Shown here piece after piece: positions 1 to 64,000 of a stretch of 64,000 nucleotides of DNA. The first letter of the stretch is position 1. Each line of letters begins with the position of its first letter. A model generated the notes under the pieces. That model was not told the origin of the DNA, searched no databases, and saw only the letters and a program-made list of their open reading frames with translations. The DNA lies in assembly GCF_018977255.1 (NCBI RefSeq), contig NW_024704743.1, forward strand, positions 2,916,001-2,980,000, written 5' to 3'. The stretch is from Callorhinchus milii. Taxonomy: Eukaryota. Position numbers and translations under genes: made by a program.

Positions 1-326
1 GGGGGAGAGAGGGAAAGAGAGAGAGGGAGAGAGGGGGGCAAATAACAGAGAGAGAGTGAGAGAGAGAGAGAGACAGAGAGAGAGAGCGAGACAGAGAGAG
101 ACAGAGTGTGAGCGAGAGACCAAAAGAGTGTGTGTGAGACAGAGAGTGTGAGAGAGAGCGAGAGCGAGACAGAGAGAGAGACAGAGACAGAGAGCGAGTG
201 TGAGAGCGAGACAGAGAGAGACAGAGACAGAGACAGAGAGCGAGTGTGAGAGCGAGACAGAGAGAGAGAGAGAGCGAGTGTGAGAGAGAGAGAGACAGAG
301 AGAGAGAGAGAGCGAGTGTGAGAGAG
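1..326. repeat. (GA)n/(GACA)n compound microsatellite
   Basis: Direct reading. Confidence 0.95.
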
Positions 327-348
327 TGGCTCAGTGATGGACACTCAC

Positions 349-425
349 CCTCGCTGGAACAGGTCCACATTGTAGAACTTGTGTAACTCCACCGCAAACT
401 CGATAGTGCCCTGAACCTCAGACAT
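349..425 (-). CDS. FAM135B: FAM135 family protein (FAM135B-like), first coding exon; gene continues off the left edge of the window
   Basis: Reverse strand reads ATG(425-423) [25 protein letters not shown](G), followed by donor GG|GTGAGT at 348. The acceptor CCCTCAG| lies at 446 (exon starts 445). This matches the FAM135 N-terminus as recalled (FAM135B [26 protein letters not shown]). A versus B paralog assignment is tentative. Confidence 0.9.
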
Positions 426-439
426 GATCTATCCGGGGT

Positions 440-447
440 CATCACCT

Positions 448-483
<36 letters not shown>

Positions 484-516
484 GTCATGTTACTGCAGCT
501 CATCATCACCTGAGGG

Positions 517-547
<31 letters not shown>

Positions 548-1060
548 TGCACACACAGACACTCACACAAACACACACGCACAGGGTCATGTTACTGCAG
601 CTCATCATCACCTGAGGGACGCACACACACACACACACATGCACACACAGACACTCACACAGACACACACACACACACAGGGTCATGTTACTGCAGCTCA
701 TCATCACCTGAGGGACACACACACACACACACACACATGCACACACAGACACTCACACAGACACACACACACACACACAGGGTCATGTTACTACAGCTCA
801 TCACCCGAGAGACGCACACACACACACACAGACACACACAGACACACACACAGACACATACACACACGCACACACACACAGGGTCATGTTACTACAGCTC
901 ATCACCTGAGGGACACACGCACAGACACACACACAGATACACAAACAGACACACACAGACACATACACATACACACACCCACACACAGGGTCCTGTTACG
1001 ACATCTCATCACCTGAACACACACACACGCACCCACACTGACAAACACACACACACACAT
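440..1060. repeat. Minisatellite: repeated unit GGGTCATGTTACTGCAGCTCATCATCACCTGAGGGAC separated by (CA)n tracts
   Basis: About 6 copies of the unit (near 482, 583, 679, 780, 881, 988) interleaved with CA repeats. Confidence 0.9.
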
Positions 1061-1235
1061 ACACTCCCCCCCCACCCTACGCACGCAGGGGGTCACCTTC
1101 CCACACCAACAACGCTTTCACCGTTTCGCCCCCAACAAAATACACAGTCAATCCCCTCGACAATACATTGTGAAGGGTTTCGAGACTTCTCAACGACGTG
1201 ATAAGGCGCTGCATCAAATGCGAGGATTGTTATTG

Positions 1236-1273
<38 letters not shown>

Positions 1274-1713
1274 GAGACGCGGTGAGGGCTGGAGCGCTCC
1301 GCGAAGGAAACCGGAGAAAGTCACGTGAGGAGAGCGCGTGGAGGCGAGACAGGAGACACCCAACGGCCTCCGGACCAGACGCCCCGGACACGGGAGATGG
1401 ATCGACAAGCGAGTCTGAACTTCGGTCCTCAGGTGAAGCCTCTGCCGACTGCCAACAGCAGCTCCGTCTGTTAAACAGAGTAACGACAAGTTGCTCACGG
1501 CAAAGGGCTCGTCATCGATCAATCGATCGATGGCAACACGGAATAACACGTCAGCCTCGGCACAGCCCCGGAGCCTCGGGAGGTCCTCCCGATCGGGAGA
1601 GGCATCGGGGACTAAATCTGATTTGTTATCGGTGCTCACAGGCCCCGCAATCGCTGAGAGCCAATGTAACGACAAAACACACCGTAATATTAACAGTAAT
1701 ATATATTGTTGAA

Positions 1714-2867
1714 GTGTGGTGTGTGTGTGTTCTGTGTGTGTTGGGTGTGTATATGTTGGGTGTGTGTTGGGGGTGTGTGTGTGTGTGTTCTGTGTGTGTT
1801 GGGTGTGTATATGTTGGGTGTGTGCGTTGGGGGTGTGCATGTGTGTGTGTGTGTGTGTGTGTTGGGTGTGTATATGTTGGGTGTGTGCGTTGGGGGTGTG
1901 CATGTGTGTGTGTGTGTGTGTGTGTTGGGTGTGTATATGTTGGGTGTGTGTTGGGGGGGTGTGTGTGTGTGTTTTGTGTGTGTTGGGTTTGTATATGTTG
2001 GGTGTGTGTTGGGGGTGTGTGTGTGTGTTTTGTGTGTGTTGGGTGTGTATATGTTGGGTGTGTGTTGGGGTGTGTGTGTGTGTGTGTGTGTGTTGGGAGG
2101 GGGGAATGCATGTGTGGGTGCGTGAGTGTGTGTTGGTTGAGTGTGTCTTGTTGGATGCGCGAGTCATGTGCATGTGTGTGTGTGTGTGTATGTGTTGGGT
2201 GTGTATATGTTGGGTGTGTGTTGGGGGTGTGTGTGTGTGTGTTTTGTGTGTGTTGGGTGTGTATATGTTGGGTGTGTGTGTTGGGGGTGTGCATGTGTGT
2301 GTGCGTGTGTTGGGAGGGGGGAATGCATGTGTGGGTGCGTGAGTGTGTGTTGGTTGAGTGTGTCTTGTTGGATGCGCGAGTCATGTGCATGTGAGAGTTA
2401 TGTGTGTGTGTGTGTTTTGTGTGTATTGGGTGTGTATATGTTGGGTGTGTGTGTTGGGGGGGTGTGTACGTGTGTGTGTGTGTGTGTGTGTGTATGTTGG
2501 GTGTGAGTGAGGGGTGTGAGTGTGTGCAATGGGTCTGTGTGTGCGTGTGCGTGTGCATGGGTGTGAGTGCGTGCGTGGTTTTGAGTGTGCGTGTGGGTCT
2601 GAGTGTGCGTGTGCATGTGTGTGGGTGTGTGTGTGTGTGTGGGTGTGAGTGCGTGTGCGAGTGTGAGTGTGAGTGGGTGTGTGCATTTGGTGTGAGTGTG
2701 TTGTTGGTGTGAATTTGATTTATCACATGAAAACATTTCAAAGTGCTTCACAGGATTTAATAATCATAATAATAATAATAATAATAAACTCATAACCTAT
2801 TGAATTAATACTAAGAATAATTTGTAATCGACATATAAGCCCAAAGAACAACATAGGAATAATAATA

Positions 2868-2963
<96 letters not shown>
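1714..2963. repeat. GT-rich compound satellite (TGTTGGGTGTGTATATGTTGGGTGTGTG units) followed by (AAT)n
   Basis: Direct reading; the long ORFs here are low-complexity artefacts. Confidence 0.9.
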
Positions 2964-2965
<2 letters not shown>

Positions 2966-3699
2966 CCTGGCATTCGATATGAAGCCTCGTCACGTCGCGA
3001 ACACGTCTCAAAGCCCTTCACAGGATATATTGTAAAGCGTAGACAGCGCAACAGTGTCCCACAAACGGTCGTGGATGGAGTGACCACATTATTAATTTTT
3101 TTAAATTAATTTTCATCGACAACACGTGACGTCTTTCGCGTCGGGAGGACGTCCCGAGGGAGCTGGACGGTCAGGGATTTGGGAATGAGGAGGGGGTGGA
3201 GGGGGGCAGGGGAGTGGGGGGGGGTGGGGTGGGGTGGGGGGGGGTTAGGAGGGTGACCGAAGGCGCGGTCGAAGAGGAGGGGTCTTGAGATGGGTCTCGA
3301 AGGAGGCGAGGGAGGGAGGGAGGCAACCCCCCCCCCCCCCCCCTTCTCCTCCCTCTCCCACACGGGTAGACGGTGGACTAAAGCGTCCATGTTTCCTGCG
3401 GGAGGACGGGCAGGGGCCACCCGGGAGGCTCCGGGAATCCCTCACCATCCCACGGCCCCCACCCCTCCAGCCCCCAAGCCCACCACCCCCACCCCACCAC
3501 CCCCACCCCACCACCCCACCCCACCCCCACCACCCCACCACCCCACCACCCCCACCCCACCACCCCCACCCCACCACCAGCTTAGACCGTGCGATTCCAA
3601 GTCCTGACGCGGGGGCTTGAACCCACAATCTTCTGACTCAGGCGCGAGAGAGAGAGAGAGAGCGAGAGAGAGAGAGAGCGCTACCACTGAGCCAGACCG

Positions 3700-4870
3700 A
3701 CACTCACTGTGCGTTGCGACAGTAAACGGTAGCGCACGTAAGAACGACGCCTCGCGCTCACCACCCCGGGAGGCGTCCTGGAGCGCTTGGCGATGGGTGG
3801 AGACCGACGCTGAGCCGGGGGGGGGGGGGGAGAGGTGGGGTGGTGGTGGAGAGGGGGGGGGGTGGTGGGAGAGAGAGGGGGAAGGAAGGTGACCGCAGGG
3901 AAGCGCCGCACTGCGCCGCGCCGCGGGCCGCCACAGTGACGGCAGCAGTGCACAGCAACAGTTCACTCACGACGATGACGGACGGTCCTTCGCGTTCGAT
4001 GCAGGGCTCCCCCGTCGCCCCTTCGAGACGACTCGAAGGCGCCTCACGGGCTGCGCTGACGGAGCGCGGCGGCCGCATTGCCCCCCACACCCCCCCCCCC
4101 GGTCGGCCGTGCGCGAAGGCGGCAGGAGACGTATTTTCTAAATAAACGGGAAAAAAAAAGGTAGCGCTCGAGGCCGGCGAACCGACCGCTTCCCCCCGCG
4201 CCGAGTTGCGCCTCGGAACTTACCTCCGGGAGGGGAGGGGGGAGAGCCTTCGGTTGCGAGGAGGAGGAAGAAGAGGAGGAGGAGGAAGAGGAGGAGGAGG
4301 AGGAGGAGGAGGAGAGATTGTCACCATTTTACTTTAGGAGGTAAATGCAAACAGTCGAAAGAGTTGACGAGAGCTCAGGAATAAACAGCGACAATGATAT
4401 TAATAGTCACCGTAATAAACCCCCCGCGATCCAGACGGCGCCTTGTCACGTCTACCGTAGGCGCCTCGGAGCGCGTGGGCGGGATACACCCCCCCCGTCA
4501 AGTGTAGTGACTGCGTGTTGTGCGGGCGAAACGCGGCGGGGCGACGGCGCACGAACAGTCCCGGATTGAGTGGCCAAATTATTATTTGCCCCTTTTTTTT
4601 GGGGGGGGGGGGGGGCGGAGGGATTATCGCCCCCCCACCCCCACCCCACCCCTCCCCACCCCCACCCCGGAAAAAGCGATCCGTCGATGGACCGGCAAAC
4701 GGGGGTTCCTACTTACTGCCGAGAGAGAGGACCGCGGAGTAAGGAAAGTGGCCGAACGTTTCACTAATAAAGAGCGGTTAGAAAAGGGACATTTTCTGTC
4801 GCCGGTCTCCCTCTGCTCACGGGATAATTATAAATGAACGGACCGACAGCTCTCTCTCTCTCTCTCTCTC

Positions 4871-4901
<31 letters not shown>

Positions 4902-5010
4902 CTCTCCTACCTCGCAACTATTTTCGTCATCAAATCACCAGATAACCCTCCAAATTCCCTCTTGAATTTGCGGGCAAAACCGCAGCTATGCGTTGCGAGG
5001 TGTTCTGTGA
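3700..5010 (-). promoter_or_regulatory. CpG-rich putative promoter / 5'UTR exon region of the FAM135-like gene
   Basis: Visibly CpG-dense and upstream of the FAM135 coding exon. Strong minus-strand donors GAG|GTAAGT (exon end 4224) and GAG|GTAGGA (exon end 4911) are candidate non-coding exon ends. Confidence 0.45.
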
Positions 5011-5023
5011 ATTCTCTGTCTCG

Positions 5024-5055
<32 letters not shown>

Positions 5056-5274
5056 ATCTCTCTCTCTCTATCTCTCTCTCTCTCTATCTCTCTCTCTCTG
5101 TGTCTCTCTATCTCTCTCTCTCTCTCTAGCTCTCTCTATCTGTGTCTCTCTATCTCTCTCTCTCTCTATCTGTGTCTCTCTATCTCTCTCTCTCTCTCTC
5201 TAGCTCTCTCTCTCTATCTCTCTCTCTCTGTGTCTCTCTATCTCTCTCTCTCTCTCTCTAGCTCTCTCTATCTA

Positions 5275-5305
<31 letters not shown>

Positions 5306-5483
5306 CTCTGTGTGTCTCTCTATCTCTCTCTCTCGCTCTATCTCTCTCTCTCTCTCTCTCCCTCCCTCTCCCCCTTTTGCTTCAGCGCCGTGATGTCCTC
5401 CTATTGCGTGTCATCCATCAGCAAAGCCGTGTGCGTGTGCAAAAAAACATATTGCAGTCTCTCTCTCCCTCTCTCTCCCCCTC
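4850..5483. repeat. (CT)n/(CTAT)n microsatellites ending at an assembly gap
   Basis: Direct reading; 25 N at 5484-5508. Confidence 0.85.
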
Positions 5484-5874
5484 NNNNNNNNNNNNNNNNN
5501 NNNNNNNNCACCACCTCCCCCACTCCGGAAAAACCACCGACTTAACAAACGGGTTCTACTCACAGCAGTGAACAGCGGTAAACGGAGTCGTGGGGAGCCT
5601 AAGATTTCGCTCCCCCCTTTCTCCACGCGCGTTAATCATCCATCATCATAATAATAATAATAATAATTCTATTTATTATTATTATTGAATTATTATTAAA
5701 AATACTAATTAATGACGTTAATTCACCCGCGCGTGTGTCGTCGGTGCGTGCGTGTGCGCGGTGGGGGGGGGGCGGGGCGCTTGTGATAGTGTGCGCGTGT
5801 GTGTGTGTGAGTGCGCGCAGAGCGTGTACGTGTGACGCGTGGATGCGGGTGGCGGGTGCGCGTGCAAACCGCAC

Positions 5875-5925
<51 letters not shown>

Positions 5926-8237
5926 CCTTGCGTTTGATGCGACGGGACACGTGGATCGAGAGCGCTGTCTGGCCAAGCTTTACCCGTTGCGTGTCCAGCT
6001 CAGACCTGCCTACACCCGCTCGGGCTTGGGCTTTGCAGGGTTAACGGGAGCTGAGGTGGGTGGGGTGGGGTGGGGTGGGGTGGGGTGGCGGGTGGGGTGG
6101 GGGGGGGGCGCGGGGGAGGATGCCCTGTCTCCCCGGTGACCGGTCTGCCCTTCCTTCCAAGTCCTGACTGTGGCTGGCGACGTCAGAATCAGGCAATACC
6201 GTGTTGCGTGACCCTTGATATGCCGCGGGACACGCGTGGGACCCTGAGCCGCTTACGCGGCGTCCGTTAGTCACCGCCCGACACCACGTGCGTCACCAGC
6301 GCAGTTTGTCCTCATTAGGATCAGCAGCTTATGTGACGCACTTACGCGACGCACTTGCAGAAGAATTCACCCACGTTTTCAACTGCAAGGCCACACACGT
6401 GTGTCAAACTTCACCCCCGTGTGCGTGCGTGTGCGTGTGCGTGCGTGTGTGTGTGTGTGTCAGTTCAGCTCAGACCGGGCGCTCAAAGCCCTGACGCGGC
6501 TTTTTTCAACCCCCCCCGTGAACCTTTTTTGGCTCAGCGGCGAGAGTGTTACTGAGTCAGTCAGGCTGACACCTTCCGACGATGGTTATGATGGAGCTCA
6601 GTGGTTAGAGGGCCAACGAGAGGACCCGGGTTCGATTCCCGGGCGGGACGAAACATGGGGCAGGTTCCCTTACACCACACGCCCTCTTCTTTAGCTGTAA
6701 GTAGGAGCCTAGTTGTCGGTGGATCGCTTTTCCGGGGCTTAATAATACCTTAAACAATAATAATGATAATAATAATAATAATTTGGTCACTCAATCCGCG
6801 AATGCTTGCGCTTCTGGCCCGCGAAATGCCCAGTCACTACACTTTACAGCATATTCTGCGAAGGGCTTTGGGGCGTCTCGAAGACGTGATGAGGCGCGGT
6901 GCCAGATGCAAGGGTTAGTATTAGGATTATTATTATTAATTATAATTATTTTAATTACTATTTATTATTATAAAGCTTTGATCCGGGACTGGGCGGTGGT
7001 GGGGGGGGGGGGGGTGGGGGGTGGGGGAGGGGGGAAGTTTCACCACTGCAGCTTAGGAAGATCGCTACCTGCTGGCAACCTGCGGGCACTGCAGCAAACA
7101 CGCACACACACACACGCGCACACACACACGCACACACATACACGCACTCACATACACAGCACAGCGCCTTTCACGTCAAGAGGACGTGTCAAAGAGCTTC
7201 TCGCTGCCGGCTGGCGGCCAAGCCTCGGGGGATGGGGGGGGGGGGGTGCGGTGGCGCGAGCCGAAGAGGGTGGGGCCGGGGTGGGGTAAGGTGACCGGAA
7301 GCGCGATGAAAGGTGGGCTCGGGGCAGGGAGGGAGGGAGGGTTGAGTTGGAGGAAGAGGAACCTGCTCAGACGCGGTCAGGAGCTCTGGGACGCCATCCT
7401 GAGCGCGGGGGGAGCTGTGTAAAATTGGGCGAGGAGCTCTTCCTGGTCTCCCACCGCCGCCCTTCGCCCGTGTCGTCACCGCTGGCGATCCAAATCTTTC
7501 GGAGTCCTCTTTTTCACAGGGAATTTTTTAACTCCAAGAAGAGTTGGAGTTCGAGTTCTTGAATGGTGTCTTCGGCTAATTTTTTGGGGATGGACTTTAT
7601 TCGAAATGCGGGCGTGCGAGTGTCGTTAATTCAGTGCGGTCGGTGCCTCATTGGTTCCTTTAATGGGAGATCGCAAGGCGGAAGCCCTATAGCTCCCGGG
7701 TGAGAGGACCTGGGTTCGATTCCCGGGGCAGAGCGAAACGTTGGGCGAGTAAGTAAGTGGTTGTTAGTGGATTGGTGGGGGTAGGGCAATAATCCCTTAA
7801 ATTATTACCCTCCCATTGAGACATTATTTTATCGCTGACGTTCACTCACATCCCCTCAGCACGTCTACACTATCGCGTACAGTACAGTGCTTGAGCCAAA
7901 TGTCTTAAGAAACTCAAAACACATTGTTTTTGAAGCATCATTTGCTTTTATTCACTGACAACAAATCAACAAGGTGTGGGGAGGAGGAGTGGAGATAATG
8001 GTCCCATGTAGCAGGGAGCTAGGGGTGGGGGGTGGGGGGTGGGGGGTGCAGTGTGACGGTGATGAAGGTCCCACGGAGGAGAGCGGGGGTGGGGTGGGGG
8101 GTCAATGTGACGGTGAGGGTAGAAGACGAGACAGGACTCGGGGGCAGGGTTTGTTCATGGTGGTCAAGACTCTACTCTTGATCCCTCGGGATAGCGAAAT
8201 AGGTCTTGTTTTTCCATGTTCTCAATGTTCTGGTTGT

Positions 8238-8375
8238 TTATGGCTGTAGCTGCCTGTGTCTCCCCCCTCGCCGCGAGCGGTGATGGCGGTGATGGCGGTG
8301 GTGGCGTCCTCGCTTTTTCCCCTTCCCCTTCTTTGCCCGTCCAGACCTCTTCCTGTGGGAACGACCTCTTGCCAT
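8238..8375 (-). CDS. Protamine-like / sperm nuclear basic protein, copy 1 (45 aa, intronless)
   Basis: ATG at 8375-8373 and TAA at 8240-8238. Protein [53 protein letters not shown] at 8426-8419 and AATAAA at 7952-7947 on the minus strand. Protein identical to copy 2. Confidence 0.8.
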   Translation of the reverse strand: MARGRSHRKRSGRAKKGKGKKRGRHHRHHRHHRSRRGGRHRQLQP

Positions 8376-8757
8376 GATTGAGATTCAGCCGTGGTCTCGG
8401 TGGTGTTGTCGCGCAGCCTTTTTATAGTGATGTGTAGCCTCACCGCTCCCATTGTGATGTCTGGGCCATTGTGCATCGGTCCGTCGTGACCTTATAAGGT
8501 GCCCATCACTGTATCACTAACTACATTCACGAACCACATCACCAACCACATCATTAACTACATCGCGGACCACATCACCAATCACATCGCCCACCACATC
8601 GCCCACCACATCGCCGAGGTCCTGTCTGTGACACGGCAGCCATTTTCCGCACAGCCACGTCCTACAAGCAACCGTAACAACAATAATAATAATGATGATA
8701 ATAATAATAATAATTGGACGTTAAAGATCCCGCGGCATTATCGGAATAGAGAAAGGA

Positions 8758-8794
<37 letters not shown>

Positions 8795-10310
8795 TCCCGG
8801 GGTTCTGGCCTAAACCATCACCCCAAATAAAATTGGACAGTCACTTTACAGTAATGTTCCCGCGAAGCGGTTTCAGACGTCTCAACGACGTGATAAGGCG
8901 GTATATCAAATGCGAGGGTTATTATTATTATTATTATTATTATTATTTTGTCTGTTTGTATGATGTTGCTGTGCGCAAATTGGCCGCCAGGTTCGCTCAC
9001 AAAATACTCTCGACAAAATACAGTCGGTCTTGCGAAGCGCTTTGAGCTGCCACCTGCGTCAATGTAAATGAGGATTATTCTTCCAAATTCAGGTGGTTTC
9101 AAACACGTGGTCTTTCCTGTTCGTTCAGTGATCCTAAAAGAGCCACGGGTCACACGCAGACCGTGGTTACAATAATAATTACGATAATAATAATAATAAT
9201 AATCCTCGCATTTAATAGAGCGCCTCAGCACGTCTCCGAGACGTCGCAAAGCGCTTCACAGACTATACGGTAAAGAGAATCGACTGCGCATTTTGTGGGC
9301 GAAAAGCGGCAGCCAACTGCGCGCAGCCGCGTCCCCGCAAACAGTCGCGGATCGAGTGACCAATTTATTATTTGCTCCAGGAATCATTACCCCCCGGAAA
9401 ACTGATCCGCCAATCGACTGGTAACCGGGTTCCTGCTCACTGCTCGGCAAACAGAGACGCGTGCGGAGTACGGAAACTTCCCCAACGTTTGGCCCTGCCC
9501 GGGGATTCAAACCCAGGTCCTCTCGCTGGCGAAGCGAGCGCTCCAACCACTGAGCTGCAGGACTTCTTAAATTAAAGCCTCATTAAAAATCTTCGAATCA
9601 CAAGCGGTCGGTCGTTCAGCCTGAAAGTCCTCGGTCACCTTACAGCCCTGTAAAATCACCGCCGGATGCCCAGTATCCTGTGTATAAACTGTCTGGACAC
9701 CTCTGTGAGCTTCACGTGCTGTAATCAGTCGCGGCGATCGACGACAACTCTTAATTAGCGTCGCGGCGCGCGCGGTCCTGCCGCGGCCGATTACATCATG
9801 AAATAAGAATTAACGTCCTGGAGGAATTAGAAGCAGAACGTTGTGTGATAATCAGCAGAACGTTGAAGTTCCCGTGTTAAGTAAATGGAGTCCTGTAGGA
9901 AATTGGTCAGAGCGCTCACTCTCCTCGCCAGCGAGAGGACCCGGGTTTGATTCCCGGGCGGGGAGAAGCCCTCCGTCGAGTTTCCGTTACTCCGCGCACG
10001 CGCCTCTGTTTACCCGGCAGTGAGTAGGAACCCGGGTGTTGGTCGATCGTCAGATCGCTTTCCGGCGGGTAATAATCCCTCAACAAAAAAACGAGAACGG
10101 TTAATTTGGTCAACCTGTCCACCGCTGTTTGCGGGGCCGCTGGTGTGCGCAATCGGCTGCCGCGTTCCACTCGCAACATGCGCGGTCACTGCGCTCTACA
10201 GTGTACTTCCGTGAAGCGCTTTGAGACGTGAGGACGATTATTGCTACGATACATGTAAATGTTCGCTCTCTTGTCTCTCGCTGTGTGTTTACCGGATGGT
10301 TTCCTTCCAG

Positions 10311-10432
10311 GGGAAGGTGGCCCTGGCTCCGCCTGTCTCCAGGACACCTCGGTCCACAGCCAGACCTTCCAGATCCTCTACCGCACCATCCCCTGTCTCT
10401 TCCGTGTCCATCTCCTGCTGGACGGGGACAGA
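10311..10432 (+). pseudogene. Orphan, inverted duplicate of an internal FAM135 exon
   Basis: Splice context TTCCTTCCAG|...AGA|GTGAGT. Translation (G)EGGPGSACLQDTSVHSQTFQILYRTIPCLFRVHLLLDGDR resembles FAM135 [41 protein letters not shown] (recalled) with an internal deletion. It lies on the opposite strand to, and upstream of, the FAM135-like gene. Confidence 0.75.
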
Positions 10433-12170
10433 GTGAGTGATTTCACGGTTGCCTCGACCCTGAGTGGAGTCCAACTGACCGCGTTTCCCTACTTCCCTCT
10501 CTCCCTACCTATCTCGCTCCCTCCTTCCCTGGAGCGTCAGCCGAGACCGCGATGCGGGGCTGGAAGCTACAAGGTCCTGGGAGAGTTCACCTCCAGTGGT
10601 CGCTCCCAGCCATCTGGCGGCCACACACACACACGTTACACAGCGCTGGAGCCTGCGCCGCAACTGTGCAGCCGGGCTGTTTGGCTTCGGGAGATGTCTA
10701 CACGCCCACGGCTGCCTGCGGGTCACCGCAGGTCCTGTCTGCCTCTGCCTGTAGCTCAGGGCCTGGCCGCTCTGAGCCAGCTCAGCCCCAGGAAAACCTA
10801 AGCCTCCAGGCCCAGCGCTCTCTGGTCAGTCACCCGTCAGTCAGTAGGGGTGGGGGGGGGCAGTGGGTGGGTGGTGAGGAAACAGAGGTTGTAAGATAAT
10901 AATAATCGTTGGTATGAAATCACTAAGTTGGGGTATTAAGGGGCAAGGGCGGGTAATTGGACTTGAGGTACAGATCAGCCGTGATCTTATAGAATGGTGG
11001 AACAGGCTCGAGGGGCTGAATGGCCTCTTCTTGTTTCTCTGTCTCAAGGACAGAATCGGACACACTCCCCCACTCCCCCCCACCCCAACCACCTCCCATT
11101 CATTCATCAGCTAACGCCAGGGCTTTACTCTACTCCTGGTGAGATGTCTGGGGGCTAATTTGTGTTTTATGTAGACTTTTTAATAAATAATGTAGAATGA
11201 TGTCTCTGTCAGTCACTGTACGTGCCGGGATGGGGGAGGATTATCTGACATCAAGGCTTAGCAGCTGTGCCGTCGCTCCCGCGCCAGTTACTCCGTTTGC
11301 CGAGCAGTCAGTCGGAAAAGGAACGCTTTTCCGGGATTAATAACCCCTTTAAAAAAAACAATAAAATAAAGCCTGTTTGGATCTGGAATGCGTTGCCTGA
11401 AGGGGTGCTGGAAGCCGATCCGATAACAAGTTTCAAGAGAGTGGATAGATACTTGCGGAGGACAAATTTCCAGGGCGTTGGGGAGAGTATAAATTTGGAC
11501 AGCTCTTTCAAAAGAGGCCGAATGGCCTCCTTCCGAGTTGTAGCGTTCCACGATTCTATGAAATCCGCCACTGTTTGCGGGACGCTGCTGTGCGCAGTTG
11601 CCTGCCGCGTGTCGCCCTCAGAAAATACAGCCACCGCACTCGACAGCGTATCCCGCGAAGCGCTTTGAGACGGGATAAGGTGCCGCATCGAATGCGAGGA
11701 ATATTCTGTAGTAAAATACCTCGACGCGTGATTTGTGCTGTCGTGCGTGAACACAATACCCGATCACTGCACTGTGATAAGGCCAGTCTGTCTGAAAGCG
11801 CTTCACGGGAATATTACTGTAAAGTGACTGTCCGGTTTTATTTGGGGAATGGTTTAGGCCAGGAAACCGGGAGGGAGAGAGAGAGAGAGAGAGAGAGAGA
11901 AACTCCTTTCACTTTTCCGATAATGCCGCGGGATCGTTAACGCCCAATTATTATTATTATTATCATCATTATTATTATTGTTACGGTTGCTTGTAGGACG
12001 TGGCTGTGCGAAAAATGGCTGCCGTGTCACAGACAGGACCTCGGCGATGTGGTGGGCGATGTGGTGGGTGATGTGATTGGTGATGTGGTCCGCGATGTAG
12101 TTAATGATGTGGTTGGTGATGTGGTTGGTGAATGTAGTTAGTGATACAGTGATGGGCACCTTATAAGGTC

Positions 12171-12240
12171 ACGACGGACCGATGCACAATGGCCCAGACA
12201 TCACAATGGGAGCGGTGAGGCTACACATCACTATAAAAAG
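12171..12240 (+). promoter_or_regulatory. Proximal promoter of protamine-like copy 2: two CACAATGG motifs and a TATA box
   Basis: CACAATGG at 12185-12192 and 12202-12209, TATAAAAA at 12232. The same layout occurs in copy 1 (8419-8473, minus strand) and copy 3 (62983-63037). Confidence 0.65.
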
Positions 12241-12282
12241 GCTGCGCGACAACACCACCGAGACCACGGCTGAATCTCAATC

Positions 12283-12420
12283 ATGGCAAGAGGTCGTTCC
12301 CACAGGAAGAGGTCTGGACGGGCAAAGAAGGGGAAGGGGAAAAAGCGAGGACGCCACCACCGCCATCACCGCCATCACCGCTCGCGGCGAGGGGGGAGAC
12401 ACAGGCAGCTACAGCCATAA
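12283..12420 (+). CDS. Protamine-like / sperm nuclear basic protein, copy 2 (45 aa, intronless)
   Basis: Kozak aatcATGG at 12283, TAA at 12418-12420. Composition 14 R, 6 K, 8 H, 7 G, with no acidic, aromatic or Cys residues. TATAAAAA at 12232-12239 and AATAAA at 12703-12708. Confidence 0.8.
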   Translation: MARGRSHRKRSGRAKKGKGKKRGRHHRHHRHHRSRRGGRHRQLQP

Positions 12421-13424
12421 ACAACCAGAACATTGAGAACATGGAAAAACAAGACCTATTTCGCTATCCCGAGGGATCAAGAGTAGAGTCTTGACCACCA
12501 TGAACAAACCCTGCCCCCCGAGTCCTGTCTCGTCTTCTACCCTCACCGTCACATTGACCCCCACCCACCCCCTGCTCTCCTCCGTGGGACCTTCATCACC
12601 GTCACACTGCACCCCCCCCACCCCCACCCCCACCCCTAGCTCCCTGCTACATGGGACCATTATCTCCACTCCTCCCCATACCTTGTTGATTTGTTGTAAG
12701 TGAATAAAAGCAAATGATGCTTCAAAAACAATGTGTTTCGAGTTTCTTAAGACATAGTCTGTATGAGATGTAGTCACTCCACTTTACTGTGTACTCCGTG
12801 AAAGGCTTTGAGGCGTCTAGAAAATGTGATAAGGGGCTATATCAAGCAGCAGGATTATTATTATTATTATTCCAGACACAGGGGATGGAGAAAAGATAGG
12901 AAATGCGTTTAAAAGACCTGCCATGATCTAATAAATTGGCGGAACAGGCTCGATGGGCTGAGTGGCCTCCTCTTGGGTAAGATCCACCCCTTGCCTTCTT
13001 AGAGGGGAGCAAAGTGGGTCTTCGTGGGCCTGAACTGGCTCCAAGGTGACATACTTGGCAAAGGAGGGTCAAAACAAAGCCAGGCCTCTGGGATGGTCTC
13101 TAGTCCCCGGTTCCTGAGCCAGAAGGGGCCGCAGTATTCCAGGGCACTCACTGCTGATCACAGCCCAGCCCGGCCCTGGCTCATCCATCGGCAGGACCTG
13201 GAAGGGCCGACTAGTCACTGGGGGCAGGGAATCCTCCCCTTCAGCTCCTGTTAACGCTGCAAACCAAAGCCCTAAAGGGTAGGGTGGTCCCAGCGGGAAA
13301 ACTTGGCCAGACAGCAATATCAAGGACAAGCTGTGTGGTTTTAGCTGGTTAGGCTCCAGCAGTTACCCCCAACGTACACTTTGGGGTCCCCAAGCCTTGG
13401 CTCTTGCCAACCTGAGGCTAGCAC

Positions 13425-13464
13425 TTTCCAGGATGAGGTAAGCAGGATGTGTCCCTCCAGGGAG

Positions 13465-13495
<31 letters not shown>

Positions 13496-16400
13496 GAGGG
13501 AGCATTCCAATCCAGATGGAGGGGAATTTCCACGTGTGGGTGACGGACATATGTGGAATTCTCGGTCTGGTTTGGAGACTTAAGCACTATGGGATGATGA
13601 GTTTCCGCGTGTGTCAGACTCCCGGCTGCAGTGTTCCCACTTGAAATGGGAGTTGAGGTCCAGATCAGCCACGATCTAACACAATGGCGGAACAGGCTCG
13701 GGGTGGGGGGGGCTCTGAATGGCCTCCTCCTGTTGCTGCGACCCAAGCAGTTGTGGTTGGGCTGAGGCCGATGGCGTCTCTGAGCTCCCACAGGAGGTTC
13801 CAATCAGACGCTGACGTAGGTTCTGGGGAACGTTGAAGGCTGGATGGAGTTTTTCCACCTGACGCAGAAGCTGGTGGATTGCCCACACTCGAGTTGCCCT
13901 CCCGCCTCCCTCCCCTCCCCTCTCCAATCCCCCCCCCCCCACCCCCCCCCGCCATGGCTGGGATGAGTTGGGCAAGCGAGCTGGAGATTGGAATGGTTAC
14001 TTCTGGGCTGGACTCTGCGGTTGGCCGTTTAATGGAGGAAGTCGGGGCTTCTGACAGAAGGCTTGCGAGTGAGCCCTGGTACCTCACAAAGCCTGCCGTG
14101 ACTTGAAAGGCCAGAAATGTGTAAACCATCTGGCTCAGGTATGTGGCCGTCTGCTTTTACGACGCCGAGCCAGCGACGAGGTCGATTTTCTCTCCTCTCC
14201 TGATTATAATCATAATCCTTGTTTCGCACAGTGCTCTTTAATGTCAAACTGTCTCAAAGAGCTTCATAAGCGACGGCCGTCTGGCGGACTGTCCCTGTAC
14301 TTTTTGAGCGAAACACAAGAGCCGGTTTGCGCTCCGCAACGTCACACACACACACACGCGCGCGCGAACGCACACACAGCCATGAAGCGAGTGACCGATT
14401 CTATCCGGGGGTATTGTTTTGGCCACGACACTGGGAGAGAGAGACTCACTGCGGGATCTTTAACGTGATCTGTGTCAATGGCCGACGATCCCCCGGATAA
14501 TATTGGACCTCGGCACGTAATGTGGTTGCTCACTGTGCCGAAATCGGCAGCTGGGTTTGAACACCAAAACAGTCACTACGCTTGACCTGAGAGAGTTTCT
14601 CTTTCTTTTAATACTCCTGGCGTTCGATACGGCGCCTCATCACGTCCTCGAGACGTCGCAAAGCGCTTCACAGAATATGCTGTGAAGTGAATCGACCGGA
14701 CATTCAACGACAACAACAACGACGACATCAACTTGCATTTATGTGGAGTCCTGCAGCTCGGTGGTTGTTAGCGCACTCGCCTCGCAAGTGAGAGGACCCC
14801 CCCCCCCCGGGTTTGATTCCCAGGGGGAGGGCGAAACCTTCGGCAAGTTTCCTTACTCCGCGCGCCTCCGTTCGCCTGGCAGTAGGTCGGAATATGAGCC
14901 AACTGGCGGATCGCTTTTCCCCGGGGGCAATAACTCCTTCAAAAAAAAACATCATATGAATAAATTCGTCACTTCAAACCAAGGCTGTTTTGTGGGACGC
15001 AGCTGTGCGCAATTGGCTGCTGTGTTTCGCCCGCAAAATATACAGTCGACTCACTTCGCGGCAGCCCTTTGAGATGTGATAAGGCGCTATATATCAAAGG
15101 ATTATTATTATTATTATTATTATTATATACCCCCAGAGGATAGAGTTCAAGATCCTTGCGCTCACCTTCCAAATTCTCCGCCCACCTCGCCCCACCTTGC
15201 TTCTGTGACCTCCTCAAACCTGACTGAGGGTGAGCCTTCAGCCATTCTGCCCCGCGCCCCCCCCCAACCCCCCCCATCGCCACTGCACATCCCCCCCCCC
15301 CCACCCCAACCGCCCCAGTCCTGGATCAAACCTTCATCGTCTTAGCTTCACCTCAACCTCCAGCTCAAGCCAATCCCAGTGATAGACTGACACAGCGATG
15401 GACTGTTGGTGGGTGGGGGGGGGGGGCCTTGTCCATCAGATCAGACCTTAAACCCAGGTCCCCTTCGGAGCTGTTCACGTGTACGTTAATGATCCCGCGG
15501 GGCTGTTGGAAAAGAGGAGGGAGATTCTCTCTCTCTCTCTCCCTCTCCCGGGGCCTGACCGACAATCTCCCAAGTAAAATCAGTCGTTCACTTCGCGGTT
15601 GTGCGTGGGGCGTTGCTGTGAACAAATTGGCCGCCACATTGGTCTACAAAACACGCAGTCACTACGCTGTGCAGTAAAGCCCGTGAGGCGCTCCGGGACC
15701 TCCGCCCCCGCACGAAAACACGTGGGATTTTTCAGGTCCACCCGAACATGGGTTCGTGGTTTAACATCTCATCCGAAGCACAGTGCAGCGCTTCCCCCCA
15801 CCACCCCCCCCCCCCCCCCACCACCCCCCAGCTCTGCACTGGTGTTATTGGAAAAGAGATGGCAGTTTCTCTCTCCCAGCGTCTTGGCCAAAACAATCCC
15901 CCCGGACACGATGCTGAGCGCAAATCGGCTCTTGTGTTTCGCTCAAAAAAGTACAGAGTCAGTCCGCCGGACGGCCGTCGCTTATGAAGCTCTTTGAGAC
16001 AGTTTGACATTAAAGAGCACTGTGCGAAACAAGGATTATGATTATAATCAGGAGAGGAGAGAAAATCGACCTCGTCGCTGGCTCGGCGTCGTAAAAGCAG
16101 ACGGCCACATACCTAAGCCAGATGGTTTACACATTTCTGGCCTTTCAAGTCACGGCAGGCTTTGTGAGGTACCAGGGCTCACTCGCAAGCCTTCTGTCAG
16201 AAGCCCCGACTTCCTCCATTAAACGGCCAACCGCAGAGTCCAGCCCAGAAGTAACCATTCCAATCTCCAGCTCGCTTGCCCAACTCATCCCAGACATGGC
16301 GGGGGGGAGGTGGGGGGGGGGGGGGTTGGAGAGGGGAGGGGAGGGAGGCGGGAGGGCAACTCGAGTGTGGGCAATCCACCAGCTCTGCGTCAGGTGGAAA

Positions 16401-16822
16401 AACTCCATCCAGCCTTCAACGTTCCCCAGAACCTACGTCAGCGTCTGATTGGAACCTCCTGTGGGAGCTCAGAGACGCCATCGGCCTCAGCCCAACCACA
16501 ACTGCTTGGGATGCAGCAACAGGAGGAGGCCATTCAGAGCCCCCCCCCACCCCGAGCCTGTTCCGCCATTGTGTTAGATCGTGGCTGATCTGGACCTCAA
16601 CTCCCATTTCAAGGGGGAACACTGCAGCCGGGAGTCTGACACACGCGGAAACCCATCATCCCATAGTGCTTAAGTCTCCAAACCAGACCGAGAATTCCAC
16701 ATATGTCCGTCACCCACACGTGGAAATTCCCCTCCGTCTGGATTGGAATGCTCCCTCTCTCTCTCTCTCTCTCGCTCTGTCTCTCCCTGGAGGGACACAT
16801 CCTGCTCACCTCATCCTGGAAA
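13425..16822. repeat. Second inverted repeat: arms ~13425-14340 and ~15910-16822
   Basis: Near-identical ORF translations on opposite strands (e.g. 14029-14247 minus versus 16004-16222 plus; 13665-14129 versus 16122-16448). Confidence 0.92.
14744..15125 (+). mobile_element. tRNA-derived SINE (family 1), representative copy; others at ~6590-6960, 9190-9565 (-), 9887-10230, 22468-22690, 29060-29440, 58300-58578 (-), 61890-62205 (-)
   Basis: tRNA-like head with A/B boxes (AGCTCAGTGGTTAGAGC...GGTTCGATTCCC), a Deu-like core GCTGTGCGCAATTGGCTGCCGCGTTTCG and an L2-like tail GTGATAAGGCGCTATATCAAATGCAAGGA(TTA)n. Confidence 0.85.
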
Positions 16823-17662
16823 CTATTGGTTGCAGGTCGGCAAGAGCCCAGAGTGTGAGTTGTGGTAACTGCTGGAGTCTACTCAACGAAAACCACGCAG
16901 CTCGTCCTTGATATCCCCCTCTGCCCCTGAACCTCGGGAACTCCATCCCGCAGTCCCTGCACCTCCCCCCCCCCTCCCTTGCCTCCTTCAAGACTCACCT
17001 CGAGACCGTCCTCTTCGACCGTGCTTTCGATCTCCCTGCTTCCCCCCACTGCCCTCCACCCTCCCCCTATCCCGACCGCCCACCACCCCCCCCCCCACGC
17101 CCGGCTCGGGTCTGAAACACTGACTGTCCAGAGCCTTGGGACGTCCTCCCGACGTGACAGGCGCTCTCTCCATATATATATATATATATATATATGGTAA
17201 TTTTGTTGTTGTTGTTGTCTCTTGTCTCGCTTACTTTTCTCCATCACTTCGTTCCCATCACAAGTGAGCAGCCGGCGAGAAAGTGAGCGGGTGAGGGAAT
17301 GAGTAAGTGACTGAGCAAACAAGTGAACGTGCGCGGGAGCGAGGGGTCTAAGCGTATGAGTGAGTGAGTGAGTGGCCGGTCGTGCGGTGGTGTGGAAAGA
17401 AGCTGTGCCCGATTCTGTCCTCGCCCGACCACCCCCCCCACCCCCCACCCGCCGACCCCCACACCCAACCCACCCCTATAGATCTGAGACTGAGTCTTCG
17501 AGGCTTAGAGCCGGGTTTCCCTGGGGCTGAGCTGGCTCAGAGCGGCCAGGCCCTGAGGTACAGGCAGAGGCAGACAGGACCTGCGGTGACCCGCAGGCAG
17601 CCGTGGGCGTGTAGACATCTCCCGAAGCCAAACAGCCCGGCTGCACAGTTGCGGCGCTGTGT

Positions 17663-17700
<38 letters not shown>

Positions 17701-19239
17701 GCCACCAGATGGCTGGGGAGCGACCACTGCAGGTCAACTCTCTCAGGACCTTGTGGCTTCCGGCCCCGCATCGCGGTCTCAGCCGGCGCTCCAGTGTCGT
17801 GCCGGGGGCAGGTCCGTCCGCCGGTTCAGGTGTCGGTTAAAAGATTCCACGGCACGATTTGAGAATTCCCTCCCCCCTCCCCGCCCCGTTTTTTTCTTTT
17901 GCCTTGAAATAACATAATAATACGGCGGTTTCCAACGCCCGGGGACGTCCTCCCGGCGAGAAAGGCGCAATGCAGACATAATCGTGCAAGATATATAATT
18001 TGCGCCGCGTTTCGCCCGCAAGCAGTCGTGGATTGAGTGCCCTTATCGTTATTTTTTGCTTATTTATCGGAGGGATTTATCGGACGGATCTCTTTCTCCC
18101 TCTCCCTCTCTTTCATTCATCCTTTCGTTCTCGTTTTCCATTTCTCCCTCCCTTTATTCCTTCGGAGATTTTGCTAATAATCCGTAATAATTCAAAATGT
18201 AATTCAAAATATGGTCCAGGACGCGTGCCCGAGCTGCGGGCAGGGAGACGGCGGCGATGCTCTCGCCACGTTGGGTGCCCCGGGGGCGCCACAGCTTCAA
18301 CTGGATCAGCGGCTGTGAAAAATATCTCCTCGTTCTTTGCAAACTGCAATTCACGAGGTCACAGGAGAGGCTCAGGTGAAGAAGCCCTTTCGAGCCATTG
18401 GAGCGCAGTCTTTCATTGCGGACCGTCCATCCCCGATCGGCCTCGCTCGGTCTGTAGCCCTCGTGCCTTTGACTCGGAAGGTTGTGGGTTCAAATCCCAC
18501 GGCGGCATTTTGAGCTCACTTGTCCAGACTGATTATTAATTATTATTATTAATAACAATACCCACTCGCTCACTTCCCCATTGCAGGACTGAGCTACTTC
18601 TTAGACAGAGCGCTTCTGTTTGGAACGGCAGGACCTGGGGCGAAATGTTGGTCAAGTTTCCTTACTCCTCACGCCTCTGTTTACCGAGTAGCAAGTAGGG
18701 ACATGGTCGTTAGTCGACGGGCGGATCGCTTTCCGGGGGGGTAGAAATCTCTTTTAAGTAATTAAACAGGCAACCAGATCAATAAATAATTTAGTCACTC
18801 AATCCGCGATGACGCAGTCGATTCACTCCGCAGAGTGAAGCGCTTTGGGACGTCTGAATGACGTGATAAGGCGCTGTGTCGGATGCGAGGATGATTAATA
18901 ATTAGAATGAAATGCAATGGAAGCCCCAAGCGGAGCCGGTGACATCTGCTGCCGACACTGAGAGCGGAAAAGTTGGAGTCAAGCGCAGAGGTTCATTGGA
19001 AAGGCTTTAATGCAGTGCAGCCCCGAGCAAATTACAGGCGACCGGTGTACATAACGTGAAGGCAGTGTGTGTGTGTGCGCGCGTGTGTGCGCCCGCGCGC
19101 GCGCGTGTGTGTGCGTGTGTGTGCGTGTTTGTGTGCGCGGGCGCGTGCGTGCGTGTGTGTGTGTGCGTGTTTTTGTGCGCGTGTGCTTGTGGTGTTAATT
19201 GAGAAGAAAATGTTCAGAGCCAGCGATGACCCCCCCCCT

Positions 19240-19319
19240 CCCGATGTAAACTTTAAGCCAATGGTAGAGATGGAGGCTGGACTTGGGGTTGTGGGGGGAG
19301 TTGGGGGGGAAGAGAGAAC

Positions 19320-19350
<31 letters not shown>

Positions 19351-19475
19351 GTCCCAAGGTTTATTTTCCAAAGTTTCTCATTGCGCTCCTCAGCTTTCAG
19401 ACCTCTCCCTCCAGGGATCGCTTTCCCCTCTTTTTCTTCCTCCCCTCTCTCTCTCTCTCTCCTCTCTCGCGCTCG

Positions 19476-19506
<31 letters not shown>

Positions 19507-19568
19507 CCTCTTTCCCTCTCTCTCCCGCTCTCTCCCTTCTCCGCCCTTTTGGTAAATTTCATTCGAAG
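19240..19568 (+). promoter_or_regulatory. Putative promoter/5'UTR of the COL9A1-like gene
   Basis: CCAAT near 19258 and an inverted SOX-like pair CCAAAG-tttct-CATTGC at ~19368-19385, upstream of the candidate first exon (phase-2 donor AG|GTAGGA at 19597). Confidence 0.35.
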
Positions 19569-19660
19569 ATGCGATGGGATTTCGGTCATGCTGCAAGGTA
19601 GGAGCCGGGAATACGAGGCTTGAGTTCGGTTTGTGTCTACATCACGTGGAATGCGGTTGA

Positions 19661-19696
<36 letters not shown>

Positions 19697-22600
19697 CATA
19701 ACCCCGGCGTTGGACGTCGTTTTGTTGAGCCGTCTCAAAGCGCTTCCCGGAACATACTGCAAAGTGGATTGACTTTTGTGGGTGGAAGACGGCGGCCGAT
19801 TGTGCACAGCCGCGTCCCAAATCATTCCTGTTCACGTTTGCTTTGAGAGCAAGTCGGTTTTAGCACAAGGAAGTCAGAACGTTTTCCAGTTTATTGCTGT
19901 AATTATTATTATTATTATTATTATTATTATCATTAATATTATCATCTCGTGTATATATGTGCGCTGGATAGAATTACTACCGCCTTTGTGTCGCGCGCGA
20001 ACGAGACTTCTCGGAGTAATGTTCTTGGAGTAACGTCGCAGAGGAACTTCTCGGAGTAACATTGCGGAGCGCTGGGCGGAGACGATGCCGAACGCTGAGC
20101 TGGGATGGGAACAGGGGTGATGTAGACCCTGTTACATTCCCCCTGCCTTGCCCCATCCTTTCCCCCCTCTGCAGGTTGTGCCTGAAGATCTTCCTTTTTG
20201 GACCGCACATACAGTCACCTCCTCCCCTCCCCGCTAAGCTCTCCGCTTAAGCGCTCTGGGACGTGAGGTAGCACTGTATAAACGCAAGTGGTTGTCCCTG
20301 TTGTTTAGAGAGCTTCTTCGAACAACTTTCTCCCTTGCGGAGATCTTCCGAACAGTTACTGCTTTGCTTAAAACGTTTTCAATCCCACCTGCGCACCAGG
20401 TGCTGAGCGTCTGTCGGTCTGTCTCTCTGTCTGTCTGTCTCCCCGTGAGTCGCTAACTCCCAGCCACGCGAGCTGGTCCCCGTTATGCCTTGTAATGAGG
20501 CATCCACATTCCACGGGCTTTATGAGAGGGACGTGTCGCAGGAAGGAACCTGCGCCGCCTGTCTCTGGGACAGAGCATGTGTGTCTGTGTGCGTGTGCGT
20601 GTGCGTGTGTGTGGGAAGGAAGGGTGGGGAGGTTAACAAGGGAGTTCATTAAAAAAAATCACATTTGGGCTTTACAGGATTCGCTAAAGTACGGCGACTG
20701 TATTTTGTAGGCAAACGTGGCAGACAATTTGCACACAGCAATGTCCCACAAACAGCCACTTAAGTGAGTCAGCCATTCTTTTCAGGTGGTGGTGGGAGGG
20801 GGGGGGGTTCGGGGCGGGGGTGGGGGGGGGGAATGGTCGGCCCAGGACACTGAGAGACAGAAATTCCCTTCTCTTTTGCAATAGGGCAGTGGGATCTTTA
20901 ACATTCCACCCGGGTTCTGTCTGTTCAGGTGGACATTAAAGATCTCGAAAAGATCTCAGGTAGATATCAGGGATCTCAAAAAAGCGCTGCATGAAAAGAG
21001 AAGGGAGTTTCTCTCTCCGGGTGTCCTGCCCGACAATCCCCCTGGTCGCTCATTTCATGGCTGCTTCTGGGACGTTGTTTTGTGCAAATTAGCTGCCTCG
21101 TTTCCTGTTAACCCTGCTAGCCAAACCTCTAATGGGTAGGGGGGTCCTACCTGAAGACTCTTATGCACGGTGATGGGTTCCCGTGTGTGTCAGACCCCCG
21201 GCTGATCACTGTGATGGGTTCCCGTGTGTGTCAGACCCCCGGCTGATCACTGTGATGGGTTCCCGTGTGTGTCAGACCCCCGGCTGATCACTGTGATGGG
21301 TTCCCGTGTGTGTCAGACCCCCGGCTGATCACGGTGATGGGTTCCCGTGTGTGTCAGACCCCCGGCTGATCACGGTGATGGGTTCCCGTGTGTGTCAGAC
21401 CCCCGGCTGATCACAGTGATGGGTTCCCGTGTGTGTCAGACCCCCGGCTGATCACGGTGATGGGTTCCCGTGTGTGTCAGACCCCCGGCTGATCACGGTG
21501 ATGGGTTCCCGTGTGTGTCAGACTCCCGGCTGATCACGGTGATGGGTTCCCGTGTGTGTCAGACCCCCGGCTGATCACGGTGATGGGTTTCCGTGTGTCT
21601 TAGACACACTGGCTGATCACAGTGTACAGCCATTGCCTGTGAAGCGCTTTGAGATTTCTGGGTGCTGTGTTGGTTTTCTGATGAGATTGGAGCGAGAATG
21701 TGCTGAACACTAGATATCAGTTCTGATTGCTGATTTTGCCCTGAAACAGGACAACGCAGAAGGAAGTGCTTCTGAAGCTGTGGTTCAGTAGTGTGGCACT
21801 CCTGTGGCCTCCTGTATCGTGCGGTAAGTGATATCTTACATACGTACATAAGAATTTGCTGGTGGAAGAAGACCAAGGTCCATCCAGTTTGCCTTCCACC
21901 ATCCTGACCGTCGCTTGACATGTCGTGTCCCAAACTATATGCTGTATCCCGAGATTCCTAACGGAAATCTATCTCATTTGTTCTTGAAAGACCGTGTTCG
22001 GTGGCCTTGCCTTCATCCACTACTCCCCGAAACTCTGGAACTCTCTCCCTCAATCCCTCCGCCTCGCCTGTCTCCCTCCCTCCCTCCCCACTTTCAATTC
22101 CCACCCTAAAGACCTTCCTTTTTGATCGATCTCCCGGTCACCTCCCCCCCCCCTCCCTCCCTCTCCTCTCCCCCTGGCTCGGGATCGGACTCCCCACTCT
22201 CAAGTGAAGGGTGCTGCACAAATACAAGCTGTTGTCGTCGTCGTTGTTGAAAGAATCGTCTCTTTCTGCTTCCACCGTCTCCCTACGTTGTTATGTTTTA
22301 TATGTATCTGCTGGACGGACGCCTTGGGCTATCGGAAAATCCTGATCATGTTTACCAAGTGAAGGTGGTGCTCATTATTTTGCACGGTTATAAGTGTGTG
22401 GTTTCACCGTAGGCATCTGGCTGGGCACTTCAATGGAAGGAATGTAGACCACATTCCAACCCAATGTGGAGTCCTGTAACTCAGTGGTTAGAGAGCTCGT
22501 CTCGCAAGCGAGAGGACCTGGGTTTGATTCCCGGGCCGGGGGCCTTACTCCACACACACACACACACACGCCTCTGTTGACCCAGCAGTGAGTAGGAACC

Positions 22601-24558
22601 CGGTCGTTAGTCAATTGGCGGATCGCTTTTCCAGGGGTAATGATCCCTTCCAAAAAAACAGAATGATCAGAAACTGGTCGCTCCATCCACGCTTCACGGG
22701 ATCTACTGCAAACTGCGGTGACTTGTGTTTCTTTGCGAGCGAAACGTGGCAACCAATCTGCACACAGCGACGTCCCCCAAACAGCCGCGGAGTGAGTGAC
22801 TAATTTTATCCGGGGGATTGTTGGCCAGGGCACCAGGGGGGAGAGAGAATCTCCCTTCTCTTTTTGAATAGCGCCTGGAGAGCTTTAAAGGTCTGACAGT
22901 CAGTCTTGAGATCAATATGTGACTTGCCTCTCGGTTTCTGTTCGCTCCTTTGAGTCTAATACCCATTTCAGTGCCATTTCGCAGCCCAAACTCCTCGCCT
23001 GGGACGCCCCTCCGGCAACGGGAAGATCCCACTGGGTGGCCATTAACAACCAAGATGATTAGCACATCTCACGCTGCAGTTTTGACCCCCCAACAGAAGT
23101 TGAACTGTAGAGGTGAGAAGCCAATCTAACTGTCTTCTCTTTTCCGCAGCAGTGAAAAACTTTCACAACTACGATGGTTTGGACGAGACAACAGTCTGCC
23201 CGAATATCAGGATTGGACAAGATGATTTACCAGGTACCACGGGGTACTCCATAAACAGCACAATACAGAATAATCCTTGCCTTTGATGTAGCGCCTTATC
23301 ACTCCATCGAGATGTGTCAAAGCGCTTCACGGGATATAGGTGATAAGGCGCTGTATCACATTGCAAGGGTTATTGCTTGTAAATAATATTATACTCTTCC
23401 CTTCCTCAAGGAATCCTTGGAATCCTCAACTCCTCTCGACCTTGCTCCGCTCTCTCTCCTCCTGCGCCTCTGTCAGTCGGTAAGATTGAAGGACTTGTGT
23501 GGGAGACTTACTCTGTATTTGACTCTCTCTCTCCATCACTGCTCCCCCTCAGGGTTCGACATCATCACTCAATTCCAACTAGACAATATCCCGCTGCGGG
23601 GGGTGAGAAGGGTGGAGGGCTCCACCCCTCTCCAGATCGCCTTCAGACTAGAGAGAGAAGCCAACTTCCAGATACCGACGAGGTAAGTGGGGGTCTCCTC
23701 CGAGGCTCTGTAGCAAATGCAAGGATTATTATTCTTGTAAGTCTGTCTCCACGCCTGACAACTCACAGCAGTTCTCCGTGAAGAGCTTTACGCTCCCCCT
23801 GGATGACCGGACACCGTCGAGGCCCATCATTATCGAGCCGTGTGCTCACTGTTATATTAACCTGTGGATTCTTCACCCAAAGCCTTGCTTGCGGTCTCCA
23901 CCGTTCCTCTCTCCTGCTCTGTGATCATCTGCCGTCCAATCATTTGGAACTGAAGTACAGACTAATGACATGTCCTTAGCTCTGCCCGTAATAATAATAA
24001 TAATAATAATATTCCTTGCATTTGATGTCATGCCTTACCATGTCGTTGAGATGTCTCAAAGCGCTTCACAGAATATACAGTAGAGTGCAGTAGTTGTGCA
24101 TTTCGTGGGCGAAACGCGGCAGCCGATCTGCGCACAGCAGCGTCCCCACAAACACTCGTGGATAATTAGCCCCTCCGGAGAGCGATCGGCCCGTCGACCA
24201 ACGACCGACAAACCAAAAACCACTCAGTCACTTCACGGCTGTTCGTGGGACGTTCGCGCCCGCAAACCGGCTGCCGTGTTCACCCACGAAACCAGCCGGT
24301 GGGGAGGGGGAGGGCGAGGGCGAGGTGACGGTAGGCAGGGTCGGTGATGAGGGTCCTCAGGTGTGAACTGAAGGTGGGGAAGGGAGGAGGCAAGGCGGAG
24401 GGATAAAGGGAGAGCGAGAGTGGGTTGGGGAGTAAGGAGGTCGGAGAGGTTGGGAGGTGCCCAAGGCGCGAAGGGATTTGAAGACAACTGTGAGGATCGT
24501 GAAATCGACACGATGGACTGAATAAGGTCTCTCCCTCTCTGTCTCTCTCTCTCCGTCT

Positions 24559-24590
<32 letters not shown>

Positions 24591-27540
24591 GCGTGTCTCT
24601 CTCCGTGCCTCTCTCTCTCTCTCTCTCCCCCTCCCTAGGGTGATCTACCCGCGAGGCTTGCCCGAGGAATATTCCTTCGTCACCACCTTCCGCATGCTGA
24701 AGGAGACGGTGGAGAAGGTGTGGAACGTCTGGCAGATCGTGGACGAGGACGGTTACCGTCAGGTGGGGCTGAGGCTGAACGGCGACACCCAGTCGGTGGA
24801 GTTTTACCTGGTGGGTCTGGACACCAACCTGCAGACTGTGACCTTCCCCGGAGTCTCTCAGATCTTCAACACCGACTGGCACAAGGTGCTGGTGGGGGTG
24901 CAGAGGGATAGCGTCAGCCTGTTCGTGGACTGCCAGCAGGTGGGCTCCCAGCCCATCAAGTCCAAGGGCACCGTCAACGTGGACGGAGACACTCTGATTG
25001 GCCGCCTGTATTCCAACCCGCATACGTCTGTCGTGGTAAGTCGGGCCGAGCGACCTCGCGGCGTCCTAGGGTGCTACGGGCCCAGGAAGAGGCCATCGTG
25101 AACCTGCGCTGGCTCTTTGAAAGAGCCGTCCGACCAGCCTCGGTCTCCCCCACTCTCCTCGCTGAGTCCCTCCCGAAATGCCGGCTTGGGAGGACATTCA
25201 CCAGGAAGGGAATGCTGGACACGGTCTTGGGCCGGATGTGGCCCGCGGGCCGCCAGTTGGCTCACGCTGGACGCGGCCCATGGTTTTTCTCCAATAGGCA
25301 ATCCGGCCCGCGAACACCCTAAACAATCTGGTTCTATGTTTTCACCATGTTCTCTACATGTTCTATCTCCCGACGTGAAAGGCCCTATGTAAACACAATT
25401 TGTTGTTGTTGTTGTTGTTTTACAACCTCCCTCCCTTCTTGATCTCACCCCACTCCCCTCCCGGGGCCGCAATACTACTTCAATCTTCCTCTTTCCGTCA
25501 TCGTGGGGGCCCCATCGTAGCTCAGGGGTTCAGAGCGCTCGCCTCGCAAGCGAGAGGACCTGGGTTCGATTCCCGGGCCGAGTCAGGGGCGAGAGGTCGG
25601 GCACGTTTCAGGGTCGTGACGGCGTCGGAGCCTGACGCGGGGTGAAAGGGGGGAAGTGACCGTAGGCGCCATCGAAGAGGAAGGTGTTCGGGCAAACCTG
25701 GAGATGGGGAGGGACGGGGCAAGGCGGAGGGATTGAGAGAGCGTTCCAGAGGTTCGGGGCGTAGTGGCTGAAAGCGCGGGCGCCGCTGCTGGACCGGAGT
25801 GGGGTGGGGGGGGGAACGAGGAACAAGCAGGAGGCCTGGATCCGGTTGGAAAGGGATTTGTTGCGGTTTGTTGCTGTCAAGGGCTTGGAGTCGATGTCGA
25901 TGAGAAAGGTGGCGTTATTGTGGATGTTAATCGGTCTCTCCCTTTGCCGTTGCAGTTCGAGCTGCAGTGGATGCTGATCCACTGCGATCCCCGGAGAGCC
26001 CAGCGGGAGACCTGCTCTGAGCTGCCCATACAACAGGTGGGGACCGGTCAGCAATATATACCCCTCCCCGCCACACGCACTCCCCCCTCCACCCCCCCAC
26101 ACACTCCGCCCTCCCCCACACACACTCCCCCCTCCCCACACACACACTCCTCCCCCCACGTTCCCCACCTCCCCCCCACACACTCCGCCCTCCCCCACAC
26201 ACTCCCCCCTCCTCCCCCCCACACTCCCCCATCCCCCTCACTCATTCCCCCCCCCTCACACACTCTCCCTCTTCCTCCCACACACTCCTTCCTCTCCTCC
26301 CACGCATTCTCCCCCACCACGTCCCCTCACACGCATTCCCCCCCACCCCCCCCCCCACCTCCAAGCTACGAGCTGCCCAGAGGGGGGGGTGGGGGGCGGC
26401 TGGGTGGGGAACATCGAGGGGTTGGGTATTCATCATATCCGGGGCTGACTAAGCTAACTCCCCGTTTGTCAGCCTTCCCAACTCTTCCCTCCACAAGCTG
26501 CAGTGTCCTCGCTCTCCCTCACCAGGCTCCGTCACCCCGTCACCCCCCCCCACCCTCGCCCGGCTTCGCTGGCTCCCCATCCCCCAGAGGATAGAGTGCA
26601 AAATCCTCGTCCTCGCCTTCAAAGCCCTCCACGGCCTTGTCCCCTCCCTACCTTTGTGACCTGCTATATGGATGTAGACCTGTCCGTTCCCTCCGCTCAG
26701 CGGGCTCCAGCCTGCTCCACGTCCCCCGCCCGGCCCACCTCGCCATCGGGGCTCGGACCTTCAGCCTCTCCGCCCAAACCGTCTGAAACTCCATCCCACG
26801 GTCCCTTCCCCTCACTCCCTCCCTTGCCTCCTTAAAGCCCCGTCTCAAGACCCTCCTCTTCGACCGTGCCTTTGGCCAAACTCCTACCCCTGTTCTCCCT
26901 GTCCTCCACCCCTCCTGATCCTCACCCCCGGCTCGGGTCCAAATCCCCGAGCGTCCAGCGCTTTGGCCGTGGAGCAGGATGGCGCCCACCGAGCGGACGT
27001 CCTCTACAAACGTAAATTGTTGCTGCTGCTGTTGCTGTTGTGCACGTTGTGATATTTGCCACATCAGAGCCTTTTGGCTCCAGTCCGACGTCCTGCCAAG
27101 CGATGACCGTTCTTTCAGCGTGTGATCATTCTGGCCCACAAAATACACAGCCACTCCACTTTACAGCGTATTCCCGGGAAAGCGCTTTGAGGCGTCTCGG
27201 AGACGTGATAGGGCGCTGTATCGAACGCGAGGATTTTATGATTGAAAGCCAAAGGCGTAGGTTGGGATTCTAACGATACCCTTAACCGTTGCTTTCCCAT
27301 TTGTTTCTTTGTGTTCTCTCTCCCGCAGAGATTTCTGCCTAACTCGGAGGTATAGACTGAAGGACCAGCCTTTTCTCTAAGCTTTGAAAGACGCTCCTTT
27401 AGTGTTTGCCGTTCCGATAGAGTCCCGTCTGTCGCAGCGTCTGATGCACGTGCATGAGCCCCACCCTCCGCCCACCACAAACCGCTCCAAACATCTGCAT
27501 GAGCTGAGCAATAGTGATGGAGCGGTCGGGTTTCTGAGGC

Positions 27541-27575
<35 letters not shown>

Positions 27576-29244
27576 GGCCTGTATCCCCCCCCCCCCCCAC
27601 CCCACCACACTCTTCCTCCTCCCCCTTCTCCCCTTCCCCCCACTACAGTAAACCTCACGTAACTCGTATCAGTTGGGACCTCACCTTTATTATGACTTAT
27701 ATGTCAAACTCTCGTGGAATCTAAATTCTTGAACGGGACTTGGGCCGTTTATACGGCTCAGACTTAAGTGAGTTTTACTGTATTGTCTTAAAGGTGGGGA
27801 GGGAGGGGGCGAGGGAGGGAGGGGGCGAGGGAGGGGGCGAGGGAGGGGGCGGGGGAGGGGGGGGAGGGAGGGAAGGGACGAGGGAGGGAGGGAGGGGATG
27901 AGGGAGGGAGGGGGGAGAGAGGGAGGGGACGAGGGAGGGAGTGAGGGAGGGGGTGAGGGACGGGGGAGAGAGGGAGGGGGTGAGGGGGGGGGAGAGAGGG
28001 AGGGGGTGAGGGGGGGGGGAGAGGGAGGGAGGGTGAGGGAGGGGATGAGGGAGGGAGGGGACGAGGGAGAGAGGGAATGAGGGAGGGGGTGGGGGGGGGG
28101 AGAGGGAGGGGGGTGAGAGGGAGGGGGTGAGGGAAGGAGGGGGCGAGGAAGAGATCTAAACGTGAGAATGAGGAACATGATCGGCGGGGTGGGGTGGGGT
28201 AGGGTGGGGTAGGGTAGGGTGGGGTAGGGTGGGGTGGGGTAGGGTGGGGTAGGGTAGGTGGGGTAGGGTGAGGTAGGGTGGGTAGGGTGGGGTGGGTAGG
28301 GTAGGGTGGGGTAGGGCGGGTGGGGTAGGGTAGGGTAGCGTAGGGTGGGGTGGGGTAGGGTAGCGTAGGGTGGGGTGGGGTAGCATAGGGTAGGGTCGGG
28401 TGGAGCGGGGTGGTGGGGTGGGGTGGAGTAGGGTTGGGTAGGGTGGGGTGGAGTAGGGTGGGGTAGGGTGGGGTGGGGTGGGGTAGGTAGGGTAGGGTAG
28501 GGTAGGGTAGGGGGGGGTAGGGTGGGGCGGGGTGGGGTGGGGCGGGGTGGGGTGGGTGGACGGTGGGTTTGCGGAGCCAGTGGAGCCGGGTGAGGACTAA
28601 CCCACCGCCCCCCCACACTCCCACCGCCCCCCCCCCCCACCCCCCCATCCCCTGCCCCCCACCCCTGCCCCCCTCCACCCCTGCCCCCCTCACTGTAGTG
28701 GCTGTCAGTTACCCCCTTTCCCCTTCCTCTCCCCCCCCCTCAACGCCGCTCCTCCGGGGCTCACTGACCCCAAATAACCTTTGTCCCATCTCTCCCCCAT
28801 TCAGCCGCATTACTATCCCATAGCCACGCCTTCGCCCGGCAAAGAGGGGCCTCCCGGACCCCCGGGACACCCAGGTCACCCGGGGCCTGAGGGACCCCCG
28901 GGGCGGGAGGGGCCTCCTGGAGCCCCCGGGGAGGATGGACAAGTCGGAGCCAGTGTAAGCCTTGACTCTCTACATCACCAACTCGTGCCTTGTGGCTCTG
29001 GTTGGCCGAATGCTGGACAGGACGAGGCTGGGTAGCGGCTACGGTGACTGGGCGGAGGGTGTGATCCCCAGAGGGGGGACCCGGGTTCGATTCCCGGGGC
29101 CGGGCCGGGCGGGGCAGGGCGGGGCCGGACCGTTGGGCAAGTTTCCTTCCCCCGCCCGCCTCTGTTTAACCCGGCAGTAAGTAGGGACTTGGTTGTTAGT
29201 CGATAGGCGGAATCGCTCTTCCGGGGACGATAATACCTTCAAAA

Positions 29245-29283
<39 letters not shown>

Positions 29284-29409
29284 TGGGTCACTCAGTCCAC
29301 GACTGTGCGCAATTGGCTGCCGCGTTTCGTCCATGAAATATACAGTGTATCCCGTCAGGCGCTTTGAGACGTCTCGAAGACGTGATGAGGCGCTGTATCA
29401 AAGGCGAGG

Positions 29410-29442
<33 letters not shown>

Positions 29443-31140
29443 GTAAGCAGGTGGTGCAAGTGACTGGGCATCACCCAGCGATGTTTGGGGGCCATTTTGT
29501 TTCTCAGTTGCCGGGACGGTGTTTAATTGGGGCTTGATTTGTTGTTGTTGTTGTCGTCGTTAAATGTCGATCTTCTGGGTGGGATCAGTCAAAGAGGGGA
29601 GGGAGCATCGCCCGACAGCCAACAGCTCGGACGCGGCGGCCGTTTTCCCGCCCTCGAGTCCAATAAAAGTACAAATTGTTTCTTTCCTTTCTTTTCTCAG
29701 GGGATGCCTGGTACGCCCGGCTCTTCAGGACTTCCTGTAAGTTTCAGCAACGATCGCACAAGCTCGGAGGTTGGAAGGGGGTCGGGGCTGGGGGGGGTGG
29801 GGTGGGTGGGGAGGGTGTGGTGGGTGGGTGGGGGGGGGGTGGGGGAGTAGGGGGTCCTCTTCAGTCTTGAGAGAAATGCACTCAGAGGGGACAATAACAG
29901 TAACAAATTACATTTGCACGGCGCCTTTCGCGTCAGAAGGACGTCCCAAGGCGTTGGGCAGTCAAGGTTCAGCGCCCGAGCTGGGTGTTGGGTTCAGGAG
30001 GGGGTTGGAGGGCTGGGACAGTGGACGTAGGAGGGTGATCGAAGGCACAGTCGAAGAAGAAGGTCTTGAGACGGGTCTTGAAGGAGGCAAGGGAGGGAGC
30101 GAGGTGGAGGGGCTCGGCGATGGCGTTCCAGAGGGTGGGGGCAGAGAGGCTGAAGGACCGACTGTCAATGGTGAGGCGGAGAGGGCGGGGGGGCGTGGAG
30201 CAGGCCGGAGCCCCCCCTGAGCGGAGGGAGTGGGACGGTTAATAAGATGGTAGCAGGTCATGGACGTACGGAAGAGCGAGGCCGAGGAGGGCTTTGAACG
30301 TGAGGACGAGGATCTTAAACTCGATCCTCTGGGGGTCGGGGAGCCAGTGAAATTGGTTCCCCGTATTGTTATTTAGTGGACGTGTCTCGGTCAGGTTCGG
30401 GCTTCGCGGAGAACGCGGCGGTGGGGAGCAGAAAGGGAGTCACCGGCCAGAGTACAGAATGGAGGCACGGGGAGGAACCGGGGAGTGAAGGTCCAGTCAG
30501 AGACGAGAGTTATTGCCCGGTTAACGCGTGCGTTTCTTCCCACCCCGCAGGGCCAGAAAGGTGAGAGAGGTGACTCGGGGTTCCCGGGACAAAAAGGCAT
30601 GCCGGGGCTCCCAGGATTCAACGTAAGTTCCACCCCCACCTCCTGCCCCCACCCCAACCCCAGGGCTCGGCGGTGGGGCTTTGATGCCCTCCGTCTCCTT
30701 GTCTAGACTGAGGACCCGCCTGGTCCGCCACAAAAGGGCCGGATCGATCCTGACGTTTTGTTGTCAAACGCGTCACCTTGGTACCAGTTCACCCTCGAGG
30801 AGACCCCTCTTACCTCCCACCACCCCCCCTCTCCCAACTGGGGAGGACCCCTAAAGAAGTGTAGTAACTGGATCGCGCTCTATTTATCTCCCTCCCTCTT
30901 AACCACCTGTACAGTCTGACCCTCGACGGGAGTGAAGGTCCAGCCGGATGTTACACACGTTGCGGGTCGGGGGGTGGTGGGGGTGGTGGGGGGGGGGGGG
31001 GAGTCTATAAAAGTAGGATTATAAATATGTCCGCGTCGGCTCCACGTCCGGGTTGTCAGATCGCCGCTGACATCACTTCCTGCTCCGCGCGGCGTAGGCG
31101 TCAGGTTGTAACGTCGCCCGGGGTGGATGTCGCTTGGGCC

Positions 31141-31220
<80 letters not shown>

Positions 31221-33092
31221 GNNNNNNNNNNNNNNNNNNNNNNNNNCCAGACGGTGGGGGCAGAGAGGCTGAAGACGGGGCACATGGCATAGGCCGGAGC
31301 CTATTGAGTGGAGAGAGCGGGCAGGTCTGTGAAAGAAGGAAGTGTAGTGACTGTGTGCGTGCAGGCGGACATGGTAGCCCGTTTGCGCACAGAATTTGTG
31401 TGAAGAGGTTTGGTGGTTTGTCAGGGGAAAGAGTGTAGATTGCGATTAGGATGAATGTCTTATTGGAGGAGCAAATGGTCATCCATCTCAATGGTTCCTT
31501 TCAACTCACATCATTCCTGGCGTTGCTCCCAGACTGACATCTGTCTCTTTTTCTACAGGGAATTCCCGGAGAACAAGGTCTTATGGGGGTGCCCGGTCTG
31601 CCGGGCAGTTCTGTAAGTACAATAACCATCACTGCTCAGTTCTGGTCAGCCCACACCTGGAGTAACTATGTACAGCTCTGGTCAGCCCACACCTGGAGTA
31701 ACTGTGTCCAGCTCTGGTCAGCCCACACCTGGAGTAACTACGACCAGCTCTGGTCAGCCCACACCTGGAGTAACTATGTCCAGCTCTGGTCAGCCCACAC
31801 CTGGAGTAACTATGTCCAGCTCTGGTAGACCACACCTGGAGTAACTGTGTACAGCTATAGTCAACCCACATCTGGAGTAACTGAGTACCGCTCTGGTCAT
31901 CCCACACCTGGAGTAACTGTGTACAACTGTGATCAGTCCACACCTGGAATACAGCGTCGTACCCGTAAATTATCCCCCAGAGCCTCCTGTGTAGCTGTTT
32001 TTGCTAACCAAGCGTGAAAATGTTTCCTGATCAACAGGGAGTGAAGGGCGATCGTGGGAGACAAGGGATTCAAGGGCCACTTGGTTTCCCCGGAAAGAAA
32101 GGAGAGAAGGTGAGACATGAGATTGGAGCCGTGCGATGGGTTAACCCCCACTCTGCATCACCCCACCCGCACCTCCCCCTCTACACCACTTTCCCCCCGC
32201 AATACCCCCGCCCCCCCCCCCGTTCTCTCCACCCCCACCACGACCCCTTGGCATCCCCCCCGGGGGTGTGGAGGGCACGGGCAGCACGCAGAAAGCCTGA
32301 GTTAGCCCAGCGGGACGGCAGGGGAGGCGGGTAGGAGGAGAGCGGAGAGACAAGAGGGCGCCAGGGTGTGAAGTCAATCCGTTGGGAGCCAGTGGAGCCT
32401 GGTGCGGACTGGGGCGGTGCGGTGCGGAGTTTGGTGTAGCTGAGGATGATACCCGGGGGGCGGGGGGGCAAACACAAGAGGCACCTCTCTCTTTCTCTCG
32501 CTCTCTACTGTATTCGATTTCTCTTCTCTTCAGAAACAGACTTGTTTTTCTCTTTCTTTGTTTCGATTCAGGGTCACACAGGCCCTGGAGGCCCCAAAGG
32601 AAATAAGGTAAAGGAAACCCCCCCAACCCCCCACCCCACCTCCCACCCCCTTGTGTTGTATTTTGGAGATCGGAGAAACACAGGAACAGGAGGAGGCCAT
32701 TCAGCCCCTTGAGCTCGTTCTGTCATTGTAGTAGATCATGGCTGATCTATACCTCAGTACCAGTGTCCTTGCCGACAATCCCCCGAATAGCAGAGGTCAT
32801 TCACTTGGCAGTGGTTTGTGGGCCCCTGGGAGAGAGAAACCCGCTTCTCTTTTCCAATAGCGCCACAGGATCGGTTTGACGGGATGGCACCTCTGACAAT
32901 ACTCCCCAGTCTCCGAGATAGAGCGTCAGTCGAACTGCGAGCTCAGAGTCCTGACGTGGGGCTTGAACCCACAACCTTCTGACTCAGAGGCGAGAGGATT
33001 ACTGACTGACCCAGACCAACACTGGCTTAACAATGAGGGCGTGAAATTCGAAGACATGATAAAGGACTACTTCAAATGCAATGATGATGATG

Positions 33093-33123
<31 letters not shown>

Positions 33124-36100
33124 GAATACATTAGAATATACAGCGATTCCAATTCTTTTGTTGATATATTGGGAATTCCGGAAATGAATCCTGCAATTTT
33201 GTTCAGGACACGGAAGCAAGGCAGGGGATTGTGAACTCCATCTGTGCCAAGGGCCTGACTCATTGCCTTTTGCTGTCCACAGGGAGATTCAGGTGTGAAC
33301 GGGCTGCCCGGAGTAAACGGCGAACAGGTGAGTTACACGGAATGTCACTCCTCTCCCACTCCCCCATCCCCGTCCCCATCCCACAGAGAGCTGAGTTGGG
33401 CGAATCCACATCCCAGACAGCCACAGGAAGTGCCCCGTTTGATGAAGGTTGAGGTGAGAGTGGTCAACAGACACAATGCAACAACAACAAATGACATTTA
33501 CACAGCGCCTTTCACGTCAGGAGGAGCCCCAAGTCGCTGGACAGTCAGGGTTTGCACCCAAGCTGGGGGTTGGGATCTGGAGGGCAGGGAGGGTAAGGGT
33601 AGGAGGATGACCGAAGGCGCAATCAAAGAAGAAGGAGGCAATTGCGGGATCGAGGTGAAGGGACTGTGGAGTTCCAAAGAGTGGAGGCAGAGAGTCTGAA
33701 GGCCTGACCGCTGATGGTGGGTTCCCCCAGCACTGTAGAGGGGTGTCAGTCTAGACTGTGAGCTCAAAGGTCCTAAATTGGGGCTTGTATCACCTACGAT
33801 CTGTGTCAGTGACTCTCTTTAAATAAAAATCATTCTGTTTTTACATTTGAAGGGTATTCCCGGTGTTCAAGGCAAGACAGGAGAGGTTCGTATGGGAATG
33901 GAATGTCAGAATCGAGCCGCTCCCGCCCGCCCGCCCCTCCGTGACGGTCTCCAGTCCGGTTCCTGAGCCAGGAGGGTTCGCAGTATTCCAGGGCACTCAC
34001 TGCTGATGACAGCACAGCCCGGCCCTGGCTCATCGGCAGGACCTGGAAGTGCCGACCAGTCACTGGGGGTGGGGAATCCTCCCACTCAGCTCCTGTTAAC
34101 CCTGCAGCCAAAGGCCGATTTGCTCTTTTATCGGCTTCTCTAAGCCATCCCCCGGTAAACCAAACTCTCTGTTCCTCTATGCCATTGAGAACTCGACCAC
34201 AAACGAGTAGGGTGGTCCTAGCCGCGTGACCAGCAGTGGGAAAGCTTGCCAGACAGTGCTCTGAAGGACAAGCCATGCATTTAGACTCCAGCAATTGCCC
34301 CAATGCGCACTATGGGGTCCCCAAGCCTTGGCTTTTGCCAACCTGCGCCTACTACTCTCTGGACTTAGGTGAGTAGGATGCATCCCTCTAGAGAGAGTGC
34401 GCATTCCGTTCCAATCGCAGGGAATTTCCATGCGTAGGTGGGGATGCATGGAATTCTCAATCTGTTTTTGGAGGCTCTTAAGCGCGGTGACGTGTTTCCT
34501 CATGTGTCAGAGACCCAGCTGAGCAAGTATAAAATGCACCCTGATGTTATCTGCCTAGGCGGGTGTGCCGGGAGACCACGGGGCCCCAGGGAAGCCAGGA
34601 GCCCGAGGACAGCCTGGGTTTGCGGGGCCAAGCGGCTTACCCGGATCTCGAGGGCCGGAGGGGGATCGTGGAATACCAGGGCTACCCGGGCCCTCTGGAA
34701 GCCCGGTGAGTGAACAAAGCCTGGAGTAAGCTCCAAGACGTTGTGTATAAATGTAGGTGTTGTGGAGTCCTGTAGTTTAGTGGTTGGAGCACTTGTCTCG
34801 CAAGCGAGAGGACCTGGATTTGATTCCTGGGCAGGTAAGTTTCCTTACTCTGCACGTCTCGGTTTACCCAGCAATCGGTAGGAACCCGCTTGATAGTTGA
34901 TTGGTGGTTTGGAGGGGAATAATCCCTCCCAACCGCCCAAAAAGTAGAAACTGTTTCCTCTTGTGGGTGGGTTGGTAACCAGAGGACACAGGCGTAAGAT
35001 AAATGGCAAAAGAACCAGACGAGGGGCAGACGAGGAGAATTTTTTTTACCCAAAGAATTGTTGCGGTCTGGAAGGCACTGCCTGAAAGGGCGGCGGAAGC
35101 AGATTCGATCGTAGTTTTCAAAAGGGAATTGGGTCCGTACTTGAAAAGGAAAAAAAATTGCAGGGCTATGGGGTTTGAGCGGAGGAGTGGGTCTGATTAT
35201 TGGGTAGCTCTTTCTAAGAGCTGGGCACAGACACAATGGGCTGAATGGCCTCCTTCTGTGCTGCAAGAGACTGTGATTCTATGATTGATCATCTAAAGCC
35301 TCCCCACAGGGCAAGGAGCCGAGCGAGCAGAGGATCAGAGAGCTGTGTCTGAGCCTGATCCAAGGTCAGTGAATCATTTATTATAATAATAATTGATGCC
35401 TCACCTTTCTTTTTGGTCTGATGCATCACCAGGCTTAAGAATATCCAGCCCAGACGGAGAATTCCCTGCATCCTACCTACCCGTGGCGATTCCCAGTGTC
35501 TGGAATGGGAATACGCACTCTCTCCCCTTCGAGCGCCTTTAACAGCAAAACGTCTCATCTCGTTGCCGTCACATTGCTGTCTGAAAACATTTTGCCCACA
35601 CTTATTCCAAAACTGTCTGGCAAACTTTCCCGCTGCTTGTCCAGCTAGGAACACCCTACCCGTTAGGACTTTGGTTTGCCGGGTTAACAGGAGCTGAGTG
35701 GGATGACCCCTTGCCCCAAGTGACTGGTCTGCCCTTCCAGGTCCTGGCGATGAGCCGGACTGGACTGCGCTGTTATCAGACTGGAATACTGCAGATCAGG
35801 AGTCCCGACACAGTGGTCTCCACTCCGCTGCTTCTGTTTGGCTGGTTCCGGCCTCCTGCTCATCCCTCGAATCTTCTGCTCCACCATCAGTGGCCAGGCA
35901 CTACACCTTGCCTAGTCCGTTGCCCGTCTTCATATCCCAGCTGAAAACATTCCTCTTCCACCATGCTTGCAGTCATCTCCCTTTTCTCCCCGGCTCGGCA
36001 TCAGGCTCTGACAGCGTTAAGCACTCCCGAGTCACTGCACCACATGAAGGGCACCGTGTAAGTGCACAGGAACAGGCGTCGGCCATTCAGCCCCTTGAGC

Positions 36101-38367
36101 CTCTTCCGCCATTTTACCAGATCATGGCTGATCTGTGCCTCTTATCCGGCTTTGCTCCATCTCCCTTGATACCCTGACCTAACATCTATCCATCTCAGTA
36201 TTGAAGATGTGAAAGGATCCAGCATCCACAGCCTTTTGGGGATCAGAGTTCCAGATGTCCACTACCTTTTAGGTGGAAAAGTAGTGCCTGATTTCACTCC
36301 TAAATAGCCTAGGTCTGATTTTAGGATGTTGCCCCCTTGTCCTGGATTCCGCCTACCACCAAAGGAGATAATTTATCTGTAGCCGCCCTATCCAATCCCT
36401 ATAGCATCTTAAACAGATCACCCCTCAACCTTCTGAACTCAAGGGATTAGAGACCAGGTTTGTGCAACCTGTCCTCAGAAGTGTCAGGGTAAACCTCAGT
36501 GCTGTGTGGCTTTCCTCTTTCAGAGTACATTGCACAGGTGGCGGACAGCCTGAGGCAGCCGACGGTGCCTGGAGAGCCGGGGCAACCGGGGTCCCAGGGG
36601 CTTCCGGGACCCTCTGGCCCCCCGGGATCTGCTGGCCTCCCGGGGCCCATGGGCCGGCCGGGCATCAAAGGTCACCATGGTTTCCACGGCAAGCCCGGCA
36701 GCAAAGGTAAGACTCAACAAAACTGCGGCCGAAAGGGCCATCGATAAGAGGATGCAAGGATTAGTATTTTTTTATTTAGGGCCCGAACTCAAATGGCGGC
36801 CATTTTGCCTCACAATTCAAGGTTGCCTCAGCATCGTCACAATCAAACCCGTTCTCTGGGTAGAGACGGAGGAACCGAGGCCCATGGGAAGAGGCAAGAG
36901 GTTGATGAGGGTTCTGAAAGGATTTGATATGGTGGATATCGAGTCCTGTGAAGTGGAGTGCTGCAGCTCCACAACAGCTTGCATTTACGTAGCACCTTTC
37001 ACGTGGGGTAGAGTCCCGGAGCTCTCGGTGGTTCGAGCACTCGCCTCGCACGTGAGAGGACCTGGGTTTGATTCCCATAGAGGGCGACATGTTGGGCAAG
37101 ATTCCTTACTCCACACGCCTCTGTTTAGCGAGCAGTTGGTCGATTGGTAGGTCGCTTTAACGGGAGTAACAATCCCATCAAAAAAGAAATTGAAATAATA
37201 ATCATTTGGTCACTCAATTCATGACTTGGGTTTGGAGGGTTAACAGGAGCTGAGTGGGAGGATTCCCCGCCCCCAGTGACTGGTCTGCCCTTCCAGGTCC
37301 TGCCGATGGGTCAGGGTGGGCTGCGCTGTCAACAGCAGTGCCCTGGAATACTGCGGACCTGCCTGGCTCAGAAACCAGACAAGAGGCCATCTCGCAGAGG
37401 GAGAGGGGAACAGAGGGGGTGTGGAAGAGGGAGATAGAAGGGTGTAGGAGAGGGGAACAGAGGGGTGAAGGAGGTGAGAGCGCGGACGACGGAGCCAGAG
37501 TGTTGTGTTAATATTGCCTGGCCAAGGAACCCTTTGATGTCTGACTTTGTGTGTGACAGGGGCGAGAGGTGACAAGGGAGATAAGGGACATGACGGGATT
37601 GGTCTGCGGGGGTTGGAAGGCTCGCCAGGACCTCGAGGTAATGCGAGTGACACGGGGGGGGCCTTCTCTCCTCCCTGCCCCGCAAACATCTCCCAGCGCG
37701 CTCATTTCCCGTTTGGTCAGCTAAACACGCACATACAGGCAAACACACACATACAGGCAAACACGCACATACAGGCAAACACACACACACACACACATAT
37801 CCACAGGTGCGCACACATACAAGCATGTACATAGACACACACAGGCAACCCACGTACACCAGCACACACATACACAGAGACATATAGACGCGCACACATA
37901 CAGGCATATACACAGACACACACATAGGCATATATAAATATGTATATACACAGCCACATACACACACATAAACAGACATACACACAGGCACATACACACG
38001 TACATATAGTCATGTACACAGACACACACACACAGGCACACAGACACAGTTTACCCGAGGTCCATTCTGTCCACTTGGGTGGATGATAAAGATGCCGTGA
38101 CCACGATTACACAGTCACTACACTGGACATTGAAGCGCTTTGAGATGCCTCGCTGAGTGTTACGCTCTCTCGCCTCTCTCTCCCACCCACACAGGCGAGG
38201 CTGGCTTGCCCGGAATCGGCAAGGATGGGCGGAATGGCTTCCCAGGGGAGCCTGGTTTAGTGGGCGAGCCGGGACCACCTGGGCAGCCGGGGCTTCGGGG
38301 GTTCCCTGGCATTTGTGACGCCACCGACTGCTTGGGCCCCCTCACCTGTACATGGGCATGGGTCTGA
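19569..38367 (+). CDS. COL9A1-like: Collagen alpha-1(IX)-like FACIT collagen (signal peptide, TSPN/NC4 domain, Gly-X-Y domains, NC2, C-x4-C NC1); middle probably hidden in an assembly gap
   Basis: GT-AG exons with consistent phases: 19569-19597 (tentative first exon), 21750-21823, 23150-23233, 23553-23682, 24639-25035, 25956-26036, 27329-27349, 28805-28954, 29701-29736, 30551-30622, [gap 31222-31246], 31559-31612, 32038-32109, 32572-32607, 33283-33327, 33853-33885, 34559-34705, 35310-35364, 36524-36706, 37560-37637, 38195-38367. COL9A1-type motifs: [54 protein letters not shown]2 [31 protein letters not shown] and CDATDC. Confidence 0.9.
21166..21622. repeat. 41-bp minisatellite, ~11 copies (CACGGTGATGGGTTCCCGTGTGTGTCAGACCCCCGGCTGAT)
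   Basis: Unit starts at 21166, 21207 and onward at 41-bp spacing. Confidence 0.95.
23150..26036 (+). CDS. COL9A1-like: TSPN/LamG (NC4) domain exons of the COL9A1-like gene
   Basis: Four exons (84, 130, 397, 81 bp) encode a domain colinear with COL9A1 NC4, including its cysteines. Confidence 0.92.
27646..27780. mobile_element. Tc1/mariner-pogo (Tigger-like) MITE
   Basis: TA|CAGTAAACCTCACGTAACTC ... GACTTAAGTGAGTTTTACTG|TA: imperfect ~20-bp terminal inverted repeats with a TA target duplication. Confidence 0.75.
27793..28560. repeat. G-rich polypurine and (GGGTA/GGGGT)n pentamer satellite
   Basis: Direct reading; dense G-runs. Confidence 0.9.
31141..31246. repeat. (GTCT)n tetranucleotide repeat running into an assembly gap
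   Basis: Direct reading; N at 31222-31246. Confidence 0.95.
31637..31950. repeat. 36-bp minisatellite (~8-9 copies, AGCTCTGGTCAGCCCACACCTGGAGTAACTATGTCC), CR1-LINE-derived
   Basis: Period visible as repeated [12 protein letters not shown] in the ORF track; the unit resembles CR1 ORF2 DNA encoding LVRPHLEYCVQFW. Confidence 0.85.
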
Positions 38368-39534
38368 GCAAGAAGTCCAGCAGCATGAAGGGACCATCAA
38401 AGAAATGAGGCAGAGGCAGAAAGACAGGCAGCTGGCGTTCCCCATCCAGGCCTCACGTGGAGCGAAACAGCGCAGCCTCTTCACACAGACCCCCACCGTC
38501 ACCCCAGTCCAGGACACTGGTTCAACCCAACACACGGAAGGGAGGAGTGGGGGGGGGTTTGGGTGGAGCCGGCTGGACTGACCAGCCGACTGACCGACTG
38601 ACTGACCCGACAGCGGTGTGCGGGACATCTTGTTTGGAAAGGCTTGTAGAGGACACTGCCGAGCTGAAGGCAGGGGCCAAACACCCAACCGCAGTCACCG
38701 TATATAAGTTAACTTCATTTGTGGGTATACAGCGTTTTCGTGTTTCCCCGGGAACTTTGTTTGCTTGTTCTTGTCTTTCTGTGCGACCTCCGAATTCACT
38801 GTCTCCCCCTCCCCTCCTTTACCCCACTCTCACGTTTCATTGAACGGATTCCCCTTTCCTTCGCACCCCACTCCTTCTCACCCCCCCCCCCCCCCCCCCA
38901 GTGTGATATAAAATCATAGAATATTACATACAGCACAAAAGGCCATTCAGCCCATCACGCCTGTGCCGGTTCTTTGGAAGAACTACCCAATCAGTCCCAC
39001 CTCCCTCTATGGTATGATCGTACCGTTTTCCTTTGCCTCTTTTAATAATAATAATAATAATCCTTGCATCGCGTCTTTGAGACATCTCGAATCGCTTCAC
39101 AGAATATTACCGTAAACTGAATGGACTGTTTATTTTGGGGGGCGAAACGCGTCAGCCAATTGCACACAGCAAATATACCACAAAACAGTCGTGGATTGAG
39201 TGACCAAATTATTATTGTATATTTTGTTTGGAACATCAACTATGATTAAAAAAAAAAGAACCGCAAACACATCACGATAAATATCTCTTTTTTTTTCTTC
39301 AAATGCGATGGTCAGTTATTCTGTTTAAAAGGCGGTGTTGGTCTATCTGAAACGTCAATCTGCCCGAGTCAAGAGATTTAGTGTCTGGTTTCCCTTTTAC
39401 CTTTTTTTAAGATTAAAATTATCCTCAGAACTTTAATGTTTCTGCCTTTGTGATAGATGTTCGCCTCTTTTTTGCCCCTGATTTAACGGACGGGGGATTG
39501 GAACAGGTAACAGGGAGGAGCAGAGGATACTCCG

Positions 39535-40190
39535 TTTGGGTGGGGGTTGAGGGGGGGTGGGGGGGGGGGCGTTGAAGGGAGTTAGCTGAGTGTTGTGGTG
39601 GGGGGTGGTTGGGGGGGTGGTTGAGGGGTGTTTTGGTGAAGGGTTTGAGGGGGTAGTTCAGGAGGTATCGAGGGTGGTCGGGGTGGAGGGGGTGAGGGGG
39701 AGAGGTTGAGGGGGTGTGTGAGCGTGGGGTAGTTGAAAGGGGGTGATCGAGGGGGGGATTGGTTGTGGAGGGGTCGAAGATGGGGGGGGTGGCCGAGAGG
39801 GGTTTGAGGAGGGGTTTGTTCAGTGGGCGGGGGGGTCGAGGTAGGTTGAGTGGGGTGGCTGTGGGGGATGGGGTCAATGGGGTGATCGATGGGGGAGTTC
39901 AGAGGGGTTTGAGGACTGGTTGATTCATGGGGGCGGGGGGGGTCGAGGTGGGGAGTGGTCGAGGGGGTTTGAGGAGGGGTTTGTTCGGGTGGGGGGGGGG
40001 GTTGAGGTAGGGTTGGTTGAGGGGGTGGTTGAGGGAGGGTGGGGTGTCGAGGAGGGGGTGTGGTTGAGGGAGGGTTGAGTGGGGGGTCATTGAGGGGGGG
40101 CTGTTGGTGTGGGGGGTTTTGAGGAAGTGTTTGAGGGTGGGGGGGTGGTCGATGTGGGTGTGGTGCTGTTGAGGGGTGGGGTACGAGGGG
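39535..40190. repeat. G-rich low-complexity tract between the two collagen 3' ends
   Basis: Direct reading. Confidence 0.8.
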
Positions 40191-40337
40191 CAAACACCGT
40201 CCTTGCTTAAATTGGGTGGCAATGGGCTCAAAGCTAAGACCATGAGAAATTTCTGGCTTCCTCAGACAGTGATGGCGGCTGTCACTGTCACGCGCGCACA
40301 GACCGTGTCACCATGTTGGACCTGATGTCCTGTGAGC

Positions 40338-43300
40338 TCAAGGCCCCTTCTGGTTGGACGGCCGGCCGGCCAGGCTGGCGTAGTAAACGCACTGAGACAG
40401 ATCGCACAGCCCGTTCCTCCCGGGGGGACCCTCGGGGCCCTGCGGCCCAGCGCTTCCCGGCTCTCCTTGTGGACCCGGCGTTCCCGGAATTCCGTCCGTC
40501 CCGTAGCCTGGCATTCCCGGGGCGCCTAGAAACGACAACAACCACAACAGACTGCACTTACGCGGCAATTTTTATGTCGAGAGCACGTCCCGAAGCCCTG
40601 GAATCGTCAGGGATTGGACCTGAGCTGTGGGGGTTGGGACCAGGAGGGTGGAGGAACAGGGAGGGTAGGGGTAGGACAACCAAGTGTTCTTATAATTTGA
40701 CTCAATAATAATAATAATAATAATAATGATCGCATGCGATACAGCGCTACATCACATCGGGAGCACATCACAAAGCGCTTCGTAGCAGGTGATCGTAAGC
40801 ACCGTCAAAAAAGAAGGTCTTCAGGCGGGATTTGAAAGTGGGGAGGGGGGTGGCAAGGCAGAGGAAAGTGGGGAGGGAGGGGGCAAGGCAGAGGAATTGA
40901 GGGAGAGAGTGCTAGAGGTTCGGGGCGTGTGGCTGAAGGCACGGCCACCCATGGTGGAGCGGAGGGCACGAGGGTACAGACCGAGGCCTGAGCCAACCGA
41001 GCGAAGGGTGGAACCGGACGAGCGGAGGCAGCGGGTGGTGGAGTGGGGGTGGGAAAGCAGATCGGAGAGGCAGGGGCATGAAGGGATTTGAAGAGTCGGG
41101 CTTACCCGCTAGACCGGTGGCTCCCGCTTCTCCACGTTGCCCGATGCCAGCCTCGCCTCTCTCTCCCGTTTCCCCTCTCTCGCCTGAACGTGGAAAGGAA
41201 GCATTTTAGCTGACTGTCCAAGGTAATAATCCTCGCACCTGGTCCAGCACCAGCAATGTCAAAATGCGCCTCAACAGATCACCACCGTCAATAATAATAA
41301 TAATAACATTAACGTTTGACATTTGGCCCTATCGCATCATCAAACTGTCTCAAAGCCCTTCGCAGGATTTACTGTAAAGTGGTGTTGAAAGTGTGTATTT
41401 TGTGGGTGAAACATGGCAGTCGGTTAGCGCACAGCAGTGTCCCACGAACAGCCATGGAGTGACTGACCAATTTTATTTGGGGGATTGTTGACCAAGAAAC
41501 CGGGAGGGAGAAACCCCTCTTCTTGAATAGTGCCGCGGGATCTTTAACATCCGCCTGAACAGGCAGACTCGGTTTAATATCTCATCGGAATAGAAAGCTA
41601 TCTCCACTAATCAGGGAGTCAGTGACTGGAGGACACAGATATATGCCGGTCGCAAGAAAAGGGAAAGGAGAGCTATGCGGGGAGGTGGACTGGCTCCGAG
41701 GTGAAATGCCTGGCAATGGAGCGTCAGAATCGAGCCAGCCTCTGTGTGCGGTATGAGTAGTCCGGATCCTGAGCCAGGCGGGTCCGTGGTACTCCAGCCT
41801 GGATCATCGGCAGGACCTGGAAGGGCAGACCAGTCAATGGGGTGAGGAGTCATCCCACTCAGCTCCCGTTAACCCTGCAGCCAAAGCCCTAACGGGTAGG
41901 ATGGTCAGTAGCCGGACAAGCAGCCGGAAAGCTTCCCGGACAATAATATCAATGGCTTTAGCTGATTAGACTCCAGCAGTTACCCCACACTCTGGAGTCC
42001 ACGAGCCTTGGCTCTTGCCAACCTGGGCCTCATACTTTCCGTAATTAGGTAAAGCAGGAAGTGTCTGTCCCTCCAGGGAGAGAGAGTGCATATTCCATTC
42101 CAACAATCTATCTCTGGGATTTCAATGTGTAGGTGGAATTCTCAGTTTAGTTTAACTCTTAAGCACAGTGATGGGTTTCCACATGTGTCAGACACCCGGC
42201 TGACCAAAAAAGGAAAAACGTTTTCACACAGAGAATTTTTTGGGGATGTGTTAACTCCCTGACAAGTAAGGTGGTGGAAGCAAAGTCCGTTATGGGTTTC
42301 GAGAGGGAGGTAGAAGGGTATATGAAGGATAGAGGCTTGAAGTGGTGTGAGGATAGGGCCAGGGCAATGGGCCTGAATGGACAGCTCGTTCTGAGAGAGA
42401 GGGCAGACTCGAAGGGCCGAATAGCTGCCTTCTGTGCTGGGAATCTCTATAATTCCATTAATGGGCAGGACACTGGGAGAGAGAAACTCTTCTCTTTTCC
42501 AATAGTGCCGTGGAACAGGCAGACTGGATCTTGGTCTAATGTCTCATCCATAGGGCGGCACCTCCAACCAGGCAACATCCCACCCCCCACACTCACCCTA
42601 GAGCTGCATTGGAGCGTCAGCTTAGACTATGTGATTCCAAGACCCGATGTGAGGGCTCAAACCCTCAACCTTCTAACTCAGAGACAAGAGCGATACCACT
42701 GAGCCCAGCGGACACTTTGAGCGGGGGATGATGCAGTCAATGTAACTGAAGGTTGGTCTGCCGAGGGTGGGCAAGGGACCTGGATCAGGACGGAGGGAGA
42801 GGAACGTTCCACAGCAATATTGATTCTTACCTTTCGGGCCCATTGGCCCCCGCTGGCCCTCAGCTCCCGGGATGCCGGGCTGGCCGAGATCTCCGGGAGC
42901 GCCAGGCCTGCCAGGGAAGCCTTCTTTCCCCGGAACACCAGGAAGCCCGGGCTTCCCAGGGGCGGCCTTCACTCTCACGTGCTGGAACTGAGACACCAGG
43001 TCAGCCAAGCGCACTGCCAGGAGAGGCACAAGATGTGGAGGTTTCAGGTTGTGTAGAAAAACGCAAACTTTTTTCAGAATTCCTCACATTTGACACAGCG
43101 CCTTTCGCATCATGAGGGCCGCCTCAAAGCGCCTCCCAGAGTATTCTGCACAGTGCAGAGAGAGAGAGAGAGTGAGAGAGAGAGAGTGAGGGAGGGAGTG
43201 AGTGTAACCGACTAAACCGGGCTCAACCTCAAACCTCAAATGTTCCTGTCATTGAGGGGCGATGATGCGATTGAGATGTTTAGCGAACAGTTTGCCGAAG

Positions 43301-46300
43301 CCGGCCCCGGTCTCTCAGACACCACCTCGGTCTCACTGAAGCTCTCCTGGGAGACGCTTCTCTTCAAACCTACAGACACGCCCCCACGCCACCCTCCCCA
43401 CACACGCAGGACTTGTCACGAGCTTCAATTATTGGGGTAAAAAAAAAACCCACACACGCACACGACTTACAGTCGAGCTGCTTTGAGAGCTCTTCTCGAA
43501 TGAGTTTCCTCAGTTGTTCCAGCGAAGGCGTCTCACCCTGGAGAAAAAGCAAAATGTCTGATTGGGGTGTGAGGGGCTGAACATTGGGGGAGTGGAAATC
43601 TGGAACTCTCTCTCCCCAAATACTCCTTGCATTTGATACAGTGCCAGTGCCGACACCAATCGTGGAGCTGCTCCTCACCTTCGGCCCTGGGAATCCCGGC
43701 GTTCCCGGTGGGCCTGCCACCCCGGACACACCGCTCTCTCCGGGAGGTCCCACCGGGCCCAGCAGCCCCCTGTGTCCTTTGATGCCCGGAAGCCCATGGT
43801 CGCCTTCTTGACCTTTCTCCCCCTGAGGTCCTCTTTCACCATTGAGCCCTTGATAACCCTAAAGGTAAAGAAAAAAAATCCAGTTTGGAAATAAACAACA
43901 ACAACATTACATTTGTTGCAATTACCCAGTGCCCTTCACGCGGGACATCTCGGAGCGCTTGACATTGGTGGAGCCTGACCCTGAGTCGGGGGGATGGTGG
44001 GGCGTGACCGTACGCACGGACAAAGAGGAAGGACTTCAAGTGTGATCTGAAGTCGAGCAAAGAAGAGGCAGCTGAAGGGATTGGGGCCATAGTGGCTGAA
44101 AGCATGGCTGCCGATGGTAGAGCGAAGGGGACAAGGGACGTGCCAGAGGACGGAGCCAACCGAGCGGAGGATTGGCAGAGGAGTGGGATACGAGCAGATC
44201 AGGGAGGTCGGACGGTTAAGTACAGAGAGGGAGGGTAAAGAACAACTTCCTGGTGTCTGTCCTGTACTCAAAATCTGCAGGATGCGAAATCCGGGGTGAA
44301 ACCAGGGCGTGGAGTCGGGGTGACCCCAAAATTCCACCTTCGTCTTGAGCGAAAATCTTTAAATTTCTTACAATGGCAACAGTGGTATCCAAAGGCTCAA
44401 TGTTGCTCCCTATCGGAGCTAAATGATCCTGCAATTGTTTGTAAAGTGTAAACCGGGGATCCTAGAAACTTATCATAATAATACTAATCCTCGCATTAGT
44501 ATTTTTGTATTTTTGTGCGAAATGTCTCATCCGAAGTTTCAGTTTAACGTCTCATCCGAAGGACAGCGCCTCCAACAATGCAGTGCTCCCGCCAGCACTG
44601 CACCGGAGCGAAGGCCTGGACTGTGAGCTCAGAGTCTCAATGTGGAGGCTTGAACCCACGATCTCCTGTCTCAGAGGCAAGCGTGTCACTGATCCACAGG
44701 CTAACACACACATTAGTGACAAGAACAACAGTGTAAGCCGCCTCGGCTGAGGCCGGAATACCTCAATCAATATTCTGTCCATCTTCCCCAAAGCAGCACT
44801 TACCCTCTCTCCTTTGGCCCCAGCCTCTCCTGATTTCCCAACAGGACCCTACACAAAAGAGGAAAAGGTATTCCTGATTCCAATCCGTCTTTATTCTTGG
44901 TCAGCAAAAACACGCAGACATTCATCACCACGCTTAAGAATATCCAAACCAAACGGAGAATACACATCCGTTCTTGTGCATGGAATGTATTTCCCTTTGT
45001 CTACTATGGAGTAGGAACCTTTCTCCCCAGGGGGTTCCACTCTGTTCACTTGATCCCAGAGAGTGTTAGGTGCAGGTTAGCAAGAGCCAAGGCTTGGGGA
45101 CCCCAGAGTGTGCGTTGCGGTGACCGCTGGAGTCTAACCAGCCAGGACCACCCTACCCGTTAGGGCTTTGGCTTGCAGGGTTAACAGGAGCTGAATTTTC
45201 TCTTTGACTGTGCCTTCAGCTCCCCTCTCGACTCTCTACCCCCTCCTCGCTCCCTCCCTTCCCTCCCCTCACCATTTCCCCCCTGCTCGGGTCCTGACCC
45301 AACTGTACAGCGCCTTGGGATGTCCTCCCGACGTGAAAGGCGCTCAATAAATGGAATCTTGTTGTTGTTGTCTTGTTGTTGTTGAGTGGGAGGATTTCCT
45401 GCCCCAATGAGCTGGTCTGCCATTGAGCCAGGCTGGCTGTGCTGTCAGCAGCAGTGTGTGGAACCGAACTATAGACCATCACAGAGCAGCCAATTTGCAC
45501 ACAGCAACATCCCACAGACAGCCATGGAGTGAGTGACCAATTTTTTCTGAGGGATTGTTGACCAGGAGAGAGAAACTCACTTCTCTTTTCCAATAACGCC
45601 ACAGGATCTTTAACGTCCAGTTGAACAGGTACAGGCAGGGCCTTGATTTAACATCTCATCCGAAGGACGGCGCCTCTGATAAGACACAGCTCCCCGCACT
45701 GGAGCGACAGCCTGGACTGTGAGCTCAAAGTGCGACGTGGAGCTTGAACCCACAAGCTTCTGACTCAGAGGCAAGGATAGACTGATTGGTATATAATAAT
45801 CCTTGCACTTGAGATAGCACTTTTCACATCGTCTATATGTCTCAAAGCGCTTCACAGTATATACTATAAAGTGAATTGAATGTATATTTTGTGGGCAAAA
45901 CGCGGCAGCCAATTGCACACAACAGAGTCCCAGAAACAGTCGTGGATTGACTGACCAAATTATTATTGTTTTTTTTGAGCGATTAACGACGAACAACAGG
46001 GCCGTGTGGAGTAAGAAAACTTGCCCAACATTTCACCCTGCCGGGAATAAAACCCAGGTCTCTCACTTCTCAGGCAAGTCTAAGCTACAGGATTCCATGC
46101 CATATAAAGAGTGATGTGTGCCACTCACCTGCTTGCCTGGACTGCCTGTTTCTCCTGACAGGCCCTGGTTGTAAAGAGGATGAGAATCAGGGTTTATGAC
46201 ACAGTAACTGGAGCTCATTTACTCTAAGGAGCCTGTGGCTCACATCCCTATCATTTAACCCCACCGCTCAGGCTCCAAATCCCACTGCTGGCCTCTGCCC

Positions 46301-49300
46301 AGCTTTGAGACCTTAGTTGTTAAAGTGCTAATATCCCCTGAGAATTCTTCAACTGTCCATCTCTCTCTCTCCTTCTCTCTCTGTCTCTACCCTAGACTCC
46401 AGGATCACTGTTGTCCTGACTTATTGCCTGTCATAGATCAAGCCCTGGACGGGCTCTAACTCTCTCCAGTTGACCGTTGACAAGACTGAAGCCTTCCTGC
46501 TTGGTTCCCGTCAGCAACTCGTCACCTCAGGCACCGACAGCATCATTCTACACGGATTCACACTCCACCTCACGCAGTCGGTGCCTCGTTCAATTCATAA
46601 ATCCAACATCCGTGCTCTGACCCTCTCAGCTTCACCCCACCTCCAAAACATTGCCCATCTTGGCCATTACCTCTCCCCTCGGGTGACCGAGACCCTCCTC
46701 CATATTTTTACCACGTCCAGGCTTGACTGTGCCAACTGCCTGCTAACCCAATAAAGGGCCTTATATAAATGCAAGATGTTGTCGATAATTAACCACACAC
46801 GGACATACATTTCCCCCTGTCTAACCACACGCTGACCATACGGTTAGGAGATGAGGAGTGATGGCTCTTACCCGAGAGCCCTGGGGACCCTGCACTCCGG
46901 GAAAACCAGGATCTCCATTTGTTCCTTTTGAGCCCTTTAGACCCTGTAATTGAAGAAGAATTGACATCAAGACGTCAACATATAAATAAAGCTGAAATGG
47001 CTCTTTGTGGGTTAATACTGTATTAGCCCTTGATATAGTGCCTCTGAGGTTGAAACTTCCCCAAGTGCTTTAAGGGATTATCCTGTAAAGTGAATTGACT
47101 GTATATTGAGTGAGAGAATCCTGGCGCGATCTCTGAATTATTATTGTAATTATTATCTGCTTTACCCTTGACCTTGAGAATGCGTCCATAAATAGCTACT
47201 TAATTTGCACGGGATTTTACTGACATTATTGTCCGTGACGGATTAGAACTGGGAATATTGTGACATAAATCCAATTGTTGTGGTTTAGTGCGAAGAATGT
47301 CAAGGAATTGGGAGAAATGAAGAATTCTTTTGGCAGCACTCGCATCTCTGAGTCAGAAGATTGTGCGTTCAAGCCCCACCTCAGGAATCTGAGCTCACAG
47401 TCCAGGCTGACGCTTTTGTGTCAGCGCTGGGGGAGCCCTGCATTTGTTCGGATGAGATGTTAAACCCGCGGCGCTATTGGAAAAGAGAAGGGAGTTTCTC
47501 TCTCCCGATGTCCTGGACGACAATCCTAAAGATAAAATTGGTCACTCACTCCATGGCTGTTTGTGGGTGGTTGCTGCACGCAAGTTGGCGACTGTGTTTG
47601 CCGACAAAACACACAGTCACTACAGTTTACAGTATATCCTGTGAAGCTCTTTGCGACGTGCTCCTGACGTGATAGACTGTATTATAACTTCACCTTGTAC
47701 CACACAGGGCATGTTCATTACTCTAGATAATGAAGGACACCTGGCTCCGATAGTTCTCACTGCCACACGTCTCTTTTGAAGTTTGTTTAAGAACTGCTCG
47801 ACCAAACTTTACAAGTCTCTCAGCCGCTAATGAGCGGTTTACGAGCGTCAGGCATCTGTAGTGAACTCGAGGTTTAATGCACCGTGCACTCCATTAGTGG
47901 TGCACAAATCAGGTCCAGGGAGGAGGGGGTTGGGATCTCAGAGCCGGGCTGAGATGCGAATAACCTGAGAGGTCCTGAACGTTCCACATTCCCTACTGAT
48001 TGGGCTCTTTCAGCCCCATCACTCCCACCATTTCTCTGCACTCCAGATTTTTATTGATAATAATAATAATCCTCGCATTTGGTATAGGGCCTTATCACGT
48101 TGGAAGGATGTCTCAAAGCGCTTCATAGGATTTATTGCGAAATTAAGTGACTGTATATTTATATAGGCAAACGCGGGAGCACAATTGCACACAGCAACAT
48201 CCCACAAACAGCCATGGAGTGAGTGACCAATTTTATCTGAGGGATTGTCGGCCAGGACACCAGGAGAAAGAAACTCCCTTCTCTTCTCCAATAGCACTGC
48301 AAGATCTTTAACGTCCACCTGAACAGTCACAGGTGGGTCTAGATTCGAACCCAGGACCTCCAGGTTCCCCAGTGCAGCGCTGCTCCCAGCCAAGTCACTC
48401 TCTGCTCAGTGCTGGGAGGTATTTAATTATGATAATAATACTTGCATTTGATATGGTGTCCTATCAGATCATTGGGATGTCTCAAAGCGCTTCACAGGAT
48501 ATACTGTAAAGCGGATTGCCTATATATTTTGTGCACAACAACCTTCCACAAACAGCCTTGAAGTGATTGACCAATTTTACTTGGGGGATTATTGGCCAGC
48601 AAAAACACCCTCCTCTTTTCTAATAGTGCTGCGGGGCTTTTGATGTCTACCTGAACAGGCAGGTGGGACTTCTCATCTGAAGGACGGCACCTCCGACAAT
48701 GCAGTACCCCCCTCCTCCAGCACTGTGTTGGAGCGTCAGCTCAGACAATGTGATTCCAAGCTCCGACGTTGGTGTTGCACCAACAACCTTCTGACTCAAG
48801 AGGTGAGATGCAACCATGCACCAGGTTGGCACACCGACTGGAAAGTGATCTGTCAATTGAACTGCCAATTGACTAACAACCGGGTTTCTATTTACCGCTA
48901 GGTTTCGCCCTGCCCAGGACTCGCCAAAGCAGACTCACCTGTAACCCCTCGACGCCAGGCTTCCCTTGGGGACCGAGCGGGCCAGTTTTTCCCTGTGGAG
49001 AAGAGGCAGAGGTCACTTTCGGAGGAGAACATTTTTATTATTCACATTTTCTATTATTTCTCGGATGGAAATATGGCAAAATTTGCCTTTGCAGAGATAG
49101 CAACACTGTGGGTCGAGTTTGTCCTATTTCTTAACATTTTTTTTAACAAGAAATGGGTTATTATTGAAGGGATATTTCTTTATTTACAATATTTTTTTGA
49201 ACCATGAAGCAAACATAATACCAACAACTTAACAACGCTAACAGGAGATTTATTTTCGCTGATTTTCTTAAGATCGAGGGTAAATAGTTTTTTTTTTATC

Positions 49301-52300
49301 TCAATCTTCCAAATACCTTACATTTTAATCATCTGGGTGTCTGATACACACAGAAACTGTAAGCAGTCATATCCAATCTCCAAGTGCTGTATCCACCCCC
49401 CTATCCACGTGTTCTGTCCCCCCCACATGCTCTGCCCACTTACCTGATCACCTCTCAATCCTGGAGGACCTGGTGTTCCTGGCGGGCCTTGTTCACCCTA
49501 CAAAACACAAGAGGAGAGGTGAGGGCTCCTGACACAAGCAACCAATTGCGTACGGTAGTGTCTCGCAAACAGTAGTGGATTGAGTTACCAATTTTTTTTC
49601 CTTTTAGAAGGATTATTACCTCTCGGAAAGCGATCTGCCAATTGACTAACAACCCGGTTCCTATTTACTGCTGGGTACACAGAGGCGTGTGGAGTAAGGA
49701 TACTTGCCTAAGATTTTGCTCCGCCCGGGAATTGAAATAGGGTCCTCTCACTTGCAAGGTGAGCGCACTAACCACTAGGCTACAGGACTTCACAATATCT
49801 ATATAACTTGGTATGGAGCATGTAAACTACGCAGAAAATCTCAACTCCACTCCAGGACATTGTCCCTCTATTTGGTAACTTACGTCTTTCCCCGGCTTCC
49901 CTGATTGCCCTGGTGGGCCCATGGTTCCATGTTCTCCCTATAAAAGCAAAACAGACCAATCGGAGAGGATCTTGCAGGGTCTCACGGTGAAAGGTGAGAG
50001 CAGAAACTAGCATTTGAATTAACATTTTATCAAGTCGAAACATATCAAAGCGCTTCACAGTTAATTACAGTCAAACCTGTCTTCAGCAACCGCTCAGGGG
50101 ACCTGGGCCAAAGTGGCCTTTATATCAGGGGTGACCTCCAGGTAAGGATTCATTGGTGTGCGAACCGGGCTGTTCCAGGTTGGTTGTTAACAGGGAGTGA
50201 TTGCTGAATGGTGGTGGTTGCTTGAACAGCTTGTTTGACTGTATTGTCAAACATGCACAAATGAGGCAGACAGTCTTGTGCTTAGCTCCGTCCCACAAAC
50301 AGCCACTAAGTGAGTAACCAATTTTCTGGGAAATTGTCGGCCAGAACACTTGGGAGAGAGAAACTCCTTATTTCCAACAGCGCTGCTTTAAAGTCCACCT
50401 GAAAAGGCACAGATAAGCTCTTGAAGGAGGATCATGGACAGAATTGGGCAAACGGCCTTCTTCTGTGCTATATATTTCTAGGTTCTATGGTGCTATGAAC
50501 ATGAGGGCTCAGGTTCAGGGGTGAAAGCCAATCTCAGGGCAGATGACTATCTTTACAGAAAAGGCAATGAGCAGTTGGAGAGTGTTACCAGGAAGCTGAG
50601 ATTAGAAGGTTGAGGTGTGATCTGATTGAGGTATTATTAAAATAATAAAGGGATTCGATAGGATGGATATAGAGAAACTATTTCCCCTGGTAGTTGGGGG
50701 GAATCCAGACCAAGGGGGCATCATTTTAAAATTAGAGCTAGGCCATTCAGGAGTGAGATTAGGAGGCAATTTTTCACCCAAAGGCTAGTGGAAATCTGGA
50801 ACCCTCTCCCCAAAAGGCTGTGGATGCTGAATCCAGTCACATCTTCAAGACTGAGATGGATAGATTAGGTCAGGATATTAAGGGATACGGGGCAAGGGTG
50901 TGTAATTGATCTTAAGGTACAGATTAGCCATGACCTTATAGAATGGTGGAATGGGCTTGAGGGGCTCAATGGCCTACTCCTGTTTCTATGTTTCTATACA
51001 TGGTGGTAGCCAGTACAATGGCCTGGATGGTGTTGTTGGGAAGACTCTGAAATCGACAACAACAAATTGCATTTATAAAGCGCTTTTCACATCAGGAGGA
51101 CATCCCAAGGCGCTGGACAATAAGGGGTTTGCTCCCGAGCTCGGGGTTGGGATAGAGGACATGGGAGGTGAAGGGTAAGATGACTATCGACATGGTCGAA
51201 AAGAAGGACTTGAGATGGGCCTTGAAGGAGGCAAGGAAGGCAGGGCAGGGGATGTGGAGTAGGCCGATGCCTGCATAGCGGAGGAAGCAGGCAGGTTGGT
51301 GAAGTTCAAATGAGATCAAATTAAGCCAAAGGACCTTCTACACCCAAATCTCTCTTGTGAATGGGTGATCCAGTTTGCGAATGTTCACACAGTTTAACCG
51401 AGTAATGTAAGCTGCCTCTTACTTCTAATACTTACTCTGGGTCCTGGTGGGCCAATATCACCCCGGGGCCCCTTGAAACCCTGTTAGAAGAGAAAATAAA
51501 TGAGTTGGAATCAATACAGAATCTTACAACAATACAATGTTACACTGCAGTAGATTACACTGGATGCCTTTCACATCGGTAACGCTTCAAAGTGCCCAAC
51601 GTTTTGCCCTGCCCAGGAATCAAACCCAGGTTCCTCTAGCTTGCGAGGCAAGTGCTCTAACCACTAAGCTACAGACTTGGTGGACAGTCAGATACTTACA
51701 GGGATGCCTCTGGATCCTGTCCGGCCAGGAAGCCCAATATTACCTGCCCTGCCCTAGAGGAAGAAAGCAAAGGTTCATTGAGTGACGTTACCTTAAAACA
51801 CCCTTATCCCATCATCAAAACTTCCCAAAGCACTTCACAGGATTTAACGTGAGTGTGTATTTGTGACTAGGTAAATGCGACAGCCAATTTGCCCACAGCA
51901 ACGTACCACAAACAGCCACGAAGTGAGTGACTAATTTTATTTGGGGCATTATTGGCCTGGACACCAGGGAAGAGAGAAACTCCCTTCTCTTTTCCAATAG
52001 TGCCATGGGATCTTAAACGTCCACCTGAACAGGCGGATTGGACCTCGGTTTAACGTCTCATCTGAAGGACTGCACCTCCAACAATTCAGTGCTTCCACCA
52101 GCTCTGCACTGGAGCATCAGCTTAGACAAGAGGGGTCCGACCTTTTGGCTGCCTTGGGTCGAATCCCCTATTTGAGAAAGGTCTGTGAGCTGCATAGGCA
52201 TTATTTTGTGTTTACCTTCCAGAAACATAACAGCATTTACACAGTACCTTTTTCAGAAGGAAATTTTGACACTGTCGGCTGGGCACCTGAGCTGGGGGGT

Positions 52301-53558
52301 GGGACCGAGGTAGGTGGGATAGGGAGGAAAAAGATGACCGAAAGTGCGCTCAAAGAGTTGGGTATTGACGTGCCTTGAAAGAGGGGAAGGAGGGAGTGAG
52401 CCAGAGGGACTCCAAGAATGGAACTCCAGAAAGCAGGGTCAAAATGGCGATGGTGGGGCAGAAGGGGTGGGGGACTTGAAGCAAGACAGTGTTTGCTGGA
52501 CAAAGGGAACGGCTGGGTTAGGATGTCGCAGAGGTAGGGGTGGGGAGGGGAAGGGGGTGAGGGGAGGAAAATGAAGGACATAAAGGAGTTTTTCACTGGG
52601 GAAAGAGGAAGCTTTCTGTGAGGGAACTGCATGTCGCGTCGCTCTGTGTCTGTCCTCGGAGACTCTGATCGTCTGTCCTGACAATGAACCATGTTTCAAA
52701 GCGCTTCACAGGATTTACTAAGACTGTGTGAACGCAACATTGCACACAGCAAAGACCCAGAAACAGCCAATTTTATTTTGGGGATTGTTGGCCAGGACAA
52801 CGGGTGAGAGAAACTCCCTTCTCTTTTCCAAAGCACCCCGGGATCTTTTAACGTCCACCTGAACAGACACAGACAGGACCTTGGTTTAAGGTCTCCTCTG
52901 AGGGATGGATGACAATTATAGTGCAACCACTCCTCACCAACTGGACGCTGTGTTAGTTAATGGAGAATGAAACAGAGTTTGGGTTTCTTCTCTTACCGGC
53001 TCCCCTGGATCGCCGGGCTTGCCATCTTTTCCGTCCTTTCCCTCCAGACCCTGCAGAATGGCAAAATACCCCCCCCCCCGACAGTTAGCTGCCAGCAGCC
53101 CACCGCACCACAATTTGTCCAGTTAGCTACCTGTCAAGGCTTTGGTTTGCAGGTTAACAGGAGCTGAACGGGATGACCCCCTGCCCTCAGTGACTGGTCT
53201 GTCCTTCCAGATCCTGCCAATGAGCCAGGCCAGACTGCGCTGCCATCAGCAGTGCCCAGGAATCCAGTGGTTCTGTCTGGCTCGGGAACCGGACTGGAGA
53301 CCATCACAGTGGGTTGGCTCGATGCCGTCGTTCTGTTGCCGAGCACATCAGCTCCAAGGAGACCCGGCTTACCTCCAATGCATAGGTGGGTAGTCACTTG
53401 TTGGTCATTTGACATTTTTATGTCTCAAAGCGCCTCTCGGGCAATTACTGTCGGGCGTACATTGGTAGACAATTGTCTACAGTGGCAGGTTCTAACATTG
53501 GGGATTGAACCTGGAACCTTTATGTTTAGAGAACCATTGCTCTCGTGTTTGTGTGTGT

Positions 53559-53589
<31 letters not shown>

Positions 53590-56500
53590 TGTCTGGGTGG
53601 AGGAGATGGTGGTGGGGTTATACAGTGGCTTCTATTTTGCATTAGTTCCGTGAAATACTGATAAAAATGAATAGAAATCAGGGATTGGGTTACTTACAAG
53701 TCTTCCCGGCAATCCTGGTGGGCCTCGTATTCCCGGGACACCTTCCTTCCCCTGAGGGGACACAAACGGCCAATAGTTACCAATCTGATGACTCCCACCC
53801 AACCAGAGAAATTCACAGTGAGGAATGAGATCATTCAGTCTAGTAATAATAATTTAATAATAATTTAATAATTATTATTTAATAATAATAAATAGTAAGT
53901 CGGCCCAGGCTTTCAGAGTGAGCTCAAACCATTTAATCGCACCCCCTGCCCTATCCTCACATCCCTTCAACCCTCTATCCTTCATTTACCCATCTATTGC
54001 CCTCTTGAACTGTCAGAACCCTCTCTCTGACCTCAGCTCTCACCGTCCCGGTTCTTACCTTCTCTCCTACCAGCCCCGGGGTGCCGGGCACTCCTGAGAC
54101 ACCATCAGCTCCCTGAAAAGAAAAAAAGAGTCTGCTTATCATCGTACTTTGAGGCTGAAAAAGTGATTACACGGGAAAAGTGCAACATAAACAGTGACAT
54201 ACAGCGAGTGACATAAACAGTGACATACTGTCAGAGTCCTCACTCACGCTGTATGTCACTCACGCTGACGGAAAATAAATAACGCACAAAGACTTGTTTT
54301 CCCTTACATTATTTCTTTTAATAAATAAGTGTGTCCAGTTAGTTATTTCTGGTTTTCTCCCCACTGGGTTCAACTTTCTCCGCTTGGTCTGGCCTCTCCT
54401 CTCTGACCCTCTCGGACCACTTCCTACATCTCCCTCTCCTCCCACATCCCCCTCCCTTCTTCCAAGCCCTCCACCATCTTTTTCCACCCCTGTTTACTCT
54501 GCTGCTGCCTGACAACCATTGCAAACTAATGTCAGGTTGGCTCAGTTTCCAGTAATACTTACTGCCGGGCCTTGATTTCCGGGGGGGCCGGGGTATCCTG
54601 GCAGCCCTGGACTACCCTGTGGGGTGGGGAACAAAAACAACCCATGTATTTAGCAGAAAATTGTACAATGTGCATTTATACAACAAAAACAAATTGCATT
54701 TATCTAGCGTCTTTCACGTCAGGAGGACATCCCGATTGCGCAGGGTAATGAGCTGCAGGATAGTACCAGGCAAGGTAGGTGCAGGAGGGAGGGTGACCGA
54801 AGGCGTGGTTGAAAAGGCGGGTCTTGAGATGGGCCTTGAAAGAGGCAAGCAATGCGGGTGGAACGAGTTCCAGAGGGTGGGGGCAGAAAGGCTGAAGACC
54901 AGGGGTCTAGAGACGAAGGATGAGGGAGGGGAATTCAAGATCAGGATTTGGGGCAAAGGGCAGGGGTGGTGGGATGCAGTATGGCTGAGTCTTTCACACT
55001 GGGTGGGGGAGTCTCTGAGTGCTTCCCGGGAATTAGTGTACAGTGTAGTAACTGCGTGTTTTGTGGGTCAACTTTTGAGAGGGAATTAAGTAGGTTGTAT
55101 TGGGGGGGAAGGACGTGAGCAGGAGAGGGAGATTAGATATGGCTCATGGAGACAAACACGGAGCAGGCTTGATGGGCCGAATGGTCTTTTTCTGTCCTGT
55201 GACATTTTTCTCTGGAGGGACCGCAACCTGCTCACCCAATCCCATTGATTACCCATTACCCAATCAATGTTAGGCCCAGGTTGGTGAGAGCCAAGGCTCG
55301 GGGAGCCCAGACCCCAACTGCTGAAGTTTAACCAGCTAAACCCACACAGCTTGCCAACGAGAGCACTGCCTGGCAAGCTTTCCCGCTGCTTGTCCAGCTG
55401 GGGCCACCCTACCCGTCTGGGCTTTAGCTTGCAGGGTTAACAGGAGTCTAACCAGCTAAAACCACACAGCTTGCAAATATGGGGAAACGGATAATAATAT
55501 AATAATAATAATAATCCTTGCATTTGATACAGCGCTTTTCATGTCTTCTCGACGTCTCAAAGCAGTTCACAGAATAGACTGTAAAGTGAATTGACTGCAT
55601 ATTTGTGGGTGAAACGCGGCAGCCAATTGCGCACGGCAGCGTCCCCACAAACAGTCGTGGATTTATGGGAAAGAGATGGGAGCCAATGGCACTTTGTGCA
55701 GGGGACAGCCTGAAGTGATGGCCTCTGGCACGGCTTACCTGGATGCCCTTCTCACCAGTTGGGCCAAGAAAACCTCGGTCTCCTTTGCCGCCCTAACACA
55801 ATTGACAGAAGCAGATTGTTAGACTTTGGAAGAACAAGCTACCTTTCTTTTTCCCCCCCGATTTCCTCCCCGCTTCCTCAGATGATCTTTTGTACCTTCT
55901 CCCCCCTCTCCCGTTTCCCCAAAATGGCTAGTTTTCTTGTGTGAACCATGATGGTGAGGGTTTGACCCTGGCGATCCCAGGCCCGTCTTTTTTTTTCGTT
56001 AGACGGGGTCTGACACGTACAGAAACCCATCAACATTGCTTAAGAATATCCAAACCAAACTAAGAATTCCACAAATCCCACCTACACATGGAAATCCCAG
56101 AGTTAGATTGTTGGAATGGAATGCGCTCTCTCTCCCTGGAGGTTCACATCCTGCTGATCTAATTCTGGACAGTATTAGGGACAGGTTGGCAAGAGCCAAG
56201 GCTTGGGGATCCCAAAATGGCAAGCTGATATTGCCGGTGGCTGCTCGTGCAGCTAGGACCACCGTACCCGTTAGGGGTTTGGCTTGCAGGGTTAACAGGA
56301 ACTGGGTGGAAGGATTCCCTGCCCCCAGCCCGCCCTTACAAGTCCTGCCGACGAGCCAGGCTGGGTTGTGCAGCGGACCCGCCTGGCTCGGGAACAGGGC
56401 TAGAGACCGTCACAGAGGGCTGCCTCGATTCTGACATTCCGTTGCCAAACATGTCACCTTGGAGACAGTTCAGCTTCCTCTGATCCAAAGAGGATAGTCA

Positions 56501-59500
56501 ACTGAGTCTCCTCCCAGTCCTGTCCTTGACAAACATTCACGCCCAAGTGATGTCACCCCTGGGCGAGGCGAGGTGGGGGTGGGGGGGAGGAGGTTGGGGG
56601 AGACACGGAGGCCAATCTTCAATAATAATCTTAGCATTTGGTACAGCTCCTCATCAGGAGGACATCCCAAAGAACTTCATTGGCTATACTGCCAAGTGGT
56701 GTGACTGTAATAATAATACTTGCATTTGATATAGCGCCTTATTGTGTCATTGAGATGTTTCAAAGTGCTTCACAGGATATACTGTATATTTTGCGGGTGA
56801 AACACGACAGCCTAAAAGAGGGGAAGGAGGGGGCAATGTGAAGAGATTGAGTGAGAGAGCTTGAAAGCTTCGGGGGAGAAGTGGCTGAAAGCACAACCGC
56901 CAACGGTGGAGCAGAGGGGATGAGGGACAAACATGAGGCTGGAGCCAGCTGAGCGTGGGCAGTGAGTAGTGAAATGGGAAGAAAAGTCAGAGAGGTGGAG
57001 GTGGGTGCCAGGCAATGAAGGGATTTGTAGACAGTGCAGCATTGCTAGGAAAGGTGCTTGGACCCTGGACGTTGGGCTCATCTCGGAAAACAGCTCACCG
57101 TGGTAATGGGGAGGGCAGGATGGACATCCTGGAAGGAAGTAATCAACTGGGCTAAACGTCTCTTGTGATCTTGTGACACACAACATGCACGGGAGTAAGC
57201 AAAAATGGATCGTTACCTTGAGTCCTTCTGGACCTTTTGAGCCAGGCGGTCCCGTGTCTCCCTAATAGAAGAAGAGACAGCAAAATTAGACAGAGGAATG
57301 GTAGGTCACCTCAGACTGTGCAATTCCAATTTGAACCTAAACCATTCCGTCTCAGAGGCGATATTCATTAGACATTGTTTGACGCTTCTCCTCTGAGGTT
57401 TTCAATGGGGGGGAGAGGAAATTAAGGGGAGGAGGGTGGGGGTTCACATACCGTCTTCCCGGTGTTTCCTTCCACCCCGGGGGGGCCTGCATGACCTTTG
57501 CTCCCTTTGAAGCCTGGTATTCCCGGGAGGCCGGGAGGTCCTGCTGGGCAGCTGGCACAAGCGTCCTGGGAGAATCAGAGAACAGTTTACAACAGGGGAG
57601 CATCACGGATCCCAAAGGCTGTTGCTTTTATTCCATCTGCCAATTTGGGATGCCACCTCTCAACTCAATTGTCGCCCATCTCAGCATTTCACCTGGAGGA
57701 AGGCACCATAGGCAATCCGTCCCTCCCAAACTCGCATTGCGAAGGTGAAGACAGCCGGCCACACACATACACACCCACACTCACACTCAAACAGACACAC
57801 ACGCATACACACACACGCATACATGCGTACACACGCCCGCGCACGCAAACGCACACCCACACCCACACAAGGCAACTTGGAAGTTTGGGATGTTATTATA
57901 ATAATAATCCTTGCATTTGATATAGCGCCTTATCAAGACAGTGTCAGCGAGGACTGTGAGCTCAAAAATCTGCAACTTGGGGGCTTGAACCCACAACTCC
58001 TGGCTCAAGGTGCGAGAATGTGAGCGACTGAACCACACAAAGTTATCCGCAATCATTCATTCAGTCATTGTTAGAGAAGAATTCAGACAGCAAAGGAGCT
58101 TTTGAAAGAAGTTGGCGAAACATTTTTCAATATTATTCTGCATTATTATTGAAAAATGAAAGATTAGAAATGTTTTGAGATTTTTTTGGCTGTAGAAGAG
58201 AAAGCAAAGACTTTACCATTTCCTGAATGTTTCTTATCCCTTTCTTTTCTGCTTTAGCCAATTGTCTGCCCTCCTCTCCTTGTCTCGTGCCGTAAACTTC
58301 ACTATATTTTGTGGGCGAAACGCAGCAGCCAATTACGCAAAGCAGTTTCCCACAAACTCTCATGGAATGAGCGACCACATTTCTTTTGTTTTTGAGGGAT
58401 TATTACCCCCGGACAAGCTATCCGCCAATCGGCTAACGACCGAGTTCCTACTTGCTGCGAGGTAAGCAAAGTAAGTCTGGAGTAAGGAAACTTGCTCAAC
58501 GTTTTGCCCCACCCGGGAATCGAACCCAGGTCCTCTCGCTTGCGAGGCGAATGTTCTAACCACTAAGCTACAGGACTCCATACCCTTACCTAACACATGT
58601 CTATCCACCTCAGTCTTGAAAATTTGAATGGATCAGCGTCCACAGTGTTTTCAGTAGGTTTGTCGAGCCTCCCACCCATTCCATGTGGTGAAGATCCCAC
58701 CATCACTCAGCTGGACTTCATCTACTGCCCATCCCTGCAAACCTTCCAAGGTGAGATGGTCAAACCACTCACCTGAACCAAGCCTCTTATATCTCCCCTT
58801 GAGATAATGGGTAATGATGCCTGTTGGGCAAAGAATATCTTGGTTTAATCAGTGAACAAAGAGAATCTCACTCTCTCATTGATAGTTCCTCCTCACTACC
58901 CCATCACCACCTCCATGGGATCTAATTCAGGAATGATGTATGGTAAAGGAAGCATTCTGATGCAAGCAGTGTGAAGCTTCGGAGCGAGGTGGGAAAACAA
59001 AGGAAGTAAAACAGGGAAAAGAAGGAAAGGAAAAGGAACTGTTTCAGTCTTGAGAGAAAAAGGCTCAGATGGGACCTCAGAGAGATGTGTACCATTTTCA
59101 ATGGGATTGGAAAAGTAAACCCACATCAATACTTTAGGATGGGCACCAAGGCAGTAGAACAAGAGGACACAGGTTTAGAGGTTTAAAGGGGCAATTTCAG
59201 GACGGATACCAGGAAGTATTGCTCTATCCAGAGGGTAATTAACGACTGGAACAAGGTTACCAGGACATTGGGAGTCGTTAAAAAAGCAGCTCGATGCTGT
59301 GATGGGGTGGGGGAGGGGTTACTGGAGGATGAGAGAGGATGGGCGGAAAATCTTCTTCGTGTGGACCATGGGAGACTGGAACTAAAATGGAGAGCTCTTT
59401 CAGAGAGCCAGTACAAGACGATAGGTCTGTGAATGACATGGTGCAATTCCCAGCCACGTTTGACAAAAATAGGCCCCAAAGAAGCAATCGTTCAACTGAG

Positions 59501-62500
59501 CGTTCAGGTTCTTCTCGGTGGAGAAGACCAAATGCCGACTGTTCCACCTCCAGCAACAGCGTGAGCAGCGATTGTGGTTTGTGAATATCTCCCCTCCACT
59601 CGGGCGAAGGGAGAGCCGAAGGGAAAGCTGGGGGCAGCCGATGGGGAGCGAGCAGTGTAAATTGGGGCAAATCAGAACAAGAACAAATGGGCAAAGTATA
59701 AAGTAAGTGTGTAAGGAAAAAGAGGGAGAGGCCGCTGAGACAGGCGCACGTCAACCCCAGGGTTTTGACTATCATAGGACAAGAGAGATAGTGACGTACG
59801 GGTTCCCCCGGGGCTCCTGGGTCACCTGGCAGACCGGGCACGCCCTGAAAAACAAAACAAAGATCAAATCACATCCACAGAGGAGCAATTCCACTTCTCT
59901 GACTTCTCTGACTTGGAGGAGAGAGTGCCATGCTGGAGATTACAAGGGCCAATTCTTCATCAGAGGGCATTGGCGAGCCAAATCCCAATGCGAGTACTGG
60001 AGGCATCCTGGCCAGACAGTGGCAGTTGTTAACAATCCAGTGGCTTCTATAATGTTGGTTTAAATCACCCAATTAATGGAATTCATATCATACAATGACC
60101 TTGGCTGGACCTCAGGACCACCAGGTTTCCAGTGCAGTGTTGTTCCAATCCCTGCTCAGTGCTGAGGTGTTTATTAATAATAATAATCCTTGCATTTAAT
60201 ATAGCGTCTTATCATGTTGTTGAAACGTCTCAAAGTGCTTCACAGGATACACTGTAAAATGGATTGACTGTGTATTTCATGGGCGAAACATGAAAGCCGG
60301 TTAAGCACCACAATGTCTCACAAACAACCGTGGAGTGACTGACCAATTTTACTGGGGCAACTGTTGGCCAGGACACCGTGAGAGAGAAACTCCCTTCTCT
60401 TTTCCAATAGAGCGGGATCGTTAACGTCTACCCGACGGCACCTCCAACAAAGCAACTGGAGTGTCATCTTAGACGATGTGATTCCAAGTTCCGAGGTGGG
60501 GCTCGAACCCACAACATTCTGACTCCTTGACAAGAGTGCCCCCACTGCGCCAGGCTGACACACGATGTATAGCATGGCGAAGGTAAAGGAAAGCGGGTTA
60601 GTGAGTGACATAAGGCATTAGAGTTTTCAATTAAGACGTAAGGTGATTGACTCTTCACTTACGTCTTGCCCGGCGGGTCCTTGTTGGCCGGGCACTCCCG
60701 GAAGCCCTCTGGGGCCCTGTGAAACAAAATGAACATTCGCAACACTTCTCACAGACACCGAGTGCCACCTGACATGCAATCGCGCTGCAAGGGAAGCTGT
60801 GGATGAACCCAAAGAAACAAACTCCAAGAGGAAACATGAGGCACAGGAGAGTGAGAAGGGAATATAGCGGGATGGGAGAGGGTGAAGCAGGTTGAGAGGG
60901 CCAAGGTGGGGAAAGAACAATCAACCATGATATCACAACCCCTTTCCAATGATGCTTGGTTGGATGTCCCAGCTTGTAGGCTTAACAGGAGCTGAGTGGG
61001 AGGATTGCCTGACCCTAGTGGCTGGTCTGCCCAATAAGCCAAGCTGTGCTGTCATCAGCAGTGTCCTGGAATATTGTGGATCCATCTGGCTCAAGATCCG
61101 GACCAGAGGCCATCAACGAGGGTGGGCTCAATGCCAACGTTCAATATATCTTAAAAGGAGTCATTTACAGGGGTTTGGGGTGAGGAGGGACAGGTAAAGA
61201 GACTGAATGGATTGCTGTTTCTCAGAGCAACCGAAAATATCATGATTTGATTCGAAGAATGGGTCAAAAGAAAACAAAATTCAAAGAAATCTTCAACTTT
61301 AAGCCAATCTCCTTGCCCACGTTGCCCTTCACAGCGCCCATACCGAAAATCCCCTGTCACCTGCCGGTCCTGTGGGGCCCTGAAAGAAGAAGGGAGAAAA
61401 ATAGTGAACTCGCTAAAATAGAAATCCAACACCGATTTTTACACTTACACAGCCTTTAACGTCGGGAAGATGTCTCAAGGCGCTTGACAGTCCTGGCTGG
61501 GCACCTGAGCAGTTGGGGCTGGAAGCCGGGGGTTGGGGAGGGGAGATTACTGAAAATGCGGTCCCAGACATCTTGAGAAGTGTCCGTGAATGTAACATGT
61601 TGTCTGTCCAGCTCGGACCACCCTACTTGATAGGACTTTGGCTTACAGGGTTAACAGGAGCCGAGTTGAAGGATTCCCTGCCCCCAGTGACTGGTCTATT
61701 GAGTCCTGCGATGAGCCAGGCCGGGCTGTGCTGTCATCAGCAGTGCCCTGGAATACTGTGGACCCACGTGGCTGAGGGTCAGGACTAGAGACTGTCACAG
61801 AGGGCTGACTCGATTCTGACATTTCATTGCCAAACATGTCAAATTGGAGATACGTCCTCCTTAGGAGACCCATCTTACCTCCTGTATAATAATAATAATC
61901 CTTGCACTTGATAGAGCGCTTTTCACGTCGGGAGGACGTCCCAAAGCGCTTCACAGAACACACTGTAAAGTGAATTGACTGTATATTTGTGGGCGAACGT
62001 GGCAGCCAATTGCGCACAGCAATGTCCCACAAACAGTCGTGGATGGAAAATGACCAATTTATTATTGTTTTTGGTTTTGGAGGATTATTATTAGGCTCTG
62101 TGTGGAGTAAGGAAACTTGCCCAAGGTTTCGCCCTCTGCCTGGAATTGAACTCAGGTCTCTCGCATGCAAAGCGAGTGCTCTGACCACTGAGCTACAGGA
62201 CTCCACAATAACAATAATGTGGCTTTCATGTTTCCTTTCTCCACACGCCCCTGTTTACCTAGCAGTAAGTAGGAATCCGATGGTTAGTCGATTGGCAGAT
62301 CACTTTTTGGGGGTAATAATCCCTCCAAAAAAAATAGAAATTGGTCACTCAATCCACGACTGTTTGTGGGACATTGTTGTCAATTTTACCCACAAAATAT
62401 ACAGTCAATCCACTTTACGATATATTCTGTGAAGTGCACTGATACATCTCAACGTCATGATAAGGCGCTATATCAAATGCAAGGATTATTATTATTAATA

Positions 62501-63839
62501 ATAGAAAAGTGTGGCTGCCCTTTTTCTGTGTAATCGGCTGCAAACGTTCCCTCCCCCGGCCTCCGCGCGCTGTTTGCTCGTCGCAGCCGCTGTCGATGGA
62601 GCGGCGCCGCTCGTGCGCGGCGCGGGTGGAAGGTCGGCTGCGCCCGTTGGTGAGCGAACCACGATCGAAATACCCAGCTGCGTGACAGACACTACTGCGG
62701 TCTGCTCGCCCGACACCGAGCTCCCGCGACAAATTTTCGTTCAGTGCTTCGCCATTCAAATGAACATTTTTAGTTTTCAGTTAAACGCGACTACGCGTTC
62801 AGGAAATATACGGCTACAGTTTTAATCCAGGCTGTTTCCCGAAACGCGTCCCCTCAATAGCACCAATCAAGCCTCTGCAGTTTGCTGCAAAATTTGTCAA
62901 AAGGCCCGCAATTATTGGCAACTATTTGGGCAAATATTTTCTATTGGCCCCAGCTCATGACTCGTGATGCGACGGACGGAAGCACAATGGTCCAGGCATC
63001 ACAATGGGAGCGGTGAGGCAACACATCAGTATAAAAAGGCTGCGCGACAACACCACCGGCAGTCAGAGACGCGGCTGAATCTCAATCATGGCAAGAGGTC
63101 GTTCCCACAGGAAGAGGTCCGGACGGGCAAAGAAGGGGAAAAAGCGAGTACGCCATCACCGCCATCACCGCCATCACCGCTCGCGACGAGGGGGGAGACA
63201 CAGGCAGCTACAGCCATAAACAACCAGAACATTGAGAACATGGAAAAACAAGACCTATTTCGCTATCCCGAGGGATCAAGAGTAGAGTCTTGACCACCAT
63301 GAACAAACCCTGCCCCCCGAGTCCTGTCTCGTCTTCTACCCTCACCGTCACATTGACCCCCCACCCCACCCCCCGCTCTCCTCCGTGGGACCTTCATCAC
63401 CGTCACACTGCACCCCCCACCCCCCACCCCCCACCCCTAGCTCCCTGCTACATGGGACCATTATCTCCACTCCTCCCCACACCTTGTTGATTTGTTGTCA
63501 GTGAATAAAAGCAAATGATGCTTCAAAAACATGTGTATTTTGAGTTTCTTATGGCTTAAGCACCAGATGAGATACTGTGGACCTGTTAATGGGATGTTAG
63601 TGGCTTTGATAATACAGTTTCTTAAGATGATACCGTACCTAGCCCTGTAAAAAAATAGTATTCCTTGCATTTGATACAGCGCCTTTCACATTAGATGGAT
63701 GTTAGGGTGGGGATTGGGGCTGGGGTTGGGCCGGCTGGGTTACTTAACTATGGTTACTTACCTGCAGTCCAGGAAGCCCCACACCAGGAGGGCCAACGTC
63801 TCCCGGTAACCCAGGGTGACCAGATTCTCCTGGGTCTCC
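40338..63839 (-). CDS. COL22A1: Collagen alpha-1(XXII)-like FACIT collagen, 3' portion (25 exons, 599 aa); 5' part beyond the window
   Basis: Minus-strand GT-AG exons: 63762-63839, 61344-61379, 60663-60716, 59800-59844, 58773-58820, 57452-57565, 57217-57261, 55739-55792, 54563-54616, 54059-54112, 53698-53751, 52997-53050, 51700-51753, 51436-51480, 49884-49937, 49444-49497, 48939-48992, 46872-46943, 46129-46164, 44804-44848, 43679-43858, 43471-43537, 42831-43013, 41106-41183, 40338-40525 (sum 1800 nt, in frame). COL22A1-type motifs: [34 protein letters not shown] and C-terminus [22 protein letters not shown] (human, recalled: CDPSQCAYFASLAARPGNVKGP). Confidence 0.92.
41720..42205. mobile_element. 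Unclassified dispersed repeat (family 3); many partial copies (~6030, 13090-13630, 33920-34520, 35650, 37240, 44930-45190, 53140, 56000-56470, 60980, 61620)
   Basis: Shared blocks GTTAACAGGAGCTGAGTGGGAGGATTCCCTGCCCCCAGTGACTGGTCTGCCCTTCCAGGTCC and CCCCAAGCCTTGGCTCTTGCCAACCTG. Confidence 0.75.
45480..45775 (-). mobile_element. DeuSINE (SacSINE1-like, family 2), representative copy; others at ~47335-47680 (+), 51830-52130 (-), 60180-60540 (-)
   Basis: Head CCTCTGAGTCAGAAGxTTGTGGGTTCAAG and Deu-domain-like core GGATGAGATGTTAAA...GTTAAAGATCC...GGCGTTATTGGAAAAGAGAAG. Confidence 0.7.
46470..46780 (+). mobile_element. L2-clade LINE ORF2 fragment
   Basis: Translation DKTEAFLLG...[17 protein letters not shown] resembles the L2 RT C-terminal motif (KTE.LL.G ... 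H.FI.SRLDYCN.LL). Confidence 0.7.
50068..50241. mobile_element. Tc1/mariner-pogo (Tigger-like) MITE
   Basis: TA|CAGTCAAACCTGTCTTCAGCAACC ... GGTTGCTTGAACAGCTTGTTTGACTG|TA: imperfect TIRs plus a TA duplication. Confidence 0.7.
50590..50990 (+). mobile_element. CR1 LINE 3' fragment (others at ~34960-35285, 36075-36450 (-), 11375-11560, 42210-42450, 59160-59400)
   Basis: Degenerate CR1 ORF2 C-terminus (..TRGH..K..R..FF(T)QR.V..WN.LP..) followed by a typical 3'UTR GGGGCTxAATGGCCT. Confidence 0.75.
63088..63219 (+). CDS. Protamine-like / sperm nuclear basic protein, copy 3 (43 aa), nested antisense in a COL22A1-like intron
   Basis: Protein [51 protein letters not shown] at 63030-63037 and AATAAA at 63504-63509. 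Relative to copy 2 it has an in-frame 6-nt deletion, 3 synonymous changes and 1 nonsynonymous change. Confidence 0.78.
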   Translation: MARGRSHRKRSGRAKKGKKRVRHHRHHRHHRSRRGGRHRQLQP

Positions 63840-64000
63840 CTGCAAAAACAAAATAAAATTAGAATAACTGCGACGTGGTAAGTCAAATAGCTAGAGATGT
63901 GGTTTGTGATGTAGTATGTGATACGGTTCCCTCACAAAATTAGAGATGTGATTAGTGATGTGGTTAGTTTAGAACAATAATAATCCTTGCATTTGACATG

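What the first reader, a model, noticed from the sequence alone, without database searches (positions are those of the whole stretch)
12171..12755. Hidden multicopy gene family encoding a tiny His-rich protamine-like protein
Seen in sequence: a 138-nt ORF (12283-12420), too short for the ORF track, encodes [45 protein letters not shown]. It is 62% R+K+H (14 R, 6 K, 8 H of 45), has no acidic residues, and contains an (HHR)3 tract. It has a full Pol II layout: TATAAAAA 51 nt upstream of the ATG, strong Kozak (aatcATGG), no intron, a ~290-nt 3'UTR and AATAAA. The unit occurs three times (8238-8375 minus, 12283-12420 plus, 63088-63219 plus). Established knowledge: fish protamine genes are short, intronless, TATA-driven and multicopy; an MARxRS start is typical of P1-type protamines and dogfish scylliorhinine Z3; His/Arg tracts characterise zinc-binding mammalian P2. 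Inference: this is a probably unannotated sperm nuclear basic protein (protamine or transition-protein-like) with an unusual Cys-free, Lys- and His-rich design. I do not recognise it as any described protamine.
Basis: partly seen in the sequence, partly recalled or inferred. Interest (0 to 1): 0.92.

Follow-up and report, generated by a model that had tools for sequence, protein, structure and literature searches.

The report
Chimaera histidine-rich protamine-like gene family
The elephant shark has eight intact copies of a tiny gene for a very basic, histidine-rich peptide that most likely packs DNA in its sperm; the copies seem to have spread from inside a collagen gene, but their activity in the testis has not been shown.

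Summary
The genome is Callorhinchus milii. The unit occurs at 9 loci, all on one 125-Mb contig; 8 have intact ORFs. They encode five cysteine-free, acid-free 43-51 aa peptides (51-65% R+K+H), and all keep the TATA box, Kozak ATG and poly(A) signal. Neutral simulation never reproduced this (0 of 1500 in each of four models), so it is a selected coding family, not a transposon. New here: copies C and D sit antisense in adjacent introns of a collagen gene; two distant loci carry a decayed copy of the exon between them, showing DNA-level spread from that intron; neighbours are homogenised by gene conversion; the His tract is Arg codons toggling CGN/CAY. Best reading: a holocephalan protamine-type sperm protein (0.6; transition protein 0.18). 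It matches no Pfam protamine family, lies away from the SOCS1-RMI2 locus and has short Arg runs. Expression is not shown. The scan had not reported it elsewhere.

The parts
12283..12420 (+). Copy B ORF, 45 aa, 62% R+K+H, no C/D/E, (HHR)3 core
12232..12239 (+). Copy B TATA box; kept 51-60 nt before the ATG in 8 of 8 intact copies
12159..12208 (+). Copy B proximal promoter: palindrome CCTTATAAGG (12159-12168; in 6 of 8 copies) and two ACAATG SOX-type motifs (12186, 12203; at least one ACAA[T/A][G/T] in 8 of 8). Function inferred only
   Evidence: ACAAT as SOX/SOX30 motif from PMC8136829 passages
12046..12145 (+). GATGTG-type degenerate repeat upstream of copy B, resembling the collagen intron at 63870-63968; also upstream of A, G, H, I
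12421..12755 (+). Copy B 3'UTR with AATAAA at 12703-12708, inside a 25-nt motif shared by all 9 loci, followed by a GU/U-rich stretch
8238..8375 (-). Copy A ORF, protein identical to B; TATA 8419-8426, AATAAA 7947-7952; A and B form a 980-nt, 95% inverted duplication (7900-8878 / 11790-12755)
63088..63219 (+). Copy C ORF, 43 aa; TATA 63030-63037, AATAAA 63504-63509; different upstream promoter (CCAAT-type, shared with copy E); antisense inside an intron of the minus-strand collagen
63762..63839 (-). Host collagen exon (26 codons, AG/GT ends) between copies C and D; decayed copies lie upstream of loci H (C2 2.49 Mb) and I (C2 110.3 Mb)
63870..63968 (+). Collagen-intron GATGTG repeat, the likely source of the repeat upstream of dispersed copies; copy D follows at C2:2982084, about 2 kb beyond the window
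61344..61379 (-). Next host collagen exon, bounding the intron that holds copy C

Best explanation
A holocephalan family of protamine-type sperm nuclear basic proteins. SHOWN: 8 intact single-ORF genes encode five 5.2-6.1 kDa hydrophilic peptides, and selection keeps them open, basic and free of Cys and acidic residues. The family spread by DNA-level duplication from a collagen intron, and neighbouring copies are homogenised by gene conversion. INFERRED: the TATA promoters fire at high level in spermatids (multiple copies supply dosage). The peptide is made without a leader and is phosphorylated at the invariant basic-basic-basic-S/T11-G site for deposition. It then replaces histones or intermediate proteins and neutralises the DNA backbone with about 20 Arg/Lys charges. 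The central His/Arg tract, which arises when Arg CGY codons turn to His CAY by CpG transition, adds up to about 4-5 further charges as pH falls and could bind Zn2+, giving a compaction switch without disulfides.
For: Composition and size: Arg 30-36%, R+K+H 51-65%, Ser+Thr+Gly 18-23%, no C/D/E; protamines are about 3-10 kDa and Arg-rich (PMC13251019, passage), with an R/K/H class (PMC8230241, passage). Layout is conserved in 8 of 8 copies although coding identity falls to 66-78% between groups. Neutral simulation gave 0 of 1500 in each of 4 models for all four lineages staying open, free of D/E/C and at least 57% basic. At Arg CGN codons 6 of 14 CpG columns show CA (His) and 0 show TG (Cys/Trp/stop), against 14 and 12 of 34 in flanking non-coding columns; all 10 CpG-type changes in the ORF go the tolerated way (binomial p=0.001). 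Most amino-acid changes are R/K/H swaps. An [RK][RK]x[ST] site at residue 11 is present in all five peptide types. There is no hydrophobic stretch in the first 30 residues. An ACAAT SOX-type motif lies 80-108 nt before the ATG in 8 of 8 copies; ACAAT is the SOX30 site in mouse testis (PMC8136829, passages). A related chimaera is known to change its basic proteins in spermiogenesis (title only, reference list of PMC2112839). No better candidate gene was found with the P1 or Protamine_3 profiles in this genome.
Against: Expression in testis and presence in sperm are not shown. The longest Arg run is only 2 in the window copies and 3-4 in the others, whereas protamines are defined by Arg clusters (PMC12216123 section 28), and that section warns that Arg content alone does not define a protamine. 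No Pfam protamine or transition-protein family matches any of 5 peptides at E up to 10 (HMMER filters and low complexity weaken this). The SOCS1-RMI2 interval (C16, 31 kb) holds no basic ORF. dN/dS is 0.11-0.84 over 10 pairs, but the +2 frame gives 0.18-0.52 over 9 pairs, so it does not pick the frame. The in-frame versus non-coding CpG contrast alone is p=0.06, and 6 of the 10 changes would also be silent in the +2 frame. ACAAT is short and common to all SOX proteins.
Confidence: 0.6

Rival explanations
1. Spermatid transition (intermediate) protein: it binds DNA transiently during histone removal and is displaced by other, cysteine-containing proteins in mature sperm.
For: Short Arg runs, 5-7 Lys and 6-8 His suggest weaker, pH-sensitive binding; conserved kinase site.
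Against: Size and Arg share sit inside the protamine range; no Pfam TP1/TP2 match. The dogfish intermediate proteins S1/S2 are about twice as long (recalled, not checked).
Confidence: 0.18
2. A non-germline basic peptide: an intracellular nucleic-acid-binding or chromatin-condensing peptide of a somatic cell type, or a histatin-like antimicrobial or metal-binding peptide.
For: The CCTTATAAGG palindrome in 6 of 8 promoters fits a CArG/SRF-type site (motif name recalled), which is not germ-cell specific; expression tissue is unknown; His-rich cationic peptides are often antimicrobial (general knowledge).
Against: No signal peptide or hydrophobic stretch, so it is not classically secreted; the intronless multicopy layout and composition fit protamines better.
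Confidence: 0.12
3. A non-coding RNA family or a now silent gene family whose ORF stays open because the sequence is T-poor.
For: The +2 frame is also open in 7 of 8 copies and the +1 frame in 7 of 8; all four lineages stay open in up to 11% of neutral runs; no protein database holds any of the 5 peptides.
Against: The joint constraint was never met neutrally; the first ATG after the TATA opens this frame in a strong Kozak context in 8 of 8 copies; gaps in the ORF alignment are whole codons apart from their placement, while UTR gaps are of any length.
Confidence: 0.08
4. A solo LTR or other transposable element.
For: Copies are dispersed up to 109 Mb apart and are flanked by SINE/LINE tails.
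Against: Only 9 loci genome-wide, all on one contig; 8 of 9 keep the ORF; dispersed copies carry host collagen exon or intron DNA. Terminal repeats and target-site duplications were not searched for explicitly.
Confidence: 0.02

Closest known systems
P-type sperm nuclear basic proteins, R/K/H 'triprotamines' (class as defined in PMC8230241 and PMC13251019, passages)
   Same: 5-6 kDa, hydrophilic, Arg 30-36%, all three basic residues, no acidic residues, basic kinase site, multicopy intronless layout
   Different: Arg runs of only 2-4; a central (HHR)n tract with 12-19% His; no profile match; sperm location untested
Hydrolagus colliei sperm proteins R3 and m0, Pfam Protamine_3 PF08188 (the link of R3 to this model and the cysteine-free status of R3/m0 are recalled, not read)
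   Same: Holocephalan, cysteine-free, similar length (model has 48 positions)
   Different: No match of the peptides to PF08188 and no PF08188 hit over cut-off in this genome (0 of 15 candidates); it may be a diverged counterpart or the unsequenced minor protein
Dogfish scylliorhinine Z3 (recalled; no sequence available to the tools)
   Same: Cysteine-free, Arg/Gly-rich chondrichthyan protamine with a similar Ala-Arg start (recalled)
   Different: Z3 is shorter with an unbroken Arg run and lacks the His/Lys content (recalled); no comparison could be run (0 papers)
Amniote protamines P1/P2 and TNP2 at the SOCS1-RMI2 locus (locus order recalled)
   Same: Small basic proteins; P2 uses His for zinc (PMC8230241, passage)
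   Different: No Cys, no leader, no intron; the family is on C2 while SOCS1 and RMI2 are neighbours on C16 with no basic ORF between them

Membership tests
Protamine (P-type SNBP) | Small, about 3-10 kDa | tested here: met
   5.18-6.14 kDa without Met; range from PMC13251019
Protamine (P-type SNBP) | Arg-rich, strongly basic, no acidic residues | tested here: met
   Arg 30-36%, R+K+H 51-65%, 0 D/E in 8 of 8 copies; computed pI 12.0 for all, probably the calculator's ceiling
Protamine (P-type SNBP) | Arginine clusters | tested here: inconclusive
   Longest Arg run 2 (A-D), 4 (E/F), 3 (G, H); a run of 8-13 residues that are all Arg or His takes their place
Protamine (P-type SNBP) | Transcribed in spermatids | tested here: inconclusive
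   No RNA holder on record; tissue labels hidden
Protamine (P-type SNBP) | Major DNA-bound protein of mature sperm | not testable with these tools
   Needs sperm nuclei and mass spectrometry
Pfam Protamine_P1 (PF00260) and other Pfam protamine/TNP models | Profile match | tested here: not met
   0 of 5 peptides at E up to 10; genome search 0 candidates, but its controls also did not ring, so it is weak
Pfam Protamine_3 (PF08188) | Profile match over 25 bits | tested here: not met
   best genome hit 20.4 bits, none at a family locus, none a plausible gene
Amniote PRM/TNP2 cluster | Position between SOCS1 and RMI2 | tested here: not met
   Interval C16:3537176-3568271 has no ATG ORF of 22-160 aa with at least 36% basic residues and no stop-free 20-residue window with at least 11 R/K
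Protamine P2 / TNP2 zinc binders | Cys plus His ligands; P2 precursor leader | tested here: not met
   0 Cys and no leader in 8 of 8; His-only zinc binding untested
Protamine-like (PL, H1-derived) proteins | Larger protein with a folded winged-helix core | tested here: not met
   43-51 aa, no hydrophobic core, no Pfam domain
Secreted His-rich antimicrobial peptide | Signal peptide | tested here: not met
   Best 7-residue hydropathy in the first 30 aa is -1.39 to -0.21
Transposable element / solo LTR | High copy number, decayed ORFs | tested here: not met
   9 loci, 8 intact
Transposable element / solo LTR | Terminal repeats and target-site duplications | not tested
   Unit ends are obscured by SINE/LINE insertions; no dedicated search was run

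The most novel reading that the evidence does not exclude
An independently evolved vertebrate protamine family, born antisense inside a collagen intron in holocephalans and unrelated to the amniote and teleost genes. CpG decay turned its poly-Arg core into a His/Arg tract that acts as a pH- or zinc-dependent lock on sperm chromatin in place of disulfide bridges.
Probability: 0.25. Interest if true: 0.78.

Novelty: new variant of a known kind. Interest (0 to 1): 0.5.

Why it matters
My searches of the open literature found no sperm-protein gene described for any cartilaginous fish; the older work I know of is protein chemistry. If this family is the elephant shark's protamine, it gives a gene, a promoter and a synteny anchor (the collagen intron) for the sister group of all bony vertebrates. 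That makes an old question testable: do vertebrate protamines share one origin, or did they arise several times? It also shows intronless protamine-like genes spreading by DNA-level duplication with host exon DNA attached, not by retroposition. This bears on the 'retroviral horizontal transmission' idea for fish protamine genes (seen only as a title in reference lists). The Arg-to-His codon toggle is a simple route to a histidine-rich DNA-condensing peptide.

Tried and rejected
Expression: the look-up of sequencing runs listed 12 runs, 5 holding part of the stretch, none on record as RNA: no RNA holder listed; this is no evidence either way. Four of the 12 were laid on 12146-12850. X1 (RNA is a guess) gave one 420-nt contig at depth 5.2 covering 12146-12468 and running past the upstream end; it starts upstream of the TATA box, so it is not the predicted mRNA and may be DNA. 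X9 and X10 covered only the flanking repeat. X2 (kind unknown) covered all 30 bins. Homologue searches were blank: the search for homologous proteins with the 5-peptide alignment, 0 of 581 candidates at E 0.01 and at E 10 (lengths 23-90 only); profile search of 1.84 billion representatives, 0 at E 0.001; exact look-up, 0 of 5; ESM Atlas, one uninformative hit at 0.75. Short low-complexity peptides are poorly served by all of these. dN/dS did not single out the frame. The promoter pattern gave 14 matches against 11 in the control; 7 are family promoters and the rest are at chance level. The idea that E/F lie in a collagen paralogue was rejected: no Gly-X-Y exon in the 5 kb held. The idea that the family sits at the amniote protamine locus was rejected. 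The seven PF08188 hits were inspected and are chance. Wider gene neighbourhoods of E-I were not obtained, so their synteny is open. No structure or complex prediction was run, because a 45-aa hydrophilic peptide gives no useful model. PMC2375014 was not held.

Full report
Observation. The ORF, composition, TATA, Kozak context and poly(A) signal are exactly as described. Copy A encodes the same 45 aa; copy C encodes a 43-aa variant. Among 365 ATG ORFs of 35-70 aa in 77.9 kb and 483 in a 100-kb control, only the four family copies reach 45% R+K+H.

Organism. A SOCS1 protein translated from this genome is an exact match to a Callorhinchus milii entry on a contig of the same length. This agrees with earlier scan notes.

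Family. DNA searches with three divergent members returned the same nine candidate places. A 25-nt motif ending in the poly(A) signal matched 9 places in 991.5 Mb against 0 for the reversed control. All are on contig C2: A, B (2.92 Mb), C, D (2.98 Mb), E, F (1.17 Mb), H (2.49 Mb), G (82.8 Mb) and I (110.3 Mb). Eight carry an intact ORF and encode five peptide types; I keeps only 3'UTR and upstream pieces. These counts are lower bounds by the tool's own note. All eight have TATAAAA 51-60 nt before an ATG with a purine at -3 and G at +4, and AATAAA 152-285 nt after the stop. None has Cys, Asp or Glu. Coding identity between groups is 66-78%.

Is it coding? Open frames alone say little because the sequence is T-poor: the other two plus-strand frames are also open in 7 of 8 copies. 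dN/dS is below 1 in all 10 pairs (0.11-0.84), but it is also below 1 in the +2 frame. Three things favour the stated frame. It starts at the first ATG after the TATA in every copy. Amino-acid changes are mostly R/K/H swaps. CpG decay is one-sided: at Arg CGN codons 6 of 14 columns show the His form and none the Cys/Trp/stop form, against 14 and 12 of 34 in the flanks (Fisher p=0.06). All 10 CpG-type changes go the tolerated way (p=0.001; a post hoc test on related sequences). In neutral simulations (four lineages, 15 substitutions each, four mutation models) all four ORFs stayed open in 0.5-11% of runs, and stayed open, free of D/E/C and at least 57% basic in 0 of 1500 each time (thresholds set from the data). 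Every codon of the central tract is CGN or CAY, so the His tract is best read as an Arg tract toggling to His. That direction of change is inferred.

How it spread. The window holds two collagen genes tail to tail: a plus-strand COL9A1-like gene (NC4 exon matches PDB 2uur, E 3.7e-47) and a minus-strand one ending near 40.34 kb and running past C2:2,993,700. Copy C lies antisense in the intron between exons 63762-63839 and 61344-61379; copy D lies in the next intron. Locus I carries a decayed 76%-identical copy of the 63.8-kb exon with its splice ends, H carries 61 nt of it, and G carries the adjoining intron repeat, each upstream of the promoter in the original orientation (the genome search found I and G, the local search also H). 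A and B have the same kind of repeat. The dispersed copies are therefore DNA-level duplicates of the collagen-intron locus. They are not retrocopies, since they keep promoter and post-poly(A) DNA. In the C-D and E-F pairs, promoter sites group C with E and D with F (18 versus 0 and 1), while ORF and 3'UTR sites group C with D and E with F (37:0:0, 13:0:0, 9:1:0; the ORF count is inflated by an alignment offset, as one search shows 24 differences between C and E). This is the pattern of a duplicated pair whose transcribed parts were later homogenised by gene conversion. One contig of run X2 joins B's 3'UTR to B's own flank, so B is unlikely to be an assembly artefact.

How it most likely works. 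A leaderless 5-kDa peptide with about 20 fixed positive charges, no hydrophobic stretch, an invariant basic kinase site at residue 11, and several near-identical TATA-driven genes fits a protamine-type sperm nuclear basic protein. It would be deposited phosphorylated in spermatids and would condense DNA by charge neutralisation. The 6-8 His would add about 3-5 charges at low pH and might bind zinc. All of this is inference from composition and gene layout. Expression could not be established (see Tried and rejected). The rivals are a transition protein (0.18), a somatic basic peptide (0.12), a non-coding or silent family (0.08) and a TE (0.02).

Comparison with what is known. It works like a protamine on size and composition (PMC13251019 passages; PMC8230241 passages). 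Membership of a named family is not shown: no Pfam match, no P1 or Protamine_3 hit, short Arg runs against the cluster criterion (PMC12216123 section 28), and an empty SOCS1-RMI2 interval on another contig (an intron-split gene with very short exons could be missed). Hydrolagus R3/m0 and dogfish Z3 are the nearest named proteins, but I know them from recall only and could not compare sequences.

Literature seen. Eight searches for a chondrichthyan protamine gene or protein description found no description of this family. The library lacks most subscription journals, and GenBank cDNAs and ESTs could not be searched, so an existing cDNA record is possible. PMC3466250: abstract, passages, sections 9 and 20 (no 'protamine'). 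PMC3964593: passages (no 'protamine'; supplements not opened). PMC12952989: term search, no hits. PMC11607694, PMC2112839, PMC13756071: reference-list passages only. PMC4257556, PMC3750513, PMC8812575, PMC8136829: passages. Saperas 1993 and 1997 on chondrichthyan sperm proteins: recalled, or title only.

Verdict. A real, selected gene family that the protein collections searched do not hold, most likely the holocephalan protamine-type protein, with a His-rich variant design and a traceable origin in a collagen intron. New variant of a known kind; interest 0.5, held down by the missing expression evidence and by protamines being an expected finding.

Noticed in passing
window 24526-38316 (+) and about 40338 to beyond 64000 (-): Two collagen genes lie tail to tail: a COL9A1-like gene (NC4 exon matches 2uur) and a minus-strand interrupted collagen whose linker resembles COL22A1/COL16A1 (recalled; the Atlas gave only generic collagen hits).
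   Followed up: partly
G000:C2:2490861-2491013 (L011): Copy H gained an 8-residue-longer, partly hydrophobic tail by a deletion that reads through into former 3'UTR; it is the most divergent member.
   Followed up: partly
G000:C12:16731110-16731232 (-): Weak match to peptide H (41% identity, E 0.53, 99-aa open frame); could be chance or a distant basic protein.
   Followed up: no
window 12146-12468, run X1: One contig joins the A/B-type promoter to the C/D-type ORF (6-nt deletion plus three substitutions): an allele made by gene conversion, an unassembled copy or an assembler chimera.
   Followed up: no
window 12180-12260, run X2: One contig skips 79 nt including the TATA box; the letters between are not known, so it may be another promoter type rather than a deletion.
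   Followed up: no
window 12159-12168: Perfect palindrome CCTTATAAGG upstream of 6 of 8 copies, doubled in D and F; absent in C and E, which have CCAAT-type motifs instead. Two promoter types may mean two expression windows.
   Followed up: partly
window 13317-14342 and 15908-16914: A second inverted duplication, 1030 nt at 94%, next to the A/B inverted pair; also 10529-10798 / 17514-17794 at 88%.
   Followed up: no
window 21166-21624 and 31637-31948: Minisatellites: 41-nt unit x11.2 at 96% and 36-nt unit x8.7 at 88%.
   Followed up: no
G000:C16:3537176-3568271 (L061-L065): SOCS1 and RMI2 are neighbours 31 kb apart in this genome, with no protamine-like ORF between them, where amniotes keep their protamine cluster (recalled).
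   Followed up: yes
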